From Pseudomonadota bacterium (GTDB taxonomy: Bacteria; Pseudomonadota; Alphaproteobacteria; Caulobacterales; Hyphomonadaceae), in assembly GCA_039026555.1 (NCBI GenBank), contig JBCCMB010000001.1, positions 5,631 to 69,630 on the forward strand: 64,000 bases of DNA, written 5' to 3'. Both the position numbers and the translations under genes were made by a program. Positions within the stretch are counted from its first letter, which is position 1, and each line of letters opens with the position of its first letter. Shown here in pieces: positions 1-64,000 of the stretch. Below the pieces are notes generated by a model. That model was not told where the DNA came from. It saw only the letters and a program-made list of their open reading frames with translations, and made no database searches.

Positions 1-972
1 GGCGGAGCAGGCTATATCGGCTCGCATGTGGCCTGGGCCTGCGTAGATGAAGGCCGCCCCGTCGTCGTGCTTGACAGTCTCGCCAACGGTCGGCGCGAGA
101 ACATACCGCCGCAAGCTGTTTTCGTGCAGGCGGACATTGCGGATTATGCGGCCGTCGTTGATGCGCTTCGGGCGAATGATGTGACATCCGTCATGCATTT
201 CGCCGGCAGCATCATCGTTCCTGAATCCGTTGAGAAGCCGCTCGAGTATTATGAGAACAACACGGGCAAGACTGTACAGTTGCTGCAGGCCTGTCGCGAC
301 GCCGGCGTGGCGCGTTTTGTGTTCTCCTCCACCGCGGCCGTTTATGGCCCAACCTTAGCGGATTGCATTGGCGAGGACGCCGACAAGGCGCCCGCCAGCC
401 CCTATGGCGCATCCAAGCTGATGACGGAAACCATTTTGCGCGACATGTCGGCTGCGACGGGGCTGGATTACGCGGTGCTGCGCTATTTCAATGTCGCAGG
501 CGCCGATCCTCTAGGTCGGACGGGTCAATCCATGCGCAACGCGACGCATTTGATTAAAGTTGCGTCGCAGGCGGCGCTTGGCGATCGTCCCGTCTTGGAC
601 ATTTTCGGCGATGATTATCCGACCGCCGACGGCACATGCGTGCGCGATTACATCCATGTCAGTGATTTGGCCGACGCACATTTGCGCGCGCTCGATCATC
701 TGGCGGGACATGGCGGTTGCCTGACGCTGAATTGCGGCTATGGCCGCGGGGCGTCTGTGAAGGAGATCGTCCGAGCGTTTGGCGATTATCTCGGCCGTGA
801 TTTGCCTGTAAGAATAGCGCCGCGGCGCGCTGGCGACCCTCCAAGATTGGTTGCAGACACAACACAGATTACACAGAAACTCCCCGCGTGGACGCCGCGC
901 CTAAAGGCGTATTCCGACATTATCGGGACGGCGTTCGAATGGGAGAAAAAGCTGCGCGCTTCTGTGGATTAG
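1..972 (+). CDS. galE: UDP-glucose 4-epimerase, 5' end truncated by the window edge
   Basis: The frame is open from nt 1 and reads GGAGYIGSHV (Rossmann GxxGxxG). Downstream come SSTAAVYG, the PYGASK catalytic YxxxK and YFNVAGA. The listed ORF 28..972 is only the part after an internal Met. Confidence 0.9.
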   Translation, partial: GGAGYIGSHVAWACVDEGRPVVVLDSLANGRRENIPPQAVFVQADIADYAAVVDALRANDVTSVMHFAGSIIVPESVEKPLEYYENNTGKTVQLLQACRDAGVARFVFSSTAAVYGPTLADCIGEDADKAPASPYGASKLMTETILRDMSAATGLDYAVLRYFNVAGADPLGRTGQSMRNATHLIKVASQAALGDRPVLDIFGDDYPTADGTCVRDYIHVSDLADAHLRALDHLAGHGGCLTLNCGYGRGASVKEIVRAFGDYLGRDLPVRIAPRRAGDPPRLVADTTQITQKLPAWTPRLKAYSDIIGTAFEWEKKLRASVD

Positions 973-1205
973 GCGAAGCTTTACCGTCGTGGCTGGTCTT
1001 CGGGATGCCATGTAATGGCGGCGCCGGTCGCGCGCATTAACTATTAATCACTCGCAATCGGCCGTTTTGCAGTTCAAACACTGGGCGATGGGTCAGATTA
1101 TTAACACTTTTTCTGTTGTATAGCCCCAGCATAACGTGTGTGCGAGGCCTGGGCGTCGGACAGTGTTGATTGGCCATTTGGCTTACTTCGGGTGGTGAAA
1201 CACCG

Positions 1206-2492
1206 ATGACGAATAGAATTGTTTTGGGCCTTTTGGGCTCGTGTGCGGCCGTTAGTTTTGCGGCGCCAGCATTGGCGCAGGACGGCGATGACAGCTATTT
1301 CCGGCGTGACCGCAACGTCTCTGTTCAAGAACGCCCGCGTCCGGAGTACCAGGTGCCGCCCATCCAGGCCGGCGCTTTCCTCTATCAACCGCGTCTCGCG
1401 ATCGACGCTGATTCCACCGACAATGTTTTCGCGACGGAGAATGACGAAGAAAGCGACGTCATCCTCAGCATCGTGCCGTCATTGAACATGTCGACGGCGT
1501 GGTTGCGTCACGCTTTATCAGGACGCGCGTCGGTTAATCACCGCGAATATCTAGATTTCGGCGATGAGAGCGTGACGGATTTCGACATAGGGGCGAACGG
1601 ACGTTTGGATTTTGCGTCGAATACGGAAGTCGACGGCGGTCTAAACTACGCTTTATTACATGAGCCGCGGACGTCCGCGGGCGCGGCGACCCGCTCGCTT
1701 GAGCCGATTGAGTATCAAGCCTTGGGCGCTTATGTCGGCGCGGAGCGAGAGTTTGGCCGCACGCGGTTCGGCGGAACTTTCGACATAAGATCGTTTGATT
1801 TTGACGACGGTGAATTGCTTGGCGGCGTTGAAATCGACCAAGACAACCGCGACCGCGAGGATTACAGCCTTGAGCTTCGCGGCGACTATGCTCTTAGCTC
1901 GGACACTGCAATTTTCACGCGCGCGCGCTATCTGGCGCGAGAGTATGATTCGGTTTTTGACGATGCATCCGGCGATGATTTTACGCGGAATTCGAGTGGT
2001 TACACATTCGATGTGGGCGCTGATTTCGATCTGTCGAATTTGGTCCGCGGACAAGTCGGCGTCGGCTATCTGACGCGTTCATTTGACGACAATGACCTAG
2101 CCGAAGTCGACGGACTAAGCGTGGATGGGTTGCTCGAATGGTTCGCAACCCCGCTAATGACTGCGACCTTCCGCGCGGGTCGGGCGCTGCAGCCATCCGC
2201 AATTATCGGATCGGGCGTATACACGGGAACCGCAGCGTCTGCGGAGCTCGATTACGAATTGCTCGACAACGTTGTTCTCAACGGTGGCCTCAGCTACGCG
2301 GAAGATGATTATGAAGGCATTGATCGTGCGGACGAGCGCATAGGCGCGAATTTCGGCGGCACGTATCTGTTGAGCCGAAATGTCGGCGTCTCGGCGAATT
2401 ACTATTATTCCGACCAAGATTCGACCGGTCTGGCGGGTCAGCAAGATTATAGCGTCAATCGCTTTGTGGTCAGTTTGACGCTGCAGCGCTAG
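1206..2492 (+). CDS. Outer-membrane beta-barrel family protein (uncharacterised)
   Basis: Start moved to ATG 1206, giving the signal peptide MTNRIVLGLLGSCAAVSFAAPALAQ. The protein is Asp/Gly/Tyr-rich with alternating beta-strand-like segments over ~430 aa. Confidence 0.5.
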   Translation: MTNRIVLGLLGSCAAVSFAAPALAQDGDDSYFRRDRNVSVQERPRPEYQVPPIQAGAFLYQPRLAIDADSTDNVFATENDEESDVILSIVPSLNMSTAWLRHALSGRASVNHREYLDFGDESVTDFDIGANGRLDFASNTEVDGGLNYALLHEPRTSAGAATRSLEPIEYQALGAYVGAEREFGRTRFGGTFDIRSFDFDDGELLGGVEIDQDNRDREDYSLELRGDYALSSDTAIFTRARYLAREYDSVFDDASGDDFTRNSSGYTFDVGADFDLSNLVRGQVGVGYLTRSFDDNDLAEVDGLSVDGLLEWFATPLMTATFRAGRALQPSAIIGSGVYTGTAASAELDYELLDNVVLNGGLSYAEDDYEGIDRADERIGANFGGTYLLSRNVGVSANYYYSDQDSTGLAGQQDYSVNRFVVSLTLQR

Positions 2493-2537
2493 GTTTCAGT
2501 AGGACCGCAGCGGCGGTCCGACATTTGTCATCCAACG

Positions 2538-2589
2538 AAAAAAACAGAAGGGTGCCGCCTACGTATCTGGAGGCGGCGCCTTTTTGTTT
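2538..2589. terminator. Bidirectional rho-independent terminator between convergent genes
   Basis: Stem GGTGCCGCCT / AGGCGGCGCC (one G-U pair) is flanked by an A-run upstream and TTTTTGTTT downstream. It lies between the ORF ending at 2492 (+) and the ORF ending at 2643 (-). Confidence 0.55.
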
Positions 2590-2642
2590 GGATGAAACGG
2601 GATCATCGCTTCGAAGATAGCGTCCGTAGGCGTTTGCTTCGG

Positions 2643-3095
2643 CTATTGTGCGGTCGGTGGGACGATCTCGCATTCGTCGACGGCGAGAGTCAAAGCGGCG
2701 CTGCAAGCCTCTACGGCAGCTTCTTGGGTGGCCCAAGCGCCCAGCTGAACGCGATAATAATCCTGTCCGACCGCTCGCGTCGTGGTGATCTCGGCGTGGC
2801 CAAGTTCGCCAAGCTTCTCATAGGCCGCTTCAGCGTCCGCAATCTGCTCAAACGCGCCTGCTTGGAGCAGGTAGCCGGCACGGCCTTCCGGCAGCGGCGA
2901 TGGGGCCGAAGTCGGAGGCGCCGATTTCATAATCGTGTAGACAAGCGTTTGCTTGCGCCGTTTTTCCGATTTCGGGCGTATCGAAAGAGACGCTTCCTTG
3001 ATCGGTTTAACGGTCGATTCCGCACGCGCGGTCGGCGTTTCAATCACAAATGTTGCGGCGACCGCGGCGAGGCCAAATTTCAAAAGCGGCGGCAA
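2643..3095 (-). CDS. SPOR domain-containing protein
   Basis: N-terminal signal-like MPPLLKFGLAAVAATFVIETPTARA. The C-terminus reads YLLQAGAFEQIADAEAAYEKL...DYYRVQLGAWATQEAA, typical of a SPOR repeat. Confidence 0.7.
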   Translation of the reverse strand: MPPLLKFGLAAVAATFVIETPTARAESTVKPIKEASLSIRPKSEKRRKQTLVYTIMKSAPPTSAPSPLPEGRAGYLLQAGAFEQIADAEAAYEKLGELGHAEITTTRAVGQDYYRVQLGAWATQEAAVEACSAALTLAVDECEIVPPTAQ

Positions 3096-3212
3096 AGTTC
3101 CAGCTCCTAAGCTGCAAATATCTATCCCTGGACACAGAGATTGGCGCTAATCGGTCAATGAGGCATTAACCTGACGAAATTCGTGCATGAAACGGGCTGA
3201 TTGGAGCTCATT

Positions 3213-3719
3213 ATGGAAATTGGCGCAGAGACTGCGGGAGCTGAGGCCGCCTTCGAAAGGGCGACGCGTTATCGCGAGTTAAAAGTTGAGATCGAATCGA
3301 TTGTAAGAGGAGAACCGTCGCACACGGCGCGCTATGCTTCCGCGGCCTGCTTGCTCGCGCACGCATTTGCGCCACGCTTCTTTTGGACCGGGTTTTACGT
3401 TGTCGACCCCAACAGGCCCGACGAATTAGTGGTGGGCCCCTATCAAGGAACGTTGGGGTGTTTGCGGATTCCCTTTGGCAAGGGCGTATGCGGAACAGCC
3501 GCTGCGCGCCGAGAGACGCAATTGGTCGCCAATGTTCATGAGTTTCCCGGCCACATCGCCTGCGACGCGCGGTCGCAATCTGAAATCGTGGCGCCCGTCT
3601 TTGATGCGGAAGGGCGCTTGGCGGCCGTTCTGGATGTAGATTCTGAACGCCTCAACGCGTTCGACGCGGTCGATCAAGCCGGTCTTGAGGCGATTTGCGG
3701 TGATCTGCTGACCGTTTAA
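3213..3719 (+). CDS. GAF domain protein, free methionine-(R)-sulfoxide reductase-like
   Basis: FWTGFYVV...LVVGPYQG..GC.RIPFGKGVCGTAA...V.NVHEFPGHIACD..S.SEIV.PV matches the YebR/fRMsr family. ATG 3213 is preceded by GGAG; TTG 3201 is an alternative start. Confidence 0.75.
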   Translation: MEIGAETAGAEAAFERATRYRELKVEIESIVRGEPSHTARYASAACLLAHAFAPRFFWTGFYVVDPNRPDELVVGPYQGTLGCLRIPFGKGVCGTAAARRETQLVANVHEFPGHIACDARSQSEIVAPVFDAEGRLAAVLDVDSERLNAFDAVDQAGLEAICGDLLTV

Positions 3720-4276
3720 GCGCGTCCGCCCGAAACCTGCAGCTGATGCGGGGAAACGCCTATGCGGGCGAGCGCGCGGCTCCATTTCGTGTCGAAGGAT
3801 CGATCGAACACAATCTCCATGTCTGGATCGCCGACCAGCCAGACATTGCCGGCGAGCTCCTCTTCCAATTGCCCGGCGCCCCAACCGGAATAGCCTAAGG
3901 CCAAGACCGCGCGTTCCGGCGGCAAATCAGACGCCATTGCGTGAAGCACGTCTTTGGTGGCGGTAAGGCACACGCCTTCTATGACGGGAAGCGTGGCGCC
4001 CTCGCTGTCGAAATCCTCTGAATGGAGAACAAAGCCGCGATCCCGACCGACCGGACCGCCCACGAGGATGGGGTCTTCTTCGCTGGCGCCCTCGCCGTCC
4101 ACGCCGAGCTGATCCAGCAAATCGGGCAGGGTCAAATCATCCATTGTGTGATTGAGCACAATGCCCATCGCGTGCTCTTCATTGTGAGCGCATAGCAAAA
4201 TCACCGCCCGCTTAAATCGCGGATCCTCGATCGAGGGCAGCGCAATTAGCAGTTTACCGGCGAGTGATTGGTCCAA
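3716..4276 (-). CDS. YqgE/AlgH family protein (UPF0301)
   Basis: LAGKLLIALPSIEDPRFKRAVILLCAHNEEHAMGIVLN and GYSGWGAGQLEEEL are signature stretches of this family. Confidence 0.85.
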   Translation of the reverse strand: MDQSLAGKLLIALPSIEDPRFKRAVILLCAHNEEHAMGIVLNHTMDDLTLPDLLDQLGVDGEGASEEDPILVGGPVGRDRGFVLHSEDFDSEGATLPVIEGVCLTATKDVLHAMASDLPPERAVLALGYSGWGAGQLEEELAGNVWLVGDPDMEIVFDRSFDTKWSRALARIGVSPHQLQVSGGRA

Positions 4277-4482
4277 GCGAATGTCTCCTTCGCATGTCGC
4301 TTATGGTTGACCCAATCATGATGACGCGCAAGGGCGTCATTCGCCTTCTAGGCGATTGCGTCGCGGATTTTATTGTTCCTATCATCGTTTTGGGGGTCGA
4401 TTTATCCGGCTGCGCCCTTAGGTTTCCCTGCAACGTCAAAGCACAACGCGGCGCCAAGCGCCGCAGGGAGAGGATAAGATCC

Positions 4483-4965
4483 ATGGCGATACAAAAAGGC
4501 GATAAACTGCCCGAAGCGGTTTTCATGACCATGACAGCGGACGGCCCAGGCCCGATCAGCATTGCCGACCTCACCGGCGGCAAGACTGTCGCGCTTTTCG
4601 CAGTGCCGGGCGCGTTTACGCCGACCTGTTCGGCCAAACATCTGCCGGGGTTCAAAGAAAAGGCCGATGAGTTTCGCGCGAAGGGCGTCGACACCATCGC
4701 CTGCACCTCCGTGAATGATGTGTTCGTCATGGACGCCTGGGGCAAGGATCAGGGCGTCGGCGAGGATGTGGTCATGCTGGCGGACGGCAATGGCGACTTC
4801 GCGAAGGCCATTGGTCTAGAGATGGATGGGAAAGGTTTTGGCATGGGATCTCGCTCCCAGCGTTATTCAATGGTCGTCAAAGACGGCGTCGTCCAGGAAC
4901 TCAATGTCGAAGACGGTGGAGAGTTTAAAGTTTCATCTGCAGAATACATGCTCGAGCAGCTTTAG
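4483..4965 (+). CDS. Peroxiredoxin (Prx5-like, atypical 2-Cys type)
   Basis: Start moved to ATG 4483 (MAIQKGDKLPE) behind GGGAGAGG. It carries FAVPGAFTPTCSAKHLPGF, the PxxxTxxC peroxidatic motif. Confidence 0.85.
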   Translation: MAIQKGDKLPEAVFMTMTADGPGPISIADLTGGKTVALFAVPGAFTPTCSAKHLPGFKEKADEFRAKGVDTIACTSVNDVFVMDAWGKDQGVGEDVVMLADGNGDFAKAIGLEMDGKGFGMGSRSQRYSMVVKDGVVQELNVEDGGEFKVSSAEYMLEQL

Positions 4966-4997
4966 TCTGGCGCTAAATACAGAATAGTATGCAAAAA

Positions 4998-5037
4998 GAC
5001 GCCGCTCAGTTTTCTAGACTGGGTGGCGTTTTTGTGT
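4998..5037 (+). terminator. Rho-independent terminator after the peroxiredoxin gene
   Basis: ~12-bp stem GACGCCGCTCAG / CTGGGTGGCGTT (with wobbles) followed by TTTTGTGTT. Confidence 0.5.
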
Positions 5038-5074
5038 TAAAATACATGACACTATATGAGGGAGTTTTGAGAAT

Positions 5075-6046
5075 ATGGAATATGCGGTTCCAATTATTGT
5101 ATTTGTACTGGCGTTATTTTTCATTTCGAGCGCCGTTAAGGTCGTTCCGCAAGGTTATCAGTTTACGGTTGAGCGGTTTGGTCGCTTTACGCGGATCCTT
5201 CAGCCCGGTCTTGCGTTCTTAATCCCGTTTTTCGATCGGGTCGGCCGCAAGATGAATATGATGGAGACGGTGCTGGACGTGCCGCGCCAAGAAGTGATCA
5301 CAAAAGACAATGCGATGGTCTCGTGCGACGCTGTTGTCTTTATCCAAGTGGTAGACCCCGTCCCCGCGGCGTATGAGGTGAATGATTTAGAGCGCGCGAT
5401 CACCAATTTGGCGCTGACGAATATTCGGACAGTCGTCGGCTCGATGGATCTGGACGAGGTTTTGTCCAATCGGGACGATATTAATGCGCGGCTTTTGTCC
5501 GTTATAGACGCGGCGACCAATCCTTGGGGCGTGAAGGTCACGCGTATTGAGATCGCGGATTTGTCTCCGCCGGCGGATATCACAGAAGCCATGGCCCGCC
5601 AGATGAAGGCGGAACGGGAAAAGCGCGCGGAAATCTTATCGGCCGAAGGCGAAAAGCAATCGGCGATTCTTCGCGCGGAAGGCGAAAAGCAATCCCAAAT
5701 TCTGGAAGCTGAAGGCCGGCGAGAAGCAGCGTTCCGCGACGCTGAAGCGCGTGAGCGGGAGGCGGAAGCCGAAGCGAAAGCCACTGAAGCCGTCTCTGAA
5801 GCCGTCGCACGCGGCGACGTCAGCGCTATCAACTACTTTTTGGGACAAGGCTATATCGAGGCGTTCAAGGCGTTGGCGACGTCGAAGCAACAGAAAACCG
5901 TCATTATTCCGGCCGAATTCTCCGGCATTGCTGGTGCGATTGAAGGCATTCGCGCGCTGACGGAGGATTTCAAGCCCAAGGGCGATGGTGACGGTCCTAA
6001 CGGGTCCACGCCGCCCAGCGCCAACCCCTGGGGAGGATCGCGATGA
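5075..6046 (+). CDS. SPFH/band 7 (stomatin-like) membrane protein
   Basis: N-terminal TM segment, then VVPQGYQFTVERFGRF...PGLAFLIPFFDRV and a Glu/Ala-rich coiled coil (EGEKQSAILRAEGEKQS). Confidence 0.85.
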   Translation: MEYAVPIIVFVLALFFISSAVKVVPQGYQFTVERFGRFTRILQPGLAFLIPFFDRVGRKMNMMETVLDVPRQEVITKDNAMVSCDAVVFIQVVDPVPAAYEVNDLERAITNLALTNIRTVVGSMDLDEVLSNRDDINARLLSVIDAATNPWGVKVTRIEIADLSPPADITEAMARQMKAEREKRAEILSAEGEKQSAILRAEGEKQSQILEAEGRREAAFRDAEAREREAEAEAKATEAVSEAVARGDVSAINYFLGQGYIEAFKALATSKQQKTVIIPAEFSGIAGAIEGIRALTEDFKPKGDGDGPNGSTPPSANPWGGSR

Positions 6047-6507
6047 TCGACGTTTTAGGCGGATTGACGGCATGGCATTGGTTGGCGCTGGCGTTGGCGC
6101 TGCTGGTTATTGAAGTCTCCGCCGGCACGTTCGATCTGTTGTGGATCGCCATCGCCGCCGCGCTCACATCTGTGTACGCAGCGATCGCGCCCAGCGGCAT
6201 GGATGGATGGCAAGCGCAATTCGCGGTTTTCGCGGTCATCGCGGTGATCTTGGTGATTATGGGCCGCACCGTGTTCGCCGGTATTCGTAGACCGCCGGAG
6301 ACCCACCCCAATCTCAACAATCGCGCGGCTCAAATGGTCGGCAAGCGCGGGCACGCCGCCGCGGCTTTCGATGGCGGCGTCGGCCGGGTGAAGTTGGGCG
6401 ACAGCGAATGGCGCGCTGAAGCGGACGCGGACGCCGTCTTGCTGGAAGGCGCTGAAGTCGTCGTTGAAAGCGCCAAGGGTACAATCCTGAAAGTACGCCC
6501 GACTTAG
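6043..6507 (+). CDS. NfeD family membrane protein
   Basis: 4-nt overlap with the stomatin gene (the classic stomatin-NfeD pair). It has multiple TM helices and a C-terminal OB-like GRVKLGDSEWRAEAD. Confidence 0.8.
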   Translation: MIDVLGGLTAWHWLALALALLVIEVSAGTFDLLWIAIAAALTSVYAAIAPSGMDGWQAQFAVFAVIAVILVIMGRTVFAGIRRPPETHPNLNNRAAQMVGKRGHAAAAFDGGVGRVKLGDSEWRAEADADAVLLEGAEVVVESAKGTILKVRPT

Positions 6508-6601
6508 TTTAAGCCGCCTTCGTCCATCCAAGCGCGATCAGCTCCATTGACGAGGGCGGTGCCCGCCGCTACGCCCCCGTCATCTTTGTCAGGAGCATTA
6601 C

Positions 6602-8209
6602 ATGACCGACGCGGCGATCGCCGATCTTGTCTCTATGGCGGAGGCCGCCAGGGCGTGGCCTTTTGAGCAGGCGCGGGCGCTGAAGAAGAAGCTCGAGATC
6701 GCGGAAAAGCGCGGAAACCCCAAGACCGGGCCAGTGATTTTCGAAACAGGCTACGGACCGTCTGGACTGCCGCACATCGGCACATTCGGCGAAGTGGTAC
6801 GCACAACCATGGTGCGTAATGCGTTTCGCGCGCTGACGGATGATAAGATCCCGACCAAGCTGATCTGCGTTTCGGACGATATGGATGGCATGCGCAAAGT
6901 TCCGGACAACATGCCCAACGCCGACATGCTGACGGAGCATCTGCAAAAGCCGCTGACGGATGTGCCAGATCCCTTCGGTACGCATGAGAGCTATGGCGCG
7001 CACATGAATGCGCGGCTTCAAAGCTTTTTGGACAGTTTCGGGTTTGACTATGAATTCCGCTCCGCGACGGAGCTTTATAAATCCGGCGCGTATGATGCGG
7101 CTTTGCAGCGCGCGCTTGAAAAATTCGACGCCATTATGGACGTCATGCTGCCCACGCTAGGCGAAGAGCGCCGTCAGACCTACAGCCCTTTCCTGCCCAT
7201 CTCACCGAAAACTGGACGCGTTCTCTACGTGCCGACGAAGTCTGTGAAGGCGTCGGACGGGACGATTGTTTTCGATGATGAGGATGGGACTGAAACCGAA
7301 CTTCCGGTTACCGGCGGGCATGTCAAACTACAATGGAAGCCGGATTTCGGCATGCGTTGGGCCGCGCTGGGCGTGGATTTTGAGATGTTCGGCAAGGATC
7401 ATCAGGCCAACGCCGCGATCTATTCGAAAATCTGCCGGATCTTGGGCGCCGAGCCGCCGGTGCAATACGTCTATGAATTATTCTTGGACGATAAGGGCGA
7501 GAAAATCTCCAAATCGAAAGGCAATGGCATTTCGGTCGAGGATTGGCTGGCTTATGCGCCGCAGGAAAGCTTGGCGCTGTTCCAGTTCCAAAAGCCCCGT
7601 ACGGCGAAACGCTTGCATTTCGACGTCATTCCGAAAGCCGTGGACGAGTATTTGACCTTCCTCGACAAATACCATCAGGAGACGGCGGACAAACAGCTCG
7701 AAAACCCAGCCTGGCACATTCATGGCGGCCAACCTCCGACATGGGGAACGCCGCTGTCTTTCGCGTTGTTGTTGAACCTTGTAAGTGTCGCCAACGCCGA
7801 AACAAAAGACGTATTGTGGGGCTTCATCTCGCGTTATGCGCCCGAAGCAACGCCTGAGAACGCGCCCTATCTGGATCAAATGGCGGGCTATGCGATCCGC
7901 TATTATGCGGATTTTGTGAAGCCGCAAAAATCCTATCGAACGCCTGATGAAAAAGAGCGCGCGGCCCTTGCCGATCTCGCCGAACGTCTTGCAGCCTTTG
8001 ATGGTGAGGTGACCGGCGAGGCGTTGCAGACCCTGGTGTTTGAGGTCGGTAAAGCGCATGAATTCGAGCCGCTACGCGACTGGTTCAAAGCGATCTACGA
8101 GGTTTTGCTCGGCCAATCGCAGGGACCGCGCTTTGGCGGCTTCATGGCGCTTTACGGTGTGGAGGAGACACGCGCCCTGATCGAAACGCGTCTCGCAAGC
8201 GGCGCCTAA
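6602..8209 (+). CDS. lysK: Lysine--tRNA ligase, class I
   Basis: [14 protein letters not shown] (HIGH-like) and KISKSKGNG (KMSKS) in a 535-aa class I LysRS layout. Confidence 0.9.
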
Positions 8210-8289
8210 GCTGCAATTTGCTGTGCGGACGCGGTCACATTTCGGTGCGTAGGGTAAACTTCGTCGCATTATGACCTAGGTTTTGATTC

Positions 8290-9087
8290 GTGATGGGACT
8301 CACGAATTGGACGGAGGCTTGGATGAGACAAATTCGGGCGCGAGCAACAGCCGTCATTCTCGCGGCGAGCGTCTGGGCGGCGCCCGCGCTGTCAGAAACG
8401 CCTTATGAGTATTTTTCGGTCGGCGCGTATGAAGACGCCGCGGGTGCGGCGGACGCGCTGGAAACTGCGGACGGACACGCGTTCGCCGCTCGGGCGTTGC
8501 TGGCGGAATACGCCACGGCGGACGAACCCGCATCCGGCGAATTGCTTAGGCGCGCGCAAGCGTCCGCGGAGGCGGCGTTGGCGTTAGAGCCCGACCACGC
8601 CGAGGGACTGATGCAATTGGCGATCTCCTTGTCCATGCAAGCGCGTCCGATGAGCGTTCGCGAAGCTATGGCCAGCGGCAATGGCGAGCGGGCGCGCGAA
8701 TTGGCGGAGATGGTGTTGGACGCAGATCCCAACAATTACTACGCCCACGGATTTCTGGCCGTTTGGCATGTCGAGGTGCGCCGACGCGGCGGCGCGCTGG
8801 GCGCATCGGTGATGGGCGCAAGCGTCAAAAAAGGGCGCGCGCATTATGAGCGGTGCGCTTACCTTGCGCCCGACAACGCCTCTTTGCATTGGCAATACGG
8901 GCGCGCCCTGATTGCGCACAATCCCCAGAAGTTCGGCGCAGAGGCGCAAGAAGCTTTGGACCGCGCGTTGGCGGCGAACACCGACGATCATTTGGAGGCG
9001 ACGTCTCAGGCGCGCGCCGCCTTGATCGCTGATTTGCTGGCGTCTGATGTCAGGTCGGCGTCTGAGCGCGCGGCGGAGATGCTCTAA
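8290..9087 (+). CDS. Secreted hypothetical protein, helical/TPR-like
   Basis: Signal-like AVILAASVWAAPALSE followed by Ala/Leu/Glu-rich helical repeats. I recognise no family motif. Confidence 0.35.
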   Translation: MMGLTNWTEAWMRQIRARATAVILAASVWAAPALSETPYEYFSVGAYEDAAGAADALETADGHAFAARALLAEYATADEPASGELLRRAQASAEAALALEPDHAEGLMQLAISLSMQARPMSVREAMASGNGERARELAEMVLDADPNNYYAHGFLAVWHVEVRRRGGALGASVMGASVKKGRAHYERCAYLAPDNASLHWQYGRALIAHNPQKFGAEAQEALDRALAANTDDHLEATSQARAALIADLLASDVRSASERAAEML

Positions 9088-10250
9088 AGCGTCTTATCGT
9101 CGGTCGGCAGGCCGAATAGGACCCGACCGGTCAATTCATAGGTCGGCGGAGCGATCATCATATGCTGCGTCGCCGTATGCGCATCCCGAAAGCGGCGTTG
9201 AAGAGGGCTGTCCAAGAAGACCGACGAGCCTCCGCCCATATCATAAGCGGCGCGGCACACCTCAGCGCCGGTTCGGGTCATATGAGTCGCCGCAAGTCTA
9301 AGATCCGCCTTAAGCTCGATATCGATTTGACCCGTTTCCTCGGCGCGGTCCCACGCTGCGCCGACTGCGTCGAACAGATATGCGCGCGCGGACCTTAAGG
9401 ACGCTTCCGCCTTCGCAAGATCGATTTGCGCGGCCGCGCGTTCGGCCTGGCTTTTCTTAGCGCCCGGCGCTTTCTTGCTGGTCGCGAGGGTTTTAACGTC
9501 CTCAAGCGCGGCGCGCGCATTGCCCGCGGCGACCGCTGCGATCCCCAACGCTAATAGGCCGAACACCGGAAACGCGTAGAGCGCGCCTTCGACGGTTGGT
9601 TTGTCGACGATGAGGGAGACTGACCGGGCTTTAGGAACCCGCGCGGCCTTCACAGCGATGTCGCCTGACCCCGTGCCTTTGAGTCCCGCGACATTCCAGG
9701 TGTCGATCAGCTCCACATCTTCGCGCGGGAAGATCATCATCCGGTGATTGGGCGATCCATCAGGAAATGTCAGTAGTGTTCCGTCTTCAATCACCACCGA
9801 CCCTCCGACGAGCCAGCTGCAATTGGCCGAACCTGAGGCCCATTTCCACTGGCCGTCGACAATGTACTCGTCACCCTTCGACACGGCTTTGCCCATCGGC
9901 GCGAATACGCCGCCGGTGATTGTGTCCGGGTCGGCGAAGATTTCCGATGCGACGTCGTGCGGCAAATAGGCGCCGTTGAGCGCGGTCGTCGAGCCGATCA
10001 TCAAGCACCAGCCGACAGATGCGTCGGCTCGCGCCAGAATTTCGATTGTTTGCAGCAATTCGGCTGGAGGCGTCTGCAGGCCGCCCAGAGTTTCAGGCAG
10101 AACCATCCGGAAAAGGCCGGCGGAGGCCATTGTACTGGCTATATCCGCGGGCAAGCGGCGCGCATCTTCAATCTCATCCGCGCGCGCGGCGATATCCGGG
10201 GCCAAGTTTTTCGCAACGCTGATTGGGCTATTCGGCGCAAGTCCGTCCAT
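9084..10250 (-). CDS. Acyl-CoA dehydrogenase family protein
   Basis: 388 aa with the ACAD layout: N-terminal helical domain, middle beta domain (WKWASGS, NVAGLKGTGS) and C-terminal helical bundle. Confidence 0.75.
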   Translation of the reverse strand: MDGLAPNSPISVAKNLAPDIAARADEIEDARRLPADIASTMASAGLFRMVLPETLGGLQTPPAELLQTIEILARADASVGWCLMIGSTTALNGAYLPHDVASEIFADPDTITGGVFAPMGKAVSKGDEYIVDGQWKWASGSANCSWLVGGSVVIEDGTLLTFPDGSPNHRMMIFPREDVELIDTWNVAGLKGTGSGDIAVKAARVPKARSVSLIVDKPTVEGALYAFPVFGLLALGIAAVAAGNARAALEDVKTLATSKKAPGAKKSQAERAAAQIDLAKAEASLRSARAYLFDAVGAAWDRAEETGQIDIELKADLRLAATHMTRTGAEVCRAAYDMGGGSSVFLDSPLQRRFRDAHTATQHMMIAPPTYELTGRVLFGLPTDDKTL

Positions 10251-10389
10251 GGCGAATTCCTCCTATTCGACAGAATAGCGACAGCGATTGCGTTTGTCCC
10301 CAACCGTAAGCTGTGACCGCTCGCCCCTAGCCAATTCCCATTTGGACCGTTAGGGCTCAATTTCGCTTATCACGCAAAGGATTGCCGCC

Positions 10390-11616
10390 GTGACTCGTTT
10401 GACGTCGCACCTAGATGCGATTGGGTCCGCAGACGCCCGTATCGCAGAGACTTTAACCGCTTGGTCCAATGTCAATTCCGGTTCCGGCAATCTGCCGGGC
10501 ATAGAACGCATGGCGGATCTGGCGACAGCGGCGTTCGGCGCGCTGAACTATGATGTGCGCAAACTTGTGTCGAACCCGGTGGCGTCGATCGATCCGGCGG
10601 GTCGAGAGGTCATGTCGCCGCGCGGGCCGATGCTGCATTTTTCCACGCGTCCGAACGCGTCGAAACGCATCATGTTGGCGGGACATTTGGATACGGTATT
10701 CCCCGAAACCTCAGCTTTTCAATCCGTGGCGAAGCGTCCGGACGGCACGCTGCACGGACCCGGCGTGGCGGACATGAAGGGTGGACTCTTAATTATGCTT
10801 GAGGCCTTGAAGTGTTTTGAGGCTTCGCCCTTCGCGGCGGATGTAGGGATAGACGTTGTTTTGAACTCCGACGAGGAGATCGCCTCTCACGCGTCTCACG
10901 AGTACATGGAAAAGATCGCGACCGGTGCGGATGCCGGATTTGTTTTCGAGCCGGCCCTTGCGGATGGCACGCTTGCGGGCGCGCGTGCGGGCTCCGGCAA
11001 TTATGACGTTGTCGTGCGCGGGCGCGCCGCCCATGCCGGCCGGGAATTCCTGGCCGGGCGCAACGCGATCGCGGGCGCGGCGCGGGTTATCGGCGCGCTG
11101 GATGCGCTCAACGGTCAGCGTAAAGACGTGACGCTGAACATCGGATTAGTGTCGGGCGGCGTCGCCCTGAATGTGGTGCCGGACACTGCAGTGGTGCGAT
11201 TGAACATACGGGCGCGCACGCCGGAGGATTTGGCGTGGATCGACGCCGCCATCCGCGACACCATCGCGAAGGGCGTGTTTGGTCCCGACATTGAGACCAG
11301 CCTACATGGCCGCATCCACCGGCCGGCTAAACCCATGACGGGCTCTTTGCAAGCTTTGTTCGAGACTGTGAAAGCCGCGGGCGCGGATATCGGCCAGCCG
11401 ATCGCCTGGGCGCCGACGGGGGGATGCTGCGACGGCAATAATCTGTCAGCCGCCGGCCTGCCGAATGTCGACACGATGGGGGTTCGGGGCGCCTATATTC
11501 ACTCCGACGAGGAATACGCCGTTATTGAGAGCTTCACCGAGCGCGCGCGCTTGGCGGCCTTGAGCATGCTGATGTTAGCGTCGGGCGAAGCGCGTTGGCC
11601 GAAGGAGCTGGCGTGA
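10390..11616 (+). CDS. M20 family metallo-hydrolase (ArgE/DapE/CPG2-like)
   Basis: LAGHLDTVFP, GPGVADMKGG and NSDEEIAS are the M20 metal-ligand motifs. Its stop overlaps the astA start. Confidence 0.75.
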   Translation: MTRLTSHLDAIGSADARIAETLTAWSNVNSGSGNLPGIERMADLATAAFGALNYDVRKLVSNPVASIDPAGREVMSPRGPMLHFSTRPNASKRIMLAGHLDTVFPETSAFQSVAKRPDGTLHGPGVADMKGGLLIMLEALKCFEASPFAADVGIDVVLNSDEEIASHASHEYMEKIATGADAGFVFEPALADGTLAGARAGSGNYDVVVRGRAAHAGREFLAGRNAIAGAARVIGALDALNGQRKDVTLNIGLVSGGVALNVVPDTAVVRLNIRARTPEDLAWIDAAIRDTIAKGVFGPDIETSLHGRIHRPAKPMTGSLQALFETVKAAGADIGQPIAWAPTGGCCDGNNLSAAGLPNVDTMGVRGAYIHSDEEYAVIESFTERARLAALSMLMLASGEARWPKELA

Positions 11617-12629
11617 CCGCAGCCTCTGAAAAACCGGTCGTTCGTCCTGCGCGCGAAAGCGATTTGCCCCAATTGGTGGATATGCTCGACAAGGTCGATC
11701 CGGGCATGGTGACGATGCCGCAAACCGAAGCGGATATGGCCGCGCGGATTGAACAATCCCTTGGAGCTTTCGAAAAACCGTCCGGGACGCCGGAGGGCGA
11801 GGCTTACTTCCTAGTGTTAGACGAAGATGGACGTCTTGCGGGAACGTCCAGCATTTTCACCAATCTTGGCGCAACCCGCCCCTTTTACAGCTATCGCATA
11901 TCGCGCCAGTCCAAATTATCGCCGGAAACCTCGTCCAAGGTGGAGTTGGATATTCTTCATCTGGTCAATGATTATCATGGCGACAGCGAGCTTGGGACCT
12001 TGTTCCTTGTGCCGGAAGCGCGGGGCGGCGGACGCGGGAGGCTCCTGTCCTTCGCCCGCTTAATGTTGATCGCCGCAGATCCGATCCGCTTTGGGCCGCG
12101 CGTGATGGCGGAAATCAGGGGCTGGGTGGACGAGACGGGAAAGCCGCCCTTTTGGGAGGCTGTCGGCCGGCATTTTTTCGGTATGGATTTCAATGACGCG
12201 GATGGGCTAAGCGCCCGCGACAGCCGCTTTATCGCCGATCTAATGCCGCGCTATCCGATCTATGTCGACTTGCTGCCGGACGAGGCGCGGGCTGCGATCG
12301 CTCGCCCAAATACGGGCGCCGCGCCTGCGAAAGCGCTGCTGGAAAGCCAGGGTTTTCGCTATAATTCGCAGGTCGATATTTTCGACGGCGGCCCCGATAT
12401 CGACGCCTACACGGAGACCATTTCCATCGTTCGGGATGCGGAACGTGCAAGCGCCGGCGAATGGGCGGGCGGCGATCCGGCAAAGGGCTTATTGTCGTTC
12501 GCGGATTTTAAAAGGTTCGCCGTGGTGCAGACCGGCGATGATGAGGCGCGCGGCGCGGCGCTAGAACGCTTGGGCGCTGGCGCGTCCGACGAGATCTTAT
12601 TTTATCCACTCGGGAGCAAGTCGGCATGA
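11613..12629 (+). CDS. astA: Arginine N-succinyltransferase
   Basis: VVRPARESDL..L, ...SIFTNLG..RPFYSY and LFL.PE.RGGG.GRLLS match the AstA family. GTG 11613 overlaps the upstream TGA and follows GAAGGAG; TTG 11595 is an alternative start. Confidence 0.8.
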   Translation: MTAASEKPVVRPARESDLPQLVDMLDKVDPGMVTMPQTEADMAARIEQSLGAFEKPSGTPEGEAYFLVLDEDGRLAGTSSIFTNLGATRPFYSYRISRQSKLSPETSSKVELDILHLVNDYHGDSELGTLFLVPEARGGGRGRLLSFARLMLIAADPIRFGPRVMAEIRGWVDETGKPPFWEAVGRHFFGMDFNDADGLSARDSRFIADLMPRYPIYVDLLPDEARAAIARPNTGAAPAKALLESQGFRYNSQVDIFDGGPDIDAYTETISIVRDAERASAGEWAGGDPAKGLLSFADFKRFAVVQTGDDEARGAALERLGAGASDEILFYPLGSKSA

Positions 12630-14104
12630 CGAGCCTGACAGGCGAGCATTTCATCGACGGCGCCTGGCGCTGTGAGGGCGCACGGTCGTTTGCGTCCGCG
12701 AGCCCTGTGACGGACGATGTCGTGTGGTCCGGCTATGAAGCGACGGATGAGGAGGTCGACGCGGCGGTTGCGGCGGCTCGCAAAGCCTTTGAAACCTGGT
12801 CCCGCCTGTCTTTCGACGAGCGCTTGAGTTTTATCAACGCCTATTCGGAGATCGCGCTGGCGAAGAAGGAGGATTTGGCCGCCATCATCTCCAAAGAGAG
12901 CGGGAAGGCACTCTGGGACGCCAGAACTGAAGCCGGCGCGGTGGCCGGAAAGGCCGGCTTATCGGTCAAAGCCTACCATGAGCGTACGCCGACAAAAGAA
13001 GCGCCGTCTGGCGCGGCCACTTTGCGTATCAGCCATCATCCGCATGGCGTGATGGCGGTGCTGGGACCGTTTAATTTTCCGGCGCATTTGCCGAACGGAC
13101 ATATCGTTCCGGCGCTCATCGCCGGCAATACGGTGGTCTTTAAACCCAGCGAGCAAACGCCGGCCACGGCCGAGTTTATGGTGCGGATGTGGGAAGAGGC
13201 CGGACTGCCCGCAGGCGTGGTCAATCTGGTGCAGGGCGCGCGGACGCCGGCCGAACAGCTCGTCAGCCATGATGATGTCGACGGCGTTTTGTTCACCGGC
13301 GGCGTCAATGCGGGCCGAGCGATCCACAAAGCGATGGCCGGAAAGCCGGAGAAGATCGTCGCGTTGGAATTGGGCGGCAATAACCCGCTGGTGGCATGGG
13401 ACGTTGAAGACGTCGCGTCGGCCGCGCGGATCATTGTGAAGTCCGCCTTTATCTCGGCGGGGCAGCGCTGCACATGCGCGCGCCGATTGATCGTGCCGGA
13501 CGGCGCAGAGGGCGATCGGATCGTCGCCGCCGTCGTTGAAATGTCGAAGCGTTTAAGCGTCGGCGCCCCGGACGCCGACCCGCAGCCCTTCATCGGATCC
13601 TTGGTGTCGGCGACCGCGGCGCAAAGTGTTCTGACCGCGCAAGAGGGGCTGATCCGCGACGGCGGCGAGGCGTTGAAACCGGTCGAAGCGTTAGATGTTG
13701 GACCCGCCTTCCTCACGCCTGGACTTATCGACGTAACACCGATTGTTGATCGCAAGGATGAGGAGATTTTCGGGCCGCTTTTGCAGGTGATCCGTGTTCC
13801 AAATTTCGAAGCGGCGATCTCGGAGGCCAACGACACCCGCTTTGGCTTGGCGGCGGGATTGATCTCAGATGACGCGGCGCTGTTTGAACAATTTTCCAGC
13901 CAGGTCCGCGCGGGCGTTTTGAACTGGAACCGCCAGACGACAGGGGCGTCGGGCGCCGCGCCGTTTGGCGGTCCGGGCCTTTCGGGCAATCACCGACCGG
14001 CGGGCTATTACGCGGCGGATTATGCGGCGTGGCCGATGGCGAGCTTAATCGCGCCGGGCCCCGCGAAAGATGAAGATCCTATTCCTGGGCTGTTGGACGG
14101 TTGA
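12626..14104 (+). CDS. astD: Succinylglutamate-semialdehyde dehydrogenase
   Basis: Aldehyde dehydrogenase motifs FKPSEQTP, ELGGNNP and GQRCTC. It lies between astA and astB with a 4-nt overlap to astA. Confidence 0.85.
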   Translation: MTSLTGEHFIDGAWRCEGARSFASASPVTDDVVWSGYEATDEEVDAAVAAARKAFETWSRLSFDERLSFINAYSEIALAKKEDLAAIISKESGKALWDARTEAGAVAGKAGLSVKAYHERTPTKEAPSGAATLRISHHPHGVMAVLGPFNFPAHLPNGHIVPALIAGNTVVFKPSEQTPATAEFMVRMWEEAGLPAGVVNLVQGARTPAEQLVSHDDVDGVLFTGGVNAGRAIHKAMAGKPEKIVALELGGNNPLVAWDVEDVASAARIIVKSAFISAGQRCTCARRLIVPDGAEGDRIVAAVVEMSKRLSVGAPDADPQPFIGSLVSATAAQSVLTAQEGLIRDGGEALKPVEALDVGPAFLTPGLIDVTPIVDRKDEEIFGPLLQVIRVPNFEAAISEANDTRFGLAAGLISDDAALFEQFSSQVRAGVLNWNRQTTGASGAAPFGGPGLSGNHRPAGYYAADYAAWPMASLIAPGPAKDEDPIPGLLDG

Positions 14105-14108
14105 GACG

Positions 14109-15446
14109 ATGACGCGCGAGGTTAATTTCGATGGGCTAGTCGGCCCTAGCCACAATTATGGCGGCTTGTCGCAGGGCAATATCGCTTCGATGAGCCATGG
14201 CGGCGGCGTCTCCAATCCCAAATCCGCCGCGAAGCAAGGTCTGGCGAAGATGCGCCGCTTGATCTCGCTGGGTTTGACGCAGGCGGTTTTGCCCCCGCAT
14301 GAACGGCCGCATATCCCGACACTGCATCGCCTGGGGTTTGCAGGGTCGGATCGCGAGATTATCGAACATGCGGCGAAAACGGCTCCCGCGCTGCTGGCGA
14401 ACGTCACCTCCGCATCCTGTATGTGGACCGCGAATGCCGCGACGGTGAGCCCAAGTGCGGACACCGCCGATGGCCGGGTGCATTTCACCCCCGCCAGTCT
14501 GTCCGCCATGTTTCATCGATCGATCGAGCATCCCGTAACCGGGCGCGTTCTGAAGGCGATTTTCGCGGATGATGCACGCTTTGCGCACCACGTCGCTGTT
14601 CCCGCCGGCGGGCGCATGGGGGATGAAGGCGCCGCGAACCATGGACGCATGGGCGCGGCGCATGGCGACGCCTCGCTGGAATTATTCGTCTATGGCCGCT
14701 CCGCGTTCGAGCGCGATGAAGGCGCAAAACGCTTTGATGCGCGGCAGGCCTTGGAATGCAGCGAGGCGGTGGCGTATCAACATCAGCTCAAGCCTGAACA
14801 AACGCTGTTTATTCGCCAGGCGGCCAAAGCGATCGACGCCGGCGCTTTCCACAATGATGTGGTGAGCGTGGCGAACGGACCGGCTCTGATGTTTCACGAA
14901 CATGCGTTTGAAGATCGCGAGGGGACGCTGGACGCCATTCGCGCGGCCGCGGAGCCGCTGGGATTTGAACCGGTTTTCCTAGAAGCGCGCGCCGACGATG
15001 TGTCTTTGGACGACGCCATCACATCTTATCTCTTCAATTCGCAATTGGTGACGCTCCTTGATGGCGGGATGGCGTTAATCCTGCCGACGGAAGCCGAAGA
15101 GACGGCCTCCACAAAGGCTTGGGTCGACGCGCAGATTGCAGCGAACGGTCCTATCAACGAGGCGCATTATCTCGATCTCAAGCAATCTATGAGCAATGGC
15201 GGGGGGCCTGCTTGCCTGCGTTTGCGGGTAGCGCTCAGCGATGAAGAGCTTGATGCCTTAGGCGCGGCGGTGATTTTGGACGATGCCAAGATAAGCGTTT
15301 TAGAAGATTGGGTGGAGCGCCATTATCGCGACCGGCTGGAACCCGCCGATATCTCGGATCCAGATTTATTGGACGAGTGCCGCGCGTCGCTGGACGAGCT
15401 GACGCAGATCCTCGATCTAGGTTCGGTCTACGATTTCCAGCTTTAG
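14109..15446 (+). CDS. astB: N-succinylarginine dihydrolase
   Basis: Start moved to ATG 14109: MTREVNFDGLVGPSHNYGGLS is the canonical AstB N-terminus. GGGPACLRLRV lies near the C-terminus. Confidence 0.85.
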   Translation: MTREVNFDGLVGPSHNYGGLSQGNIASMSHGGGVSNPKSAAKQGLAKMRRLISLGLTQAVLPPHERPHIPTLHRLGFAGSDREIIEHAAKTAPALLANVTSASCMWTANAATVSPSADTADGRVHFTPASLSAMFHRSIEHPVTGRVLKAIFADDARFAHHVAVPAGGRMGDEGAANHGRMGAAHGDASLELFVYGRSAFERDEGAKRFDARQALECSEAVAYQHQLKPEQTLFIRQAAKAIDAGAFHNDVVSVANGPALMFHEHAFEDREGTLDAIRAAAEPLGFEPVFLEARADDVSLDDAITSYLFNSQLVTLLDGGMALILPTEAEETASTKAWVDAQIAANGPINEAHYLDLKQSMSNGGGPACLRLRVALSDEELDALGAAVILDDAKISVLEDWVERHYRDRLEPADISDPDLLDECRASLDELTQILDLGSVYDFQL

Positions 15447-15522
15447 CGCTACATTCCGAATTCCATCCTTTCGCGTCGGCAAGGCTTGGAAGACGGCAGT
15501 CTGCACCTTAGCATCTACGCCA

Positions 15523-16761
15523 ATGACGAGGCCGCAAGACGGCGTCGCAAGCGAATTCGGGCCGGAGGGAAATGGGGTGAGCGGAGCGCTATCCGGATTG
15601 CGCGTTGTGGAGATGGGCCAATTGATCGCCGGCCCGTTTTGCGGCCAGCTCATGGGCGATATGGGCGCAGAGGTCATCAAGCTGGAAGCACCCGGCGCCG
15701 GCGATCCGATGCGTGGCTGGGGTCAGGGGGAAACGCCCGTCTGGTGGCAGGTCATCGCCCGCAACAAAAAATCGGTCTCCGTCAATTTGCGAACGTCCCA
15801 AGGTCAGGCGATCGCGCGGCGATTGATAGCTGAAGCCGACATTTTGATTGAGAATTTTCGACCCGGAACATTGGAAAAATGGGAGATGTCGCCGGAGAGG
15901 CTGCAGCGGGAGAACCCAGGACTGATCATTGTGCGCGTCTCGGGATACGGCCAGGACGGCCCCTACGCACAGCGCGCGGGATTTGGCGGTATTGGCGAAG
16001 CGATGGGAGGCTGGCGCGCCATTGTTGGCGATCCGGACAGACCGCCGTCGCGCATGGGCGTGTCCATCGGCGACACGCTAGCGGCGACCTATGGATGCTT
16101 AGGCGCGCTTGCGGCGCTCAATCATCGCCACCAAACGGGGCGCGGGCAGGTCGTCGACAGCGCGCTTTACGAAGCGGTGTTGCAGGTGATGGAAAGCTCG
16201 GTGGTCGACTATGGCGTCAACGGCGTGGTGCGCCAACGGACGGGGCCGATCCTGCCCAAGATTGCGCCCTCGAATGTTTATCCTTGCAAGGATGGAGAGT
16301 ATCTGATTGGCGCTAATCAAGATGGCGTTTTCGCCCGATTGTGCGAGGCTATGGGTCGGCCGGAATTGGCGGAAGATCCGCGCTACGCCGACCATCACGC
16401 CCGCGGCGAGCGACAGGCTGAGCTTGACGCACTGATCGCGGATTGGACCAGAACGCTGACGATTGATGAGCTCGAAGCGTTGATGACCGAATATGCCGTT
16501 CCGGCCGGGAAAATCTATACGCCGCCGGATATGTTGGAGGACCCGCATTTCAGAGCGCGGGACGCTCTGATCAAAGTGCCGCATCCTCAACATGGCGAAA
16601 TGTCCATGCAGGGCGTTTTTCCAAAGCTCTCAGAAACGCCGGGTCACGTGCGAACGACCGCCCCCGAAACCGTCGGCGCGCACAATGAGGATGTTTTGTC
16701 CGGCCTTCTCGGACTCGGACGCGAGGATCTGGCGGCGCTGAAAAAGGACGGCGTGATTTAG
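15523..16761 (+). CDS. CaiB/BaiF family III CoA-transferase
   Basis: LSGLRVVEMGQLIAGPFCGQLMGDMGAEVIKLE, ENFRPGTLEKW and GYGQDGPY are family III CoA-transferase motifs. Confidence 0.8.
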   Translation: MTRPQDGVASEFGPEGNGVSGALSGLRVVEMGQLIAGPFCGQLMGDMGAEVIKLEAPGAGDPMRGWGQGETPVWWQVIARNKKSVSVNLRTSQGQAIARRLIAEADILIENFRPGTLEKWEMSPERLQRENPGLIIVRVSGYGQDGPYAQRAGFGGIGEAMGGWRAIVGDPDRPPSRMGVSIGDTLAATYGCLGALAALNHRHQTGRGQVVDSALYEAVLQVMESSVVDYGVNGVVRQRTGPILPKIAPSNVYPCKDGEYLIGANQDGVFARLCEAMGRPELAEDPRYADHHARGERQAELDALIADWTRTLTIDELEALMTEYAVPAGKIYTPPDMLEDPHFRARDALIKVPHPQHGEMSMQGVFPKLSETPGHVRTTAPETVGAHNEDVLSGLLGLGREDLAALKKDGVI

Positions 16762-16770
16762 GTCGACGCG

Positions 16771-17514
16771 CTAATCGTCCAGATAATAGGTCACAGTCGT
16801 CACCACACGGACTTTTTTGTTGATCTGCTGTTCTGGGCCGACGCCTGGAATTTCATCTCGCCCTGATACCGAGAAATAGCCCTGGTTGGCGGTTTTGATG
16901 CCGCCAAGCGTCGCGCCGGAATCATTGGCGAATTGTTCGCCCGCCGCACGTGCGTCTTGTGTGGCTTCGGCGATCATGCCCGGCTTGATTTCGTTGAGGC
17001 CGGTGAAAATGAAGCTTGCGCCTTGGGCCGCCCAATCCTCAAACACGACAATGCCCTGCTTGACCAAATCCCCGGTCTTCCGGCTGGTGTCGGCGACAAG
17101 ATCGACGTTTTCCGAGCGCACTAGGAGCGTCTGAATAACGGTATAGCGCTCCACGGGACGGTTATTGCCATAGCCGGGACCTTCATCGCGGACCTCCAGC
17201 TTTTGCGGTTCGATTTCCGATGCGTTGAAGCCCTGATCGATCAGATAGCGGCGTACGGTGACGATGTCGGCGTCGACCGCTTCTTGGGCGGCGACAAGAT
17301 TATTGCCGCGGCGCGCAAACTTTAAAGGCCACATCGCGAGATCGGCTTTCACTTCGCGTTCGGCTAAGCCTTTCACCGTGACAGAGCGGTCGCCCAGGCG
17401 GCTTTCGACAAAGCCTTGGCCGACCTGCATGCCCGCGAATACGAGGCCGATCGCGAGCGCCAGCGCGCCGACAAATCCCCCAAGAATTCCTGGTCCGTTG
17501 TTCATCTCATCCAC
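16771..17514 (-). CDS. SIMPL (DUF541) domain protein
   Basis: N-terminal TM segment, then the RSVTVKGLAEREVKADLA opening and the ...KKVRVVTTVTYYLD ending, both typical of SIMPL proteins. Confidence 0.7.
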   Translation of the reverse strand: MDEMNNGPGILGGFVGALALAIGLVFAGMQVGQGFVESRLGDRSVTVKGLAEREVKADLAMWPLKFARRGNNLVAAQEAVDADIVTVRRYLIDQGFNASEIEPQKLEVRDEGPGYGNNRPVERYTVIQTLLVRSENVDLVADTSRKTGDLVKQGIVVFEDWAAQGASFIFTGLNEIKPGMIAEATQDARAAGEQFANDSGATLGGIKTANQGYFSVSGRDEIPGVGPEQQINKKVRVVTTVTYYLDD

Positions 17515-17597
17515 CCCTTCATGGCCGGTTCATCACCGATGTGAGAGCTTACCCCATATAAGCTGGCGCGCGATAACGGTTTTCCCGTGACGGGATC

Positions 17598-18491
17598 TTG
17601 TTTAAGCTAGGATGGCGCGCCAGGGGAGATGTAATTATGTGCGATTTGCACGAAACTCTAAATGCGGCGGACGGTGAAATGCCGACCTTGCATCGACGCG
17701 ACGTTGTACGCGGTCTGTGGTCGGGTACGATGGTGGCCTATGCGGGTGCGGCGGCCGGTTGCACGACCAACCCAGCGACAGGTCGATCCCAATTGATCAT
17801 GTTCTCCGAAGGGGAATTGGTGCAAATGGCCTCCCAAGCGTGGGCGCAAACCAAGCAAGAAACCCCAATTTCGCGGGATCGCGCGGCGAATGCGAGGCTA
17901 CAGCGCATCGGTAAGAAGATTGCCGCGAACGCCACCGCCCGCTCGCCGCAATTGCAGGGCACGCAATGGGAATTCGTCGTTTTTGACACGGATGACAAAA
18001 ACGCCTTCGTTCTGCCGGGCGGAAAAGTCGGATTCTACAAAGGCCTGATGGATTTTTCGGAGAATGACGACCAAATGGCGGCCGTTCTTGGCCATGAGGT
18101 CGGTCATGTCACCGGACGGCATTCCTCTGAACGCATGAGCCAACAAATGTTGGGGCAGGTCGGTATGGTGGCGGCCGGCGTCGCGGCGGCTTCATCGGAT
18201 TTATCGACGGAACAACAACAATTGCTCCTAGCGCTCGGCGGGGCGGGGCTGACAATGGGCGTGATCTTGCCGTATTCGCGCAAGCATGAGTTAGAGGCGG
18301 ATCTCCTGGGCGTCGATTACATGTATGACAGCGGATACGACGTAACCGAAAGCGTTCGGCTTTGGGAACGAATGGGCGGGGAGAGCCGGTCTTCAACGCC
18401 TGAATGGATGTCGACCCATCCCAGCCCAAATACGCGTGTGCGCGAGCTTAAGAGCTACATCAACTCCCGCGGCTATGCGCTGATGGCTTAG
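17598..18491 (+). CDS. M48 family metallopeptidase, probable lipoprotein
   Basis: HEVGHVTGRH zinc motif with downstream E..AD. A lipobox-like AGAAAGC is present. The start codon is uncertain (17598 or 17637). Confidence 0.8.
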   Translation: MFKLGWRARGDVIMCDLHETLNAADGEMPTLHRRDVVRGLWSGTMVAYAGAAAGCTTNPATGRSQLIMFSEGELVQMASQAWAQTKQETPISRDRAANARLQRIGKKIAANATARSPQLQGTQWEFVVFDTDDKNAFVLPGGKVGFYKGLMDFSENDDQMAAVLGHEVGHVTGRHSSERMSQQMLGQVGMVAAGVAAASSDLSTEQQQLLLALGGAGLTMGVILPYSRKHELEADLLGVDYMYDSGYDVTESVRLWERMGGESRSSTPEWMSTHPSPNTRVRELKSYINSRGYALMA

Positions 18492-18614
18492 CCGACATTT
18501 GGCGCAATCCAACTGTCTGTTCGCATATGCTGTGTCTCACCGCCGAAGCGACTTGCCGCGCTTGCGCGATCAACGTATACCGGCGGCCCTGAAACTGCTT
18601 TTCAACGCCGGTTC

Positions 18615-18691
18615 GCCGCCTTAGCTCAGTTGGTTAGAGCGCTTGATTGTGGATCAAGAGGTCTCCCGTTCGAACCGGGAAGGCGGTACCA
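18615..18691 (+). tRNA. tRNA-His (anticodon GTG)
   Basis: Hand-folded cloverleaf: acceptor GCCGCCT/AGGCGGT, D arm GCTC..GAGC, anticodon arm CTTGA-TTGTGGA-TCAAG, T arm TCCCG-TTCGAAC-CGGGA, A73 and an encoded CCA. Confidence 0.85.
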
Positions 18692-18721
18692 TCCAAGACG
18701 TTGAAAACGTTTCAAAAATTT

Positions 18722-20005
18722 ATGAACCAAAATCCTGAAATTGACAGTTTTTGGCGATTTGGTTCACAATTTGGTTCATTCTCAGGAGTGGACCCATTGC
18801 CTAAGCTCGCCTTTTCCGACCGCTGGATCGCCAATGTGCGGAGCGCGTCCGGGACGACGGAATACGTAGATGCTGCGTGTCCGAATTTGCGGCTCCGCGT
18901 CGGCGCGAGGACGAAAACATTCTCCGTGATGGTGGGCGACGCCGCCAGCAGACGCAGGTTGCGGCTCGGCAAATATCCGGAAATTTCTCTAGCGGATGCG
19001 CGTAAGCGCGCTGAAACGGCGGACGACAGTCCTTCGGTTAAACGTGTTGTTCAGCGCGAAAGCCGTTTCGGAACGGTCCGCGAGCTTTTCGAGTTTGTCG
19101 TTGACCAGATGGAAGCGGAGGGAAAGAACGCCGGCCCGAACCGCACCTATTTGCTTACGGGGCCGCGCGCAGCCGTCGATGCGTTTGGCGAGAACACGTT
19201 AGCGAGAAATGTAACGGCGGAAGACGTCGCTGATTGGCTTCGCGATATCTATCGCTCCGGCGTGCAGACAATTCATCCGCGATCGTTCGTATCGTCGGCG
19301 TTTAGGCGCGGCATGCTAGCAGACAATGATCCGACGAAAGATATCGGTGACGTGTTATTCGGAATTGAAACGAACCCCGTAACAAATGTCGGCGGGGGAG
19401 GCGCGTCGCGTGCGCGTCATCGGAAACTAAGTTTAGATGAGCTGAGAACGCTGTGGTCAGGCTTGCCGACATACGTATCGGCTCAAACAACTTGCGCCAT
19501 CCGGCTCATAATCAGTCTTGGCGGAGTGCGGATCACTGAAGTTCTTCGAAGCGAGAAGGCATGGTGGATAGATGGCGAACCTGTCTGGCTAAAGATCCCG
19601 GCGACGAAGAATGAAACGGAGCACGCGCTGCCGCTCCCGGAGATGGCCGCAGCGCAGCTGAGCGTCGCAAAATTGCTCGCGCATCCCGAAGCGCCTTTCC
19701 TGTTTCCGCACCGCTTTCGGCAGACCGAGATGCACGTGACGCCAAACACCCTGAGCCAGGCGATCCGTCGTTATTGTGACGAGACGGGAATTGAGCGGTT
19801 CCAGCCTCGGGACCTTCGACGCACGATGAAGTCCCATTTGCTCGACAGCAATGACGATCTGCAAGAGGCGTGGTTGGACATCTGGCACAATCACGGACGC
19901 AACGCGACTGTTGCGCGCAAACACTATGATCGCGCCGAATACAGACGTGTAAAAAAGCGGGTCGCTGACGCGATCGATCGGTTGCTGGAGTCAGTCGTGA
20001 AATAA
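18722..20005 (+). CDS. int: Tyrosine-type site-specific integrase
   Basis: Immediately 3' of tRNA-His. The N-terminus reads LSDRWIANV...LRLRVGARTKTFSV, as in an integrase arm-binding domain. The C-terminus has RDLRRTMKSHL and HNHGRNATVARKHYDR (R..H..R..Y). The start is uncertain, because the listed ORF begins inside the tRNA. Confidence 0.85.
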   Translation: MNQNPEIDSFWRFGSQFGSFSGVDPLPKLAFSDRWIANVRSASGTTEYVDAACPNLRLRVGARTKTFSVMVGDAASRRRLRLGKYPEISLADARKRAETADDSPSVKRVVQRESRFGTVRELFEFVVDQMEAEGKNAGPNRTYLLTGPRAAVDAFGENTLARNVTAEDVADWLRDIYRSGVQTIHPRSFVSSAFRRGMLADNDPTKDIGDVLFGIETNPVTNVGGGGASRARHRKLSLDELRTLWSGLPTYVSAQTTCAIRLIISLGGVRITEVLRSEKAWWIDGEPVWLKIPATKNETEHALPLPEMAAAQLSVAKLLAHPEAPFLFPHRFRQTEMHVTPNTLSQAIRRYCDETGIERFQPRDLRRTMKSHLLDSNDDLQEAWLDIWHNHGRNATVARKHYDRAEYRRVKKRVADAIDRLLESVVK

Positions 20006-20067
20006 CCAACTGCGGCTCGCCGTTTGGTTTGCGCCGAATTCATGCTGCGATCGGCGTTTGAACAATC

Positions 20068-20115
20068 TGTCTCCAAAACCGAGGGTCGGGGGTTCGATTC
20101 CCTCTGCCCCTGCCA
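20068..20115 (+). pseudogene. 3' fragment of a tRNA-Trp gene (anticodon loop to CCA)
   Basis: GTCTCCAAAACCGAGGGTCGGGGGTTCGATTCCCTCTGCCCCTGCCA parallels the 3' half of bacterial tRNA-Trp(CCA): CUCCAAA loop, T arm, acceptor 3' strand, G73 and CCA. No matching 5' acceptor strand or D arm lies upstream. Confidence 0.6.
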
Positions 20116-20617
20116 GGCGGAAATATAAGAAAAACAAGGCCTTTGGCCGATCGGCTCGTGCCTTTGAAGAGTCTCGATTTTGTTCGTGGGTCCAATGTGG
20201 GTCCAAACTGAACGCCGTTGTCGGTGTTGGGGGGAGATTCGCGATCACAATTTCGTATCTGTTGTCCACTCGCCAACCTGCCCCGCCGGAGGATAGAGTT
20301 TTTCGGCTCTTTCACATTAACTGGCTGGCTGCGCCGGGAGGTTAGGCGACCAACCTGAAGAAAAACGTCGAATATGCAATTGGCTAGGTCGGCAGGTCCG
20401 CAATAGGACGCAGAAGCGTCGTGTGAGAGCCAAACTCCCGTCTCCTGTTTCGATCGTCCCCGGATTCACCCGACCTCACGCTTGACGCTAAGCCAGCCGC
20501 GCCGGGCCGCAACCCCCGCTGCGCGCCTGCGGTAAAGGGGTTGCGCCCCGCCACGCCCGTCTCCTGCGGCGCGTATCGGCACGGATATCCCGCGCCGATC
20601 GACATAGGAGAAGACCA

Positions 20618-21145
20618 ATGACAGCAACATCCCAATCCGATGCAGCAGAAATTCGCATCTACGTCGCCTGCCTGGCCAGCTACAATAACGCCATGCTTCA
20701 CGGCGCGTGGATCAGTGCAAACCAAGACGAGGCGAACATCCTCGCGGCCATCCGAGCAATGCTCGCCAATTCGCCGATCCCTGACGCAGAGGAATACGCG
20801 ATCCATGATTACGAAGGCTTTGGCCCGCTGAGAATCGGCGAGTATCAGGGTGTCGCCGAAATCGCTGACATCGCCGCATTCATCGCCCAAAAGGGCGATC
20901 TCGCCGCTGAACTTGTCTTTCACTACGGCGATGTCGGGGCCGCACGCGATGCGTTGGAAAACCGATATGCCGGGTCGTACGAAGACCTTGAAGCGTTCGC
21001 GCAGGAATTGACCGAGCAGACAACGCAGATCCCTGAGCCGCTGCAATACTATATCGACTGGCGCGCCATGGCGCGCGATCTCGCAATCAGCGATGCCGAG
21101 ACCTTCGAAATCGCCGGCGAGGTCCATGTGTTTTGGCATCGGTGA
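20618..21145 (+). CDS. ardA: ArdA-like antirestriction protein
   Basis: IRIYVACLASYNNAMLHGAWI followed by an acidic C-terminal half, with AGGAGA upstream of the ATG. This is a typical leading-region gene of ICEs. Confidence 0.65.
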   Translation: MTATSQSDAAEIRIYVACLASYNNAMLHGAWISANQDEANILAAIRAMLANSPIPDAEEYAIHDYEGFGPLRIGEYQGVAEIADIAAFIAQKGDLAAELVFHYGDVGAARDALENRYAGSYEDLEAFAQELTEQTTQIPEPLQYYIDWRAMARDLAISDAETFEIAGEVHVFWHR

Positions 21146-21230
21146 CGGCAGTTACGACGTCGGAGTCAACGACGTAGTCCTCGAAGCCGAAGATGTCGGC
21201 GTTATCTAAAAAAACTGCCAAGCAGCTTCC

Positions 21231-22136
21231 TTGAGCGTATCGCTCTGCTTTCGCCGGCGCGGATTTTGCGTGGAGCCCAAGTGTTTGAAGCGCCGTCTTA
21301 AAGGCGCCGCTTCGTTTGGGGTTGGGGCGATAAACGTGATGCTGACGAGATCGCCGTTTCCGGCGATGCCGAACGCGGCTTGGGCCTGGGAGGGTCTTCG
21401 GCGCAACAACACCTACCGATCGGACTGGCGAGCCGCCTGCGAGCGCGCGCCTAAAGCCGAAACTCTGACGACCGGAGCGCGCCTTCTTCGTCAGGACGGC
21501 CCAGCGCCCCATCCGGAAGAATGGGGCCTTCTCTGTTTTGCAGACCCCGACAAATCCGCCGTCGATGCAGATGTCTTTTGGCGGCCCGATCTGCTCGCCG
21601 GAGCCTTGCAGGTCAGCTTGTCGCCCGTTTCGGATGAGGGCTTCGCAGACGAGGGTGAAATCGTGTTGTCCCGCCTGCAGACGCGGCGAACCTTGCTGAT
21701 GGTCGGAGACGATCTTCTTCATATCCGTCTTGCCGGCCGTCGGTTTTGGATTCAGCTTTTCGCAAAAACGCCGCGGCCTTTGAACGAACACACACGCGTG
21801 GGCATTCGTATCGATGGCGCGCGGTACGCCCGGCGTCGCCTTGATACGGCGACACAATTGCTGTCGCTCCATCGCGCGCAGGGCGGCAAGTTGTCGCTCA
21901 TCGGACGCCGACGGAATACCGAGCCGCTTGCAAACGCGCTGACCGCTTTCGACATTTATGCTTCTGGCGGCGGCCTTAGAGACATCGCAATCACGCTCTA
22001 TGGCGAGGATCGCGTTTCGGAAGCCTGGACAGGTCCGCGCAATTACCTCAAAGACCGAGCGCGTCGCGCACGCAACAAAGGCCGGGCCTTTGTAGACGGC
22101 GGATATCGCGACCTTCTTGCGCAACGTGCGCTCTAG
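21231..22136 (+). CDS. DUF6499/DUF2285 domain protein (FseA-like ICE regulator family)
   Basis: AWAWEGLRRNNTYRSDWRAA is the W-E-x-L-R-R-N motif of this family. Size and position in the ICE backbone fit. The start may be internal (about 21339). Confidence 0.6.
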   Translation: MSVSLCFRRRGFCVEPKCLKRRLKGAASFGVGAINVMLTRSPFPAMPNAAWAWEGLRRNNTYRSDWRAACERAPKAETLTTGARLLRQDGPAPHPEEWGLLCFADPDKSAVDADVFWRPDLLAGALQVSLSPVSDEGFADEGEIVLSRLQTRRTLLMVGDDLLHIRLAGRRFWIQLFAKTPRPLNEHTRVGIRIDGARYARRRLDTATQLLSLHRAQGGKLSLIGRRRNTEPLANALTAFDIYASGGGLRDIAITLYGEDRVSEAWTGPRNYLKDRARRARNKGRAFVDGGYRDLLAQRAL

Positions 22137-22275
22137 CCGGGTTTTTCAACCCCCAAGACGTGGCGATATGGCGACGTCGCGATTTCGCCACTCGCTAAAG
22201 CCTTGAAACCAAAGCTGAATGATCCAGCGCGGGCGCAATCGCCCGGCGCCTAATTCCAAGTGTCGGGGGGACAGT

Positions 22276-22494
22276 ATGGAGCACTTTCGGAGAAGTCCGT
22301 ATCTCACGTCGGAGGAGGCTGGCGACTATTTGCGCCTTGAGCCGCGAACACTCAAAAACATGCGTTGCTGAGGAGAGGGGCCGCGTTATCGCAAGCATGG
22401 CGGCAAAGTCATCTATCATATCGACGATCTAATCGCGTGGTCGCGCCGCCGAAGTTTCGGAACCGATCCGGGTGCGCCTAGCAATGATGGCTGA
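22276..22494 (+). pseudogene. MerR/AlpA-type HTH (excisionase-like) gene interrupted by an in-frame TGA
   Basis: Reads MEHFRRSPYLTSEEAGDYLRLEPRTLKNMRC-TGA-GEGPRYRKHGGKVIYHIDDLIAWSRRR. The stop at 22369-22371 sits where the family has Arg (CGA), and the frame is unchanged after it. Confidence 0.6.
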
Positions 22495-22936
22495 TCGCGA
22501 GCGTCGGTTCACGATCATTGTCTGCGCCTATCGGAAAAACCGTCTCAACAGACGTCTACTGTTCGGGCGGCCCGCATTCGACATACGTCGCGGCTGGCGA
22601 CGGAAATTCGTTTGTTTCGAGCCCGGCGAGATCTTCGCCTACGAAGCGTGGCGCGCTGATCGTTATGGAACCCAGGATTGGCGGCTTGTCGTCGCCCAGA
22701 CCGTTCACGCCGGACCACTCGCGCGATTGCCCGGTGTTTTCCCCGGCGCCGACCCGCTCTTATACGCCTCGGGCGTGACGCAAGTCCGGACTGCGTTGAA
22801 GGCGCTGGACCAGCTTAGACAAAGCGCAGGGGGATTAACGGCAATAACGCCCGCCTATTGGCGGCATCTCCAAAATCGCCTTCAGACGAAGCAAGAGCCG
22901 CACGACTTCACGAGACTGCAGGCCGCGGCCCGGTGA
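22472..22936 (+). CDS. DUF2840-like ICE backbone protein
   Basis: 154 aa between the HTH gene and the S26 peptidase, as in related alphaproteobacterial ICEs. The call rests on synteny and loose sequence memory only. Confidence 0.5.
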   Translation: MRLAMMADRERRFTIIVCAYRKNRLNRRLLFGRPAFDIRRGWRRKFVCFEPGEIFAYEAWRADRYGTQDWRLVVAQTVHAGPLARLPGVFPGADPLLYASGVTQVRTALKALDQLRQSAGGLTAITPAYWRHLQNRLQTKQEPHDFTRLQAAAR

Positions 22937-23697
22937 AACGGTCAAAGCGTATTCGATATGGTTTCGCGTTCGCTGCGGCGGCCGCGGTCTCCGCGGGCGC
23001 AGTCTTTCAGATCATGGCGCCCCCGGTCCCGCGTGTAATCTACAATGCGAGCGAAAGCGCTCCGCGCGGATGGTATTGGCTTAACCCCTCCGGTGAGATC
23101 GTGCCCGGCGTACGGGTCGCAGCCTTCGCGACGCCGGAGGCTCAGGCGTTGGCCGAAGCGCGCGGCTACCTCCCATCCGGCGCGCCGCTTCTCAAAACTG
23201 TTTGGGCGGTCGGTGGAGATAGGATTTGTATCGAGAACCAAACCGTTCGCGCGCCAAACCATCCCGACATCCACGCCTTAGCGCGGGACGGAGCGGGACG
23301 CGACCTGCCGCAATTGTCCCGATGTTTCGAGCTCGCCCCCAACGAGATCTTCCTTGTCTCAAACGATGTGCAGGCCTCTTTCGACAGCCGATATTTCGGT
23401 CCGGTTCACAGAGATCTCGTTTTGGGAACCGTCCGTTATCTCGGCGGCGCGAGGAAGAAGCAGAACAGCGATGGCGTTTCAGACCAGGGCGGGGCGCGGG
23501 GTTTTGGCGCGGAGGGCAAGATAAAAACGAGGAGGCCTCCTAAGGCCTTATCCCCTTGTCTGCACATCTTTTTTGGGAGGGCTCCGCATAAGGCGGGCAG
23601 GCCCGGTAGATGCGTTGTAAGCCCAACATTCGCAGGCGAAAGTGGGAGGCCTCCCAGCCCGCAAAGTCACCTGATGGTCCGGAACGTCACGCCGTGA
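22933..23697 (+). CDS. traF: S26 family signal peptidase, TraF-like
   Basis: NASESAPRGWYWL (catalytic Ser region) and SNDVQASFDSRYFGPV (S26 box E). GTG 22933 overlaps the upstream TGA. The last ~75 codons look non-homologous and may be a read-through extension. Confidence 0.65.
   Translation: MKRSKRIRYGFAFAAAAAVSAGAVFQIMAPPVPRVIYNASESAPRGWYWLNPSGEIVPGVRVAAFATPEAQALAEARGYLPSGAPLLKTVWAVGGDRICIENQTVRAPNHPDIHALARDGAGRDLPQLSRCFELAPNEIFLVSNDVQASFDSRYFGPVHRDLVLGTVRYLGGARKKQNSDGVSDQGGARGFGAEGKIKTRRPPKALSPCLHIFFGRAPHKAGRPGRCVVSPTFAGESGRPPSPQSHLMVRNVTP
23525..23660. promoter_or_regulatory. Palindrome cluster upstream of the relaxase (candidate oriT region)
   Basis: GGAGGCCTCC (23531-23540) abuts TAAGGCCTTA (23541-23550). 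GGGAGGCCTCCC lies at 23644-23655. All are within ~170 nt upstream of the relaxase start. Confidence 0.3.
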
Positions 23698-25613
23698 GCG
23701 AGGGCGATGACGGCTTCGAAATCAGGCTCGGCCGCATCCGCTCCCCCGCCGGCGTTCAGAAATCGCAGCGTTTCTTACGACAGGCCGCCCGCGGCGCAGG
23801 CCGGCTCGCCGGCGTCGGCAAGGGGCGCAATCGCCTGCCACGGTCTTCAGGGCGCGCGCTTCACTTTTATCGCCGCGTCTTGGTCAAAGCCCGTATCGTG
23901 CGCATGGTCGGGCGCGGCGCCGGCGCTCAACGGCTCCATCTCTCCTATATCGCGCGGGACGGCGCCGGACGCGATGGCGGGCGCGCCGGTCTGTTCGATG
24001 CGGCTGGCGAGGCCGACGCTAATGCGTTCTTGGACCGCGGCGCCGGCGACCGCCATCAATTCCGTTTCGTGATTTCGCCGGAGGACGCCGCCGATATGGC
24101 GGACCTTCCAGCCTTCACGCGGGACTTCGTCGCTCAGATGGAGGTTGATCTGGAGACGAGGCTCGATTGGGTCGCCGCAGATCATTACGACACCGACCAC
24201 CCCCATATTCACCTCGTGGTCGCCGGACGGCGCGAGGATGGCCGTGACCTCGTCATGCCTCGCGCCTACATCGCGCATGGCGTACGCGAACGCGCCCAAG
24301 CGCTCGTCGATCTCGAGCTTGGTCCGGTCAGTGAATTCGACGGCAAGCGCCGCCTCGCGCGCATGGTCGGTCAAGACCGCTTAACGGAGATCGATCGAAG
24401 TTTGATTCGTCGCGCGGAGGGCGGCGTTGCTGATCTGAAGGCGACTGGTCGTCCCGGCGAGCACTGGCTTAGACGTATCGAGCGCGCGCGCCTTCGAAAA
24501 CTTGAGCGCTTCGGTCTCGCCGAGGCGCTGGACAGCGATCGCTGGCGGCTTCGGACCGATACGCGCGCGACGCTCGAACGTATGGGCGCGCGCGGAGATG
24601 TCGTCAAAGCGATCAATTGCGGTCTGGCGCGCGCGGGACGGGCGCACACCGTCGACAGCGCGTCAATCTATGATGCGGCCGCTAAAGACGCCTCGGCGAT
24701 GACAGGACGGGTTGTGGCGCTCGGCGTCGCAGACGACGTCGAAGATCGCGCCTACGTCCTGATCGATCGGGAAGACGGGCGCGTCGTCTATGTCGACATT
24801 GGCGGCTCCGATCGCCTCGCTGAGGTTGAGGCGGGCTTCATCGTAACTGTGACGCCCTCGGCGGCGGAGCCGCGACTATCCGACAAAACAATCGCGCGCA
24901 TCGCCGATGAGAATAATGGCCGCTATAGCGCGCAGCTTCATCGCGCCGCCGATCCGGGCGCACGGGCGGAATTTATCAGCGCCCATGTCCGGCGCTTGGA
25001 AGCGATGCGGCGCGTCGGCTGCGCCGTCCGCAGCAGCAACGGCGAATGGACCATTCCCGGCGACTACCTCGCCCGCGCCGCCGCGATCGAACAGGCGAGG
25101 GCGGTTCGACGGCCGGTGGAGATAGACATCCGATCCAAACTCTCCCTGGGCGCCATGAAGACGGCGATCGGCGCGACCTGGTTGGACCGACATCTCAGGG
25201 ATTATGACATCGACGAATCAGCGAGGGGCTTTGGCGGCGACGTCGCAAGGGCGAGGCGGGAGCGCTTGGCGTTTCTGGAACACGGGGGATTTATTAAGCT
25301 AGGGACGAAGAGATTAGCGCCGGAAATTCTCGACGCGCTCAAAGCGCGCGATCTTGAAGAGGCTGGCGCAGACCTCTCAAAGCGCCTGCAGAAACCCTAC
25401 GTCGCCGCGCCAGACGTGGGAGAGGTTCACGGTGTTTACGCAGAGGCGATCGAACGTCCGAGCGGTCGATACGCCCTGATCGAATGGACTAAGGATTTCA
25501 CGCTGGTTCCATGGCGCGATGTGCTTGAGCGCGGTAGGGGCAAAGCGGTGTCGGGTGTCGTGCGCGGCGGAGGGATTTCTTGGAAGCTGACGAAGGGCAG
25601 AAGCGTTTCATAA
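23694..25613 (+). CDS. Conjugative relaxase/mobilisation nuclease (VirD2-like plus DUF3363-like C-terminus)
   Basis: DDGFEIRLGRIRS N-terminus. YIARDG, the Tyr-containing stretch, lies upstream of DHYDTDHPHIHLVV, the relaxase histidine triad. GTG 23694 overlaps the upstream TGA. Confidence 0.8.
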   Translation: MSEGDDGFEIRLGRIRSPAGVQKSQRFLRQAARGAGRLAGVGKGRNRLPRSSGRALHFYRRVLVKARIVRMVGRGAGAQRLHLSYIARDGAGRDGGRAGLFDAAGEADANAFLDRGAGDRHQFRFVISPEDAADMADLPAFTRDFVAQMEVDLETRLDWVAADHYDTDHPHIHLVVAGRREDGRDLVMPRAYIAHGVRERAQALVDLELGPVSEFDGKRRLARMVGQDRLTEIDRSLIRRAEGGVADLKATGRPGEHWLRRIERARLRKLERFGLAEALDSDRWRLRTDTRATLERMGARGDVVKAINCGLARAGRAHTVDSASIYDAAAKDASAMTGRVVALGVADDVEDRAYVLIDREDGRVVYVDIGGSDRLAEVEAGFIVTVTPSAAEPRLSDKTIARIADENNGRYSAQLHRAADPGARAEFISAHVRRLEAMRRVGCAVRSSNGEWTIPGDYLARAAAIEQARAVRRPVEIDIRSKLSLGAMKTAIGATWLDRHLRDYDIDESARGFGGDVARARRERLAFLEHGGFIKLGTKRLAPEILDALKARDLEEAGADLSKRLQKPYVAAPDVGEVHGVYAEAIERPSGRYALIEWTKDFTLVPWRDVLERGRGKAVSGVVRGGGISWKLTKGRSVS

Positions 25614-25953
25614 GCAAGTAGGGGAACGCAGATAAGCCTGGCTCGAGAGGGTATGTGCGGCTATCGCGTCTTTGCGCCGTCGATCTTGTCTGCATGGTTT
25701 ACTTATAGGCGCCTGCGATTTGTTTTAACTACGATGCATTTAGCCGTAACGCTCCAGCTACTATCCAAACCGCGTTGGGGCGGGCTTCAACTATGCGAAG
25801 CCCGCCGCCGTCCCGGCTCGCAGGTCCGGCAAGACGGCGGCGGGGTCTTGACGGCGCGGATCCTACTCCGCGCCCGCTCATCATGCGCGGTCCTGGACGC
25901 ACTCCGGGCGCACCCGGCGGTCCCTTAGGATCGCCGGCTCCGGCCCATTTGTG

Positions 25954-26079
25954 GAGCGTGCTGGCCACACGGAAACCGACATTGTTGTTTCGGTTCGTGG
26001 TGGTGTTCCTGTTGCGGTTCGCCGAGCGAAGGTTCTGCGGATTGTTGTTCCAGGAACCACCGCGGAGAACACGACGCGA
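25954..26079 (-). repeat. DGR template repeat (TR), 126 nt
   Basis: Collinear with the terminal 126 nt of four FGE-domain genes. It is AAY-rich (reads NNNPQNLRSANRNRNTTTNRNNN). By hand alignment, all mismatches to VR1, VR3 and VR4 lie at its adenines. The 3' end (GGCCAGCACGCTCCAC) differs from the VR ends (GGCCAGGACGCTTTRA). Confidence 0.85.
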
Positions 26080-26194
26080 GGGGACCGTGCAGGGATGACG
26101 GCCGACCGCACCGAAGCGCGGGCGTGAAGCAGGCGAAACGCGTTCGAGGCTGCAACCATCATCAATATTGAGATTGATCGGAGTCGCCCGGCAG

Positions 26195-26246
26195 AGCAAA
26201 AAAATCGAACCGGCTTCGCCGGTACAAGACGCGGGCTCTCGCCCGC
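26195..26246 (-). terminator. Post-VR1 module: GNRA-loop hairpin plus rho-independent terminator
   Basis: Coding sense: GCGGGC-GAGA-GCCCGC (26231-26246), then ACCGGCGAAGCCGGT (26209-26223) followed by TCGATTTTTTT. Confidence 0.6.
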
Positions 26247-26263
26247 GCTAAAGGAAAAAGGGG

Positions 26264-28648
26264 TCAAAGCGTCCTGGCCACACGGAAACCGACAAGGCTG
26301 CCTCGGTCCGCGGTGGTGCCCCTGAGGCGGTTCGCCGAGCGAAGGCTCTGCGGAATGTGGCTCCAGGAACCACCGCGGAGAACACGACGCGAACATTCTC
26401 CGATTGTCCAAGCAGAGCCGTTCGACGGACCCCCTGAATAACTGGCGTTCCAGCAATCTTGCGTCCATTCCCAGACATTGCCGATCATATCGTGAAGGCC
26501 AAAAGCGTTTGCCTGATATCTGCCAACCAGCGCTGTTTTTTTGCCTACGCCGTCGTCGCAAGTTGAAGTCGTCCAATTACTATCTTCTCGTTTCGCCGTG
26601 ATGTCGGCCGCATTCGAATACGCGCACCCCCCATTCCTATCGTTTCCCCAAGGATAGGCGCTCGTCGTCCCCGCACGCGCCGCATACTCCCATTCCGCCT
26701 CAGACAGAAGGCGATAGGTCTTACCCGTCTTGCGAGACAGCCAACCCGCATAGGCCTGAGCATCGTTCCAATCGACATTGATCACAGGACGCGATCCGCG
26801 ACCCCAGCCTTCATCCCCGCCTGTGCTCGCCGGCCCCGCATCATCGCACGTCCCGTCGGCGACGCATGCGCCCCATTCCGCCCAAGTCACCTCGTATTTG
26901 CCCACCGCGAACTGGTAGTCGATCCGCACAGTCCGGACCGGGCCTTCATCATCGTCGCGGCCTTCCTCCGACGACGGCGAGCCCATCACAAAACGGCCCG
27001 AGGGGATCACGACCATTTCGGGGCCTTGCCCGCCGCCCGAGAGCGCATCGCGGAACACCTGGCCGGGCGTTGAGGGGCGCTCTATCGCTTTGAGTTTCGC
27101 GCGCGCGGCGGCTGCGTTGGCGCCGGATGCGTGGGACGCTAAATACCGCTCATACCCAGCCTTGGTATCCGTGCGCTGCGCCAGCGCCCAGGCTTGCGCC
27201 TCCGCCTCCCGCGCCGCTTGCGCGCGTTGCTTCGCTGCGGCCGCCTCGGCTTCCGCTTTCAGGGCCGCCAGCCGCGTCCGCGCCCGCGCCGCATTCGGAC
27301 CGTTCGGATAGTCGGACAGGAAGCTCTCAATCGCACGGACGGTGTCGGTGCGTTCGGCGACCATCCACGCAGCGTTTTCAGAGATCTCAAATTCTCGCGC
27401 CGCGCGTTCGGCCCGGTCCGCAAACGCGGCGATGTCGTCCAACGCTCCCGTGGCCAGGTCCGGCGCCGTAAGGCCGGCGTCGCTCGCAAAGCTTGCGGCG
27501 GCGGCGATCGTGCCGCGTCCCGCTGCGCCGTCGACGCTGCTGGTGTAGAGGCCGAGACGCTTTAGCGCCGTCTGAACGCGCCGGATCGCTGACGCTCGCG
27601 CGGCGGGGGCGTCCGCAGAGGCCGCTAGCTCTTCGGTTCCGAGCGCAGTTGTTGATGTTTGCGAAGTTGACGACAGGCGATTAAGCGTTTCGAGCGCCTT
27701 GTCGATATTGTCCTTTAGCGTTTGGTCCGTCGTCTGCCGATCAAGCTGTTGCAGCAGCATCGCCGCTCTTTCCGACGACCTCGACGAGATTGGCGTATCA
27801 AGACGGCTGACGACGTTCGCCACGCCCAACTGCTCGTAGTAAACTTGGCTCTCAACACCCCATTCGACAAATTCCAGAATTGCGGATTCGTCCTCATCGC
27901 CATTGATGTTCTCGGCGATTTTTTCGCGCGCCCGCCTTCGAACAGCAGAAATATCAGACGTCAGATCAGAGATCAGCGCGGGGTCTAATCCAGCCACGGT
28001 TTCGCCGGCTGCGGTGGCTGTAGGTGCGCTCGTCGTCGTATCGCGCCAGCCGAAAGGGTCAAACGTCCAAAGGCCGCCGCCTAGACTGACCAAAAGTAGG
28101 GCGACAACAGCGGCGACAACACCGCCAGGACTCGCCTTCGTATCCGCCCCGGGACTACGACTTGGTTTGTCCGCCGGGACCTGTTGGCCGATGTTCAAGC
28201 CGCGGATCAAAACGCCGACATCATTGTCGAAACTGTCCGCGCGCAGCTTGACGCCGTGGCGCATGGAGAGTTCGCGGATGTCTTCGGGCAGCTCGTCCGC
28301 CTCCGGCACGGCGACGCCGTCCAGCAACACCGGGACGACGGGGATGTCGCGTTTCAACGCCGCCGCGATTTCCGCGCGCACGAAATCACGCGGATCGTCC
28401 AAGCGGCGCTTGCCGGTGTCGGGGTCGGCCGCGTTTAGCCAATTACGGCCGATCATGGCGAGGACCATGTCGCACTGGGCGACCGTCATATCGATCTGTT
28501 GCTTGAAGTTCAGCCCGACCGTCATGGAGTCCAGGTCGTAGAAAATGTCGACCTTGGGATCGTCGACTACCTTGGCCAACGCCTCATAAACCGACTTCGT
28601 CTGCCACTGGCTGTCGTCGCGCCTGTAAGAGATGAAGATCTTCGACAT
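26264..28648 (-). CDS. TIR - TM - PG-binding-like/helical repeats - FGE-sulfatase (C-type lectin fold) protein; DGR target 1
   Basis: Start at ATG 28648: MSKIFISYRRDDS (TIR). TM segment VVAAVVALLLVSLGGGLWTF. RRVQTALKRLGLYTSSVDGAAG is PG_binding_1-like. The C-terminal FGE domain has MVVIPSGRFVMGS, VNVDWNDAQAY, LLSEAEWEYAARAG, GLHDMIGNVWEW and RVLRGGSW. Confidence 0.85.
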   Translation of the reverse strand: MSKIFISYRRDDSQWQTKSVYEALAKVVDDPKVDIFYDLDSMTVGLNFKQQIDMTVAQCDMVLAMIGRNWLNAADPDTGKRRLDDPRDFVRAEIAAALKRDIPVVPVLLDGVAVPEADELPEDIRELSMRHGVKLRADSFDNDVGVLIRGLNIGQQVPADKPSRSPGADTKASPGGVVAAVVALLLVSLGGGLWTFDPFGWRDTTTSAPTATAAGETVAGLDPALISDLTSDISAVRRRAREKIAENINGDEDESAILEFVEWGVESQVYYEQLGVANVVSRLDTPISSRSSERAAMLLQQLDRQTTDQTLKDNIDKALETLNRLSSTSQTSTTALGTEELAASADAPAARASAIRRVQTALKRLGLYTSSVDGAAGRGTIAAAASFASDAGLTAPDLATGALDDIAAFADRAERAAREFEISENAAWMVAERTDTVRAIESFLSDYPNGPNAARARTRLAALKAEAEAAAAKQRAQAAREAEAQAWALAQRTDTKAGYERYLASHASGANAAAARAKLKAIERPSTPGQVFRDALSGGGQGPEMVVIPSGRFVMGSPSSEEGRDDDEGPVRTVRIDYQFAVGKYEVTWAEWGACVADGTCDDAGPASTGGDEGWGRGSRPVINVDWNDAQAYAGWLSRKTGKTYRLLSEAEWEYAARAGTTSAYPWGNDRNGGCAYSNAADITAKREDSNWTTSTCDDGVGKKTALVGRYQANAFGLHDMIGNVWEWTQDCWNASYSGGPSNGSAWTIGECSRRVLRGGSWSHIPQSLRSANRLRGTTADRGSLVGFRVARTL
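26267..26392 (-). repeat. DGR variable repeat VR1
   Basis: Last 42 codons of the gene. I count 15 mismatches to the TR, all at TR adenines, for example AAC AAC AAT to AGC CAC ATT. Confidence 0.85.
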
Positions 28649-28702
28649 ACGTCGTCCCCGCCGAACTCTAGAGAACACGCTAGTCCATCCATGAACGCAA
28701 TG

Positions 28703-29773
28703 TCACCCTAGAATGCGTTTGCCGTACTTTCGTTCGCCTAGAACTGCATTTCGCAGCTTGCGCGTGTGGGCGAAGTTGGCATGAGCCTCCCAGGCCTCGA
28801 TGCGGACGTGAGCGTCAGCCTCTGTCGTGGTTCCGGCGCTCAATTGGTCGCGGAGGCTGCGCAGGCGGTGACGGAAGCGCCGGATAGTCGCCTCGGGCAA
28901 GCGACGTACGCCTTTAGGCGCCAAGACATAGCACAGGAACTCCGCGGGCTCCGCTGTCGGCGCGACCCAAGTCTTCTGCGTATGAAGCTTTAACCGTCGC
29001 CCCTCCAGGAACCGAGCGATCCGATCCCGCCAATCTGCAAGGATTGCAGGATCGTCGTGAAACAATGCGAAATCGTCGACATATCGCACATAGGGCGCGC
29101 GGAGCACTTCAGTACAAAAATGGTCCAGCGGGTCTAGATAGAGATTGGCGAAAAATTGGCTGGTGAGATTTCCGATCGGCAGGCCGCGCCGGCGGGCGAC
29201 TGGCGCGAATAGATCGTCGCCTGGGAAATGTAGCTCCACCAGCTCTTGGCGGTTTGAAGCGTCGATGATGCAGTCCAGTAGGCCGAGCGTGCGCTCGCAT
29301 GCGAGACGCCGACGCAAATCGCGCTTGAGGATGGCGTGGTCGATGGCTGGGAAATAACGAAAGATGTCGCAGCGCAAGACGTAAGCGCAGCGATCACGAT
29401 AGCGCTCATACGCCTCCACCGCCCGGTGTGCGCCCTTGCCCCGCCGGTTGGCGAAGGTGTGAGCGATGAAGCCGCGTTCGAAAATTGGTTCTACGACGGC
29501 GCATACGGCGTGGTGAACCACGCGGTCGCGAAACGGGGCCGCGGAAACGATACGGTGCTTGGGATCGAAAAGTTCGATCTTCACATACCGGCCGGGGCGG
29601 TACTCGCCGCTTAACAGCGCGCGCTCAAGCGCCAAGCATTCCTTCTCTCGATCAGCCAGGAAAGCGGCGGCGCCAGGTTTCGTCTTTTTGCCGAGAGCTG
29701 CGCGGCGCGTCGCCGATACAAGCGCGCTGAAATTAGCGATCTGCGGACAAAGATTACGTTCACGCTTGGGCAT
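28703..29773 (-). CDS. DGR-type reverse transcriptase
   Basis: DPKHRIVSAAPFRDRVVHHAV, RRGLPIGNLTSQFFANLYL (the DGR hallmark I/LGxxxSQ) and YVRYVDDFALF (YxDD). 356 aa. No maturase or endonuclease domain and no intron-like flanks. Confidence 0.9.
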   Translation of the reverse strand: MPKRERNLCPQIANFSALVSATRRAALGKKTKPGAAAFLADREKECLALERALLSGEYRPGRYVKIELFDPKHRIVSAAPFRDRVVHHAVCAVVEPIFERGFIAHTFANRRGKGAHRAVEAYERYRDRCAYVLRCDIFRYFPAIDHAILKRDLRRRLACERTLGLLDCIIDASNRQELVELHFPGDDLFAPVARRRGLPIGNLTSQFFANLYLDPLDHFCTEVLRAPYVRYVDDFALFHDDPAILADWRDRIARFLEGRRLKLHTQKTWVAPTAEPAEFLCYVLAPKGVRRLPEATIRRFRHRLRSLRDQLSAGTTTEADAHVRIEAWEAHANFAHTRKLRNAVLGERKYGKRILG

Positions 29774-30143
29774 GACGCGCGGACGACGCTTTTAGCCAAC
29801 CTCCGATCAGACGTCCGACCTTGTCAATTTCACGAGCAGCGAATTCATAGCGGCGCGGGTCTAAATGGCGGAGATCATAGGCCAAGCGGAAGAGGTGGCG
29901 CAGTTTCTCCAGGCCGAGATTGGCGGCTTTCAGAGCTGGCGCGCGCTCGCGCGAATAGGTCGCGTCGATCAGGCGTTCCAGCACGTCTAGCGCGGTTCCC
30001 TGAATACGGTCGCCGAGGAGGAATTTCTGGCTGCGTGGAAACTTTTCGACCGCGGGGATCAGCCAGCGTAGGAAGCCGTTCATCGCTTCGAGCGCAGGAC
30101 CGATTTTCCGTTGCCCGGATTCATATTTCAGCGCCCCAAACAT
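29760..30143 (-). CDS. avd: Avd-like accessory variability determinant (four-helix-bundle protein)
   Basis: 127 aa, basic and helical (FPRSQKFLLGDRIQGTALDVLERLIDA...). Its 3' end overlaps the RT start by 14 nt. Confidence 0.75.
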   Translation of the reverse strand: MFGALKYESGQRKIGPALEAMNGFLRWLIPAVEKFPRSQKFLLGDRIQGTALDVLERLIDATYSRERAPALKAANLGLEKLRHLFRLAYDLRHLDPRRYEFAAREIDKVGRLIGGWLKASSARHAQA

Positions 30144-30221
30144 GGCGTTATGAAGCCGCGAGTCGCCGATTGCGTCGAGCCCCTATGCGTCGCGAATGTC
30201 CCCGAACATTGGCGGGGACAC

Positions 30222-30551
30222 TCAGGAGATTTCCATCACATCGCCGTCGCCAGATAGTAAGGCTCTTATCGCATCGGCGTGCAGCCGGAGCGACAGAGCG
30301 ATCTGTTGCGTGGCTGCGTTTCCGAGCTTTACCCAGACCAGCCTGGGCGGCGCGCCGCGGGTCTCTACCAGCGCTCGCATGTGGTCGTCTTTCGACAAGA
30401 GGGACAGACCGTTAGCACGGGCGTAGCTCCAGACTACGACGTCGTCCGCGCGCTCCAATCCGCACGCCGTGACATGACGACAGTCCGGAAACTCCACCTC
30501 AAGTATCCCTCCAAGGCGCCAGGAGAGATTTTCGTCGATCAAGAAGGTCAA
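30222..30551 (-). CDS. DUF5615 family PIN-like putative toxin
   Basis: MTFLIDENLS...VVVWSYARANGLSLLSKDDH. 4-nt overlap with the upstream DUF433 gene. Confidence 0.6.
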   Translation of the reverse strand: MTFLIDENLSWRLGGILEVEFPDCRHVTACGLERADDVVVWSYARANGLSLLSKDDHMRALVETRGAPPRLVWVKLGNAATQQIALSLRLHADAIRALLSGDGDVMEIS

Positions 30552-30772
30552 GCAGCGCTGTCCGCCAGTCGCCGCTCCCTGTCGGCCGCATAGGCGAGCG
30601 CCGCGCGAATATCCGCTATTTCGATTTCAGGAAAATCTCCGACGATTTCTTCCGGCGTCATTCCGGCCGAAAGATATTCAAGGATATCGTAGACCGTAAT
30701 CCGCAAATTCCGGATGCAGGGCTTGCCTGAGCGTTTGTCCGCTTCGAAGGTAATAACGTCTCGCCAAGACAT
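30548..30772 (-). CDS. DUF433 domain putative antitoxin
   Basis: GKPCIRNLRITVYDILEYLSAGMTPEEIVGDFPEIEIADIRAALAYA is the DUF433 signature. Confidence 0.75.
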   Translation of the reverse strand: MSWRDVITFEADKRSGKPCIRNLRITVYDILEYLSAGMTPEEIVGDFPEIEIADIRAALAYAADRERRLADSAA

Positions 30773-30849
30773 GGTTGATTATCGCCAGACCCTTGCGCCA
30801 GGTCAATGTCGGCGCGATCTAACCTGCTGAATCGATCGGGCCGCCCTTT

Positions 30850-30901
30850 TTCAAAAAAATCGAACCGGCTTCGCCGGTACAAGGCGCGGGCTTGCGCCCG
30901 C
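30850..30901 (-). terminator. Post-VR2 module: GNRA-loop hairpin plus terminator
   Basis: Coding sense: GCGGGC-GCAA-GCCCGC (30886-30901), then ACCGGCGAAGCCGGT (30864-30878) followed by TCGATTTTTTT. Confidence 0.6.
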
Positions 30902-30918
30902 TATTAAGGAAAAAGGGC

Positions 30919-33858
30919 TTAAAGCGTCCTGGCCACACGGAAACCGACAAGGTTGAACCGGTCGCCTGTGTCGTTCCTGTCGCGGAACGCCGAGCGGAGG
31001 AGCTGCGGATCGTTGAGCCAGGAACCGCCGCGGAGAACACGACGCGAGCAGTCACCGGCCGTGTGCGGAGCACCGTCGGGAGGCTGAGAAGCAAGCGTGT
31101 CACGATAGCAATCCTCCACCCATTCCCAGACATTGCCATGCATGTCGTAAACGCCGAATGCGTTAGGCTTAAAGCTGCCGATGGGTGCGGTCTCCAAGTA
31201 ATTGCCTTCGCAATCCACGACATCCCACGACAAATTGTATTTTTGTTGTGTGTCGGGATTTGCGAGGTTGGCGTAGGTGCATATCTCTGCGGCGTCGTCC
31301 CCCCAGGAATACGCCGTTTGCGTCCCCGCCCTAGCGGCATATTCCCATTCGGCTTCCGTTAACAGGCGATAGGGGCCGCCGCCCGCGTCCTTCGAAATCA
31401 TCCAATTAAGCCAGCGCACATACCCCTGCGCGTCGTTCCAGTTCAGATTGATGGCGGGATAGGTTCCCGTCCCGAAGCCTGCATCGCTGAGCGGCGCGCA
31501 GCCGATTATTGCTTCGCCATCCTCGGCCGCTAACAAGGCCGCTTGATCTGTGAAGGCGACGCATCGCGCCCATTCCTGATGAGTGATCTCGAACTGGCCG
31601 ACGGCGAAACGTTGGATCTCGATCTCTTTCTGCGGCCCCTCATCGCGAAAGCGGCCGGTTTCGTCGTCAGGTGATCCCATGACGAAACTGCCTGCGGGAA
31701 TAACGACCATTTCCGGGCATTGGGCCTCGGCGGCGCACTCTCGGAATGTCGCGCGAGCGTCAAGATCGGCTAAATCCTGAGATGACAGCGCGTAGCGCGC
31801 ATAATCGAAACGCTGCACCCATTCTCGCTTCAGTTCGAACTCAAACGCGTATCCCATACTGCCAAGCACGACCAAAAGGCCCAACGCGCCGACCGTTGCG
31901 CCAAGAAGCCGCCGGCGAGTCTTAGACCGGTTCTCCGACTTCTGCGCAGCAGACAAATAGTTCTGCTCGACCTCCCCAAGCTGGGGGCCATAGCGGGGAT
32001 GGTCCGCCAGCGCCGAGGCCGCCTTCAGCCGTTCGCCGAAATGGGTGAGGTATTCGCCTCTACGCTCCTGGCGCGCCCAGATCGCGGCGGCCTGTTTCAA
32101 CCCGCGCAAGGCTTCCAGCCGGGCTTTTTCGGGCTCCAGCCAAGCCTCCAGGCGCGGCCATTTGCGGAACAAGGCTTCATGCGCGACTTCGACGGTCCCG
32201 CCTTCGTCTCCGCTTTCCTTACGCACCACCAGCCGCCAGCGGTCGAAGCGCTCCAACAACTCCCGCTCTTCCGGCCCGAACGCGCGCCACGCCGCCACGC
32301 GCCGGATCGCTTCGCCGTCGTCATTCACATCCGCCAGCGGCGGCACGAAGACGGCTGCGCCGAGCTTTGTCTGGTGCGCCTTCGCCCCGCCTGCAGGCAG
32401 GGCTGCGTCGCGCTGTTCCGGATCGATCCCGCACAAAGCGCGCTCGGCCGCGTCCTCGATCAGGCCCGAAAGCCCCCCCATGGAGGCGTAGTCCGCATGG
32501 GCGAGCTTGCCCGACACGGCGAACTGGTCCCACAACCTTTGCAGCGCGAAGGCGAGCAGCGGCAGCGCATCCTTGCCCGGCGCATCCTCCATCAGCGCGT
32601 CGGTGAGCGCGGGATCCACCTCCACGCCATAGCGCGCCGCCGGGTCCTCGGCGACGTCGTCGAAGCGGAAGACGGGCAGCGTGCGCAAATCATATCCGCG
32701 CGCCTCCAACCCCTGAAAACGCGGATGCGCCTGCAGCTCCGGAAAGCTGTCTGTCCGGATGGTGAAGGCGAGCCGGATTGGCGAGGCCGCCTCCATAGCG
32801 GCGCGCAGATAATCAGCGAGCGCCTGGCCGTTCTCCCCGTCGGCCCGGGCGATCTCCTCCGCCTGGTCGACGCTGATGAGGAGGGTCGCGCCCGGGCGAT
32901 TGGCGCGCGTGCGCAGGCGGGCGGCTTGATCCTCCAGTGTTGCAACTAGGGCGGCGCGCCCGTCCTCCGTCAGCTCGGCCTTGTCGTCGCGCGGGGCCTG
33001 GCGCCAAGCCTCCAGCAGCGTTCGCTTCAGCGCGCCATGGGCTTCGCGCGTTCCGAAATCCGCCAGCGTCCCAGTGATCGCCTCCGCGAAGTTAAGCAGA
33101 GGGTCCGCCCCCGGCCGGAAGGCGCGCAAGGGCAGCCAGGCCGGCGCTTCTCGCCGCAAACGCGGAATGATCCCAGCCTTCAAGAGCGAGGATTTCCCGG
33201 CGCCAGACGCGCCGAGAATCACCAGGGGACGTTTGTCCGCGGCCGCCCGCATGGCGCGTAATTCTTCAAGCGCTTCGGCGATCTCCCGCGAGCGGCCGAA
33301 GAACAGCGCGGCGTCCGCATCGTCATCGCCAAAACTCTGCAGCCCTGGAAAGGGCGAGGGCCGCGCTGCGCGGTCTATCTCGAACGCCGCTGGATCGAGG
33401 CCCACAGCCGACAGCGCCCCCGCCTCGCGTAGGCCCCGTTTCAGCGTCTCAGCGCGGTCTTCGTCGCGAGCGAGGCTCAAGCCCTCAGGCGTCAGGAAGG
33501 GCGTCAGATCCAGCCCCTGGGCCTCGGCGCGCACGCGGCCCAGCTCGGCGCGCTGTTTCTCGTCCAGCGTCGCCTCTTCGCCCAGCAGGAAAAGCGGAAT
33601 AATCCGCTTGCCCATATACCAGGCGGCCTTGAACTCGGACGGGCATTCGCCTGAGGCGAGCCAATTGGGCGTTACCAGGCACAAGACCACGCGGCAGGCG
33701 CCCGCGTTCGCTCTCAGCGCATCGGCCCACGCTTCGCCGCCGGAAATGCTCGAATGGTCGATAAAAAGATCGGTAAAGCCTTCGGCTCTCAGCCAGGCCT
33801 CAAGCCGGCTGGCCAAATCGTCATCCCGACTGGAATGGGAAATGAAAATCGTCGCCAC
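30919..33858 (-). CDS. TIR - STAND P-loop NTPase - TM - FGE-sulfatase (C-type lectin fold) protein; DGR target 2
   Basis: MATIFISHSSRDDD (TIR). FFGRSREI...RPLVILGASGAGKSSLLKAG (Walker A) and TLLISVDQAEE (Walker B), followed by a long helical region. TM segment LLGATVGALGLLVVLGSMGYAF preceded by KTRRR. The FGE domain has MVVIPAGSFVMGS, INLNWNDAQGY, LLTEAEWEYAARAG and GVYDMHGNVWEW. Confidence 0.85.
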   Translation of the reverse strand: MATIFISHSSRDDDLASRLEAWLRAEGFTDLFIDHSSISGGEAWADALRANAGACRVVLCLVTPNWLASGECPSEFKAAWYMGKRIIPLFLLGEEATLDEKQRAELGRVRAEAQGLDLTPFLTPEGLSLARDEDRAETLKRGLREAGALSAVGLDPAAFEIDRAARPSPFPGLQSFGDDDADAALFFGRSREIAEALEELRAMRAAADKRPLVILGASGAGKSSLLKAGIIPRLRREAPAWLPLRAFRPGADPLLNFAEAITGTLADFGTREAHGALKRTLLEAWRQAPRDDKAELTEDGRAALVATLEDQAARLRTRANRPGATLLISVDQAEEIARADGENGQALADYLRAAMEAASPIRLAFTIRTDSFPELQAHPRFQGLEARGYDLRTLPVFRFDDVAEDPAARYGVEVDPALTDALMEDAPGKDALPLLAFALQRLWDQFAVSGKLAHADYASMGGLSGLIEDAAERALCGIDPEQRDAALPAGGAKAHQTKLGAAVFVPPLADVNDDGEAIRRVAAWRAFGPEERELLERFDRWRLVVRKESGDEGGTVEVAHEALFRKWPRLEAWLEPEKARLEALRGLKQAAAIWARQERRGEYLTHFGERLKAASALADHPRYGPQLGEVEQNYLSAAQKSENRSKTRRRLLGATVGALGLLVVLGSMGYAFEFELKREWVQRFDYARYALSSQDLADLDARATFRECAAEAQCPEMVVIPAGSFVMGSPDDETGRFRDEGPQKEIEIQRFAVGQFEITHQEWARCVAFTDQAALLAAEDGEAIIGCAPLSDAGFGTGTYPAINLNWNDAQGYVRWLNWMISKDAGGGPYRLLTEAEWEYAARAGTQTAYSWGDDAAEICTYANLANPDTQQKYNLSWDVVDCEGNYLETAPIGSFKPNAFGVYDMHGNVWEWVEDCYRDTLASQPPDGAPHTAGDCSRRVLRGGSWLNDPQLLRSAFRDRNDTGDRFNLVGFRVARTL
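30922..31047 (-). repeat. DGR variable repeat VR2 (divergent)
   Basis: Same length and flanks as the other VRs. By my count ~16 mismatches lie at TR adenines and 6 at non-adenine positions (GGT to GGC, CTT to CTC, and within ACC ACC ACG to GAC ACA GGC). Confidence 0.65.
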
Positions 33859-34077
33859 TGGATCGTGTCCCCGCCTTACAATGTCGACATTTTAAGCGGG
33901 CGGTCGAGGCAATGTCCAATCTCGAGAGTTGCTAGCCGACGACTGCTCAAACACATCGCATGATCACTCAATTCGATGCATTAACAGTCATGTCGTCGTC
34001 TCCGCGCTGTTCGCCAGCGCGGAAGAAATGATACGCTGCCGGGGGCAGACGGACCAACAACGCCAAGAAGGACGCCA

Positions 34078-34461
34078 ATGGTTGGGGGAAAGCGCAGCGC
34101 TGCGGAGATCGAAGAGGCCATTGGGCGGCAGATCAGACACGCCCGCCGAAAGCGCAAATTATCGCAAGAGGACTTGGCGGAAGCTCTGGAGCTGATCCAT
34201 CAACAGATCCAGAAATATGAGAAAGGGGTCAACCGGATTGCTTCAGGAACGTTGTTCGATATCGCGCGAATCCTGGACAAACCGATCAGCTATTTCTACG
34301 GCGAATACATCATGGACCCGGTGCTCGAAGACCGAGAGCGAAAAACGCCGGGCTGCCAGGCGTGCTTGACCTTGTTGCAGCAGTTTGAGCGGCCCGCGTC
34401 TTACGCCTTCATCGAAGAATTCCTACACGCTGCTCTGCTGCGCGAGGGCGGCAAGCGTTAA
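34078..34461 (+). CDS. XRE family helix-turn-helix transcriptional regulator
   Basis: IGRQIRHARRKRKLSQEDLAEALELIHQQIQKYEKGVNRIASGTLFDIARIL is a canonical Cro/C1 HTH. Confidence 0.8.
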   Translation: MVGGKRSAAEIEEAIGRQIRHARRKRKLSQEDLAEALELIHQQIQKYEKGVNRIASGTLFDIARILDKPISYFYGEYIMDPVLEDRERKTPGCQACLTLLQQFERPASYAFIEEFLHAALLREGGKR

Positions 34462-34682
34462 CCCTTTTTGTCTTCGTTCAGGATCAGCGCACCGGCGTTC
34501 AACCCCTGCGCCACACGCCACCGCAAGAGTTCGCTTTCTCCAATCGCTAGCGCGCGTTCAACCGCTTCGCGGGTTTCTTCCTCATAGATCTCCGCCGCAT
34601 CCAATATCCAGCGAACGCCCTCAAGATATCTGGCGGCCTCAGCCGCCAGAAGGAGTTTATCGGCGGTGGAATAGGCCATCAT
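34458..34682 (-). CDS. Hypothetical small protein (74 aa)
   Basis: ATGA overlap with the upstream dioxygenase gene suggests translational coupling. No recognisable motif. Confidence 0.3.
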   Translation of the reverse strand: MMAYSTADKLLLAAEAARYLEGVRWILDAAEIYEEETREAVERALAIGESELLRWRVAQGLNAGALILNEDKKG

Positions 34683-35695
34683 GCGGCCCGTTTTGCTGGC
34701 GGCGCGTTCTGCAGGTCATAGAGGTCCGCGATGGACGCATCAGGCCATGGGCGCGGCCAGACCACTGGGTGATCGGGCGAGAGCAACCGATCACCGGGTT
34801 TGAGGAGATTTTGCCCATAGGTCCGCGGCGAAGCGCCCGGACGGTCGACATAACGAACGTCGTCGCCGCAGTAATGGATGGAAAGCGCGCGGCGCATCTG
34901 GTCGGTTGGGTTACCGCCAGCGCCGTGCACGGTGAGGACATGGTGCGCGATTACATCCCCCGGATAAACATCGAAGCTCACAATGTCATAATCGTCTTCA
35001 TTGGCTTCGATATCGGGGCAACGCGGCGCTTGCGCGCCGGGCATGGGGGTCTGCGATACGAACATGTTGGGTGCGTATTCCTTCCCCCATTTGTGCGAGC
35101 CGCGGACATAACGCGTAACGCCGTTCGCAAGCGTGGCGGGATCAAGCGGCACCCAGAAAATAACGCTCTGATCGCCCTCAAACTGGTTATAGCCAAGGTC
35201 CTGATGGAAGGCGGTTTTCTGGCGTGTGTGCGGCGCTTTAACGAAGCTGCCGTCCTCCCAGAAATTGACAACGGATGCGTCCATCAACTGAGCGGCGATA
35301 CGTGGCAGATGCGAGTCGAAGGCGACCTCGCGGATCTCCCGGTGGCGTCGCCAACCTGACGTTTCATAGACAAACGCCCCATTTTGGTCGGCGTCCTGCC
35401 GGGTGTCTAACAAAGGCCGCGCCTCCGGATCGCTCTTGATGACGGCGGCGAAATGATCGATGGCGAAACGTGCCGCATCGCCGATATCGACATTGTTTTT
35501 GCGGGTTTCCCAGACCTGTTCGGCGATGCTTTCCAGATCATAGGCGGTCGGCGATTGACCGACGGAGGCGATTTGTTGATCGACCGCGTTTTGCAAGCCG
35601 ACAAGTTCGGTCATGCCGAGCACATCGCGCAGGCAGACGACGCCGTCGCGGTCGAAAATGGCTTTGTCTTCAGCAGAGAGCTTGAAATTGGTCAT
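34679..35695 (-). CDS. Phytanoyl-CoA dioxygenase (PhyH) family Fe(II)/2-oxoglutarate oxygenase
   Basis: TAFHQDLGY (HxD), RYVRGSHKWG and HHVLTVHGAGGN (distal His) in a 338-aa PhyH-like layout. Confidence 0.7.
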   Translation of the reverse strand: MTNFKLSAEDKAIFDRDGVVCLRDVLGMTELVGLQNAVDQQIASVGQSPTAYDLESIAEQVWETRKNNVDIGDAARFAIDHFAAVIKSDPEARPLLDTRQDADQNGAFVYETSGWRRHREIREVAFDSHLPRIAAQLMDASVVNFWEDGSFVKAPHTRQKTAFHQDLGYNQFEGDQSVIFWVPLDPATLANGVTRYVRGSHKWGKEYAPNMFVSQTPMPGAQAPRCPDIEANEDDYDIVSFDVYPGDVIAHHVLTVHGAGGNPTDQMRRALSIHYCGDDVRYVDRPGASPRTYGQNLLKPGDRLLSPDHPVVWPRPWPDASIADLYDLQNAPPAKRAA

Positions 35696-35697
35696 GA

Positions 35698-36368
35698 TTA
35701 GGCGGCCTCCTGATTGGAACGCAGGGATTCAGGGATGAAGTTGAAGATTGGGGCGAGCGCGAAGGTTATGTGCTCTTGCGGGTCGTTGAGCCGCGCCCGC
35801 ATGGCCGCGAGCGAGGCTTCATCAACTCGTGATAAGGCGGCGATGTAGGTTTCATCATCGTTCTCGTCGTGGCGCGGCAGCCCAAGCGGTTCGATTTGCA
35901 TCACCCGCTTGATGGTCGCGTAAAAGCTGGGGCCGGTGTACCAGGCGATATGGTTGACGCCCGCGGCCAAGCCGTACTCGTTCACGCCGATGCCGATGCG
36001 CCACATCACATCATAGTGCTGCTGGCGCGAGGCCAATCCCGCGACACGACGAACCGCGAGGCTTCCCAAATCGTTCGATCGCGAGGGACCGCCTGAAGGT
36101 CGCATGCGTCTTCAAACAAGTCCGACAACATGGTCGGGCCGGTCGTGGGGTTGAGTCGGCAGCAGCCCAACACTTTCCGCCGGCCTTCATCAAGGTGCAG
36201 GATGTAAACGGTTTCGTCGGTGTCGAACTGGTCTTTGTCGCGACCAGGCGTTGCACCGGGCACCCGCCATCCCCATTTTTTGACGACGACGTCGTACCGC
36301 ATGCGGTACATGTCCTCGATCAGGGGCGCATAACAGCGCCGGTTTCCCGGGGTTACGATTTCGATCAT
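35698..36368 (-). pseudogene. luxI: LuxI-family acyl-homoserine-lactone synthase, apparently frameshifted
   Basis: ORF 36006-36368 gives the N-terminal two thirds (EDMYRMRYDVVVKKWGWRV...DQFD...RLNPTTGPTMLSD...IWEASRFVV). ORF 35698-36105, in another frame, gives the C-terminal part (EYGLAAGVNHIAWYTGPSFYATIKRV...PLGLP). The two ORFs overlap by 100 nt. Confidence 0.65.
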
Positions 36369-36449
36369 GTGCTCCCTCCAAATCGCGAGAGCTGCACAAT
36401 GGTTAATGATCTGAAAATTGGGTATCTAGCCGATCGATGGCTTGACCCG

Positions 36450-37178
36450 TCAGGGTACGATTAAATCTCGCGCAATCGCCCGGGAGACGGCTTGGGTAGT
36501 GTTGACGCAATTCAGTTTACGTCGTGCGCGCACCAGCGCGTCTTTCACCGCCGCCTCGCTGATCGACATAATCACGCTCATCTCCCAGACGGTTTTGCCG
36601 ACTGCGGCGTATTGGAGAACGTCGCGTTCACGAGGCGCGAGCTTTACATCCGGGACGACCGGTACCGGCGGCTGCATATCCTCGAGCCGATAGTAGAAAT
36701 GCATGCTCACCAGCTGCAGCGCCGCAAAATCATCTTTCGAGATATCCACTTTGTTGGTGGCTAAGGAGACCCCGCCATCAACGCTGCCAGGCCTGCGCAT
36801 GGGTAGCATGATCCCGTCATTCAGGTCAAAGTCGCGCGCAATCTGCTGCACCGGACCATTGCCGTATCTTCGCTCGAACTTAAAGGCCTCCGCCCAACTA
36901 AACGGCCGCCGCGAGCGCATGGCGTAGATAATGACGGGGTCGCGGAGCAGATGCCCCTTTTCGAGCTGATACTCGACGATCTGACCTGGAAAATTGGAAT
37001 AGCTCATCGCCTTGTGCAGCTTCGGATTAAGCGGATTGACGAGTTGGCTGACGAAGAAGCGCTCGAACCCAAGCTTTCGGATAAAGCTGGAAAACACCCC
37101 GAGCACGCCATCGGTGGTCCGCGCGTCGTCAATCTCAGCTAAGGTGTCGAGCACCTCAATGCGTTGGCGTACATCCAT
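36450..37178 (-). CDS. luxR: LuxR family transcriptional regulator (autoinducer-binding plus HTH)
   Basis: N-terminal autoinducer-binding-like domain. The C-terminal LAPRERDVLQYAAVGKTVWEMSVIMSISEAAVKDALVRARRKL is a LuxR/GerE HTH. Confidence 0.85.
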   Translation of the reverse strand: MDVRQRIEVLDTLAEIDDARTTDGVLGVFSSFIRKLGFERFFVSQLVNPLNPKLHKAMSYSNFPGQIVEYQLEKGHLLRDPVIIYAMRSRRPFSWAEAFKFERRYGNGPVQQIARDFDLNDGIMLPMRRPGSVDGGVSLATNKVDISKDDFAALQLVSMHFYYRLEDMQPPVPVVPDVKLAPRERDVLQYAAVGKTVWEMSVIMSISEAAVKDALVRARRKLNCVNTTQAVSRAIARDLIVP

Positions 37179-37553
37179 CCGTCATCATAGGCGGCCAAGA
37201 ACGGACGCCGTTCTCCTTAAACATCAGCGCTAACTCACGCCGCCCAGCGAACCGGACGGCGTGAGGCCGCCCCAGCTCCTGGGTTGGGGGATGGAGCCGA
37301 GACGACGCTAAATCTTAACAAAGGCGTCCGATCGCCGGGATTAACCACTGGTTGCAAATTGCCCAATCACTCGCCATGAGAGAATAGCCGAACCGCAGAG
37401 AGTATCCTCCCGGTCGTCGGCAGGCCGGCGTCCAATCATGTCTCAAACTAATTACAGCACGTCCGAAAGCGTCGCTGCGAACGAGACAAATCCTAACATC
37501 AACTGGACTTGCCTCACTTTGATGAAGAGCCTCTGATCAGATGAACGGAGTCA

Positions 37554-38723
37554 ATGATGACAGGACGGAACCGACATTTCATGGATGCGTTCAAGGCTGA
37601 GGCGATGCGGTTTAGCCACGAGAGCGGGCGAACGGTCTACCAGGTGGCGCAGGATTTGGGGGGGGGAATCGACGCTGACGGCTTAGCGGCGACAATTGCG
37701 GGATAAGGTGCAGGCCGGACCTTTTAACAATCCAAAGAAGGAATTTGCTCGGCGCCACCGTGAGCTTGAGACGGTTCGTTAAAAGCGTGACTTATTAAAG
37801 TGAGGCGGACCGTTTGCGGAGCAAACGCAGCCGACGAACGCAACGGCCTTCTTCGCAACTGAGACAAAGAGATGACGTTTCGGTTCATCGCCGAGTCGAA
37901 GACCAGTGCAACGGTTTCCAGAGCCTGCCGGCTGTTCGGCCTCTCGCAGAGCGGATTCTACGCGCGGAAGCATCGTCCCGCCACTGCGCGTCGGCGACAA
38001 GATATGATCCTGCTGGTGCATATCCGAAACGCCTTTTCGCTCTCGAACGAGACTTGTGGCAGTCCACGGATGGCTGCTAACTTGAAAGAGGAAGGGTCTG
38101 CCGTCGGCCGCCGGTGAGCGGCGCGTCTCATGCGTCTCAATTGCCTGCAAGCGCATCGAAAGCCGCGCGTGAAACGCACGACTGACAGTCATTATGCATG
38201 GCCGGTCGCCAGGAAAGTTATTGACCTGGACTTCGCCGCAAGTGCTCCAGATTATAAAAAGGCCGTCGATATCAGCTATGTCTGGACGGCAGAAGTGGGG
38301 CTCTACCTCGCAATCGTAATAGACCCCTTCTCCCTGCGCATAGCCGGCTGGTAGACGTTGGATCGATTGAAACGCGACCTGGCTATCGAAGCCCTGCGCC
38401 GGGCAGTCGCGCTGCGGCGGCCGCCCCCGGGGGCTTATTCACCATTCGGATCGCGGATCGCAGTATTGCTCCGTCGATTACCGAACCGAGCTCGGGCGTA
38501 TGGGGACGACCGCCTCCTTGTCTGTCAAAGGAAGCTGCTACGACAACGCGGTCTTCGAAACATTCTTCAAGACCATCAAGTCGGAACTCGTCTAGCCAAC
38601 GAGCTTTGCAACACACGTCGAAGCAACGAAGTAAATCGCTCAATACATCTACGGCTATTTATAATCCCGTCAGACGACATACAGCGTTCGGCTATCAATC
38701 GACGATCGCTTATGAAAAAATAG
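37554..38723 (+). mobile_element. Degenerate IS3-family insertion sequence (orfA/orfB remnants with multiple frame breaks)
   Basis: An orfA-like HTH stretch (FKAEAMRFSHESGRTVYQVAQDLG) is followed by orfB pieces in different frames: RACRLFGLSQSGFYARK, GSPRMAANLKEEG, DISYVWTAEVGLYLAIVID and KGSCYDNAVFETFFKTIKSELV. Confidence 0.7.
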
Positions 38724-38874
38724 CTGCGTAGTAAAAAAAGGCTCTCCACTAAACCGTAGCAATTCCACTCAGGCGAGGTCTTAAAATAGCGGAAAGGAGA
38801 GGCGGTCACGTCCCGAGGCTAGAGGAAGTCGTAAAATCGGTCAGTTCCGCTGACATTGCCCTTCTCCCTTTTTC

Positions 38875-40776
38875 CTATTTGATAGCAGCCTGCCACAACT
38901 GATCCGCAACTTCCGCCGCCGATTGTGGGCGAAGGTCAGGCTGAAAGCTCGTAAGTTGGAACACAAGACGTCGAATTTCGGTTGCACCGAACCAGCTGTT
39001 GTTTGAAAGCACGCGCCACCGCAACCGCGCCAGGTCTCTAAAACCGGGCAATGTGGCGTTGGGCGCAGCTCTACCTGTTAGGGCGTACCCAAGCATTGAA
39101 CCCGCATAGAAGAGATCTGTGGACTCGGACCCGTTTCCGCGCCGCGTTTCAGGTGCGATGAAAGCTTGTTCAAAGGCGTGCGGATCGCCAAGATCACTGT
39201 CGGCGGCGGAAGCGATCGATATCACGGACGGTTTTTTGAGGCCGATCTGCCCAGCGCGGAGTTCGATAGGCGACTGGCCGGCGCCATGTCGCCTGGCGAG
39301 CTCGTCGAACAGAGCCGCATAGGCCACGTAAACATCCTTAACGTCGGTATTTTTCTCACGAGGTTTAAACGCGAAGATAAGCGGTTCGAAACTGTCCGCT
39401 AAACCTTTTTTTTCAATCGCCTCTTGAGGAGACAGTCGATGTTCTGCCTGACCCAAGGCGTCGATGATGCGTTTTGCTTGGGGATCGTCCATCGTGACGC
39501 CTAGCGCGGCTGCGGCGCGGTCGACGCGGTTAGCCTGATCGTGCGCCGCGCCGAGCGCCAGGGCGCCTTTATGGCCGTCGGGGTCGAGTTCAAACGCGGC
39601 AAGATAAGCTTCGACCGCATAGAGCCGAGCATCCAGCTCGTGCGGCCGTTCGTTGTAGTTAGACAGGTACTTCGCCGCTAAACGTACAAGCGCGTCGCCT
39701 GCGAGAAGCGCATCATCTACGGATTTGGAAGACGCCGCCAAATGTGCGTTCACGAGAAGGTCGGCCGCGTTGCGCCGATAACCAGTGTTGTCTTTGGCGT
39801 CAATATTCGCGCGTAGAGCATACTCGCCGGCATCTTTCAGCGCGTCAGCTTGTGCTTTTCCGGCTGCCGCCAGCCCAGCGAGACCGAGGTCGCGGCGGAT
39901 GATGAACGAACGATAGCGGTCGCTGACGTCCGGATTGCCGCCCGACGCCATGCGAAGGATGTCCATTGCCTCTTGCAGTCGGCGTTCGCCTTCGTCAATG
40001 CGGCCAGCCCTGAAGTGGGCGCTGCCGCTAGAGGCGAGCGCGCGCGCCCTTTTCTTTGCAGATACCTTTGTGACACGCTCAAATGCGTCGACGACGCCGT
40101 CAAATCCGCTGGCTGCGGTGTCGTACCGACGGAGATCGTGGTCTTGCATCGCACGCTCATACTCGATATCCGCTTTGAGCAGCGCGTTGTTTCTAACCGC
40201 CCGAAGCGCCTCGTCCAGATAGGCGCGCGCCAACCCAGAGGCGCCGATCCAGCCGTGCAGTCGGCCGAGCTCTTTGGCGGCCATGCCGCGCGTAAGGTCA
40301 TCACCCTTGCCCGAGTTACGGGCATCCAGGAGCAATTTCTCGGCGCGACTAAAACTTCGATCTTCAGTCAACTTAGCGCCCAAGTGCAGCGCCGCACGCG
40401 CCTGCGCCAACTCAACAAATTCCGACTGTTCTCTTTCTTTCAAATCGTCCAAAATATTTTGCAGACCGGCCCGGTCGGGTTCTCTTTCGATTTTCGCGAG
40501 CGTCTGCCCCCTAGGGTCTTCGTTCTGCGTAAGCCAATCGAGGAGTATATCCACCTGGATGGGCCGCTCGGCGTCCTCGCGTATTTCGGGGCCGTCGATC
40601 GAGGTTCTCCAGCCGAGATGCTTTAACCCAAGGACAGCGAAATAGAGGTCAGCCGCCGGTGAATCGGGCGCGAGGGATTGAGCCTTCGTAATCAGAGCAG
40701 CGTAATCGCCGTTCATCAGCGGTGTTGCAAATTGGCTCTTCGAACGATTTGCAATGAAGTCTGCGGCTTCCGTCAT
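38875..40776 (-). CDS. TPR-like helical repeat protein with a C-terminal protein-kinase C-lobe-like remnant
   Basis: Long Ala/Leu-rich repeats. The C-terminal DLFYAGSMLGYALTGRAAP...DLRPQSAAEV resembles kinase subdomains IX-XI, but I see no VAIK/HRD/DFG. ATGA overlap with the upstream protease gene. Confidence 0.45.
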   Translation of the reverse strand: MTEAADFIANRSKSQFATPLMNGDYAALITKAQSLAPDSPAADLYFAVLGLKHLGWRTSIDGPEIREDAERPIQVDILLDWLTQNEDPRGQTLAKIEREPDRAGLQNILDDLKEREQSEFVELAQARAALHLGAKLTEDRSFSRAEKLLLDARNSGKGDDLTRGMAAKELGRLHGWIGASGLARAYLDEALRAVRNNALLKADIEYERAMQDHDLRRYDTAASGFDGVVDAFERVTKVSAKKRARALASSGSAHFRAGRIDEGERRLQEAMDILRMASGGNPDVSDRYRSFIIRRDLGLAGLAAAGKAQADALKDAGEYALRANIDAKDNTGYRRNAADLLVNAHLAASSKSVDDALLAGDALVRLAAKYLSNYNERPHELDARLYAVEAYLAAFELDPDGHKGALALGAAHDQANRVDRAAAALGVTMDDPQAKRIIDALGQAEHRLSPQEAIEKKGLADSFEPLIFAFKPREKNTDVKDVYVAYAALFDELARRHGAGQSPIELRAGQIGLKKPSVISIASAADSDLGDPHAFEQAFIAPETRRGNGSESTDLFYAGSMLGYALTGRAAPNATLPGFRDLARLRWRVLSNNSWFGATEIRRLVFQLTSFQPDLRPQSAAEVADQLWQAAIK

Positions 40777-42641
40777 AGGGTTTGGTCGAGATCAGAACAG
40801 GCGAACACGCGATATTCGAGCTCGACGTCTGGCGCGCCTTCGGCGGCCAGGTGGGCGTTTCCACTTTCCGTCAGCGTCGTGCTCAGGAATCCCTTACTAA
40901 CCGTCGCCATAAACTGACTTTTTCGTCTTTCCACGCCGTTCAGCGCCACGCCGAACGAGAAGTGACCTGCGGCGTCGCCGCGGTGCTCCATGAGAATGGA
41001 AATGGGTTGGTCGACTGGCAGATTTATAGGCGCTTGCGCATAGCCGTCGCCGTCTAGCCGGAGACGGGCGTCGATAATGGGCGGTCGAGCTACGGCACCG
41101 TTGCATACATCGAGGCGCCATTGGTGCACTGCAAATTCGGCCGGATCGTCGCCGGTGTAGTCTACGAACAGATCACCCCAACGCGCCAACCGATCTGCGC
41201 GCGTCTCTGGGTCCTGACGGAGTTCGTCAATGACGTCGGCGCGGATTGCGTATGTAAAGCCCAAAGGTAAGCGTAGGTTATCCGCATCGCCAACGCGGCA
41301 CGCGCTCGCGGTTAGATAGCCGTTTCGTGGCGCGCACAGCGTGTCGCCGCCGCTGACCATGCCCACGACGCGACCTTCGCGGTTGAGAAGAGGGCTACCG
41401 CTGGACCCGCCTGTCGCCGACAGATCCATTGTCAACATGTGGCGGCGCGCGGGCAGCGCGCCGCCGACGCCAAATTCGTTCGAGACCTTGGCGACGACGC
41501 CGCGCACATAAACAGCTGTGGGCGCTTGTGGTTGGGGCGAGGCGGGCCCGAGATTCTCAAATGGAAAGCCGACATAGCCCAATTCATCGCCGCCGGTGAC
41601 GGCATAGAGGTCCTCCCGCGCGGCGATCTGGAGTCCCTGGCCGAGGCGCACATTGTCTGTCTCCTCAACCGCCGAGAGAAGAGCGACGTCGTATGCGTTG
41701 TAAACGGCGCCGAGCTGGCCCTTTTCCTTCTCCGACAATCCAGATTCCCAGGTTTTCAGCGCGCGATAGTCTGGATGAACAAGAGGGGGCGAGCCCATGT
41801 CGCCGCCGCTCACGCGTATCGGTATCGAGATTGGCCGCTCATCGTCGACGCGGCGGGCGCAGGCGATCTCGCCTGGTCTGGCCAACTGACCTTCGACATG
41901 GGCGTTTGTGACAAGCCGGATGCCGTCGCCGGTGTTTAGCGCCCAACCCGTTCCGACGCGTGTGAGAGACTCGCTTTCGCAAGCTTTTTCGTCGGCCTCT
42001 TGCACTGTGCCGAGTAGCCAAACCTGCGCGGCCGCCATATCCAGGTTTGCCGGCTCCACATAGTTTGGCAGAGCCGCGATGCCGAGCTGTAAAGCCTGAA
42101 GGCGTTCTTGAATGTCTCGCTGGCCTTCGAGTATTTTGCCGTCATTTTCCAGCACCTGATCGATGGCCGCGTCGGCCTCGTAGAAAAATGAGATTATAAT
42201 CCAATAGAGCGGCGCGATCGATATAGCCAAGGCGACGATGCCCGCGACCGCAGCCCCCCAATTGTCCCGTCGCCGGACTTTGTTCTGAGCCAATCGGCGC
42301 GCCGATTGGCGAGGTGATTCGGATAGGCTGCGCCTTCGGCGGCTGATATGTAGGCGCGCCGCAGACAATCGCGCTTCCGTGTTATCGTCTTCGCCTGGTT
42401 GGGCTAGTTTCGCGCCGAGATCGAGCCAGATTTCGTTCTCCTCGTCCTCCAATAGAGGTCGACGCTTCGTTATTTCGTCCGCCTTTTCCGCGCTTGGCCG
42501 CCACAAGAAGGCAGGTTGGTCTTCTCGTGGTTCGAACGCTGCTCCGTCTTGATCAAAGACCAGAGAGCCATGCTCCAATCCAACCGCCTCGGCGTGCAGG
42601 AAGAGCGGCTCCGAACCGTCAGAGTGCGGCGCGGCGCGCAT
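40773..42641 (-). CDS. Membrane-anchored trypsin-like (S1/DegP-type fold) serine protease with a ~130-aa cytoplasmic N-terminal domain
   Basis: TM segment GAAVAGIVALAISIAPLYWIIISFF. The catalytic triad context is LVTNAHV (His), YDVALLS (Asp) and TGGSSGSPLLNREGRVVGMVSGG (Ser). Confidence 0.75.
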   Translation of the reverse strand: MRAAPHSDGSEPLFLHAEAVGLEHGSLVFDQDGAAFEPREDQPAFLWRPSAEKADEITKRRPLLEDEENEIWLDLGAKLAQPGEDDNTEARLSAARLHISRRRRSLSESPRQSARRLAQNKVRRRDNWGAAVAGIVALAISIAPLYWIIISFFYEADAAIDQVLENDGKILEGQRDIQERLQALQLGIAALPNYVEPANLDMAAAQVWLLGTVQEADEKACESESLTRVGTGWALNTGDGIRLVTNAHVEGQLARPGEIACARRVDDERPISIPIRVSGGDMGSPPLVHPDYRALKTWESGLSEKEKGQLGAVYNAYDVALLSAVEETDNVRLGQGLQIAAREDLYAVTGGDELGYVGFPFENLGPASPQPQAPTAVYVRGVVAKVSNEFGVGGALPARRHMLTMDLSATGGSSGSPLLNREGRVVGMVSGGDTLCAPRNGYLTASACRVGDADNLRLPLGFTYAIRADVIDELRQDPETRADRLARWGDLFVDYTGDDPAEFAVHQWRLDVCNGAVARPPIIDARLRLDGDGYAQAPINLPVDQPISILMEHRGDAAGHFSFGVALNGVERRKSQFMATVSKGFLSTTLTESGNAHLAAEGAPDVELEYRVFACSDLDQTL

Positions 42642-42775
42642 AGGGATTGCGCGGCCGATTCGGATCTCTTTCGCTTCGCCGGCATCTATCTTGATCCGCC
42701 GAGCATCGTCGACGCCGCCGTCGACTGTGACAATGAAACCGCCATCGGCGCGCTTTGTGCTCGCTTTGAACAGCG

Positions 42776-44170
42776 TTAGCCTCCAAGTCGCGATAGCAGA
42801 TCGCGGTCGATTATACCGTCTGTCGGCAGGCCTCTATTCTCCTGCCATCTCAAGACGGCGGCGAACGTCTTCAATCCCAAAACGCCCGCTTCGCGCCCGG
42901 CGGGATCATGCAGGGTGGAAAGTTTTGACTGAATGGTTGCGATATCTTCGCCAGACGACCCGAAGCGCCAACGACGCGCATCGGCGATATTCCATCCTTG
43001 GGCGTGCAGCCGCGCTTCGCGGCCCGTGAGGAGCATATAGAAAAAACGTCGGCCTTTATTGAAGCCGCACGTGAGTCCCAATTGATCTTGGAACGGGACG
43101 ATGCTGTCTCTGTAGGGTATCTTGCATACGCCGCCCTCATCTGTCGTCATACAGCCGCCGCCATGTATCACATTGCACCCCGCCGACCCGTGACGAATGC
43201 CGTCTCTGGAGGGCCAGGCTGGGTGAATATTGTCGTTGACGAGTTCGAAATCCCTGTCCCAATCGGTCAAGCGATATCCAAGCCCATCTTTTGCGCGCAG
43301 CACGGGACCATACCAGTTTGCGTCCTGCCGCAATAGGTTTGGGGATGCAGCGTGACGCCCGCAATGCATAACGTGAAGACCTAGACCAAGCTGGTTCGTG
43401 CGCCAATCCAAGATCGCACGGTTTACAACATCGGGATTTGCGCGATCCTCTGATCTTACGGTGGGGTCGGAAAGTTGCAGCAGACCTTTCAAGAAAAGCC
43501 CAATCCGGTATATCTGCATGTTCATTAGATTTGGTGTGGTTGAGGCCGAAAAAGCGCTAACTGTATGCGCTTTGCGGTCCCACACGCCGATGACGCAGTT
43601 AAGCTCCTGGTGATCAATCGCCGCTTCGATGAGGTCGATGCGCTCGGACGGCTGGCCGGCGGCTGATCGGTTTTGGGCGATCCGGCATCCGCGCAATCCG
43701 AAAACGACCTTATCGGCGTTGATCCGCAGTCCGGGAGCGGTCCCTAGGAAGGTTGCATCATACGCGTTCGAGGCCGCCATCGCCTCCAACGTAGCAGATG
43801 TCAGAGGAAAGACGCTTGCTTCTGCGCCCTCTCCGACATGACGCAGATCCGGCGACTGGGCGTCTTCCACGCGCGCTGCGGAGATCTGTCTGTTTTTCAT
43901 CGCCGGAACGACCCGCTTATCGCGAAGCTCCTTGCGCAGAGTTTTATCCGTTTCGAAATCCTCGAACGTAAAATTGCCGACCGCCGAGGCTTGGGGTTCA
44001 TTAACGAGCGCGTCCAATTGCGCATCGATCGCGTCGTCGTCATAGACGAAATCATCGGCGTCGTAATCGGGTAGCAGTCCTGCCGTAACGTCCTGGGCGC
44101 GCGCGCTCAAACTCCCGAGCGCCGCCGCGCTAAGGCCTAGACTAAGCGCTCTTCGTCGATTGATTATCAT
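42776..44170 (-). CDS. Tat-signal exported protein with a C-terminal peptidoglycan-binding domain
   Basis: ATG 44170 gives MIINRRRALSLGLSAAALGSLSARA (twin-arginine) behind GGGAGGGGA. The C-terminal IQSKLSTL...LGLKTFAAVLRWQENRGLPTDGIIDRDLLSRLG is PG_binding_1-like. The central region is unassigned (HGSAGCNVIHG). Confidence 0.6.
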   Translation of the reverse strand: MIINRRRALSLGLSAAALGSLSARAQDVTAGLLPDYDADDFVYDDDAIDAQLDALVNEPQASAVGNFTFEDFETDKTLRKELRDKRVVPAMKNRQISAARVEDAQSPDLRHVGEGAEASVFPLTSATLEAMAASNAYDATFLGTAPGLRINADKVVFGLRGCRIAQNRSAAGQPSERIDLIEAAIDHQELNCVIGVWDRKAHTVSAFSASTTPNLMNMQIYRIGLFLKGLLQLSDPTVRSEDRANPDVVNRAILDWRTNQLGLGLHVMHCGRHAASPNLLRQDANWYGPVLRAKDGLGYRLTDWDRDFELVNDNIHPAWPSRDGIRHGSAGCNVIHGGGCMTTDEGGVCKIPYRDSIVPFQDQLGLTCGFNKGRRFFYMLLTGREARLHAQGWNIADARRWRFGSSGEDIATIQSKLSTLHDPAGREAGVLGLKTFAAVLRWQENRGLPTDGIIDRDLLSRLGG

Positions 44171-44339
44171 GAGCTCCCCTCCCAACCTGCTGCTAAACGT
44201 TAACGGACGGTCCCGCATTGCTCAAGCTTTCAGCTGCGACCCGTTCGGTCGCGGGCGGACAGCCTTGTTCGCCCTGGCGCATCCGCTAGGGTTCTGTATT
44301 GTCGCGTGAAGTGTTCAGCGTGTTGGGGACGAACGAAGC

Positions 44340-45704
44340 GTGGGATGGCTTCTTAGAGCTTTGGTCTGGTCTGTGGCGCTTGTTTGCTGCGCAGGGTTGG
44401 TCGGATGGTTTCTCATCGCCGGGCATAAACATGTTGCGGGTCTAGACGGGCCGGGGCGGCAATTAGAGACCGCGGTGATCTCCGCTGATGGTAGATACGT
44501 CGCTATTTTGCTCAATGATGGGGCGGCGGATGTTCAAACGATTGAGGGGGAGACGCTCGGGCTTATTCGCGGGCACGACGCGCCGTTGGCGGCGGCGCAT
44601 TTTTCGCCCGACGGCGAGATACTGATCACGATTGACGACGCGGGCAGTGTCCGCCGAACGCGGCTGGAGGGGCTCTTTTTTCGAGAAAGGGGGCATGGCG
44701 CCGATATGTCGGCGGCGGTCGAGCAGGCGGTTTGGGGCGATGCGTTGGCCGCACCGGCGGCGCTATTATGGGAGACAAGCGCGATCCATGCGCCCTGGAA
44801 GGCGTCGTCGCAGATTATGGATGCAGACACGCGCGCGCCTGTTTTGCCAAAGGGCGCAGTCCCGCCGCCGAGGAGCATGTTTCGAGATTGCGCAGATTGC
44901 CCGGAAATGCTGGTTGTTCCGCCGGGCGCATTCCTTATGGGCTCTCCTGAAGATGAAGAGGGGCGTGATCCCGATGAGGGCCCGCAGCGAGACGTGCGGA
45001 TCGATTATCCTTTCGCCGCGGCGCGGTTTGAGACGACGCTCGCGGAGTTTCAACGCTTCATGAAAGAGACTGGCCATGCGCCGGCGGGCGGGTGCGTCGC
45101 CGATTCCAACGGCGATGGGTTGTTGTCCGATGAGCCTGAGGCTAATTGGTCAAACACGGGGTTTGAACAAAGCGACGCCCAGCCCGCAGCCTGCGTTTCG
45201 TGGAACGACGCGCAGGCCTATGTGCATTGGCTGTCGCGCAAAACGGGCGAGACGTATCGTCTGCTTTCGGAAGCGGAATGGGAGTATGCGGCTCGGGCTG
45301 GGACGACGAGCGCCTATTTCTGGGGCTCAAGCGCAGATGCCGGCTGCGCTTATATGAACGGAGCGGACGCGACGGCGAAGCGCTCCTATCCTGGCTGGAC
45401 GACCGTGAGTTGCGATGACGGCTATTTGAATACGTCGCCCGTAGGCTCGTTCAACGCGAATGCATTTGGTCTTTACGACATGACGGGCAATGTTTCGGAG
45501 TGGACTGAGGATTGCTGGAATGAGAGCTATTCCGGTGCGCCGATAAATGGCTCGGCGTGGATAAGCGGCGAGTGCTCGCGTCGTGTTCTCCGCGGTGGTT
45601 CCTGGAGCGGCTATCCGCGGAGCCTTCGCTCGGCGCTCCGCGGCTGGAACTCCACCTCGGACCGGTACGACCATGTCGGTTTCCGTGTGGCCAGGACGCT
45701 TTAA
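44340..45704 (+). CDS. N-terminal TM anchor - short WD40-like segment - FGE-sulfatase (C-type lectin fold) protein; DGR target 3
   Basis: GTG start. TM segment LVWSVALVCCAGLVGWFLIAG. The FGE domain has MLVVPPGAFLMGS, VSWNDAQAYVHWLSRKTGETYRLLSEAEWEYAARAG, GLYDMTGNVSEW and RVLRGGSW. Confidence 0.8.
   Translation: MGWLLRALVWSVALVCCAGLVGWFLIAGHKHVAGLDGPGRQLETAVISADGRYVAILLNDGAADVQTIEGETLGLIRGHDAPLAAAHFSPDGEILITIDDAGSVRRTRLEGLFFRERGHGADMSAAVEQAVWGDALAAPAALLWETSAIHAPWKASSQIMDADTRAPVLPKGAVPPPRSMFRDCADCPEMLVVPPGAFLMGSPEDEEGRDPDEGPQRDVRIDYPFAAARFETTLAEFQRFMKETGHAPAGGCVADSNGDGLLSDEPEANWSNTGFEQSDAQPAACVSWNDAQAYVHWLSRKTGETYRLLSEAEWEYAARAGTTSAYFWGSSADAGCAYMNGADATAKRSYPGWTTVSCDDGYLNTSPVGSFNANAFGLYDMTGNVSEWTEDCWNESYSGAPINGSAWISGECSRRVLRGGSWSGYPRSLRSALRGWNSTSDRYDHVGFRVARTL
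45576..45701 (+). repeat. DGR variable repeat VR3
   Basis: I count 18 mismatches to the TR, all at TR adenines. It is on the opposite strand and ~19.5 kb from the TR. Confidence 0.85.
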
Positions 45705-45723
45705 CCCCCTTTTTCCTTTAACA

Positions 45724-45770
45724 GCGGGCGAGAGCCCGCGTCTTGTACCGGCGAAGCCGGTTCGGTTTTC
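45724..45770 (+). terminator. Post-VR3 module: GNRA-loop hairpin plus terminator-like hairpin
   Basis: GCGGGC-GAGA-GCCCGC (45724-45739), then ACCGGCGAAGCCGGT (45747-45761) followed by TCGGTTTTCG. Nearly identical to the module after VR1. Confidence 0.6.
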
Positions 45771-45965
45771 GATCCTCGGACACACACAGCTGAATGGATC
45801 GAAGCGCTTGATCTATTGAAATATTTTGAGATGCGGTTGGGTGTCCCCAGGCGATATCAAACATGGATTATCTCATTTTTTAATTTCAAGGCCGCCGGAA
45901 CGGAGGGCTAGCGTCCAGAGCACGCCGTGTGTAACGTGAAGTTGCGGGGAATGTGGAGCTAGGAC

Positions 45966-47306
45966 GTGTCTTCGGGGACAAGACAACATCAATTTGTTTT
46001 TGTCAGTCATGCGCGGACAGACAAACCCAAAATCAAGGCGATCGTAGACGCCCTTATTTCTGGCGACGATCCAATAAAGGTCTGGCTCGATAACCCATCT
46101 GTCATGGGCTATTCCCAAGCCGAAATCGAAGCATCTTTTATCGATTTGCACGGCGGCGGTCGCTGGGACGACCAAATCAATGATGCGCTGGAAGCCTCCA
46201 TGTGCGTTTTAGCGTGCGCCTCGCACAGCTTCACTAAGCGCTATCATGACGATACGGACAGCAAGAAGGGCAGCGTTATCCGCAAAGAGGTCACGGCCGG
46301 CGAGACGGGCGATAAGCTGGTCTCGTGTCGTATCGACGATCTTCCGTTCGGGAATCTGCCGGGCGCGCTGTCGGAGGCGCAGACGGTCGATTTGCATGAG
46401 ACGCCGGACAAGCTGTCCGCCTTGGTGCGCGATGTCCGCCGAAAGATTAAGACGGTCAATGAGCGCAAGGAAGCCGGCGGATTGCGCAGCGACGCAAAAC
46501 TTTATCTCGTCGACCGCACGCCGCAGGAAAACGCGGCGAAGAAAAGTATTGAAGCTGCAAGCGACGGCGGCGTCCACGCGCTGTTCGTAAAGGCGCCGCA
46601 AAATGAATGCCTAGATCTTTTTCAAGAGCGCCTGCGCGAGGAGACCAGTCGGATTAGCAACCATACCAGATGCGTTTGGCAGGAATTGCACGTGGAGTGG
46701 CCGTCGCTGGCCGCCTCGCGAGATGAGTTTGCAGACGCCTATTTGAGCAATTTGGCGAGCAAACTGGGTGCGCGCGTGTCCGACTTGACTGCAAACCTCT
46801 CCAAGCCTCGCCAGGCGCCGCTGGCGGCTGTTTCCTTCATGAGTATGAGCGAGTGGGGACGGAGCCGGTTGCAAAAGGATCGGTTGCGCGAGTGGCTGGC
46901 CTTATGGCGGCGATTGCAGGAGGATACACGCGAGCTAAAGGCGGTGCCGGTGCTCGCTGTCGAGTTGCCGGAAGCGGCGCCCAAATGGAAAACCACGCCC
47001 AAAGTCAGCGACGGAGGCGTGTCCTCCCTACAGATTTTGAGAGACGTGCGTGCGGTTGAGAAAGAAGCGAAGCGCTCTGACGATTATGTGCCCCTGCGCC
47101 GATTGGACACGCTCCATCCTGTAACGCACCCGGACGCCGTTCGATGGCTGAAACAATGCGGGTACAGCGAATCGAGCAAGCAATGGGACGAGTTGCGGTC
47201 GGCAATTGACGGCGCCTTCGCGCAGGGCCGCAAGCGGCTGAAGCGCATCGCTATGCTGACATTTAAAAGGCGTATGGACGCACTCGTTCGTGATGGGACG
47301 ATATAG
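45966..47306 (+). CDS. TIR-like domain protein with an uncharacterised ~300-aa C-terminal region
   Basis: GTG start. QHQFVFVSHARTDKPKIKAIVDAL...VWLD...CVLACASHSF fits a TIR/TIR_2 N-terminal domain. I recognise no P-loop or other motif in the rest. Confidence 0.6.
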   Translation: MSSGTRQHQFVFVSHARTDKPKIKAIVDALISGDDPIKVWLDNPSVMGYSQAEIEASFIDLHGGGRWDDQINDALEASMCVLACASHSFTKRYHDDTDSKKGSVIRKEVTAGETGDKLVSCRIDDLPFGNLPGALSEAQTVDLHETPDKLSALVRDVRRKIKTVNERKEAGGLRSDAKLYLVDRTPQENAAKKSIEAASDGGVHALFVKAPQNECLDLFQERLREETSRISNHTRCVWQELHVEWPSLAASRDEFADAYLSNLASKLGARVSDLTANLSKPRQAPLAAVSFMSMSEWGRSRLQKDRLREWLALWRRLQEDTRELKAVPVLAVELPEAAPKWKTTPKVSDGGVSSLQILRDVRAVEKEAKRSDDYVPLRRLDTLHPVTHPDAVRWLKQCGYSESSKQWDELRSAIDGAFAQGRKRLKRIAMLTFKRRMDALVRDGTI

Positions 47307-47314
47307 GGGACACA

Positions 47315-48388
47315 ATGATGACCGAACAACGCGCCGCTTATCCCTATTTCAAGCGAGGCATTGCGGGGTATGAGCAGGAGCCCGCGCCGCGAGCGGAAGA
47401 GGCGCGCCCTTATGATCGCAGAAAAGCGGAAGCGTCCGCCGACTATATCCCCCATGAGGATTTGTCTCACGCCGTCAATGTCGCCTTGGCGCTCGGCATG
47501 CCGCTCTTGCTCACCGGCGATCCCGGGACCGGCAAGACCCAACTCGCTTACGCCGTAGCGCATGACCTTCAATGCCCGGTTCACAAATTTGAAACCAAGT
47601 CGACGAGCGCCGCGAAGGATTTGTTCTACACCTATGACGCGCTAACCGCGTTCAAGATTAAGGAGGCGGCCGATCCGCGTCAGTTCATTCGCTACCAAGC
47701 GTTGGGCCGCGCCATATTAGAGGCGTTTCCCTCAAACCATCCCGCCGTCGAAAAGCTATTGCCTCCAGCGGGATCGCCCAACCACACGCATCCAGGGCGA
47801 CCGCGTCGCGCGGTCGTACTCATCGACGAGATCGACAAAGCGCCGCGGGATTTTCCCAATGACTTGCTCAACGAAATAGACCGTCTGCACTTCCGAGTGC
47901 CGGAGCTTCAAAATATCGGGTCCCCCGGAGCGGACGCCGCCGAACGAGGTGAAGACGAAAGCGAGCAAGGCGTGTCGCCGGAATTTCGGCCCATCGTCAT
48001 CCTAACGTCGAACTCCGAAAAGGGATTGCCCGATCCGTTCCTACGCCGCTGCGTTTACTATGACATTCCCTTCCCGGAAGGCGATCAGATGGCGAAAATC
48101 GTAGCGGCGCGCGTGAAAGGCGTGGACGCCGGCGACCCCATGCTCGCGGATGCGCTGGATCTCTTTTATTCGCTGCGCCACGACAAAGGGCTGACCAAGC
48201 TGGCCAAAGAGCCGTCGACGGCCGAATTGCTGAATTGGCTGCATTTGCTGCTTCATCGCGGCGTTGCTGGGGGTAAGTCCCTTAAGACCCAGCCGGATCT
48301 GGTGAAGCAGACAATCTCCACGCTCGTGAAGAATTCGCGCGATCGGGAAGAGGCGATCGCTTTTGTCGATAATTGGAAAGCCGGCTGA
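47315..48388 (+). CDS. MoxR-like AAA+ ATPase
   Basis: PLLLTGDPGTGKTQLAYAVA (Walker A), AVVLIDEIDKAPRDFPNDLLNEID (Walker B and the MoxR-typical stretch) and ILTSN (sensor 1). Confidence 0.85.
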   Translation: MMTEQRAAYPYFKRGIAGYEQEPAPRAEEARPYDRRKAEASADYIPHEDLSHAVNVALALGMPLLLTGDPGTGKTQLAYAVAHDLQCPVHKFETKSTSAAKDLFYTYDALTAFKIKEAADPRQFIRYQALGRAILEAFPSNHPAVEKLLPPAGSPNHTHPGRPRRAVVLIDEIDKAPRDFPNDLLNEIDRLHFRVPELQNIGSPGADAAERGEDESEQGVSPEFRPIVILTSNSEKGLPDPFLRRCVYYDIPFPEGDQMAKIVAARVKGVDAGDPMLADALDLFYSLRHDKGLTKLAKEPSTAELLNWLHLLLHRGVAGGKSLKTQPDLVKQTISTLVKNSRDREEAIAFVDNWKAG

Positions 48389-48412
48389 ACGGGGTAGGGC
48401 GGGATTTGCGCC

Positions 48413-51400
48413 ATGGCCGATGGAGCATCAGCAGCAGAGTTCGAGGACGAAGAGGTCGCGCGCCTTTTGGGCGACGAGCTGGAGCGGCTTTTTGATCGCC
48501 TAGACGAGGCGGGGCTTTTGGTGGGGCCGCGTGAGCGGTCGGCGGCTTACGCCATCGCGTTTCAATGGCTTGGCGGAACGCGCGCGCCGCCCGCCCGCGC
48601 ATCTGAGGCGATGTGGCGGCTTCGCCCGATGCTGGCGCCCGTTCTCGCCCGAACGCAAAATGATCGGGCAGTTTTCTTCCATGTGTTCGACACAAATTAC
48701 GAACCTCAGCCTATTAACCCGCCCGATGAGCCGGACCCACCCTTAAAGGGTTGGCCTTGGCGGCGGATCGTGCTGGGTATCGCGGCCACGATCATGCTCA
48801 GCGGATTGGCAAGCGTTGTCTATCATCGAACTCAGAATGAGGCCGACGTGGTCGTCGTCGAGGACGGCCCAAGCGGCGTCGCCAAAATCGAGCCAATTCA
48901 GACGGATGGCGATGCGCCGGTCGCGACTGAGAGGAGAGCCGCGCCATTGGCGGACCAAACGGCGAATGATTTTCTCAACCGCATTCGCGATGCCGCAACG
49001 GCAATCGATGGCGACGTCTACAGGTACGGCCTTGCTCCCACGCTGGAGGAAGTCGCCAAGGAGCTGATCGACGACTCCAGGTCGTTGCGAAACGCGACGC
49101 CGGCGGATGGTGGAGGCGTCGCGCTATCGTCTCAAACGACTATTTTAGCCGGCGGCGTATTAAGTGGCGCGGCGTTCTCAAATGATGAAACACGCATCCT
49201 CTCATGGAGCTCGGACAACACCGTCAGACTCTGGGACGCGCAGACCGGAGACCAGATCGGGCCGTCCATGCAACATAACTTCATCGTCCGGGGCGCGGTG
49301 TTCTCAAAGGATGACACACGCATCCTCTCATGGAGTGTGGACAACACCGTCAGGCTCTGGGACGCACAGACCGGAGACCAGATCGGACCGTCCATGCAGC
49401 ATGAGGACGCCGTCGGGGGCGCGGCGTTCTCAAATGATGAAACACGCATCCTCTCATGGAGCGACGACGCCACTGTCAGGCTTTGGAACGCACAGACCGG
49501 AAACCAGATCGGGACACTTATGGGACATGGACGCGACGTCTATGGCGCGGCGTTCTCAAAGGATGAGACGCGCATCCTCTCATGGAGCCGGGACGCCACC
49601 GTCAGGCTCTGGGACGCGCAGACCGGAGACCAGATCGGACCGTCCCTGCAACACGAGCACGTCGTCCTGGGCGCGGCGTTTTCAAAAGATGAGACACGCA
49701 TCCTCTCATGGAGCGACGACGCCACCGTGCGGCTTTGGGACGCCAACACAGGCGATCAGATCGGACGGCCAATGGTACATAAGGGCAGGGTATCTGGCGC
49801 AGCGCTCTCAAAGGACGAAAGCCGCATTCTGACTTGGAGTGAAGATGGAAGGATAAGCTCTTGGAGCGACCCGGGGGCCTCTTTAGACGCGGAGTGGAGC
49901 GCCGACGCCTATGCGCGCCGGCTGAGCGACCTTACCGGCTTGCCGGGCGGGGCGCCGTTATCGATTTTTGCGAACAATGGCGCGCTCTGGGCGCGCCTGG
50001 CCCATGCGCTGTCGCGGATGGAGCAGCCGGGTCGAGAGACGTCCTTGTCCCAACTTCGCGCCGACGCTGCCAAATCTCTGGAGGACGTCCAACCCTCGCG
50101 CGTAGATCGGATCGCCGAAAAGCTGCGCGCCCTAGACGCCCCGCCGACGGATCGCGCCGCGCTCTTTGACGCCGTTTTCGCCCTCGATGAAGCAGCCGCG
50201 TCCGATGCGCCCAGCATAGATCAAAACATCGGTTTTGGTCCGGCCTCCGACGTGCTGCGCGCCGCCGCGATCGCCGGCTTGGATGCGGCGCGATATGGCG
50301 ATCCGCCGTGGCTGAACCTTAAGCCGCCGGCGCGTCCGGCCGCTTCGCCCGCGCCGGCCTGGCTGTGGCCTCTTTCTGTTTTGATACCGCTGGCGTTCGC
50401 GTTTTGGGTGGCGTCGTCGCTCGCTTTGAAGCGCGCCTATCTTCGCCGCCGCGCGCCGCGCGTCCCGCCGCTTCATACCAAATTCGTCAGCGAGGCCGGC
50501 CGGAACGTCGCCTATCAAGCGGGTCTCTTCCAGCGCGCCGCGCAGCAATTGCTCACGCGAACGCCCCGCGCCAGCGCCGCAATCGACATTCCTGCGACGG
50601 TCTCGGCGACGCTTGCGGAAGGCGGCGAGATTATCGCGCCGGTTTTTAAGGATGCGCGTCTGCGTCCCGAATATCTGGTGCTGATTGAAGCGAACGCCGC
50701 CGGCGACCAGGAGGCGCGCCGGTTGAGGCGGATGGCCGAGCGTCTAGAGGACATCGTCGATTTAGACGTCTTTTACTATCAGACCGATCCTGGCGAGTTG
50801 GAGAGTGAGGACGGCGCGAACCGCATCACAATTGAACAAGCCCAGTCGCGCTATCCGGACCATCGATTGATCATTCTCGGGACGGGCGGAGGCTTTCTTG
50901 ATGCCGTGGATTTGTCTCTTCGTCCCCCAGCGCAGAAGCTTTTCTATTGGGAGCGGCGCGCGCTGCTGACGCCTATTCCTCTCGCGGAGTGGAGCAAAGA
51001 GGATTACGCGCTGGCCAAAGCGCTAGAGATGCCCATCGGGCGTGCGACGCCTGAGGGTCTGCTCACGCTCGCCGAACTGCTCGGGTTAGAAGGCGCTGAA
51101 GCTGGGACCGAACCCAACCCGAGCGGAGACGGCTTGGCGCGCCCGCTGCCGGACTTGTTTCGCAATCGCTCGCAGCGCTTTTTGTTCAACGCGCCGCCCG
51201 ACCAAGCAACAATAGCCGATCTTCTACGTGAATTGCGCAATTATCTAGATCCGTCGGCGTTCGATTGGTTCGCGTCATTAGCGGTTTATCCGAATGTTCA
51301 ATGGGATTTGACGCTGCTTCTGGGAGTCAAGCTGCCCCGTGCGCCGGGAGAGGACTTTGCCACTAATCCGCTTTATGATGAACGTCGGCTGGCCGCGATC

Positions 51401-54400
51401 ACGCAGTTGCCTTGGCTGCGGTCGGGCCGCATGCCCAACTGGCTCAGACGCACTTTAATTAGCAAGCTGTCGCCCGAGCGGCGCGAGGAGATCAAGGCCG
51501 TTCTGGACGAGCTGCTTGAAAATGCGCGACCTAAGAACAAACACGAAGTCGACGCGATCGAACTCAGTATCCGTCGCGATAAGCCTAAAGACACAACACG
51601 AACTGACCGTTTGCTAGACGACGAAGTCCTGCTCGACTTTCTCGCCTCCGGCCAACGAGAGGATTTTGCGTTGGCGCGGTTCTCACGGTTCGCTGAATTG
51701 TTCGATCGCGGGTTTTGGGATCGGATAGGCGGGCCCGAAGGCGTTGCGGGCGCAGCAGCGCTAGCCTTCTCATTGACCGCGTTTGTCGTTACCCCGCGCG
51801 CCGCAGACGGCGCTGTTGTGACCGGTGCTTATGCGCCGCTATGGCTTTTGGGCGTCGGGGGGCTGCTGGTCTTTGCATTCTGGAAGCCCGACATTGCGGC
51901 GGCTCGTCTCGGCGCCGCGTTCGAGCGCGCCGCGCCTGGCGCTTTGGCTTTGTTCTTGGCGACGCTGGGCCCGCTCGCGGCGGCGTACGTCAGCGCTCGA
52001 TCAGGTGTAGATCCGCTGTCTATAGTCGCGACGTCGAATACCACGTCATTTTGGATCTGGGGCGCGTATATCGCTCAATTTGGTCTTCTCGTCGGCGGGC
52101 TTTGGGTCTCACGTTCGATCTGCACGCGCTTTGGCCTTCGCATCTACGTCGCTGCATCGCTGCCTGATTGGGCCGAGTTGTCGATCAAAGCTGCGGGGCT
52201 GGGCGCGTTCGCTTTGGCGATAACAGCGCTCGCCGGAAATGTTCCCGGCCTAGCCGAGTTTTCGCGCTCGCCACTTGTTGACCCAGACCAATTGGACGCG
52301 TCGGCGATGCTTTGGCTCGGCGGTTGTCTCGCCGTATTTTTGTTGGGCTGGCTGGCTGCGCAGTTCGCGCCGGATATGCAGACGATCCGGGCGGCGAGCG
52401 CCGGCCGCAGCGCAAAGCCCGCACTATTCGCGATTGTCGCACGCGCCCTCGCCGCACTTGTTCCCGTTGTAGCGTCATTGGCGGCCTATTGGCATGTGTC
52501 CTTGACCTCGTCGCGATCAGACCTCGCTATGGATGAGACGGTTTTCCGACCCGCTCTGACCGCAATATCGCCGGACGGCGAGACGCTCGCAGCGGTCGAC
52601 ATCGCCGGGCGGCTTGTCGTTTCGCATGCCAACGCCGCCGCGCCTTACCGCGCCGACCCGACGCAATTGAGCGACGCGCGCGCGCCGTTCACGGCGTTGG
52701 CGGTTGGCGGCGAAGGTGAAGCCGTCATCGCTTTCGCAGATGCAGACGGACGAGTCTTTGAGGCGACGCCGTATCGCGACGCCGTCGCGCCCGTCGTTGA
52801 TCCGTCGGAAAATTCCGGTCGGGCGCGTAGCGACGGCGCGCCGGCCCAACTCGCGTTCGGCCCCAACGCGCAACTCTGGACGGCGATAGAGACAGCGGAA
52901 GTCGGTGTTCGCGTTATCACCGCAGGCCGAGCTTGGAACGACGCGGAGCAGAGCGGCCCGCCACAAGCACTTATTGCTGTGAGTGGAGGCCGAGCGGCCT
53001 TAGCGACACTGGACGGCCGTATTCGTTTGGTGACGCCCACAAGCGACGGTCTCGCCGTTCAGCTGATTGGCGCCAGCGGGTCTCTCGCGCCGTCGCGTCA
53101 GCTCAGTTTCGATCCGGACACGATGACACTTCGCGCTGGTCTGATCGATGGCGAGATATGGGAAGCAAATTTGGTCGACAGCGGCGCTTCGTTCGAATTT
53201 GTAGGCCGCGCCAACGCCATGGCGCTCGGGCCGGCGCCTCTCTACACGACATCTTCTGAGATCTCACCATTTGTTGGGCCCGCCACGCCCTCGGGCAGGC
53301 GGCTCGCGCTTGTAATTGGAAACGCCGAGTACGAGCAATTACCAGACCTGAAGAATCCCTTGAACGATGCGCGCCTCATTTCTGAGTCGTTGGAAAGTTT
53401 AGGTTTCGAAGTATCCCGGCTACAAAACGCGTCGCGCAACGAAATGCTTCAAGCGGTGCGTCAACATGCTCAGAATGTCGCGGCCGCCGGGCGTAATTCT
53501 GTGAGTTTTGTTTATTTTGGGGGACAAGGCGTTGAGATAGACGGTCAAAACTATTTGATTCCAACTGACTTGAGTGCGCACGAGCCAGCCACCGTCCGAA
53601 GCGATTCACTACTTCTCAATGATGTAATAAGTGAAATCGATACGGTCGGGCCAGCGGCTAGCCTTTTCGTACTGGATACCTGCCGAAACGATCCATTTTC
53701 TGGCCAACGCGGATCAATCGGCCAAGGTTTTGCTCCCGCGAACGCGCCGACAAACACCTTCATCGCCTTTGCGGTCGAACCAGGAGGGATAGCGCTCGAC
53801 AGTTTGGATGCGAGGGACAATAACAGTCCTTACACCTCGACGTTGGCGGAGACCTTGCTTATTCCGGGGTTATCTGTGCAGGATGCGTTTGCCGAGGTTC
53901 GCCGCAAGGTGACGGCTGCGACATCAGGCGAACAAGTGCCATGGATATCGGACCGTTTAGCGAGCGAATTTTGTTTCGCTGGCTGCGAGGTGCAAACGCC
54001 CGAGCCGGCCGCCATCCCCTCGGCGCTCCCACCTCGCCTCTATATCCAGATCGCTTCAGAGGCGCAGCGCGAAGACGCGTTACGTGTTCGCGAGGCGTTG
54101 TCGCCGCTCGACGTAGACGTGCCGGAGTTTGAGGTGCGTAGCGCGAGCATGCCGGACCGGGGGGAGTTTCGCTATTTCCGGCGCTCGGAAGAGGGGCTGG
54201 CGCGTGAAACGTACAACGCGCTGCCGGATCTCGACGCCGGCGGTGCCGCCTTTGTCTACGTGTCCGGCTATGAGGACTCCGAGGACATCCGAGACAATCA
54301 TTTCGAGCTTTGGCTGCCCGGTCCTACGATGTTGGAGGACGATTTCCAGCCGGGTTTCGAGTTTCGCGATGTGATTGAGGGCGCGCCGGAGATCGCGACA

Positions 54401-55135
54401 CCCGAGATGGTCGTGATTCCGTCGGGTCGGTTCCTGATGGGTTCGCCGGCGTCTGAGGCCGCGCGCGACGATGATGAAGGCCCGGTTCGGACGGTTCGGA
54501 TCGATTATCAGTTTGCGGTCGGCAAGTATGAAGTGACCTGGGCGGAATGGGAGGCGTGCGTCGCCGACGGCGCGTGCGATGACGCCGGTCCGGTCGGCGC
54601 AGACGGGGATGAAGGCTGGGGGCGCGGGTCGCGTCCTGTGATCAATGTGGATTGGAACGATGCGCAGGCCTATGTGCGCTGGCTGTCGCGCAAAACGGGC
54701 AAGACGTATCGTCTGCTGTCTGAAGCGGAATGGGAGTATGCGGCTCGCGGGGTGACGACCACAGAAGCCGTCTCGACGCGTTTCAGCTGGGGAGACGAGG
54801 ATCCGGTTTGCGAACGCGGCGCGCCGAACGGGGCGGTGTTTAGTCGATGCGAAGGCGGGGGAACGCGGCCCGTTGGGTTTTCGGCTCCGAACGCCTTTGG
54901 TCTTTACGATATGCACGGCAATGTTTGGGAATGGGTGGAGGATTGCTGGAATGACAGCTATTCTGGCGCGCCATCGAACGGCTCAGCTTGGACGCGCGGC
55001 GGATGTTCGCGTCGTGTTCTCCGCGGTGGTTCCTGGGGCAACGATCCGCAGCTCCTTCGCTCGGCGGACCGCCTCAGGAGCACCACCGCGAACCGACTCG
55101 ACTATGTCGGTTTCCGTGTGGCCAGGACGCTTTAA
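48413..55135 (+). CDS. Giant 2240-aa multidomain protein: N-terminal domain - TM - WD40 repeats - TM - large unassigned region - ~7 TM helices - propeller-like region - caspase-like (C14) domain - FGE-sulfatase domain; DGR target 4
   Basis: Six 42-aa WD40 repeats (TRILSWSxDxTVRLWDAQTGDQIG). Hydrophobic helices at about aa 115, 650 and 1130-1400. Caspase-like RRLALVIGNAEYEQLPDLKNPLNDA...VYFGGQG...NYLIPTD...FVLDTCRND. The FGE domain has MVVIPSGRFLMGS...RVLRGGSW. Confidence 0.85.
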   Translation: MADGASAAEFEDEEVARLLGDELERLFDRLDEAGLLVGPRERSAAYAIAFQWLGGTRAPPARASEAMWRLRPMLAPVLARTQNDRAVFFHVFDTNYEPQPINPPDEPDPPLKGWPWRRIVLGIAATIMLSGLASVVYHRTQNEADVVVVEDGPSGVAKIEPIQTDGDAPVATERRAAPLADQTANDFLNRIRDAATAIDGDVYRYGLAPTLEEVAKELIDDSRSLRNATPADGGGVALSSQTTILAGGVLSGAAFSNDETRILSWSSDNTVRLWDAQTGDQIGPSMQHNFIVRGAVFSKDDTRILSWSVDNTVRLWDAQTGDQIGPSMQHEDAVGGAAFSNDETRILSWSDDATVRLWNAQTGNQIGTLMGHGRDVYGAAFSKDETRILSWSRDATVRLWDAQTGDQIGPSLQHEHVVLGAAFSKDETRILSWSDDATVRLWDANTGDQIGRPMVHKGRVSGAALSKDESRILTWSEDGRISSWSDPGASLDAEWSADAYARRLSDLTGLPGGAPLSIFANNGALWARLAHALSRMEQPGRETSLSQLRADAAKSLEDVQPSRVDRIAEKLRALDAPPTDRAALFDAVFALDEAAASDAPSIDQNIGFGPASDVLRAAAIAGLDAARYGDPPWLNLKPPARPAASPAPAWLWPLSVLIPLAFAFWVASSLALKRAYLRRRAPRVPPLHTKFVSEAGRNVAYQAGLFQRAAQQLLTRTPRASAAIDIPATVSATLAEGGEIIAPVFKDARLRPEYLVLIEANAAGDQEARRLRRMAERLEDIVDLDVFYYQTDPGELESEDGANRITIEQAQSRYPDHRLIILGTGGGFLDAVDLSLRPPAQKLFYWERRALLTPIPLAEWSKEDYALAKALEMPIGRATPEGLLTLAELLGLEGAEAGTEPNPSGDGLARPLPDLFRNRSQRFLFNAPPDQATIADLLRELRNYLDPSAFDWFASLAVYPNVQWDLTLLLGVKLPRAPGEDFATNPLYDERRLAAITQLPWLRSGRMPNWLRRTLISKLSPERREEIKAVLDELLENARPKNKHEVDAIELSIRRDKPKDTTRTDRLLDDEVLLDFLASGQREDFALARFSRFAELFDRGFWDRIGGPEGVAGAAALAFSLTAFVVTPRAADGAVVTGAYAPLWLLGVGGLLVFAFWKPDIAAARLGAAFERAAPGALALFLATLGPLAAAYVSARSGVDPLSIVATSNTTSFWIWGAYIAQFGLLVGGLWVSRSICTRFGLRIYVAASLPDWAELSIKAAGLGAFALAITALAGNVPGLAEFSRSPLVDPDQLDASAMLWLGGCLAVFLLGWLAAQFAPDMQTIRAASAGRSAKPALFAIVARALAALVPVVASLAAYWHVSLTSSRSDLAMDETVFRPALTAISPDGETLAAVDIAGRLVVSHANAAAPYRADPTQLSDARAPFTALAVGGEGEAVIAFADADGRVFEATPYRDAVAPVVDPSENSGRARSDGAPAQLAFGPNAQLWTAIETAEVGVRVITAGRAWNDAEQSGPPQALIAVSGGRAALATLDGRIRLVTPTSDGLAVQLIGASGSLAPSRQLSFDPDTMTLRAGLIDGEIWEANLVDSGASFEFVGRANAMALGPAPLYTTSSEISPFVGPATPSGRRLALVIGNAEYEQLPDLKNPLNDARLISESLESLGFEVSRLQNASRNEMLQAVRQHAQNVAAAGRNSVSFVYFGGQGVEIDGQNYLIPTDLSAHEPATVRSDSLLLNDVISEIDTVGPAASLFVLDTCRNDPFSGQRGSIGQGFAPANAPTNTFIAFAVEPGGIALDSLDARDNNSPYTSTLAETLLIPGLSVQDAFAEVRRKVTAATSGEQVPWISDRLASEFCFAGCEVQTPEPAAIPSALPPRLYIQIASEAQREDALRVREALSPLDVDVPEFEVRSASMPDRGEFRYFRRSEEGLARETYNALPDLDAGGAAFVYVSGYEDSEDIRDNHFELWLPGPTMLEDDFQPGFEFRDVIEGAPEIATPEMVVIPSGRFLMGSPASEAARDDDEGPVRTVRIDYQFAVGKYEVTWAEWEACVADGACDDAGPVGADGDEGWGRGSRPVINVDWNDAQAYVRWLSRKTGKTYRLLSEAEWEYAARGVTTTEAVSTRFSWGDEDPVCERGAPNGAVFSRCEGGGTRPVGFSAPNAFGLYDMHGNVWEWVEDCWNDSYSGAPSNGSAWTRGGCSRRVLRGGSWGNDPQLLRSADRLRSTTANRLDYVGFRVARTL
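49150..49900 (+). repeat. Tandem 126-bp in-frame repeats encoding WD40 blades
   Basis: Period 126 nt (units start at 49166, 49292, 49418 and so on). Units 1 and 3 share an identical 45-nt string, GGCGCGGCGTTCTCAAATGATGAAACACGCATCCTCTCATGGAGC. The sixth unit is degenerate. Confidence 0.85.
55007..55132 (+). repeat. DGR variable repeat VR4
   Basis: I count 14 mismatches to the TR, all at TR adenines. It is on the opposite strand and ~29 kb from the TR. Confidence 0.85.
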
Positions 55136-55156
55136 CCCTCTTTTCCTTATGGCTTA

Positions 55157-55206
55157 GCCGCGCAAGCGGCGGGGCTAGAACTCGCGAAGCGGGTCAAGAT
55201 TTTTTT
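55157..55206 (+). terminator. Post-VR4 module: GNRA-loop hairpin plus rho-independent terminator
   Basis: GCCGC-GCAA-GCGGC (55157-55170), then ACTCGC-GAA-GCGGGT (55180-55194) followed by CAAGATTTTTTT. Confidence 0.55.
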
Positions 55207-55249
55207 GGGTGCGTTTTGGCTTCTGGCTCAGTCTGCAATGCCGCCGATT

Positions 55250-55560
55250 GTTTTGAAAAAGTCTGACTGCGACGCCTGCGCTCTCAAGTCGAAATACCGC
55301 TCGGACCTGCCGGTGCGCCGCGTCCTGCGCTCGTTGCACAAAGATGCTCGCGACATCGCCGGACGGAACACGGCGTCTGACGCCTACCTGGTCTCTACGC
55401 GGGAGCGGAATAAAGTGGAGATGCCGTTCGCCCACCTTAAACGCATCCAAAAGTTCGATCGTTTGCGCCTTAGCGGACCAAACGGTGCCAAGGACGAGTT
55501 CTTCCTCGCCGCAACCGCCCAAAACCTCTGAAAACTTGGGAAGCTGTCTATCCGCAGCGT
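55250..55560 (+). pseudogene. C-terminal remnant of an IS5/IS1182-family transposase
   Basis: RERNKVEMPFAHLKRIQKFDRLRLSGPNGAKDEFFLAATAQNL matches the conserved C-terminus of this family. No N-terminal part is present. A TGA sits where the family continues with RKLAK. Confidence 0.65.
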
Positions 55561-55783
55561 CATCCCAGAACCCGCCTGAGGCATGGGGAGCCGATCAGCC
55601 GAAATCAGAGGCGCGGAGAAACCGCCTCGGCAGCCGGTTTTTTCAACACTATCGGCCTGAAGCAGTACTAGTGACAGCTATAGATCATAATCCCGCCATT
55701 CGATGTCTTTCAACGACTGTCCGGTTTCGGCATTTTGAGATGCTCGCGTATAGCGTTTACTGACGGCCATTGGCCCCTCGCGG

Positions 55784-58675
55784 TCATCGGGGCCTCTCGT
55801 CTAGGTCTGGCGGCGTCGCGAAGTCCGAGGGCGAGATTAATCGAGAAGACGGACCCGGAGGAACGCCATCCCAAGCGCTGAAGAATGAAGGCAGCGTGGC
55901 GAGCGGCGGAAGGCCGTTGTCAGATGCGCGATCTGGCGATTTACTCAACTGCTCAAAGGCTGCGCAGTAGTTTCGCCCAAGCGCGACCGTGTGGCTTACG
56001 TCAAGAAGACGAATAGACCCATCTTCCAACGCTAAGCCAAGCGTTGCGCCATCGGTCAAAAATCTGGCGCTCCATACCGGTCGATCATGCTCGACGCTCC
56101 AAAACAAGGTCTTGGCGTCTAGCGGGTCAAACACGCCCACTTCACCCCCGCGCGTCGCGGCAGCGACACGATTGTCTCCTGCCGCGATACAAACACTGGT
56201 GATTGCGTGGCTGGAAATGACTAATCTTCTTTCGATGACTTTTTCATCGCGATTCCACGTGACTACAGCGCCATCGGAGCAACCACCGACGCATGTTATC
56301 CCGTCGGCCGATACGGCTAGCGACGTAAGCGCAACATCTGCAATTACCGTCCGACTAGAAACGTTCAGCGACCGCCCATCCAAGCGGACATCAAAAGCTT
56401 GGCCAGTATCACTGGTAACCAAAAATTCGGTTTCGTTCATTGCCACGACAGCGAGGAGGCTCCCTGCACGAAGGTCTAGCGTTGCGATCCTTTCTCCGTT
56501 TCGCGCGTCTACAACGCTCACGACGCTGTAGCCCGAGACGACCACCACCGCGCGTCCCCGTTCAAGCCAAGCACCGCACCACTGGACAGCGTCGCCTAAA
56601 GCACGCGTGAAGCGCCATGCGTACCGCGACAAATCCAAGACGCCAAGTGAGCCTTTGCCAAAACAAACAAGCGCCGCCTCGCTTCCGGGAGAAATTGTTA
56701 TGTGAGTTGCAACGGCATCAATTCCTGACTCTACAGTGCGACCACATCCTTTGGAGGACGTTGCGCCGACAGAACCATTTCGAAATGCTGCGACCAACGT
56801 TTGGCCGTCTTCGCTGAAATCCAAAGACGTGACACCACCGCCTTGGCACCAGAGTCCCTGCCGCATCACGCTGCGCCGTCCAGCGGTGGCGCGAGCTTGC
56901 CCAAGTGAGACTGGTTGATACCCCTTCGGATCCAAGGTGTCGCGACGCCAAACATCAATCGAGCCTGCCGCCGTCAAACCGACCAAAACAGATCCGTTGC
57001 TTCTAAGAGCGATCTGTTGATATTCCAATCCTGAAGGGACTGTGGCAGCGAGCGTGCCATCAGACGTTTGGACGACGGCAATGCTTTGATCGCCGCGCTG
57101 CAGGGCGAGATAATTTCCGTCTGCCGAAAACGTAAACGCGCGGCCCTCAACAGCCTCAGACGGCAAATCAACAAGCCACTCCAATTCGTGCCGATCCGCA
57201 CCTCTCTTCAGATGATACAGTGAACGCGGCACAAGTGCGTGTGCATGAGGTCTATAACCTTCAACGAAAACAAATCGGCCAGAAGGATCAAAGCGCGCAG
57301 CCCTCACCTCCGGGTTTTGATACCATGGCCTAATTTTTACTGAGCGATCGCTTCCAGCCCTCGAGATTTCTTGAGTCTCGCCTTCTCGCCATTGACGAAG
57401 CACGCCAAAGCCCGACATCGCAACGATCCGACGGGCTACTTCATCGAAATAGGCGTCAACAAACGACGTAAAGCCAGCTTCCGCGTGCGCGATCCGTTGT
57501 CCAGTCTTGGTATCCCAAACCCTCCCATGATTGATCAATTCCATCGTCAGCACCGTCGATCCGCCAGACGTAAACTTGGCGACCTGGGTGATGATCGGTT
57601 TGGTGATAACATGTGTGCCCGTTTGCTTGGACTGTGCATCCCACACAAACACGGCGCCGTCCTCAAACGTGATCAACACGTTCATAGACTCACCAGCTAA
57701 GTCAAACGCTGCGATTGGCCGGTCGAACGTAACAAATTCACGTAGTGATAAATCTACAGAACTGCGAAAGGTGAGTGTAGAATCAGCTGCCGTGACGATG
57801 AGGTCCGCGCTCTCGACGATACCGAGTTTCGCGCCGTCGCTGGCGGCTGCCTTAAATTGATCAAACGGCAATCCAAGGGTCGAAAGCGCCTGAGAGGCCG
57901 CCGCTGTCAGCTGTGGCGCCCACGTGAGCGCCTCATAGCCACGCGCTTCGCCGAACTCGCGCATCCGCCTCAACGCGTCGGCGTATCGTCCGCGCTGCAT
58001 ATCGAGCTGAGCCTCGCCAGCAATTCGCCGGGCTTGGTCCACTTGCGCGCGCAACCGACTTTCCGCGACGAAGGCCATAAGTGTTTCAGTCAGGGGCGCT
58101 GCTGCGCCCGGCACCGTTTTTATGACCGCGTCCGCGTCATCGACGAGTAGGTCTGGCAAGAGCAGGCCGTCCTCGCGACTCGCGCGATCCCATTCTGCTG
58201 CACGAGCGGTGAGATCGGAATGCGCGCGCACCCACTTGATATCGGTGTCGATAGCTCCGCAAAGCTTCTTTAGCGCCATCTCGCTCATCATTGGCGGGTG
58301 GCTATGACCGTTGAGCGGGTCGTCTGAGAAGACCCAATTCAGTTGCCCGAGTAGCGATGGAGCCACAAGCTTCCGCTTGCCGTGCGCAACAGGAAGCAAC
58401 CGCTTGCCGAGCGACGTTGCTCTCTCAACCTCCCATCCACAATGCTCCGAGGAGAGAGAGGCGTCTGTTACAACAAAAACGACGACGTCAGCCCTGAGGA
58501 TCAGGTTCTCCAGCCGCGTCCTCCACGCTTCACCGGCGCCAATGTCCTCCCTATCGATCCAAGCATCATAACCACGGCTGATTAGAGAAGTTCGCAAGCT
58601 GTCCGTGAAGGCGCTGTCCGCTCGGCTGTACGAGATAAAGACACTGATCCGCCGTGTATCGTCGTTGTCGGGCAT
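55784..58675 (-). CDS. TIR domain - helical linker - divergent beta-propeller (WD40-like) repeat protein
   Basis: ATG 58675: MPDNDDTRRISVFISYSRADSAFTDSL...DAWIDREDIGAGEAW...VVVFVVTDASLSSEHCGWEVERA (TIR). About 650 aa of irregular repeats follow (ITSVCIAAGDNRVAAATRGGEVGVFD and similar). No FGE domain and no VR. Confidence 0.75.
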   Translation of the reverse strand: MPDNDDTRRISVFISYSRADSAFTDSLRTSLISRGYDAWIDREDIGAGEAWRTRLENLILRADVVVFVVTDASLSSEHCGWEVERATSLGKRLLPVAHGKRKLVAPSLLGQLNWVFSDDPLNGHSHPPMMSEMALKKLCGAIDTDIKWVRAHSDLTARAAEWDRASREDGLLLPDLLVDDADAVIKTVPGAAAPLTETLMAFVAESRLRAQVDQARRIAGEAQLDMQRGRYADALRRMREFGEARGYEALTWAPQLTAAASQALSTLGLPFDQFKAAASDGAKLGIVESADLIVTAADSTLTFRSSVDLSLREFVTFDRPIAAFDLAGESMNVLITFEDGAVFVWDAQSKQTGTHVITKPIITQVAKFTSGGSTVLTMELINHGRVWDTKTGQRIAHAEAGFTSFVDAYFDEVARRIVAMSGFGVLRQWREGETQEISRAGSDRSVKIRPWYQNPEVRAARFDPSGRFVFVEGYRPHAHALVPRSLYHLKRGADRHELEWLVDLPSEAVEGRAFTFSADGNYLALQRGDQSIAVVQTSDGTLAATVPSGLEYQQIALRSNGSVLVGLTAAGSIDVWRRDTLDPKGYQPVSLGQARATAGRRSVMRQGLWCQGGGVTSLDFSEDGQTLVAAFRNGSVGATSSKGCGRTVESGIDAVATHITISPGSEAALVCFGKGSLGVLDLSRYAWRFTRALGDAVQWCGAWLERGRAVVVVSGYSVVSVVDARNGERIATLDLRAGSLLAVVAMNETEFLVTSDTGQAFDVRLDGRSLNVSSRTVIADVALTSLAVSADGITCVGGCSDGAVVTWNRDEKVIERRLVISSHAITSVCIAAGDNRVAAATRGGEVGVFDPLDAKTLFWSVEHDRPVWSARFLTDGATLGLALEDGSIRLLDVSHTVALGRNYCAAFEQLSKSPDRASDNGLPPLATLPSFFSAWDGVPPGPSSRLISPSDFATPPDLDERPR

Positions 58676-59017
58676 CCAATCTCCCCCAAGTCCGAAATGC
58701 ACGCCAGTCCATTGCATTGGGAGACTAAACACCGATAGCAGATATCGTCCACACGGGACGGTCGTGAACGGCGGGAGCGCGCGTGCGGGAGGGCCGCGCT
58801 GTGTCCGCTCCGCGATTAATCACGGCCGGCGCCGAGGCATCGTCTCAGACGCCTGTTCCGTTGTTCGATGTCCCTCAACGTCACCCAAAGGGCTATGACG
58901 CGACTGGACTGGTCTCGAATTACCTGAATTAAAACAATTTTGACCCGCTTCTTGATCTGGCCGGCGCCGCCTCTCACCCGCACGCTTGCGCTCGTTAGAT
59001 TTAAGGAGCGCCTAGGC

Positions 59018-61036
59018 ATGTCGCCGCAATCCATTCTTGTCGGTCAGATCATCCTCGTCTTTGCGACGATCATCGCCGGCGTATGGTTTGCGACCCAATG
59101 GACGGCGGGACAATTCGCTTACGACGCTCGCCTGGGCCCGGCATGGTTTACCGCCGGCGAAACGCCGATCTACTACCCCTGGCGCTTCTTTGAATGGTGG
59201 TACGCGTTCGACGCCTACGCGCCGGACGTCTTTTCCAAAGGCGGCTACATCGCCGCCGGGAGCGGATTTCTCGGAGCGTTCGTCGCGGCCATCGGATCCG
59301 TTTGGCGCGGTCGACAAGCCAAGCGTCTCACTACTTATGGCTCGTCGCGATGGGCGACGGCGCGCGACATCGCGTCAGCCGGCCTCTTTAAGCCCGCCGG
59401 CGTCTTTCTCGGCCGCTTGAGAGACGCCTATCTCCGCCATGACGGGCCGGAACACGTGATGGCGTTTGCGCCGACGCGTTCCGGGAAGGGCGTCGGCTTG
59501 GTCGTTCCAACGCTTTTGAGCTGGCGCGAGAGCGCCGTCATCCACGACATCAAAGGCGAAAATTGGACGCTGACGGCCGGCTGGCGCGCGCGTTTCTCCC
59601 ATTGCCTGTTTTTCAATCCGACAGATCCAAGCAGCGCCAGATACAATCCGCTTCTGGAGGTTCGGAAAGGCCTGAACGAAGTCCGTGACGTCCAGAATAT
59701 CGCCGACATATTGGTCGATCCCGAAGGCGCCCTGGAGCAGTGCAACCATTGGGAAAAGACAAGTCATTCGCTGCTCGTCGGCGCAATCCTGCACATTCTC
59801 TATGCGGAAGACGAAAAAACACTCGCGCGCGTGGCGTCTTTCTTGTCCGACCCGTCGCGCAGTTTCGAACAGACGCTTTGGGTGATGATGAACACCAATC
59901 ACCTTGGCGACGAGCGCGCCGCCGAAGTTCATCCGGTCGTTGCGCAGGCCGCACGCGAACTCCTCAATAAATCTGAAAATGAACGCTCCGGGGTCCTGTC
60001 GACCGCCATGAGCTTTTTGGGACTTTATCGCGATCCGACGGTCGCGGCGGCCACATCCGCTAGCGATTGGCGGATCGAGGACCTGGTCGGTGGTGAGAAA
60101 CCGTTGTCTCTTTATCTTGTTGTGCCGCCGTCGGATATTTCGCGGACAAAACCGTTGGTACGGCTAATCCTCAATCAGATCGGGCGCCGTCTGACGGAGA
60201 CGCTCGACGACGGTGTCGACGGTCCGCGCCGCCGAGTTCTGCTAATGCTAGACGAGTTTCCGGCACTAGGGCGGCTCGATTTCTTTGAAAGCGCGCTCGC
60301 CTTCATGGCGGGATACGGCTTGCGCGCCTTTCTGATCGCGCAATCGCTTAATCAGATCGAAAAGGCCTATGGGCCGAACAACTCGATCCTGGACAATTGT
60401 CATGTCCGGGTCGCGTTCGCCACAAATGACGAGCGCACGGCCAAACGCATATCCGACGCGCTCGGGACGGCAACGCAAATGCGCGCCATGCGCAATTACG
60501 CGGGCCATCGCCTGGCGCCCTGGCTGTCGCATGTCATGGTCTCGCGCCAGGAAACCGCACGCCAGCTATTGACGCCGGGCGAAGTGATGCAATTGCCTGC
60601 CGAAGACGAGCTCGTGCTTGTTTCGGGCGCGCCGCCGATCCGCGCCAAGAAGCTTCGCTATTTCGAAGATCAGAATTTCACGTCGCGCGTCTCGGGGCCG
60701 CCGGTGTTGCAGGACGCAGATGGAGCGATCCCCTGTGCGCCGGCGCCTCGGCCGAATGATTGGGCCGGCGCCGTTTGCGATGTCGACGATGGCCTGGCGT
60801 TCAACGCCGCGCCGGTCGCCGACGACGCGGAGGAGGGCGGCAAGGAGCTCAAGCCCGAACTTCAAGTCGAACCGCGCACGCACGAGAGCGAAGACGACGC
60901 GCCGACGCCGGACATTGAAAGCGACGACCCAGAAACAGCCGCAAAGCGCGCCGCCGATCTCGCGAAAGCCGACACGATCCGCCGCGCCTATGGCGTCGAG
61001 CGCGCCGCGCCCGACCGCGACCTATTGGATTTTTGA
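59018..61036 (+). CDS. traG: Type IV secretion coupling protein TraG/VirD4
   Basis: ATG 59018 behind AAGGAG. Two N-terminal TM helices, APTRSGKGVGLVVP (Walker A), VLLMLDEFPALG (Walker B) and an acidic C-terminal tail. Confidence 0.9.
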   Translation: MSPQSILVGQIILVFATIIAGVWFATQWTAGQFAYDARLGPAWFTAGETPIYYPWRFFEWWYAFDAYAPDVFSKGGYIAAGSGFLGAFVAAIGSVWRGRQAKRLTTYGSSRWATARDIASAGLFKPAGVFLGRLRDAYLRHDGPEHVMAFAPTRSGKGVGLVVPTLLSWRESAVIHDIKGENWTLTAGWRARFSHCLFFNPTDPSSARYNPLLEVRKGLNEVRDVQNIADILVDPEGALEQCNHWEKTSHSLLVGAILHILYAEDEKTLARVASFLSDPSRSFEQTLWVMMNTNHLGDERAAEVHPVVAQAARELLNKSENERSGVLSTAMSFLGLYRDPTVAAATSASDWRIEDLVGGEKPLSLYLVVPPSDISRTKPLVRLILNQIGRRLTETLDDGVDGPRRRVLLMLDEFPALGRLDFFESALAFMAGYGLRAFLIAQSLNQIEKAYGPNNSILDNCHVRVAFATNDERTAKRISDALGTATQMRAMRNYAGHRLAPWLSHVMVSRQETARQLLTPGEVMQLPAEDELVLVSGAPPIRAKKLRYFEDQNFTSRVSGPPVLQDADGAIPCAPAPRPNDWAGAVCDVDDGLAFNAAPVADDAEEGGKELKPELQVEPRTHESEDDAPTPDIESDDPETAAKRAADLAKADTIRRAYGVERAAPDRDLLDF

Positions 61037-61039
61037 GCC

Positions 61040-61537
61040 ATGCCGTCGACCAACCCCCGCATCCGTCCTTACATTTCGCCCGACAACCATGTTCGGCTTA
61101 AAGCGCTCGCCGAACTGCCCGGCCGCGGCGAAAGTGAGATTGTCGACAAAGCGCTGGCCGCCTTTTTCAGTCATGAACATGACGACAAACGGGACGGCGC
61201 GCTGATCCGGCGCCTCGATCGCATGACACGTCAGATGGAGGGTTTGAAGCGCAACCAGATCATTTACGCCGAGGCGTTCGCGCTCTTCATGCGGTATTTT
61301 CTGACGGTCATTCCGCCTGTGAGCGAGGCGGATAAAGCCGCGGCCCAAGCCCAAGGCGCCGACCGTTACGAAAAATACCTCAAAAGCCTGCGGACCGTCC
61401 TCGCCGACGGGGAACGCATCCTCTTCGATGTTGTCGACGATCTCATCGTCGATGAGAGCGCCTTCTTCACGGCCGAAGAACTCGCCCGGCTCCATGAGCC
61501 GGCGCCGAGCGCGCAGAAGGAGGCGGCCGATGCATAA
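61040..61537 (+). CDS. Ribbon-helix-helix (CopG-like) protein of the Trb operon
   Basis: The position between traG and trbB is typical for this ICE family. The N-terminal PRIRPYISPDNHVRLKALAE fits an RHH beta-strand plus helix. Confidence 0.55.
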   Translation: MPSTNPRIRPYISPDNHVRLKALAELPGRGESEIVDKALAAFFSHEHDDKRDGALIRRLDRMTRQMEGLKRNQIIYAEAFALFMRYFLTVIPPVSEADKAAAQAQGADRYEKYLKSLRTVLADGERILFDVVDDLIVDESAFFTAEELARLHEPAPSAQKEAADA

Positions 61538-62516
61538 TCGCGAGACGACGCTGCGCACGCTCTCCATGCTGAAAACGGCGATGGGGCCGCTCATCGCTAA
61601 TGCGCTCACCGATCCGTCGGTCATTGAGATCATGGTCAATCCCGACGGCCGGCTCTGGATCGAGCGCCACGGCGAAGGCCGAACGCAAGCGTCTAGCGGC
61701 TTGAGCGCCGAACAGGCCGAACGGGTCGTCCGCTTGGTCGCAAGCCATTTGGGACGCGAAGCAAATTCGTCTCAGCCCATTGTCAGTGCGGAATTGCCCG
61801 GCGGCGGAGAACGCTTTGAAGGCGTCTTGCCGCCTGTTTCACAGCGTCCTTGCTTTTCTATTCGCAAGGCCGCCGCGCGGGTGTTCACACTGGACGATTA
61901 TGTGGACGCCGGGATTTTGTCCCGCGCGGGCGCGCTCGCGCTTCGCCAAGCGGTGCAATCCAAGCTCAACATCATGATCGTCGGTGGAACAAGTTCCGGA
62001 AAGACGACGCTCGCCAATGCGCTCTTGCACGAGATCGCCGATCTGGGCGATCGCGTCGTCATCCTGGAGGATACGCGCGAACTGCAATGCGCTGCGCCCG
62101 ACCACGTAGCGCTGCGAACGCAGGCCGGGTCCGTCAGCCTGTCGGATCTTGTCCGGTCAACGCTTCGTTTGCGGCCCGACCGCATCATTATCGGCGAAGT
62201 GCGCGGGCCCGAAGCGCTTGATCTTCTTAAGGCTTGGAACACCGGCCATCCCGGCGGGATTGCGACCATCCACGCCAATTCGGCGCTCGGCGGCCTTCAC
62301 CGTTTGGAACAGCTGATCGGCGAAAAGAGCCTTCGTATCCCCGACGTTCTCATCGCCGAGGCCGTCGATTTGGTCGTCTTCATTTCGGGGCGCAACGCCG
62401 CCCGGAAAGTCGAAACCATCGCCCAATTGAGGGGGCATGACGGTGAGGATTACGTCCTCAGCGATTTTGCGCCCCAAGGCCCCAAGCTCATCCAACTCAA
62501 TGGAGACACCGCATGA
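61530..62516 (+). CDS. trbB: P-type conjugative transfer ATPase TrbB (VirB11 family)
   Basis: ATG 61530 behind GAAGGAGG. IMIVGGTSSGKTTLANAL (Walker A), RVVILEDTREL (Walker B) and RPDRIIIGEVRG..A...L.AWNTGHPG.I.T.HAN. Confidence 0.9.
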   Translation: MHNRETTLRTLSMLKTAMGPLIANALTDPSVIEIMVNPDGRLWIERHGEGRTQASSGLSAEQAERVVRLVASHLGREANSSQPIVSAELPGGGERFEGVLPPVSQRPCFSIRKAAARVFTLDDYVDAGILSRAGALALRQAVQSKLNIMIVGGTSSGKTTLANALLHEIADLGDRVVILEDTRELQCAAPDHVALRTQAGSVSLSDLVRSTLRLRPDRIIIGEVRGPEALDLLKAWNTGHPGGIATIHANSALGGLHRLEQLIGEKSLRIPDVLIAEAVDLVVFISGRNAARKVETIAQLRGHDGEDYVLSDFAPQGPKLIQLNGDTA

Positions 62517-62830
62517 TGAAATCATCTCATGTCGCGCGCGCCGTCGTGCTGGCAGGCATGGCTGCAATGATCGTCGCGCCAGCCTACGCCGCAGGATCCG
62601 GCATGCCCTGGGAAGGGCCGCTCGATCAAATCCTGCAATCGGTCGAAGGGCCGGTCGCCAAGATCATCGGGACGTTGGCGATCATCATAACCGGCCTCAC
62701 GCTGGCGTTCGGCGATAGCGGCGGCGGTTTCCGCAAGCTGATCCAGATCGTGTTGGGCCTGTCGATCGCCTTCACAGCGACCAGCTTCTTTTTATCCTTC
62801 TTCTCCTTCGGCGGTGGCGCGACGCTATGA
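62513..62830 (+). CDS. trbC: TrbC/VirB2 family pilin
   Basis: Signal-like N-terminus ending AYAAG, followed by two hydrophobic helices. 4-nt overlaps on both sides. Confidence 0.75.
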   Translation: MMKSSHVARAVVLAGMAAMIVAPAYAAGSGMPWEGPLDQILQSVEGPVAKIIGTLAIIITGLTLAFGDSGGGFRKLIQIVLGLSIAFTATSFFLSFFSFGGGATL

Positions 62831-63081
62831 CGCCCGAAGGCTTTGTCATCCCCGTCCACCGGGCGCTCACCGAACCGATTCTGCTCGGCGGCGCGCCAAG
62901 GAACGCCGCCATCTTAAATGGAACAATCGCGGCGGCTTTAGGGTTAGGACTCCAGCTTTGGGCGGTTGGCGTTGTCTACTGGATTATCGCCCATGGCGCG
63001 TGCGTCTTTATGACCAAGCGCGATCCGCAATTCTTGGACGTTCTGATCCGACATGTCCGGCACAAGGCGTATCTATCATGA
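62827..63081 (+). CDS. trbD: TrbD/VirB3 family protein
   Basis: PVHRALTEPILLGGAPR and a hydrophobic hairpin. Located between trbC and trbE. Confidence 0.7.
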   Translation: MTPEGFVIPVHRALTEPILLGGAPRNAAILNGTIAAALGLGLQLWAVGVVYWIIAHGACVFMTKRDPQFLDVLIRHVRHKAYLS

Positions 63082-64000
63082 TGCGCCTCGCTGAATATCA
63101 AAAGCGGCCGACGCGGCTCGCCGACTATCTGCCATGGGCGGCCTTGGTCGCGCCGGGCGTCGTGCTCAACAAGGATGGAAGCTTTCAGCGGACGGCGGCC
63201 TATCGCGGACCGGATCTCGAAAGTTCGACGCGCGACGAACTCGTCTCGCTTTGCGCGCGCGTCAATAACGTGCTGCGCCGCTTCGGTTCGGGATGGGCGC
63301 TCTTTTTCGAGGCGGCGCGTCATCCGGCGCCTGATTACCCTCACAGCGCTTGGCGCGAACCCGTCGCTTGGCTGATCGATGAAGAAAGGCGCGGCGTGTT
63401 CGAAGACGCCGACGCGCTGTTCGAGAGCGCCTATTATCTCACCTTCTCCTATCTGCCGCCGGCCGATGCGGTCCACACGCTCGAAGACATGCTCTTGGAA
63501 CGCGCCGAGGATGGAGAGCATCCCGCGGGCGCTGACCAACTCGCAGTCTTCCTCGAAACGACGGATCGAAGCCTGGACTTGCTGGCGAATCTTCTGCCGA
63601 GCGCGCGGTTTTTGGACGACGACGAAACGCTAACCTATCTGCAAAGCTGCGTGTCGCCGAAACCCCATATCGTGCGCGCCCCCGAATTTCCCGCATATCT
63701 CGACGCCGTTCTGGGCGGCGCTGATCTTGTCGGCGGATTGGAGCCCATATTGGGCGGGTCGAATTTGCGCGTCCTTTCCATCCAAGGCTTTCCGAATGGG
63801 ACCGAACCGGGGCTGCTCGACGAGCTCAACAGCCTTGGGTTTTCTTATCGCTGGTGCACGCGGTTCCTGCCGATGGATAAGGCGGAAGCAGTCAGAACGC
63901 TGACGCGCTATCGCCGGCAATGGTTCGCCAAGCGTAAATCCGTCCTCGCCGTCTTGAAAGAAGCGATGACGCAGGAGGGGACTGCGCTCGTCGATGCGGA
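63078..64000 (+). CDS. trbE: TrbE/VirB4 conjugal transfer ATPase, 3' end truncated by the window edge
   Basis: ATG 63078 overlaps the trbD stop. My translation (MMRLAEYQKRPTRLADYLPWAALVAPGVVLNKDGSFQRTAAYRGPDLES...FSYRWCTRF) matches the TrbE N-terminal region. The ORF is open to the end of the window, so it is absent from the track. Confidence 0.85.
   Translation, partial: MMRLAEYQKRPTRLADYLPWAALVAPGVVLNKDGSFQRTAAYRGPDLESSTRDELVSLCARVNNVLRRFGSGWALFFEAARHPAPDYPHSAWREPVAWLIDEERRGVFEDADALFESAYYLTFSYLPPADAVHTLEDMLLERAEDGEHPAGADQLAVFLETTDRSLDLLANLLPSARFLDDDETLTYLQSCVSPKPHIVRAPEFPAYLDAVLGGADLVGGLEPILGGSNLRVLSIQGFPNGTEPGLLDELNSLGFSYRWCTRFLPMDKAEAVRTLTRYRRQWFAKRKSVLAVLKEAMTQEGTALVDA

What the first reader, a model, noticed from the sequence alone, without database searches (positions are those of the whole stretch)
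26264..33858. Hypervariable lectin-fold domains fused across a membrane to TIR and TIR-STAND modules
Target 1 is TIR - one TM helix - PG-binding-like/helical repeats - FGE(VR). Target 2 is TIR - P-loop STAND NTPase (GASGAGKSS, VDQAEE) - one TM helix preceded by KTRRR - FGE(VR). By the positive-inside rule the TIR and NTPase parts would be cytoplasmic and the DGR-diversified ligand-binding domain extracytoplasmic. That resembles a receptor with a mutable outside sensor wired to an inside TIR (potential NADase or signalling) effector, conceptually like an innate-immune receptor with programmable specificity. As far as I recall, comparative genomics has noted FGE/CLec DGR targets combined with STAND, TIR, caspase and trypsin domains in conflict systems. 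No such TIR-coupled transmembrane DGR receptor has been characterised experimentally to my knowledge. What it senses is open: phage, competitor cells, conjation partners or PG fragments.
Basis: inference. Interest (0 to 1): 0.9.

Follow-up and report, generated by a model that had tools for sequence, protein, structure and literature searches.

The report
DGR-diversified transmembrane TIR and TIR-STAND receptors
Two membrane proteins carry a mutation-prone binding domain on the predicted outer side of the cell membrane and an immune-type "alarm" domain (TIR, with or without a STAND ATPase) inside; the kind is known from comparative genomics, but its across-the-membrane wiring is under-described and untested.

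Summary
On the minus strand lie Target 2 (TIR, nSTAND1, one TM helix, FGE/C-type-lectin fold), a small toxin-antitoxin-like pair, Avd, a DGR reverse transcriptase, Target 1 (TIR, TM, peptidoglycan-binding-like helical region, FGE) and a 125-nt template repeat.

- **DGR:** VR1 differs from the TR at 16 positions, 15 of them TR adenines. The same TR matches two further targets 15-25 kb away.
- **Active-looking domains:** both TIR domains keep the catalytic Glu. The Walker A and B motifs of nSTAND1 are intact.
- **Topology:** the TM helix sits at the same place in 117 Target-2 homologs. K+R is higher on the N-side than the C-side in 101 of the 104 that passed the filters. Target-1 relatives carry peptidoglycan-binding, OmpA or PASTA modules after the TM. 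The FGE domains are closest to periplasmic PvdO. An N-in/C-out topology is therefore well supported, but no dedicated topology predictor was available.

Effector-STAND-FGS proteins linked to DGRs, including TIR-nSTAND1-FGS, are already published (Kaur 2021, Doré 2024) and described there as intracellular sensors. This locus is a transmembrane variant of that kind, carried as cargo on a conjugative element. I found no experimental work on it.

The parts
30919..33858 (-). Target 2 gene (979 aa): TIR, nSTAND1 NTPase, single TM, FGE/CLec fold carrying VR2
   Evidence: ORF. Pfam. AF2 model with mean pLDDT 85.9. More than 117 full-length homologs share the architecture.
33409..33858 (-). Target 2 TIR domain (aa 1-150), catalytic Glu at E75
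   Evidence: TIR_2 E 1e-16. W66, L67, C72 and E75 are invariant and S69 is 99% conserved in 117 homologs. E75 aligns with the WCWDE Glu of Cat1 TIR.
32059..33354 (-). Target 2 nSTAND1 NTPase (aa 169-600) with Walker A GASGAGKSS and Walker B DQAEE
   Evidence: PF20703 E 3.5e-71. The motifs are conserved in homologs.
31843..31908 (-). Target 2 TM helix (about aa 651-672), preceded by KTRRR
   Evidence: Kyte-Doolittle peak of 1.97. The peak is at the same position in 117 homologs. N-flank K+R exceeds C-flank K+R in 101 of the 104 that passed the filters.
30928..31722 (-). Target 2 FGE-fold (C-type-lectin-like) domain, predicted periplasmic
   Evidence: PF03781 E 8e-60. Foldseek top hit is PvdO 5hha, TM-score 0.84. 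phmmer to PvdO gives E 6e-46, and the FGE catalytic Cys pair is absent.
30923..31047 (-). VR2
   Evidence: 16 of 23 mismatches to the TR fall on TR adenines. There are 6 internal non-A mismatches plus the IMH C>G.
30853..30901 (-). Element 3' of VR2: GC hairpin GCGGGC-GCAA-GCCCGC, then a CCGGC-GAA-GCCGG hairpin and a T-run
   Evidence: Read. The element is conserved after VR1 and VR3. VR4 has an analogous pair of hairpins with a different sequence.
29760..30143 (-). avd (DGR accessory variability determinant)
   Evidence: PF22296 bAvd E 3e-17. NF033474 DivGenRetAVD at 102 bits, above the cut-off of 80.
28703..29773 (-). DGR reverse transcriptase
   Evidence: RVT_1 E 2e-14. IGNLTSQ and YVDD motifs are in the translation. 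PADLOC RT model E 3e-43.
26264..28678 (-). Target 1 gene (804-aa ORF; likely 794 aa from ATG at 28648): TIR, TM, helical/PG-binding-like region, FGE fold carrying VR1
   Evidence: AF2 model with mean pLDDT 83.2.
28241..28639 (-). Target 1 TIR domain, catalytic Glu at ORF residue 103
   Evidence: TIR_2 E 4e-10. phmmer to SARM1 TIR gives E 1.4e-5, with DFVRAEI aligned to DWVHKEI, which contains E642. The Glu is invariant in 36 homologs (E93 in alignment A2).
28058..28126 (-). Target 1 TM helix (ORF aa about 185-207)
   Evidence: Kyte-Doolittle peak of 2.24. 95 of 120 relatives have exactly one such peak after the TIR. AF2 gives low confidence here.
27467..27595 (-). PG_binding_1-like module in the predicted periplasmic linker of Target 1
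   Evidence: E 0.0018, below the gathering score. 9 of 36 family members match PG_binding_1, best E 8e-6, and 2 match OmpA. AF2 pLDDT is about 95 over this region, which is aa 346-523 in 794-aa numbering.
26273..27025 (-). Target 1 FGE-fold domain
   Evidence: PF03781 E 1e-58. Foldseek to PvdO gives E 5e-24, TM-score 0.87.
26268..26392 (-). VR1
   Evidence: 15 of 16 mismatches fall on TR adenines. The only other mismatch is the IMH C>G.
26198..26246 (-). Element 3' of VR1: GCGGGC-GAGA-GCCCGC hairpin, then a terminator-like hairpin and a T-run
25955..26079 (-). Template repeat (TR): 125 nt, 30 A, rich in AAC/AAT codons, in frame with all four VRs
44340..45704 (+). Remote Target 3 (454 aa): N-terminal hydrophobic anchor or signal, then FGE fold; VR3 at 45576-45700
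48413..55135 (+). Remote Target 4 (2240 aa): WD40, about 8 hydrophobic segments, caspase (Peptidase_C14), FGE fold; VR4 at 55007-55131

Best explanation
The locus is one diversity-generating retroelement (Avd, RT and a single 125-nt TR). It rewrites the ligand-binding face of an FGE/C-type-lectin-fold domain in four receptor genes.

The two genes in the finding encode bitopic inner-membrane proteins with an N-in/C-out orientation. The TIR domain, and in Target 2 also an ATP-competent nSTAND1 NTPase, is cytoplasmic. The hypervariable lectin-fold domain is periplasmic. In Target 1 that domain is tethered through a peptidoglycan-binding-like helical stalk.

Proposed mechanism:
1. A multivalent periplasmic or envelope ligand binds the diversified domain. 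The most likely ligand is a component of an invading phage or other foreign element. This binding clusters the ectodomains.
2. A TM helix separates the sensor from the NTPase, so the usual STAND autoinhibition by direct sensor-NOD contact cannot apply. The signal must instead cross the membrane by induced proximity or oligomerisation.
3. The nSTAND1 modules then assemble in an ATP-dependent way. In Target 1 the TIR domains assemble directly.
4. Assembly forms the composite TIR active sites. These hydrolyse NAD+ or make a nucleotide signal, which leads to growth arrest or abortive infection.

Shown here: the DGR anatomy and the adenine-specific TR/VR pattern, the domain order, the family-wide TM helix with its charge bias, the catalytic Glu, and the Walker motifs.

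Inferred: the topology (strongly), activation by clustering, NADase output, the immune role, and the identity of the ligand.
For: DGR:
- RT, Avd and TR are present.
- Mismatches are adenine-specific in all four VRs, P 2e-7 to 6e-13.
- All VRs are in frame, and the TR is rich in AAY codons.
- Codon positions templated by TR adenines in the first or second position have mostly 3.1-3.6 bits of entropy among 117 Target-2 homologs (three are 2.4-2.7, and the two codons in the 3' IMH are invariant or nearly so). Most invariant-templated positions are below 1 bit.
- A hairpin element is conserved 3' of the VRs.

Topology:
- Each protein has one hydrophobic peak.
- In 117 full-length Target-2 homologs the peak lies at the same relative position. 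Mean K+R is 5.6 on the N-side and 2.3 on the C-side. Of the 104 that passed the filters, 101 have N>C.
- In the Target-1 TIR family, 95 of 120 have exactly one TM peak after the TIR, and 76 of 99 have N>C.
- The C-terminal partners are typical extracytoplasmic modules: PG_binding_1, OmpA, PASTA, PAN, SEL1 and PEGA.
- The FGE domains are closest to periplasmic PvdO and to the periplasmic lipoproteins GldK/PorK, not to cytoplasmic EgtB.
- An ATPase and an NAD+-using TIR domain need the cytoplasm (established biochemistry).

Effector competence:
- The Target-1 Glu aligns with SARM1 E642.
- Target-2 E75 is invariant, in a W-L-x-S-x-x-C-x-x-E context.
- Walker A and B are invariant or nearly so.

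The lectin-fold domain is not an enzyme: the FGE catalytic Cys pair is replaced, and that region is the VR.

Conflict context:
- The island also holds TIR-iSTAND, a MoxR-like AAA protein, a WD40-caspase-FGE protein and a TIR-WD40 protein.
- The published interpretation of effector-STAND-FGS plus DGR is invader sensing (PMC8195603; PMC10907252).
Against: - No dedicated topology predictor and no fusion data were available. The topology rests on hydropathy, charge bias and the identity of the partner domains.
- AF2 models both TM segments with pLDDT below 50. It does not even draw the Target-1 segment as a helix.
- VR2 has 6 internal non-adenine mismatches to the TR (positions 20, 50 and 76-83 of the repeat). 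Target 2 has therefore not been fully re-templated by this TR recently.
- Three homolog loci have no RT within 10 kb. Not every family member is demonstrably served by a DGR.
- No population data show ongoing diversification. Two metagenome scans for VR variants found nothing.
- Not all Glu-containing TIR domains are NADases.
- The PADLOC hits are only weak TIR-level matches, so no established defence system is matched.
- The published view treats FGS sensors as intracellular.
Confidence: 0.55

Rival explanations
1. The TIR domains act mainly as homotypic adaptors or scaffolds, not as NAD+-consuming killers. Ligand-bound receptors would recruit other TIR proteins of the same island (TIR-iSTAND with its MoxR and caspase partner, and TIR-WD40). 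The output would then be a proteolytic or ternary-system response, or a non-lethal regulatory signal.
For: - Four TIR proteins lie within 33 kb, next to an iSTAND/MoxR/caspase ternary-type system that shares the same TR.
- The 'same adaptor on sensor and effector' principle is described for these conflict systems (PMC8195603).
- The TIR domains of Target 2 and of the TIR-WD40 protein are the most similar pair: 34% identity, E 3e-10.
Against: - The catalytic Glu is invariant in both receptor families. Strict conservation is not expected of a pure scaffold.
- The four TIR domains are otherwise only weakly similar to each other.
- Many homologs stand alone, with no other TIR gene nearby.
Confidence: 0.2
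2. The receptors are not anti-phage immunity. They serve the conjugative element or the cell in recognising surfaces or kin. Examples would be discriminating recipients or competitors, entry exclusion, or sensing altered peptidoglycan or envelope glycans. The TIR domain would provide a signal or a self-limiting response.
For: - The whole DGR and all four of its targets are cargo between the relaxase and the coupling-protein genes of a tRNA-integrated conjugative element.
- The sensor is predicted to face the periplasm. That compartment is met by pili, T4SS parts, cell-wall fragments and neighbouring cells (inference).
- Target-1 relatives carry peptidoglycan-binding modules.
- A LuxR-type autoinducer-binding regulator lies nearby at 36450..37178.
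Against: - Homologs also occur among housekeeping genes, away from mobile elements.
- TIR, STAND and caspase combinations are overwhelmingly associated with defence or abortive systems in the literature.
- Nothing in the sequence points to a specific ligand.
Confidence: 0.15
3. The hydrophobic segment does not place the FGE domain outside the cell. It would be a peripheral or re-entrant anchor, or the orientation is reversed, so the lectin-fold domain senses ligands in the cytoplasm, as the published model for STAND-FGS proteins proposes.
For: - Kaur et al. 2021 describe FGS sensors as intracellular.
- TM-less nSTAND1-FGE proteins exist: L013, L017, L023, L034 and L067.
- AF2 confidence is low for both TM segments.
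Against: - Each protein has one hydrophobic stretch of about 20 residues with a Kyte-Doolittle score of 2.0-2.2.
- The charge bias is consistent: 101 of 104 and 76 of 99 have more K+R on the N-side.
- PG-binding, OmpA and PASTA modules lie on the C-terminal side in relatives.
- The closest relatives of the FGE domain are periplasmic proteins.
- The reversed orientation would put an ATPase and a TIR domain outside the cell.
Confidence: 0.07
4. The DGR is a relic. The TR/VR differences would record past activity, and the targets now behave as fixed receptors.
For: - VR2 carries non-adenine mismatches.
- The TR sits in an unusual place, downstream of Target 1 rather than between avd and RT.
- A toxin-antitoxin-like pair is inserted between Target 2 and avd.
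- No variant VRs were found in the metagenome scans.
Against: - The RT and Avd ORFs are intact and keep their catalytic motifs.
- Three of the four VRs differ from the TR only at adenines, plus one shared IMH base.
- The hairpin element is intact after every VR.
- The four VRs all differ from one another at TR-adenine positions, as expected after independent homing events.
Confidence: 0.06

Closest known systems
Effector-STAND-FGS conflict systems linked to DGRs (Kaur, Iyer, Burroughs & Aravind 2021, eLife, PMC8195603; nSTAND1 is defined there)
   Same: - The architecture matches: an N-terminal effector (TIR is explicitly listed), a central nSTAND1 NTPase and a C-terminal FGS/FGE lectin-fold domain.
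- The neighbourhood holds an RT and a four-helix accessory protein.
- Organisms carry several differently wired FGS proteins.
   Different: - Those sensors are described as intracellular.
- Here a TM helix lies between nSTAND1 and FGE, conserved in 117 homologs. It predicts a periplasmic sensor.
- Target 1 has no NTPase at all.
Clade-5 (5D) DGR loci of multicellular bacteria, e.g. Thiohalocapsa PB-PSB1 (Doré et al. 2024, PNAS, PMC10907252)
   Same: - There are two adjacent targets with single C-terminal CLec domains.
- The STAND NTPase is central, and some relatives have an N-terminal TIR.
- Ternary MoxR systems are nearby, and remote targets share one TR.
- The authors note that some targets are predicted to be periplasmic.
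   Different: - The host here is an alphaproteobacterial MAG. Named relatives are Hyphomonas, Rhodomicrobium and Roseiarcus.
- The locus is cargo of a conjugative element.
- The NTPase-in/CLec-out arrangement across a single TM helix was not described in the text I could read.
- Membership of the RT in clade 5 was not tested.
Classical DGR targets: Bordetella phage BPP-1 Mtd, Treponema denticola TvpA, Legionella LdtA
   Same: - The VR lies at the 3' end of a CLec/FGE-fold ORF.
- Substitutions are adenine-specific, and the TR uses AAY codons.
- There is an IMH followed by a GC hairpin downstream (established DGR knowledge).
- TvpA (2y3c) is a Foldseek hit, E 6e-14.
   Different: Those proteins are surface-displayed or tail-fibre binding proteins with no signalling module. 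Here the binding domain is fused across a membrane to TIR or TIR-STAND.
Toll-like receptors and SARM1 (animal TIR proteins)
   Same: - The logic matches a TLR: an extracytoplasmic ligand-binding domain, one TM helix, and a cytoplasmic TIR that would be activated by induced proximity.
- The Target-1 TIR is detectably similar to the SARM1 TIR, E 1.4e-5, and the catalytic Glu aligns.
   Different: - The orientation is reversed: TIR is N-terminal and inside, and the sensor is C-terminal and outside.
- The ectodomain is an FGE/CLec fold, not LRR.
- The specificity is somatically diversifiable.
- This is an analogy, not family membership.
Bacterial antiviral STAND/NLR-like proteins (Avs, bNACHT; PMC13581612)
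   Same: - The layout is tripartite: effector, NTPase, sensor.
- FGE-sulfatase-like sensors are listed among STAND sensor types.
   Different: Characterised members are soluble and sense phage proteins in the cytoplasm, where the sensor can contact the NTPase directly. Here the sensor is separated from the NTPase by the membrane and is hypermutable.
PvdO (periplasmic pyoverdine-maturation FGE-fold protein, PDB 5hha)
   Same: - It is the closest solved structure and sequence for both FGE domains: 36-40% identity and TM-score 0.84-0.87.
- It is periplasmic and lacks the FGE Cys pair.
   Different: PvdO is a stand-alone, non-variable protein. Neither target reaches the NCBIfam equivalog cut-off (228 and 205 bits against 500).

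Membership tests
Diversity-generating retroelement (DGR) | Reverse transcriptase of the DGR type (RVT_1 with IGxxxSQ and YxDD motifs) | tested here: met
   RVT_1 E 2e-14. IGNLTSQ and YVDD are read in the translation. No DGR-specific RT profile was available; NCBIfam gives only sub-threshold hits to group II intron, Drt and retron models.
Diversity-generating retroelement (DGR) | Accessory protein Avd | tested here: met
   NF033474 DivGenRetAVD at 102.4 bits, above the cut-off of 80. PF22296 bAvd E 3e-17.
Diversity-generating retroelement (DGR) | A TR/VR pair whose differences fall on TR adenines, with the VR at the 3' end of the target ORF | tested here: met
   VR1 15 of 16, VR3 18 of 19, VR4 14 of 15 and VR2 16 of 23 mismatches fall on TR adenines; P 2e-7 to 6e-13. 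All VRs end 1-2 codons before the stop.
Diversity-generating retroelement (DGR) | IMH-type 3' boundary and a GC-rich hairpin downstream of the VR | tested here: met
   All VRs read ...GGCCAGGACGCTT where the TR reads ...GGCCAGCACGCTC. A GCGGGC-GNNA-GCCCGC hairpin lies 20-30 nt downstream of VR1-VR3, and VR4 has an analogous hairpin. Its function was not tested.
Diversity-generating retroelement (DGR) | Ongoing mutagenic homing (population-level VR heterogeneity) | tested here: inconclusive
   Two metagenome scans for VR variants or the IMH returned nothing. Only one other contig with an identical RT was shown, and it stops before VR1. Family-level entropy at adenine-templated codons supports diversification over evolutionary time.
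TIR-domain NADases (SARM1 / bacterial TIR effectors) | TIR fold | tested here: met
   PF13676 is above the gathering score in both proteins. AF2 pLDDT is about 80-97 over the TIR regions, with alternating strand-helix topology.
TIR-domain NADases (SARM1 / bacterial TIR effectors) | Catalytic glutamate in the conserved position (WxxxE / SARM1 E642) | tested here: met
   The Target-1 E (ORF residue 103) aligns with SARM1 E642 and is invariant in 36 homologs. Target-2 E75 is invariant in 117 homologs and aligns with the Cat1 TIR Glu.
TIR-domain NADases (SARM1 / bacterial TIR effectors) | NAD+ hydrolysis or cyclisation on oligomerisation | not testable with these tools
   This needs enzyme assays.
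STAND NTPases, nSTAND1 clade | Match to the nSTAND1 profile with intact Walker A and Walker B | tested here: met
   PF20703 at 241 bits against a cut-off of 27. GASGAGKSS and DQAEE are conserved.
STAND NTPases, nSTAND1 clade | Sensor domain contiguous with the NTPase in the same compartment (the canonical soluble STAND layout) | tested here: not met
   A single TM segment lies between nSTAND1 and FGE in the window protein and in 117 homologs. TM-containing nSTAND1-WD40 and nSTAND1-FGE proteins, as well as TM-less nSTAND1-FGE proteins, exist elsewhere.
Effector-STAND-FGS plus DGR conflict systems (Kaur 2021) / clade 5D DGR loci (Doré 2024) | N-terminal effector, central STAND and C-terminal FGS architecture, with RT and Avd nearby | tested here: met
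.
Effector-STAND-FGS plus DGR conflict systems (Kaur 2021) / clade 5D DGR loci (Doré 2024) | Intracellular location of the FGS sensor (as described in 2021) | tested here: not met
   Predicted N-in/C-out topology. This is a prediction only, not an experiment.
Effector-STAND-FGS plus DGR conflict systems (Kaur 2021) / clade 5D DGR loci (Doré 2024) | RT belongs to DGR RT clade 5 | not tested
Formylglycine-generating enzymes / PvdO equivalogs | Catalytic Cys pair (FGE), or an equivalog-level score (PvdO) | tested here: not met
   The CxxxxC of S. coelicolor FGE aligns to a gap or N and to L or a gap in Target 2. The PvdO model scores 205-228 bits against a cut-off of 500. The fold is shared; the enzyme family is not.
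Toll-like receptors | Type I topology with an N-terminal LRR ectodomain and a C-terminal cytoplasmic TIR | tested here: not met
   TIR is N-terminal, and the ectodomain is an FGE fold at the C-terminus. The resemblance is an analogy in logic only.

The most novel reading that the evidence does not exclude
These proteins would be transmembrane NLR/TLR hybrids. A STAND (NOD-like) ATPase and a TIR effector sit inside the cell, and the pattern-recognition domain sits in the periplasm. That domain is somatically hypermutated by a retroelement.

Such a receptor would give a bacterium a programmable sensor that detects invaders at the envelope, before or during genome entry. It would have to signal through one TM helix by induced oligomerisation rather than by the sensor-NOD autoinhibition used by all characterised STAND proteins.

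One TR would feed the same binding repertoire into four differently wired outputs: TIR alone, TIR-STAND, a membrane-anchored binder, and a WD40-caspase ternary system. The whole battery is mobile on a conjugative element.
Probability: 0.35. Interest if true: 0.85.

Novelty: new variant of a known kind. Interest (0 to 1): 0.6.

Why it matters
DGR-diversified lectin-fold sensors fused to STAND, TIR and caspase modules are the closest bacterial analogue of a hypermutating antigen receptor. None has been tested experimentally.

This locus, and the more than 100 homologs with the same layout, suggest that a large alphaproteobacterial branch of that class is not cytosolic. It instead reads the periplasm and reports across a single TM helix.

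That has three consequences:
- **What could be sensed.** Candidates become envelope-stage phage components, pili or T4SS parts, and cell-wall fragments.
- **How a STAND NTPase can be switched on.** Clustering would have to replace release of sensor-NOD autoinhibition.
- **How to study it.** The periplasmic domain is accessible to added ligands and to display or selection experiments.

Target 1 is a minimal version (TIR, TM, stalk, variable lectin) and would make a tractable model for ligand-induced TIR activation. Carriage on a conjugative element means the whole programmable receptor set can spread horizontally.

Tried and rejected
**Variant VRs in public metagenomes.** I searched with a TR-derived pattern (A replaced by N) and with the IMH sequence. 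Both scans returned zero hits, so there is no population evidence for current activity.

**Other contigs carrying the RT.** An exact look-up of the RT reported two contigs and showed one, a 3.7-kb Logan contig. It confirms the DUF433-DUF5615-avd-RT order but ends before VR1.

**Species-representative genome scan.** It was still useful for showing both TM-containing and TM-less nSTAND1 architectures.

**Foldseek on whole models.** Both searches were dominated by the FGE domain. They said nothing about the TIR domains or the Target-1 stalk. I addressed the TIR question by sequence alignment to SARM1 and Cat1 and by family conservation.

**AF2 for the membrane segments.** It did not help, because pLDDT was below 50 for both.

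**PADLOC.** It gave only weak TIR-level matches, so no established defence system is matched.

**Rfam.** It found only a tRNA in the window.

**Cysteine enrichment.** I considered using the enrichment of Cys in the FGE domains as evidence for a periplasmic location. I rejected it as weak, because TM-less nSTAND1-FGE proteins also contain Cys in that domain.

**An enzymatic FGE or PvdO role.** I considered this and rejected it.

Full report
**1. What is in the sequence**

The region 25.9-33.9 kb carries, on the minus strand and in this order:
- Target 2 (33858..30919, 979 aa).
- Two small ORFs (30772..30548 and 30551..30222).
- avd (30143..29760).
- A reverse transcriptase gene (29773..28703).
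- Target 1 (28678..26264; the probable start is the ATG at 28648, giving the 794-aa protein that NCBI holds as P0121).
- A 125-nt repeat at 26079..25955, 313 nt downstream of the matching stretch in Target 1.

Pfam assignments:
- Target 1: TIR_2 (aa 14-146), a sub-threshold PG_binding_1 (aa 362-404) and FGE-sulfatase (aa 552-802).
- Target 2: TIR_2 (aa 4-94), nSTAND1 (aa 169-600, 241 bits) and FGE-sulfatase (aa 713-977).
- The RT matches RVT_1 and Avd matches bAvd.

- Avd passes NCBI's equivalog cut-off for DGR Avd.
- The RT shows the IGNLTSQ and YVDD motifs.
- GASGAGKSS, VDQAEE and KTRRR are all present.
- Each protein has exactly one strongly hydrophobic stretch, at Target 1 aa 180-209 and Target 2 aa 650-674.

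**2. It is a DGR with four targets, not two**

The repeat at 25955-26079 is the template repeat (TR). It contains 30 adenines and reads in frame as a run of AAC/AAT codons.

| VR | Mismatches to TR | On TR adenines | Other mismatches |
|---|---|---|---|
| VR1 (26268-26392) | 16 | 15 | one C>G in the 3' boundary |
| VR2 (30923-31047) | 23 | 16 | the same C>G, plus six internal non-adenine differences at repeat positions 20, 50 and 76-83 |
| VR3 (45576-45700) | 19 | 18 | the same C>G |
| VR4 (55007-55131) | 15 | 14 | the same C>G |

- The C>G is shared by all four VRs, which gives an IMH versus IMH* pair.
- The hypergeometric probabilities that the mismatches fall on adenines by chance range from 2e-7 to 6e-13.
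- I found VR3 and VR4 by scanning the whole window for the non-adenine skeleton of the TR. They lie on the plus strand.
  - VR3 is at the 3' end of a 454-aa protein made of a membrane anchor and an FGE domain.
  - VR4 is at the 3' end of a 2240-aa WD40, multi-TM, caspase and FGE protein.
- All VRs are followed by a GC hairpin with a four-base loop, and a second terminator-like hairpin. The sequence is conserved for VR1-VR3 and analogous for VR4. This corresponds to the cis element known from the Bordetella phage DGR (established knowledge; not tested here).
- The clustered non-adenine mismatches mean that VR2 has not been fully re-templated by this TR recently.

**3. Relatives**

*Target 2.*
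- It is identical to an NCBI protein from a 'Pseudomonadota bacterium' MAG (contig of 106,383 bp).
- At least 120 homologs share the TIR_2, nSTAND1 and FGE Pfam string; 117 of them are full-length, at 52-77% identity.
- The named sources are Hyphomonas, Rhodomicrobium, Roseiarcus and Rhodobacteraceae.
- Among the 117 full-length homologs, most codon positions templated by TR adenines are hypervariable (3.1-3.6 bits). Most scaffold positions are below 1 bit. The family as a whole therefore carries the DGR signature.
- Two loci of homologs that I looked up had no RT within 10 kb. This fits the remote-target arrangement seen in this window but does not prove it.

*Target 1.*
- It belongs to a family of about 40 retrieved proteins with the layout TIR, TM, variable linker, FGE. 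One of them, from Hyphomonas, also had no RT within 10 kb.
- That family sits inside a much larger set of TIR plus single-TM proteins whose C-terminal parts are PASTA, OmpA, PG_binding_1, SEL1, PAN, PEGA, trypsin or nuclease domains.

**4. Topology**

No dedicated predictor was available, so I used four independent lines of evidence.

1. *Conservation of the hydrophobic segment.*
   - All 117 full-length Target-2 homologs have their hydropathy maximum at the same relative position.
   - Of the Target-1-type proteins, 95 of 120 have exactly one peak after the TIR.
2. *Positive-inside bias.*
   - In the Target-2 family, K+R in the 15 residues flanking the TM helix averages 5.6 on the N-side and 2.3 on the C-side. 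N exceeds C in 101 of 104 sequences.
   - In the Target-1-type family, N exceeds C in 76 of 99 sequences, with 6 reversed.
   - The sequences are related, so the Wilcoxon P values overstate independence.
3. *Partner domains.*
   - Within the TIR-TM-FGE family, 9 of 36 members match PG_binding_1, 2 match OmpA, 2 match PG_binding_2 and 1 matches PEGA, all between the TM helix and FGE.
   - These modules work outside the cytoplasmic membrane.
4. *Affinity of the FGE domains.*
   - The best sequence, profile and structure matches are to periplasmic PvdO: phmmer E 6e-46, and Foldseek E 1e-21 and 5e-24 with TM-scores 0.84-0.87.
   - The next best are to the periplasmic lipoproteins GldK/PorK.
   - Cytoplasmic EgtB is far weaker.

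In addition, an ATPase and an NAD+-dependent TIR domain would be useless outside the cell. I therefore regard N-in/C-out as well supported, at about 0.85, but still a prediction. AF2 gave confident domain models (mean pLDDT 85.9 and 83.2). It was uninformative for the membrane segments themselves.

**5. Are the cytoplasmic modules competent?**

- The Target-1 TIR is detectably similar to the SARM1 TIR (E 1.4e-5). Its DFVRAEI Glu aligns with SARM1 E642, and the Glu is invariant in 36 homologs.
- Target-2 E75 lies in a W-L-x-S-x-x-C-x-x-E context. It aligns with the corresponding Glu of the Cat1 TIR and is invariant in 117 homologs.
- Walker A and B of nSTAND1 are invariant or nearly so.
- The FGE-fold domains lack the catalytic Cys pair of formylglycine-generating enzymes, and the VR occupies exactly that region. 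They are binding modules, not enzymes.

**6. Mechanism proposed**

*Shown:* a DGR able to rewrite about 18 codons of a lectin-fold surface in four proteins. Two of these proteins join that surface, through one TM helix, to TIR or TIR-nSTAND1.

*Inferred:*
- The variable surface faces the periplasm.
- Binding of a multivalent foreign ligand clusters the receptors.
- Clustering is relayed through the long juxtamembrane helices (AF2 helices 629-653 and 662-689 in Target 2). It drives ATP-dependent nSTAND1 assembly, or direct TIR assembly in Target 1.
- The assembled TIR domains consume NAD+ or make a signal nucleotide, giving arrest or abortive infection.

The sensor and the NTPase are in different compartments. 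The sensor-NOD autoinhibition used by soluble STAND proteins therefore cannot operate, which is the main mechanistic departure. My confidence in the whole chain is 0.55. The weakest links are the output chemistry and the nature of the ligand.

The rivals are listed separately: an adaptor role for TIR, an ICE or kin-recognition function, a cytoplasmic sensor, and a relic DGR.

**7. Comparison with what is known**

- Kaur et al. 2021 (PMC8195603) define nSTAND1. They describe effector-STAND-FGS proteins whose N-terminal effectors include TIR, associated with a DGR RT and a four-helix accessory protein. They interpret the FGS domain as an *intracellular* invader sensor.
- Kaur et al. 2020 (PMC7159879) describe the iSTAND, MoxR and vWA ternary systems with FGS effectors and DGR linkage. 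The second half of this window resembles such a system.
- Doré et al. 2024 (PMC10907252) report the following:
  - Clade-5D DGRs typically have two CLec targets with central nSTAND1 or NACHT, and sometimes an N-terminal TIR.
  - Some targets are predicted to be periplasmic.
  - None of these CLec-STAND proteins has been characterised experimentally.
- A 2026 survey of defence STANDs lists FGE-sulfatase-like sensors but reports no work on them in the passages I searched.

The kind is therefore known. What differs here:
- A TM helix, conserved across the family, lies between nSTAND1 and FGE.
- A minimal TIR-TM-stalk-FGE form exists without any NTPase.
- The species-representative genome scan shows that nSTAND1 occurs in both forms: TM-less nSTAND1-FGE, and TM-containing nSTAND1-FGE and TIR-nSTAND1-TM-WD40.

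I file the finding as a new variant of a known kind. I could not see the published figures, so a TM helix may have been drawn there without comment.

**8. Context**

The DGR and all four targets lie between a DUF3363/MobA-type relaxase gene (23610..25613) and a TraG/VirD4 coupling-protein gene (58940..61036). Upstream are a tRNA gene (18615-18688), an integrase gene, DUF2840 and a TraF-like S26 peptidase gene. The receptor battery is therefore cargo of an integrative conjugative element.

**9. Verdict**

- The novelty is moderate.
- Interest is 0.6. The system is real, widespread, untested and experimentally attractive, but a specialist who knows the 2020-2024 comparative papers would not be very surprised.

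Noticed in passing
window 44340-45704 (+) and 48413-55135 (+); VR3 45576-45700, VR4 55007-55131: Two more targets of the same TR lie 15-25 kb from the RT. One is a 454-aa protein with an N-terminal hydrophobic anchor and an FGE domain. The other is a 2240-aa protein with WD40 repeats, about 8 hydrophobic segments, a caspase domain and an FGE domain. Both VRs differ from the TR only at adenines, plus the shared IMH base.
   Followed up: partly
window 45966-47306 (+), 47315-48388 (+), 48413-55135 (+): A TIR-iSTAND protein, a MoxR-like AAA ATPase and the giant WD40-caspase-FGE protein sit in a row. This resembles the iSTAND ternary conflict systems of Kaur et al. 2020, here served by the same DGR. 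No vWA domain was seen among the 25 Pfam families listed for the large protein.
   Followed up: partly
window 30222-30772 (-): A DUF433 (74 aa) and DUF5615 (109 aa, PIN-like) toxin-antitoxin-type pair is inserted between Target 2 and avd. The same pair precedes avd-RT on an independent Logan contig (L001).
   Followed up: partly
window 18615-25613 and 58940-61036: The region has the hallmarks of an integrative conjugative element: a tRNA gene, a tyrosine integrase, DUF2840, a TraF-like S26 peptidase, a DUF3363/MobA relaxase and a TraG/VirD4 coupling protein. The DGR and all its targets are cargo between the relaxase and the coupling protein.
   Followed up: partly
window 25955-26079 relative to 28703-30143: The gene order is unusual for a DGR. 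The TR lies downstream of Target 1 (avd, RT, target, TR) rather than between avd and RT. About 340 nt of GC-rich intergenic sequence follows the TR before the convergent relaxase gene.
   Followed up: no
window 30923-31047 (VR2): VR2 carries six internal non-adenine mismatches to the TR, four of them clustered at repeat positions 76-83. VR1, VR3 and VR4 have none. This suggests that VR2 is converted only partially or rarely, or that it descends from a different TR.
   Followed up: partly
window 55784-58732 (-): A 982-aa TIR-WD40 protein lies directly after Target 4 on the opposite strand. Its TIR domain is the closest in the island to the Target-2 TIR (34% identity, E 3e-10).
   Followed up: partly
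window 38875-44218 (-): Three consecutive minus-strand genes lie between the two halves of the island: a 633-aa protein with no family match, a 622-aa Trypsin_2 protein, and a 480-aa protein with a C-terminal PG_binding_1 domain. They may be further conflict-system components.
   Followed up: no
window 34679-37178 (-): A PhyH-family dioxygenase gene and a LuxR-type autoinducer-binding regulator gene lie just beyond the 5' end of Target 2. I did not examine a possible quorum-sensing link to expression of the island.
   Followed up: no
loci L006-L010, L015, L021, L039, L047, L048, L051 (genome contigs): In Halomonas, Anaerolineae, Nitrosomonas, Planctomycetes and others, TIR-nSTAND1 is followed by a single TM segment at about aa 600-700. 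A long C-terminal region follows, WD40-like by inspection in several cases. This suggests that 'STAND inside, sensor outside' is a general feature of a branch of nSTAND1.
   Followed up: partly

What the first reader, a model, noticed from the sequence alone, without database searches (positions are those of the whole stretch)
30922..31047. VR2 breaks the adenine-only rule: decaying target or a second unseen TR
VR2, at the end of the TIR-STAND-FGE gene, has the same length, flanks and downstream hairpin as the others. Besides ~16 A-site changes I find 6 differences at non-adenine TR positions: GGT to GGC, CTT to CTC, and four within ACC ACC ACG versus GAC ACA GGC. Three explanations fit. VR2 may no longer be refreshed by this TR and be drifting. 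It may be templated by another TR outside this window. Or the TR itself changed after the last homing event into VR2.
Basis: seen in the sequence. Interest (0 to 1): 0.6.

Follow-up and report, generated by a model that had tools for sequence, protein, structure and literature searches.

The report
Out-of-date DGR target keeps old template
One of five protein tips rewritten by a mutagenic retroelement still carries an older version of the template, so it records how the template itself has changed; this is a known kind of irregularity, here with its direction worked out.

Summary
VR2 (30919-31047, minus strand, end of the TIR-nSTAND1-FGE gene) differs from the only template repeat (TR, 25951-26079) at 16 adenines and at 6 non-adenine sites. 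VR1, VR3 and VR4 have no non-adenine difference. A fifth target on another contig (VR5) has three.

Seventy distinct TRs of related elements show which side changed. At the two synonymous T/C sites nearly all relatives have C, as VR2 does, so the window's TR holds the rare state. The four clustered differences lie in a 9-base block that is the most variable part of TRs across the family. The closest relative with a fully recovered cassette of the same layout has the same first two codons there as VR2.

VR2 also shares lineage-specific bases with this TR, and its open frame, arms and homing tail are intact. It is therefore best read as a stale copy of an earlier TR allele, not a decaying target. 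The assembly holds one RT and one TR.

Non-adenine differences confined to one of several targets are already documented, so this is ordinary in kind. Two details are modestly interesting: the direction of change could be inferred, and the cassette-adjacent target is the stale one.

The parts
30919..31047 (-). VR2 with its stop codon, the last 129 bases of the TIR-nSTAND1-FGE gene. It has 16 adenine-site and 6 non-adenine differences to the TR.
30919..33858 (-). Target gene T2, 979 aa, with TIR, nSTAND1 NTPase and FGE-sulfatase (C-type-lectin-like) domains. The open frame is intact. Its orthologue sits directly upstream of avd-RT in L014 and L066; in L015 it is present but another FGE-type target lies between it and avd.
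30852..30918 (-). VR2 tail: a T-rich spacer, the hairpin GCGGGC-GCAA-GCCCGC, then the terminator-like hairpin CCGGC-GAA-GCCGG followed by a T run. It is about 83% identical to the VR1 tail.
   Evidence: (D4)
30222..30772 (-). A DUF433 gene (30548-30772) and a DUF5615 gene (30222-30551) lying between the VR2 tail and avd. tblastn found no match to them in the related cassettes, where the gap is 120-180 bases.
29760..30143 (-). avd accessory gene, 127 aa, matching bAvd PF22296.
28703..29773 (-). DGR reverse transcriptase, 356 aa, with the motifs IGNLTSQ and YVDD. It is the only RT in the assembly.
26264..28678 (-). Target gene T1 (TIR-FGE) ending in VR1 (26264-26392). VR1 has 15 adenine and 0 non-adenine differences.
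25951..26079 (-). Template repeat with 29 adenines in the 119-base core. It carries the rare T at index 21 and index 51, and ACC ACC ACG in the variable block.
45576..45704 (+). VR3 at the end of FGE gene 44340-45704. It has 18 adenine and 0 non-adenine differences.
55007..55135 (+). VR4 at the end of the 2240-aa WD40-caspase-FGE gene. It has 14 adenine and 0 non-adenine differences.

Best explanation
VR2 is a genuine target of this DGR, but it was last fully rewritten from an earlier allele of the template repeat. The Avd-RT complex copies TR RNA faithfully at U, C and G and randomly at A. The cDNA then replaces any VR that carries the IMH-like end and hairpin tail. A substitution fixed in the untranslated TR is therefore passed to each target at that target's next homing event. 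Since VR2's last rewrite, the TR acquired C>T at index 21 and index 51. Both are silent in the targets. The TR also acquired a new version of a 3-codon block: GAC/AAC ACA GGC became ACC ACC ACG. This may have happened by stepwise substitution or by a single recombination with a related element. VR1, VR3 and VR4 were rewritten afterwards and match the TR perfectly. VR5 was rewritten after the block and index-51 changes but keeps C at index 21. Either its rewrite came before the index-21 change, or its 5' junction lay downstream of that site. What is shown: the mismatch pattern, the direction of change at sites 21 and 51, the family-wide variability of the block, the single RT and TR, and the intact gene and tail. 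What is inferred: the order of events, and that VR2 is now rewritten rarely or not at all. Why VR2 is spared, whether by chance or by selection for its present specificity, is unknown.
For: (1) Pattern: one search gives 6 non-adenine differences in VR2 against 0 in VR1, VR3 and VR4, with p = 2e-4.
(2) Direction: among 70 distinct TRs of relatives (RT 60-79% identical), column 21 is C in 65 and T in 3. Column 51 is C in 46, G in 22 and T in 2. Column 84 is C in 39 and G in 20. VR2 has the common base and the window TR the rare one. Every close relative's VR also has C at both sites. VR2 and VR5 share C at 21. One C>T change in the TR is simpler than two parallel T>C changes in separate VRs.
(3) The four clustered sites lie in columns 76-84, where almost every TR in the family differs. 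The TR of L066, the closest relative whose T2-avd-RT-T1-TR cassette is fully recovered, reads GAC ACA TCG, matching VR2's GAC ACA. L037 and L090 read GAC ACC GGG.
(4) VR2 shares this lineage's own bases T9, T99, G100 and T101 with the TR. It therefore was written by this TR lineage and was not imported from a distant element.
(5) VR2 is not decaying. It has a 979-aa open frame with end-to-end domain matches, a 5' arm that differs from the TR only at index 21 and an unchanged 3' end, and both tail hairpins.
(6) In relatives, internal non-adenine mismatches are usually private VR changes away from the family consensus. That is the opposite direction to VR2.
(7) T2-type targets can be rewritten. 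Five assemblies of the L066-type orthologue differ, apart from the called start residue, only in the last 32 residues.
(8) RT error cannot give six changes. bRT-Avd misincorporation at U, C and G is 0.5%, 0.3% and 1.6%, at or near the detection baseline (PMC7826257).
Against: There are no reads and no strain closer than 77-84% protein identity. The inference therefore rests on distant outgroups. C at the two silent third-codon positions is also the preferred base in a GC-rich genome, so T>C changes within VR2 would look 'ancestral' too. In the 9-base block the family has no clear consensus: at columns 81 and 83 the TR's base is commoner than VR2's. Changes within VR2 cannot be ruled out there. 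Six TR changes without one rewrite of VR2 implies a long interval or a single recombination event, and neither is shown. No sequence feature explains why VR2 was spared while targets 15-29 kb away were not.
Confidence: 0.6

Rival explanations
1. This is a mixed history. The two silent sites reflect TR change, but the four clustered differences (Thr-Thr-Thr to Asp-Thr-Gly) arose within VR2 itself. They could be ordinary mutation, selection for a binding specificity, or a local multi-base event, in a target that is no longer rewritten.
For: The block is the least constrained part of the repeat family-wide, so changes there are tolerated in a VR as well as in a TR. At columns 81 and 83 the TR's base is commoner among relatives than VR2's. 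Private VR changes do occur in relatives and in VR5, at G89C.
Against: All four changes are transversions packed into 8 bases (p about 0.009), while the rest of VR2 and its arms carry no private change. VR2's GAC ACA equals the L066 TR, and related TR alleles read GAC ACC GGG. The 11-mer across the block has no other copy in the genome that could serve as a conversion donor.
Confidence: 0.17
2. VR2 is written by a different TR that is missing from this assembly, or that belongs to a co-assembled sister strain. In the second case the contig would join one strain's VR2 to another strain's TR.
For: The assembly has 217 contigs and looks metagenome-derived. DGR repeats are hard to assemble. In multi-DGR genomes a perfect match at non-adenine sites is the accepted way to assign a VR to a TR (PMC10907252), and VR2 fails that test. 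Earlier notes from this scan report elements elsewhere with libraries of alternative TRs (unchecked).
Against: There is one RT by tblastn and by profile search, and one TR-like A-rich copy by low-stringency blastn. The weak extra hits are chance matches. Estimated completeness is 99.9%. VR2 shares this TR's lineage-specific bases, so any other TR would be a very close allele.
Confidence: 0.15
3. This is non-canonical mutagenesis. The RT or the cDNA integration step introduced the six non-adenine changes during an ordinary homing event from the present TR.
For: Wu et al. (PMC5758913) found non-A-to-N substitutions in 23% of DGRs, often in only one of several targets, and suggested an extra mutagenic capability. 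One L066-type variant has a T>G at column 82 in an actively diversified VR.
Against: Measured error at U, C and G is about 1% or less, so six events in 90 bases is expected in fewer than 1 in 10,000 cDNAs. The same RT produced three clean VRs. Random errors would not restore the family's common base at columns 21, 51 and 84.
Confidence: 0.05

Closest known systems
Multi-target DGRs with non-A-to-N differences in only one target (survey of Wu et al. 2018, NAR, PMC5758913; example ANKO01000117.1_3531_4562)
   Same: One TR serves several targets. One target has several non-adenine differences while the others have only A-to-N differences. Remote and inverted targets are present.
   Different: The survey left the cause open, listing RT infidelity, integration errors or unrelated mutation. 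Here outgroup TRs assign the change at two sites, and probably more, to the TR rather than the VR. A second target (VR5) shows an intermediate state.
DGR-diversified STAND/TIR/caspase conflict-system sensors (Kaur et al. 2020, eLife; Thiohalocapsa PB-PSB1 DGRs, Doré et al. 2024, PMC10907252)
   Same: FGE-type C-terminal sensor domains on TIR, STAND and caspase proteins are diversified in trans by one RT. VR-to-TR assignment uses a perfect match at non-adenine sites. Some targets are not currently diversified.
   Different: [quoted passage not shown] Here the cassette-adjacent target fails that match while the remote targets pass it.
Bordetella phage BPP-1 DGR (mtd-avd-TR-brt), the prototype
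   Same: It has an Avd plus RT, adenine-specific mutagenesis at about half of the TR adenines, an IMH-like VR end and a downstream GC hairpin.
   Different: The gene order here is target-avd-RT-target-TR. There are five targets, the element is chromosomal on an ICE rather than phage-borne, and the tail has two hairpins.

Membership tests
Diversity-generating retroelement (DGR) | Reverse transcriptase of the DGR clade with the [I/V/L]GxxxSQ motif and a YxDD catalytic site | tested here: met
   RVT_1 match at E = 2e-14. IGNLTSQ and YVDD are read directly in the translation. It is 60-79% identical to RTs that sit beside TR/VR pairs in more than 100 loci.
Diversity-generating retroelement (DGR) | Avd accessory protein next to the RT | tested here: met
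   The 127-aa ORF at 29760-30143 matches bAvd PF22296 at E = 3e-17.
Diversity-generating retroelement (DGR) | TR/VR pair whose differences fall on TR adenines | tested here: met
   VR1, VR3 and VR4 show 15, 18 and 14 differences, all at adenines.
Diversity-generating retroelement (DGR) | IMH-like VR end that differs from the TR end, plus a downstream GC-rich hairpin | tested here: met
   VRs read CAGGACGCTTT where the TR reads CAGCACGCTCC. Hairpins are predicted in the VR1, VR2 and VR3 tails; the VR4 tail's fold is no better than shuffled sequence.
Current target of the present TR (VR2 specifically) | Identity to the TR at every non-adenine position | tested here: not met
   Six non-adenine differences in 90 sites.
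Current target of the present TR (VR2 specifically) | Variation between cells or strains confined to adenine-templated sites | not testable with these tools
VR2's protein has no other cluster member, and no relative exceeds 84% identity.
Decaying or pseudogenised DGR target | Frame disruption, or substitutions spread over the arms, IMH and tail | tested here: not met
   The 979-aa frame is intact with full domain matches. The only arm difference is index 21, where VR2 holds the family's common base, and the tail is intact. For contrast, L014 has a truncated TR, and its two VRs differ in the arms and one has lost its stop codon.

The most novel reading that the evidence does not exclude
The five VRs form a dated record of the template's own evolution. 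VR2 is the oldest layer, VR5 is intermediate, and VR1, VR3 and VR4 are current. The record shows that the TR's non-adenine scaffold is itself replaced over time, especially one 3-codon block that differs in almost every related element. That shifts the whole repertoire of all targets at once. It also shows that targets of one DGR are rewritten at very unequal rates, and here the cassette-adjacent target is the slowest.
Probability: 0.45. Interest if true: 0.45.

Novelty: new member of a known kind. Interest (0 to 1): 0.3.

Why it matters
Non-adenine TR/VR differences are usually filtered out, or read as RT infidelity or as dead targets. This locus shows that they can instead mark changes in the template. 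Comparing several targets of one element with outgroup TRs gives the direction of change and a relative order of homing events. That is useful for annotating multi-target DGRs and for judging which sensors of a conflict system are still being varied. It does not reveal a new mechanism.

Tried and rejected
- Gapped realignment of the 4-site block, done by hand, did not reduce the non-adenine mismatches; no systematic alignment search was run.
- A second RT was sought with tblastn and the PF00078 profile on the whole assembly. Only the window's RT was found.
- A second TR was sought with blastn at word size 7 and E up to 10. There are six copies only: the TR and five VRs. The weak hits on C106 and C58 are chance matches in unrelated frames.
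- A conversion donor was sought with the 11-mer across the block (ACACAGGCGAC). It occurs nowhere else in the genome or in any fetched locus; its 9-mer core (GACACAGGC) occurs elsewhere only in unrelated contexts.
- Closer strains were sought in four ways: RT against genome contigs and metagenome contigs (best 79% and 76%), T2 against the 5.8-billion-protein set (best full-length 77%, partial 83-84%), 60 relatives by DNA, and a 30-base pattern against viral contigs (no hits).
- The DUF433/DUF5615 insertion was considered as a cause of VR2's staleness. It lies beyond the conserved tail, and remote targets are rewritten normally, so there is no support for it.

Full report
**What is there.** The window carries one diversity-generating retroelement on the minus strand.
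- Target gene T2 (30919-33858) has TIR, nSTAND1 and FGE-type domains and ends in VR2.
- A DUF433/DUF5615 gene pair lies at 30222-30772.
- avd is at 29760-30143 and the reverse transcriptase at 28703-29773.
- Target gene T1 (26264-28678, TIR-FGE) ends in VR1.
- The template repeat (TR) is at 25951-26079.
- Two further FGE-type targets lie on the plus strand: VR3 (45576-45704) and VR4 (55007-55135).

It lies at C5:50414-50542, at the end of a 684-aa TIR-FGE gene, and has the same tail.

All copies align without gaps.

| Target | Adenine-site differences (of 29) | Non-adenine differences |
|---|---|---|
| VR1 | 15 | 0 |
| VR2 | 16 | 6 |
| VR3 | 18 | 0 |
| VR4 | 14 | 0 |
| VR5 | 18 | 3 |

- Positions below use a 129-base index that starts at TCGCG.
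- VR2's six non-adenine sites are T21C (GGT>GGC), T51C (CTT>CTC), C77A, C81A, C83G and G84C. The last four turn ACC ACC ACG into GAC ACA GGC.
- VR5's three are T21C, shared with VR2, plus G89C and T105C.
- Six of 90 sites against 0 of 270 gives Fisher p = 2e-4.
- Four of six hits within 8 bases has p of about 0.009.
- VR2's 5' arm differs from the TR only at index 21. Its 31-base 3' end is identical to the other VRs'.
- Its tail keeps both hairpins, GCGGGC-GCAA-GCCCGC and CCGGC-GAA-GCCGG followed by a T run.

**Which side changed.** No close strain is available.
- The best RT relatives are 79% identical in genomes and 76% in metagenomes.
- The best T2 relatives are 77% over the full length and 83-84% for partial proteins.

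I therefore used the family as an outgroup. I collected TR-like and VR-like segments from 121 related loci and aligned 70 distinct TRs.

| Column | Relatives' TRs (n = 70) | VR2 | Window TR |
|---|---|---|---|
| 21 | C 65, T 3 | C | T |
| 51 | C 46, G 22, T 2 | C | T |
| 84 | C 39, G 20 | C | G |

- Every VR of the closest relatives (L014, L015, L016, L017, L066, L135, L136) also has C at columns 21 and 51.
- VR2 and VR5 both have C at 21. One C>T change in the TR, later copied into VR1, VR3 and VR4, is simpler than parallel T>C changes in two separate genes.
- Both sites are silent in the targets, and the TR itself is not translated. C>T drift in the TR is therefore plausible.
- One caveat applies. 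C is also the preferred third-position base in this GC-rich genome, so a change within VR2 would mimic the ancestral state.

**The four-site cluster.** Columns 76-84 are the most variable part of TRs across the family; nearly every element has its own version.
- The TR of L066 reads GAC ACA TCG, matching VR2's first two codons.
- L066 is the closest relative whose T2-avd-RT-T1-TR cassette is fully recovered. L014 and L015 have slightly closer RTs, but L014's TR is truncated and L015's lies beyond the contig end.
- L037 and L090 read GAC ACC GGG. L044 and L055 read ACC ACC ACG, like the window TR.

Both versions are therefore natural TR alleles. The direction of change in this block cannot be fixed from the outgroup. 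The 11-mer across the block occurs nowhere else in the genome, so there is no donor for gene conversion.

**VR2 belongs to this TR lineage and is not decaying.**
- VR2 shares with the TR and the other VRs several bases that are rare in the family: T9, T99, G100 and T101.
- T2 is a full-length open frame with end-to-end domain matches.
- T2, avd and RT lie directly adjacent in L014 and L066, at 75-84% protein identity. L015 also carries a T2 orthologue (69%), but a different FGE-type target lies next to its avd. VR2 thus sits in the conserved cassette-adjacent position, not in a recently acquired gene.
- In relatives, internal non-adenine mismatches are uncommon. Where they occur they are mostly private VR changes away from the family consensus, which is the opposite direction to VR2.
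- L014 shows what real decay looks like. Its TR is truncated after 26 bases. Its two VRs differ in the conserved arms, and one has lost its stop codon.

**Other explanations.**
- *A second template.* One RT was found by tblastn and by the PF00078 profile. One A-rich TR copy was found by low-stringency blastn, and the weak extra hits are chance matches. Estimated completeness is 99.9%. A missing TR allele, or a contig that mixes two strains, remains possible.
- *RT infidelity.* bRT-Avd misincorporates at U, C and G at about 0.5%, 0.3% and 1.6%, which is at or near the detection baseline, against 52% at A (PMC7826257). Six errors in one 90-base tract are not credible. Random errors would also not restore the family's common bases.

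**Mechanism proposed.** Non-adenine TR positions are copied faithfully, so any substitution fixed in the TR reaches each target at that target's next homing event. The five targets then form layers.
1. Bases shared by the TR and all five VRs are the oldest layer.
2. T51 and the ACC ACC ACG block are in the TR and in VR1, VR3, VR4 and VR5, but not in VR2.
3. T21 is in the TR and in VR1, VR3 and VR4 only.

VR2 was therefore last fully rewritten before the second layer. VR5 was rewritten before the third layer, or its 5' junction lay downstream of index 21.

The TR changes may have been stepwise, or a single recombination with a related element. The cassette sits on a conjugative element, and T1 is much less conserved than T2, avd and RT. 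Neither route is shown.

Why VR2 was spared is unknown. Its recognition elements look intact, and T2-type targets are rewritten in a relative. Five assemblies of the L066-type orthologue differ, apart from the called start residue, only within the last 32 of 1006 residues.

**Comparison with what is known.** Wu et al. found non-A-to-N substitutions in 23% of DGRs. They noted that targets of one element often differ in this respect, with one case of seven such differences in one target and none in the other (PMC5758913). Doré et al. assign VRs to TRs by a perfect match at non-adenine sites and describe targets that are no longer varied (PMC10907252). Earlier notes from this scan also describe stale remote targets elsewhere (unchecked). 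The phenomenon is therefore known. Two things are added here: the direction of change at two sites, and probably more, and the fact that the stale target is the one next to the cassette while targets 15-29 kb away on the other strand are current.

**Limits.** The conclusion rests on distant outgroups and on parsimony.

Noticed in passing
genome contig C5:48488-50542 (+), outside the window: This is a fifth DGR target, a 684-aa TIR-FGE gene with the same tail. Its VR has 18 adenine and 3 non-adenine differences. One of them, G89C, turns an Arg codon (CGA, G invariant in 70 of 70 related TRs) into Pro. That looks like a private damaging change or an RT error.
   Followed up: partly
window 30222-30772 (-): A DUF433/DUF5615 gene pair, resembling a toxin-antitoxin module, lies between the VR2 tail and avd. 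tblastn found no match to it in the related cassettes L014, L015, L017, L066 and L067, where the gap between VR and avd is only 120-180 bases.
   Followed up: partly
TR index 76-84 = window 25996-26004 (-), and the TRs of L014-L134: A 3-codon block of the TR differs in nearly every one of 70 related elements, while the rest of the non-adenine scaffold is conserved. This suggests fast turnover of, or selection on, the fixed residues inside the variable loop.
   Followed up: partly
L014:10451-10476: In the relative with the closest RT (79%), the TR is cut off after 26 bases. Its two VRs differ in the conserved arms, and the T2 orthologue's stop codon reads TCA. This appears to be a dead DGR whose targets are drifting.
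   Followed up: partly
L066:6475-9462 and proteins P0005, P0121-P0124: Apart from the called start residue, orthologues of T2 from five assemblies are identical over about 975 residues and differ at 0-12 positions confined to the last 32 residues. This is direct evidence of ongoing diversification in that relative. One variant also has a non-adenine T>G at column 82.
   Followed up: partly
window 26264-28678 versus L014, L066, L017: T1, the target between the RT and the TR, is only about 50-60% identical to its positional counterparts, while T2, avd and RT are 75-84% identical. The module downstream of the RT seems to be exchanged or to evolve faster.
   Followed up: no

What the first reader, a model, noticed from the sequence alone, without database searches (positions are those of the whole stretch)
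38875..44218. Envelope-directed effector operon: Tat-exported PG-binding protein, membrane-anchored trypsin-like protease, TPR/pseudokinase protein
Three co-oriented minus-strand genes lie next to target 3. The first is a twin-arginine-signal protein ending in a PG_binding_1-like domain. The second is a protease with an intact His/Asp/Ser context placed after a TM helix, with a ~130-aa cytoplasmic N-terminal domain. The third, joined by an ATGA overlap, is a 633-aa TPR-like protein whose C-terminus resembles only the C-lobe of a Ser/Thr kinase. Together with the periplasm-facing FGE domains and the PG-binding segment in target 1, the island seems organised around the cell envelope. The short N-terminal domains of the protease and of the giant ORF could be adaptor domains that link sensors to effectors.
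Basis: inference. Interest (0 to 1): 0.6.

Follow-up and report, generated by a model that had tools for sequence, protein, structure and literature searches.

The report
FHA-tethered periplasmic protease, pseudokinase and lysin-like triad
The three genes form a real, conserved operon that spans the cell envelope: a cytoplasmic dead kinase, a membrane protease with an FHA domain inside and its active site outside, and an exported cell-wall-binding protein; relatives carry it without the neighbouring immune-type genes, so it is not simply their effector arm.

Summary
All three minus-strand genes exist and are conserved in the order A-B-C in 11 loci.

- **A (42776-44218):** twin-arginine signal, then a ~330-aa His/Cys-rich core with no Pfam or PDB match, then PG_binding_1. 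The core family is large (728 cluster representatives). In other proteins it is fused to cell-wall hydrolases and to proteases.
- **B (40773-42745):** FHA domain (cytoplasm), one TM helix, HtrA-like serine protease with an intact H/D/S triad, then a beta-sandwich (periplasm). In this genome the start is broken by a frame change.
- **C (38875-40776):** TPR plus a decayed Ser/Thr kinase.

In other alphaproteobacteria the same B pairs with a TPR protein carrying a fully active kinase, and B's FHA keeps its phosphothreonine-binding serine. In the triad clade both features have decayed together, so B and C are likely partners.

Seven of the 11 triads lie among housekeeping genes with no TIR, DGR or MoxR gene nearby. 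The L,D-transpeptidase idea and the shared-adaptor idea failed their tests.

Best reading (confidence about 0.5): an autonomous trans-envelope module in which C controls B through the FHA domain, and B processes the lysin-like protein A.

The parts
42776..44218 (-). Gene A: exported peptidoglycan-binding protein. The likely start is M17 at 44170, giving 464 aa.
   Evidence: ORF. The database copy starts at M17 (P0004). Orthologues are 37-43% identical in the triad loci.
44093..44170 (-). Twin-arginine (Tat) signal peptide of A: MIINRRRALSLGLSAAALGSLSARA|QD
   Evidence: Read directly from the sequence. The RR motif is kept in 12 of 13 relatives, with an AxA site or a lipobox. TatC is present in the genome.
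42965..43975 (-). A-core: a ~330-aa His/Cys-rich domain that is in no family library. Invariant residues include H187, C192, H273 and H316. C332 of the SAGC motif is nearly invariant (numbering from M17).
   Evidence: Pfam, NCBIfam and PADLOC matched nothing in the core; PHROGs only the PG_binding_1 end. The AF2 model has pLDDT 75.7 and pTM 0.79. The core has no PDB fold match. The family has 728 representatives. It is fused to Peptidase_C70, Amidase_3, S8, trypsin, muramidase and lysozyme. Weak BFVD matches include a phage 'Lysin'.
42785..42955 (-). PG_binding_1 domain of A
   Evidence: Pfam E 3e-9, 37.4 bits against a cut-off of 23. The PDB profile hits are phiKZ gp144, SleB and an L,D-transpeptidase entry that matches through its PG-binding module only.
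40773..42745 (-). Gene B: FHA, TM helix, HtrA-like serine protease, beta-sandwich. The called ORF is 40773-42641. The homologous N-terminus continues in frame to 42737 and beyond. The ancestral ATG at 42745-42743 is in another frame.
42417..42737 (-). Cytoplasmic FHA-like domain of B. GR is kept, the canonical Ser is replaced by Gly (VGLEH), and there is an 8-residue loop insertion.
   Evidence: With profile A4 against the PDB, all 7 hits are FHA domains; the best is Rv1747 at E 0.0015. Orthologues L043 and L042 pass the Pfam FHA cut-off. The AF2 model is beta-rich here with pLDDT 70-83.
42736..42745 (-). Frame break at the start of B. ATG-GCG-GTT (MAV, as in L001 MAVERF) is out of frame with the rest of the gene. 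The two frames meet at a short T run.
42174..42263 (-). Single transmembrane helix of B, predicted N-in, C-out
   Evidence: Hydropathy peak of 2.38, with 11 K/R before and 3 after. AF2 models a long helix here.
41358..41954 (-). Periplasmic chymotrypsin-fold protease domain of B, with catalytic H248, D318 and S414 (622-aa numbering)
   Evidence: Trypsin_2 E 5e-10. The triad is invariant in 10 sequences. Foldseek top hits are Deg1, MucD, DegP and DegS at E 4e-9, and MarP Rv3671c also matches.
40800..41075 (-). C-terminal seven-strand beta-sandwich of B. It carries the second Cys of a conserved pair; the first lies just upstream in the helical linker. It takes the place of the PDZ domain.
   Evidence: AF2 secondary structure. 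The Cys columns are conserved.
38875..40776 (-). Gene C: cytoplasmic TPR protein ending in a decayed Ser/Thr kinase domain (pseudokinase). It is translationally coupled to B through the ATGA overlap.
   Evidence: No TM segment was found.
38902..39351 (-). Pseudokinase C-lobe of C. APE (FIAPE) and subdomains IX and XI are kept. HRDLKPEN has become SPIELRAGQ, and DFG is lost.
   Evidence: PDB profile hits to Aurora A and RSK2 at E 3e-6. Alignment with the active-kinase orthologues L042-L044.

Best explanation
This is an autonomous three-gene module that spans the cell envelope.

The parts:
- C is a cytoplasmic TPR protein whose Ser/Thr kinase domain has decayed into a pseudokinase.
- B is a single-pass membrane protein. 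Its FHA domain faces the cytoplasm. Its HtrA-like serine protease and a beta-sandwich domain face the periplasm.
- A is exported by the Tat pathway, binds peptidoglycan through PG_binding_1, and carries a new His/Cys-rich domain of the kind found fused to cell-wall lysins.

Proposed mechanism:
1. C docks on B's FHA domain. Docking is probably independent of phosphorylation, because the genome has no Hanks kinase and the FHA has lost its phosphate-binding Ser.
2. Through clustering or release of B, C sets the activity of the periplasmic protease.
3. The protease cleaves A. It either activates A from a zymogen or degrades it. This controls a cell-wall-acting activity from inside the cell.

What is shown: the domain identities, the predicted topology, the conserved gene order, descent from an active TPR-kinase/FHA-protease pair, and independence from TIR, DGR and MoxR genes.

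What is inferred: physical contact between B and C, A being B's client, the inside-out direction of signalling, and the physiological role.
For: 1. Conserved synteny. A-B-C occurs in 11 loci with spacers of 0-35 nt or overlaps (one apparent 223-nt B-C gap, in L023).

2. B and C as partners.
- In L042-L044 and L048 the same FHA-TM-protease lies next to a TPR protein.
- In L043 that protein carries a full kinase domain (Pkinase E 2e-47).
- The motifs VAIK (VAVK and VAYK in two), HRD, DFG and APE are intact in L042-L044.
- There the FHA keeps the canonical GR...SRxH motif and passes the Pfam cut-off.
- In the 10 triad loci examined, the kinase motifs are lost, and 9 of 10 FHA domains have lost the Ser.
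- This is co-degeneration of the two partners.
- The window's genome has no Pkinase match at all.

3. Topology.
- B has one TM segment with a strong positive-inside bias.
- A conserved Cys pair lies in the external domain.
- A has a Tat signal or a lipobox.
- C has no signal peptide or TM segment.

4. The link between A and a protease or lysin.
- The A-core family has 728 representatives.
- Of 49 long members, 16 carry Peptidase_C70, 13 Amidase_3, 3 S8, 3 Trypsin_2, and others carry muramidase, lysozyme, M15 or M23.
- One viral-contig member is fused to an SLT-like domain (by eye; no scan).
- BFVD structural matches include a 'Lysin'.

5. Autonomy. Seven of 11 triads have no TIR gene in the DNA held around them, and every neighbour scanned with Pfam was housekeeping or unmatched.

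6. Precedents.
- The membrane protease MarP cleaves the PG hydrolase RipA (PMC9897464, citing Botella 2017).
- The MviN pseudokinase recruits the FHA domain of FhaA to regulate PG synthesis (PMC12599244).
Against: - There is no direct evidence that B cleaves A or that the A-core is catalytic. Its fold has no PDB match.
- The trypsin domain fused to the A-core in P0029 is only distantly related to B's (hhalign 24%).
- In this genome B's start is broken by a frame change and its FHA loop carries an 8-residue insertion. The local copy may therefore be impaired.
- C of L021 and L047 lacks the kinase-like part altogether. Docking of FHA on the pseudokinase cannot be universal; the TPR part may be the contact.
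- Four of 11 triads do sit next to TIR genes. A specific TIR clade neighbours A-like genes in both L001 and L006. A purely autonomous model leaves this unexplained.
- Both AF2 models rest on 10-sequence alignments.
Confidence: 0.5

Rival explanations
1. One reading: the triad is a suicide or effector arm of the surrounding DGR/TIR/MoxR conflict island. A cytoplasmic alarm, such as a TIR product or a STAND or iSTAND complex, would act on C or on the FHA domain. The protease would then unleash the lysin-like protein A to lyse the infected cell.
For: Four of 11 triads (window, L001, L003, L005) lie within 5 kb of TIR genes. The TIR of L001's 1139-aa protein is 41% identical to the TIR of a TIR-TPR protein that neighbours two A-like genes in L006. 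Kaur et al. describe trypsin and peptidoglycan-directed effectors in such systems (PMC7159879).
Against: Seven of 11 triads have no TIR gene in the DNA held around them, and all Pfam-scanned neighbours were housekeeping or unmatched. The neighbouring TIR proteins are of different types. Near-identical triads (L005 and L008, about 90%) differ in their flanks. No shared adaptor domain with the giant ORF was found. PADLOC has no hit for A or C.
Confidence: 0.2
2. An outside-in sensor. The periplasmic protease with its beta-sandwich, together with PG-bound A, detects cell-wall damage or muropeptides. The signal passes through the TM helix to the FHA domain, and C acts as a TPR scaffold for cytoplasmic outputs. 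The protease domain would serve mainly as a sensor, as in RsgI-type anti-sigma factors.
For: Foldseek also matches the RsgI9 S1C-NTF2 sensor module (7sjy). TPR scaffolds and pseudokinases usually act as docking platforms. The iSTAND systems of Kaur et al. include cell-wall-associating modules behind TM segments.
Against: The catalytic triad is invariant in all 10 aligned homologues, which argues for real proteolysis. No output domain (DNA-binding, cyclase or similar) is present in C or conserved next to the triad.
Confidence: 0.15
3. In this particular genome the operon is a decaying remnant that no longer functions, carried passively on the conjugative element.
For: There is a frame break in the first codons of B and an 8-residue insertion in its FHA loop. 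IS-type transposase fragments lie directly downstream of C at 37.8-38.7 kb.
Against: All three ORFs are otherwise full length, with the catalytic triad, TM segment, Tat signal and PG_binding_1 intact. The break could be an assembly error, or it could be bypassed by the internal ATG at 42641. The assembly is a 217-contig draft.
Confidence: 0.1

Closest known systems
MarP (Rv3671c) and RipA of Mycobacterium tuberculosis
   Same: A membrane-anchored periplasmic chymotrypsin-fold serine protease cleaves a peptidoglycan hydrolase that is held as a zymogen (PMC9897464, citing Botella 2017). The MarP structure 3k6y is among the Foldseek matches to B.
   Different: MarP has no FHA domain and no kinase or pseudokinase partner, and by my own knowledge it has four TM helices. 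RipA is an NlpC/P60 enzyme unrelated to the A-core. The NCBIfam MarP score is 16 against a cut-off of 250.
MviN (MurJ) pseudokinase and the FhaA FHA domain in mycobacteria
   Same: A bacterial pseudokinase domain serves as the docking site for an FHA domain to regulate peptidoglycan metabolism (PMC12599244).
   Different: There the docking depends on PknB phosphorylation and the pseudokinase is fused to the flippase. Here the genome has no Hanks kinase, the FHA lacks the phosphate-binding Ser, and the output is a protease.
Hanks kinase/FHA signalling pairs, such as PpkA-Fha1 of the type VI secretion system (own knowledge)
   Same: The active-kinase relatives (L042-L044) are a kinase gene beside a gene with a canonical FHA domain.
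   Different: The FHA is fused through one TM helix to a periplasmic protease. In the window clade the kinase is dead.
Prc-NlpI-MepS and CtpA-LbcA (own knowledge)
   Same: A periplasmic protease together with a TPR adaptor controls the level of a peptidoglycan hydrolase.
   Different: In those systems the TPR adaptor is a periplasmic lipoprotein. Here the TPR protein is cytoplasmic, and the link crosses the membrane through the FHA-TM fusion.
EAD-coupled trypsin effectors of the MoxR/iSTAND and STAND conflict systems (Kaur et al. 2020 and 2021, PMC7159879 and PMC8195603)
   Same: The genomic setting in the window: TIR-iSTAND, MoxR, a giant WD40-caspase-FGE protein and DGR targets. Trypsin-like and peptidoglycan-directed effectors are described for such systems.
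   Different: No EAD or Death-like domain is shared with a core component. The triad occurs without those systems in 7 of 11 loci.
pro-SleC and Csp proteases of clostridial spores
   Same: A PG_binding_1-containing lytic enzyme stored as a zymogen; by own knowledge a dedicated serine protease activates it. SleC (9h68) is the top PDB fold hit, through the PG-binding module.
   Different: The catalytic domain and the protease class both differ, and there is no membrane or cytoplasmic control arm.

Membership tests
FHA domain (PF00498) | Profile match over the curated threshold | tested here: inconclusive
   Window B gives no Pfam FHA hit at E<=0.05, even with the extended N-terminus. Triad orthologues score 12.8-16.9 bits, below the 20.7 cut-off. 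The B orthologues L043 and L042 score 23.7 and 22.9 bits, above the cut-off. The family profile A4 hits only FHA domains in the PDB (7 of 7, best E 0.0015).
FHA domain (PF00498) | Phosphothreonine-binding residues: Arg of GR, and Ser and His of SxxH | tested here: not met
   The window has IGRA and VGLEH, so Arg and His are kept and Ser is replaced by Gly. The same holds in 9 of 10 triad FHA domains. The canonical SRxH is found in L021 and in the kinase-linked L042-L044.
HtrA / S1C serine proteases | Chymotrypsin fold with a His-Asp-Ser triad | tested here: met
   Trypsin_2 E 5e-10. H248, D318 and S414 are invariant. Foldseek matches Deg1, MucD, DegP and DegS at E 4e-9 to 1e-7.
HtrA / S1C serine proteases | C-terminal PDZ domain or domains | tested here: not met
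   No PDZ hit in Pfam. The AF2 model shows a helical linker and a seven-strand beta-sandwich instead.
Hanks-type Ser/Thr protein kinase (PF00069) | Homology of the catalytic domain | tested here: met
   The C-lobe matches 343 kinase chains in the PDB, best E 3e-6. Orthologue L003 gives Pkinase E 1.4e-5. The full-length active relative L043 gives E 2e-47.
Hanks-type Ser/Thr protein kinase (PF00069) | Catalytic motifs: Gly-loop, VAIK Lys, HRD Asp and DFG Asp | tested here: not met
   In the window protein HRDLKPEN has become SPIELRAGQ, DFG is absent, and the N-lobe is shortened and lacks VAIK. It is therefore a pseudokinase.
PG_binding_1 (PF01471) | Profile match over the threshold | tested here: met
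   37.4 bits against a cut-off of 23, residues 422-478. PDB matches to phiKZ gp144 and SleB.
Tat-exported proteins | Twin-arginine motif, a mildly hydrophobic h-region and a cleavage site, with Tat machinery in the genome | tested here: met
   The sequence is NRRRALSLGLSAAALGSLSARA|QD. RR is conserved in 12 of 13 relatives. TatC is found in G000. Actual export cannot be tested here.
L,D-transpeptidase (YkuD, PF03734) | YkuD fold with the H-x(n)-SxGC catalytic motif | tested here: not met
   No Pfam hit. hhalign of the A-core profile against 11 local YkuD domains gives a probability of 0.3%. Foldseek matches LDT entries only through the PG-binding module. The motif spacing resembles YkuD, but that resemblance is only a lead.
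EAD-linked effector of MoxR/iSTAND ternary systems (Kaur et al. 2020) | An N-terminal adaptor domain shared with a core component | tested here: not met
   hhalign of B's N-terminus against the first 250 aa of the giant ORF gives a probability of 0.13%. B's N-terminus is an FHA domain.
EAD-linked effector of MoxR/iSTAND ternary systems (Kaur et al. 2020) | Consistent genomic linkage to the NTPase core | tested here: not met
   Seven of 11 triad loci have no TIR in the DNA held around them, and Pfam on immediate neighbours found no STAND or MoxR gene (L047 not scanned).
MarP family protease (NF033740) | NCBIfam equivalog score | tested here: not met
   16.3 bits against a cut-off of 250. The resemblance is structural only (3k6y).

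The most novel reading that the evidence does not exclude
The triad would be an inside-out lysis switch of a kind not yet described. A cytoplasmic TPR/pseudokinase sensor would control, through an FHA domain fused across the membrane, an HtrA-like protease. That protease would activate a peptidoglycan hydrolase built on a new catalytic fold, the A-core. The A-core family has more than 700 clusters, is absent from Pfam, and is widely fused to lysins and proteases. Where TIR genes sit beside the triad, it would serve as a cell-suicide output of immune signalling.
Probability: 0.2. Interest if true: 0.8.

Novelty: new variant of a known kind. Interest (0 to 1): 0.55.

Why it matters
If this reading is right, bacteria have an unrecognised way of sending a cytoplasmic decision across the inner membrane. 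A phosphothreonine-reader domain is fused through one helix to a periplasmic protease and partnered with a TPR kinase.

The triad clade gives a natural experiment. In the loci sampled, an exported lysin-like gene is present only where both have decayed.

The work also defines a large, unannotated domain family, the A-core. The domains fused to it point to cell-wall lysis under proteolytic control. That is relevant to autolysin regulation, to phage and defence biology, and to enzyme discovery.

For the DGR/TIR island itself, the result removes these three genes from the set of obligate components.

Tried and rejected
- **Plasmid search.** Megablast of the region against plasmids gave no match.
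- **Defence-system libraries.** PADLOC gave nothing for A or C, and only a generic RT-protease hit for B.
- **PHROGs.** It matched only the PG-binding part of A. One relative's core hits phrog_3000, which has unknown function.
- **L,D-transpeptidase idea.** Rejected.
- **Shared adaptor with the giant ORF.** Rejected.
- **Word-indexed homologue search.**
  - Badly under-reported the families: 2 hits for B and 6 for A.
  - Whole-genome HMM searches and the exhaustive representative search were needed.
- **Pattern scan of GTDB genomes.** Found only one B locus.
- **A-core in phages.**
  - The first viral scan found none, and the second found two loci.
  - Cultured phages match only through PG_binding_1.
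  - The domain is therefore rare in sequenced phages.
- **Promoter and terminator scan.** Uninformative: no sigma-70-like sites were found, and the hairpins all lie inside genes.
- **Earlier notes of this scan, searched by sequence.** Nothing found.

Full report
**Observation.**
- A is 42776-44218 (480 aa).
- B is 40773-42641 (622 aa).
- C is 38875-40776 (633 aa), sharing an ATGA overlap with B.

Pfam gives PG_binding_1 at the end of A, Trypsin_2 in B and a weak TPR hit in C. The divergent neighbours are an FGE-domain DGR target, a TIR-iSTAND gene, a MoxR-like gene and the giant WD40-caspase-FGE gene. Earlier notes of this scan describe that island as a DGR plus a MoxR/iSTAND ternary system on a conjugative element. 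I used those notes as context only.

**The triad is a conserved unit.**
The word-indexed protein search found only two distant relatives of B. One of them lies on a 19-kb contig (L001) with the same A-B-C order. Its three proteins are 41%, 31% and 30% identical to the window's.

Relatives of A led to two more triads, L003 and L005. A pattern scan of species genomes found one in a Henriciella MAG, L008. An HMM search of 262 genomes of the window's own family found B-like genes in 10 genomes. Fetching the flanks showed full triads in five more, L020-L024. A metagenome scan added L047.

That makes 11 loci. In all of them A is followed after 17-35 nt by B, and B is followed by C with an overlap or a few bases (L023 shows an apparent 223-nt gap, possibly a start-codon call). 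The genes are therefore real and form one operon-like unit.

**Gene B.**
The catalytic His, Asp and Ser are invariant in ten homologues. The AF2 model (pLDDT 67) matches HtrA-family proteases: Deg1, MucD, DegP and DegS at E down to 4e-9. It also matches MarP Rv3671c and the RsgI9 S1C-NTF2 module. There is no PDZ domain. A helical linker and a seven-strand beta-sandwich with a conserved Cys pair follow the protease.

There is one TM segment, with 11 K/R in the 30 residues before it and 3 after. This predicts an N-in, C-out topology.

The N-terminal cytoplasmic domain is an FHA domain.
- Orthologues give sub-threshold Pfam FHA hits.
- A profile of nine N-termini hits only FHA domains in the PDB: Rv1747, Ki-67, EmbR, CHFR and afadin, best E 0.0015.
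- The B orthologues in L043 and L042 pass the Pfam FHA cut-off.

In the window the called ORF misses the first FHA strands. The frame stays open upstream and encodes 'FIVTVDGG...IRIGRA', which aligns with the homologues' N-termini, but no in-frame start codon is present. The ATG that matches the homologues' start (MAV..., 42745) is in another frame, and the two frames meet at a short T run. This is either a genuine frameshift or an assembly error.

**Gene C and its tie to B.**
A profile of five C proteins matches the C-lobe of protein kinases in the PDB (Aurora A, RSK2; E 3e-6; 343 chains). APE and subdomains IX and XI are present, but HRD and DFG are absent.

A class-level sample of 401 alphaproteobacterial genomes found three more genomes with B-like genes. 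In these loci (L042-L044), B lies next to a C homologue, and no A-core gene is present. The C homologue there is TPR plus a full kinase domain (L043: Pkinase E 2e-47), with Gly-loop, VAIK, HRDLKPEN, DFG and APE intact. The partner FHA has the canonical GR...SRxH phosphothreonine-binding residues.

In the triad clade both features are degraded.
- Kinase motifs are lost in all ten C proteins examined. L021 and L047 lack the kinase-like part entirely.
- The FHA Ser is replaced in 9 of 10.
- The window's genome, which is 99.9% complete, has no Pkinase match at all.

This joint decay is the main argument that C and the FHA domain of B are functional partners. It also suggests that in the window clade the contact no longer depends on phosphorylation. 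The sample is small (10 loci against 3) and the loci are phylogenetically related.

**Gene A.**
From M17 the protein begins with NRRRALSLG...ARA|QD. The twin arginine is kept in 12 of 13 relatives, and several relatives carry a lipobox instead of AxA. The genome has TatC.

The ~330-aa core between the signal and PG_binding_1 has no match in Pfam, NCBIfam or PADLOC. Its AF2 model is reasonably confident (pLDDT 75.7, pTM 0.79). Foldseek against the PDB matches only the PG-binding module.

It was tested and not supported: hhalign against 11 YkuD domains from related genomes gives a probability of 0.3%.

The exhaustive representative search shows that the core is a large family, with 728 representatives at E<=1e-3 and 364 at E<=1e-30. 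Of 49 long members:
- 23 carry PG_binding_1
- 16 carry Peptidase_C70
- 13 carry Amidase_3
- 3 carry Peptidase_S8
- 3 carry Trypsin_2
- others carry muramidase, Amidase_2, phage lysozyme, M15 or M23.

Four or five His, two Cys and several Asp and Asn residues are invariant or nearly so. Further points:
- The BFVD search gives two core-length matches, one of them named 'Lysin'.
- One IMG/VR member is fused to what looks by eye like an SLT-type transglycosylase domain (no scan).
- Distant A-like genes sit next to Peptidase_C70 and Amidase_3 genes in L007, and next to a TIR-TPR gene in L006.

I read the core as an uncharacterised, probably catalytic, cell-wall-directed domain that is repeatedly coupled to proteases. 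No activity is shown.

**Relation to the island.**
- The triads in the window, L001, L003 and L005 lie within 5 kb of TIR genes, but those TIR proteins are of different architectures.
- L008, L020-L024 and L047 have no TIR gene by Pfam or by an ad hoc TIR HMM. The Pfam-scanned neighbours that matched a family are housekeeping genes.
- L005 and L008 have triads that are 89-94% identical, yet their upstream flanks diverge 90 bp from gene A.
- The first 250 residues of the giant ORF show no similarity to B's N-terminus.

The triad is autonomous, although its repeated landing beside TIR genes is not explained.

**Mechanism.**
The best-supported reading is an inside-out module.
1. C, a TPR sensor or scaffold with a pseudokinase, binds the cytoplasmic FHA domain of B.
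2. This sets the oligomeric or active state of the periplasmic HtrA-like protease.
3. The protease processes PG-bound A.

Precedents exist for each link.
- MarP cleaves the RipA zymogen (PMC9897464).
- The MviN pseudokinase recruits the FhaA FHA domain to control peptidoglycan synthesis (PMC12599244).

Full-text searches found no paper describing this gene set.

Other agents of this scan have noted FHA-TM-protease genes beside Hanks kinases in other phyla. These are unchecked notes and not independent evidence. They suggest the B architecture is widespread and unstudied.

**Verdict.**
- It is a new variant of known kinds: kinase-FHA signalling, and protease-controlled cell-wall hydrolases.
- It includes an unannotated domain family.
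- Confidence in the partner relationships is moderate, and confidence in the exact biochemical steps is low.

Noticed in passing
window 42736-42745: The start of the protease gene is broken. The ATG that matches the homologues' start is out of frame with the rest of the gene, and the frames switch at a short T run. The called ORF (start 42641) lacks the first FHA strands.
   Followed up: partly
window 37779-38723: Short overlapping ORFs directly downstream of gene C look like IS3-type transposase fragments (for example MTFRFIAESKTSATVSRACRLFGLSQSGFYARKHRP). This suggests an IS remnant between the triad and the LuxR/LuxI genes.
   Followed up: no
window 35698-36368: The autoinducer synthase next to the LuxR-type gene (36450-37178) appears split. 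The 120-aa ORF covers only positions 9-103 of the 183-position Autoind_synth profile, and a second overlapping ORF (35698-36105) may hold the rest.
   Followed up: no
A-core family (P0012-P0158; window 42965-43975): This is a large family absent from Pfam and NCBIfam, with 728 representatives at 50% clustering. All four sampled members outside the triad loci lack a signal peptide. Recurrent architectures include Peptidase_C70 + core + PG_binding_1, core + PG_binding_1 + trypsin or subtilase, and lysozyme + core. About 1440-aa forms are common in one genus of the window's family.
   Followed up: partly
L043 4801-14111; L044 3894-16982: In two other alphaproteobacterial families the active TPR-kinase/FHA-protease pair is embedded among LemA genes, DUF3137 membrane proteins (three in L043; inferred by size in L044) and a ~600-aa protein of unknown function. 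The gene set is conserved between the two loci.
   Followed up: partly
L001 17250-18248; L005 839-1903: A 332/354-aa protein with no Pfam match is conserved next to the triad in two loci (34% identity, E 1e-55). Its N-terminus (CFVISPIG...) looks like a TIR or nucleoside-deoxyribosyltransferase-like fold.
   Followed up: no
L006 8633-13665: Two tandem A-like paralogues are followed by a TIR-TPR protein. Its TIR domain is 41% identical to that of the 1139-aa TIR protein directly upstream of gene A in L001. This may be a specific link between TIR genes and A-like genes.
   Followed up: partly
G000 (whole genome of the window): No Hanks-type protein kinase domain is detectable anywhere in the 99.9%-complete genome. 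Any FHA domain it encodes therefore has no conventional kinase to read.
   Followed up: partly
L042 8708-12259: One genome carries two divergently oriented B paralogues, with a single active TPR-kinase gene nearby (6033-8120). One paralogue has a canonical FHA (SRSH) and the other a degenerate one (GREH).
   Followed up: no
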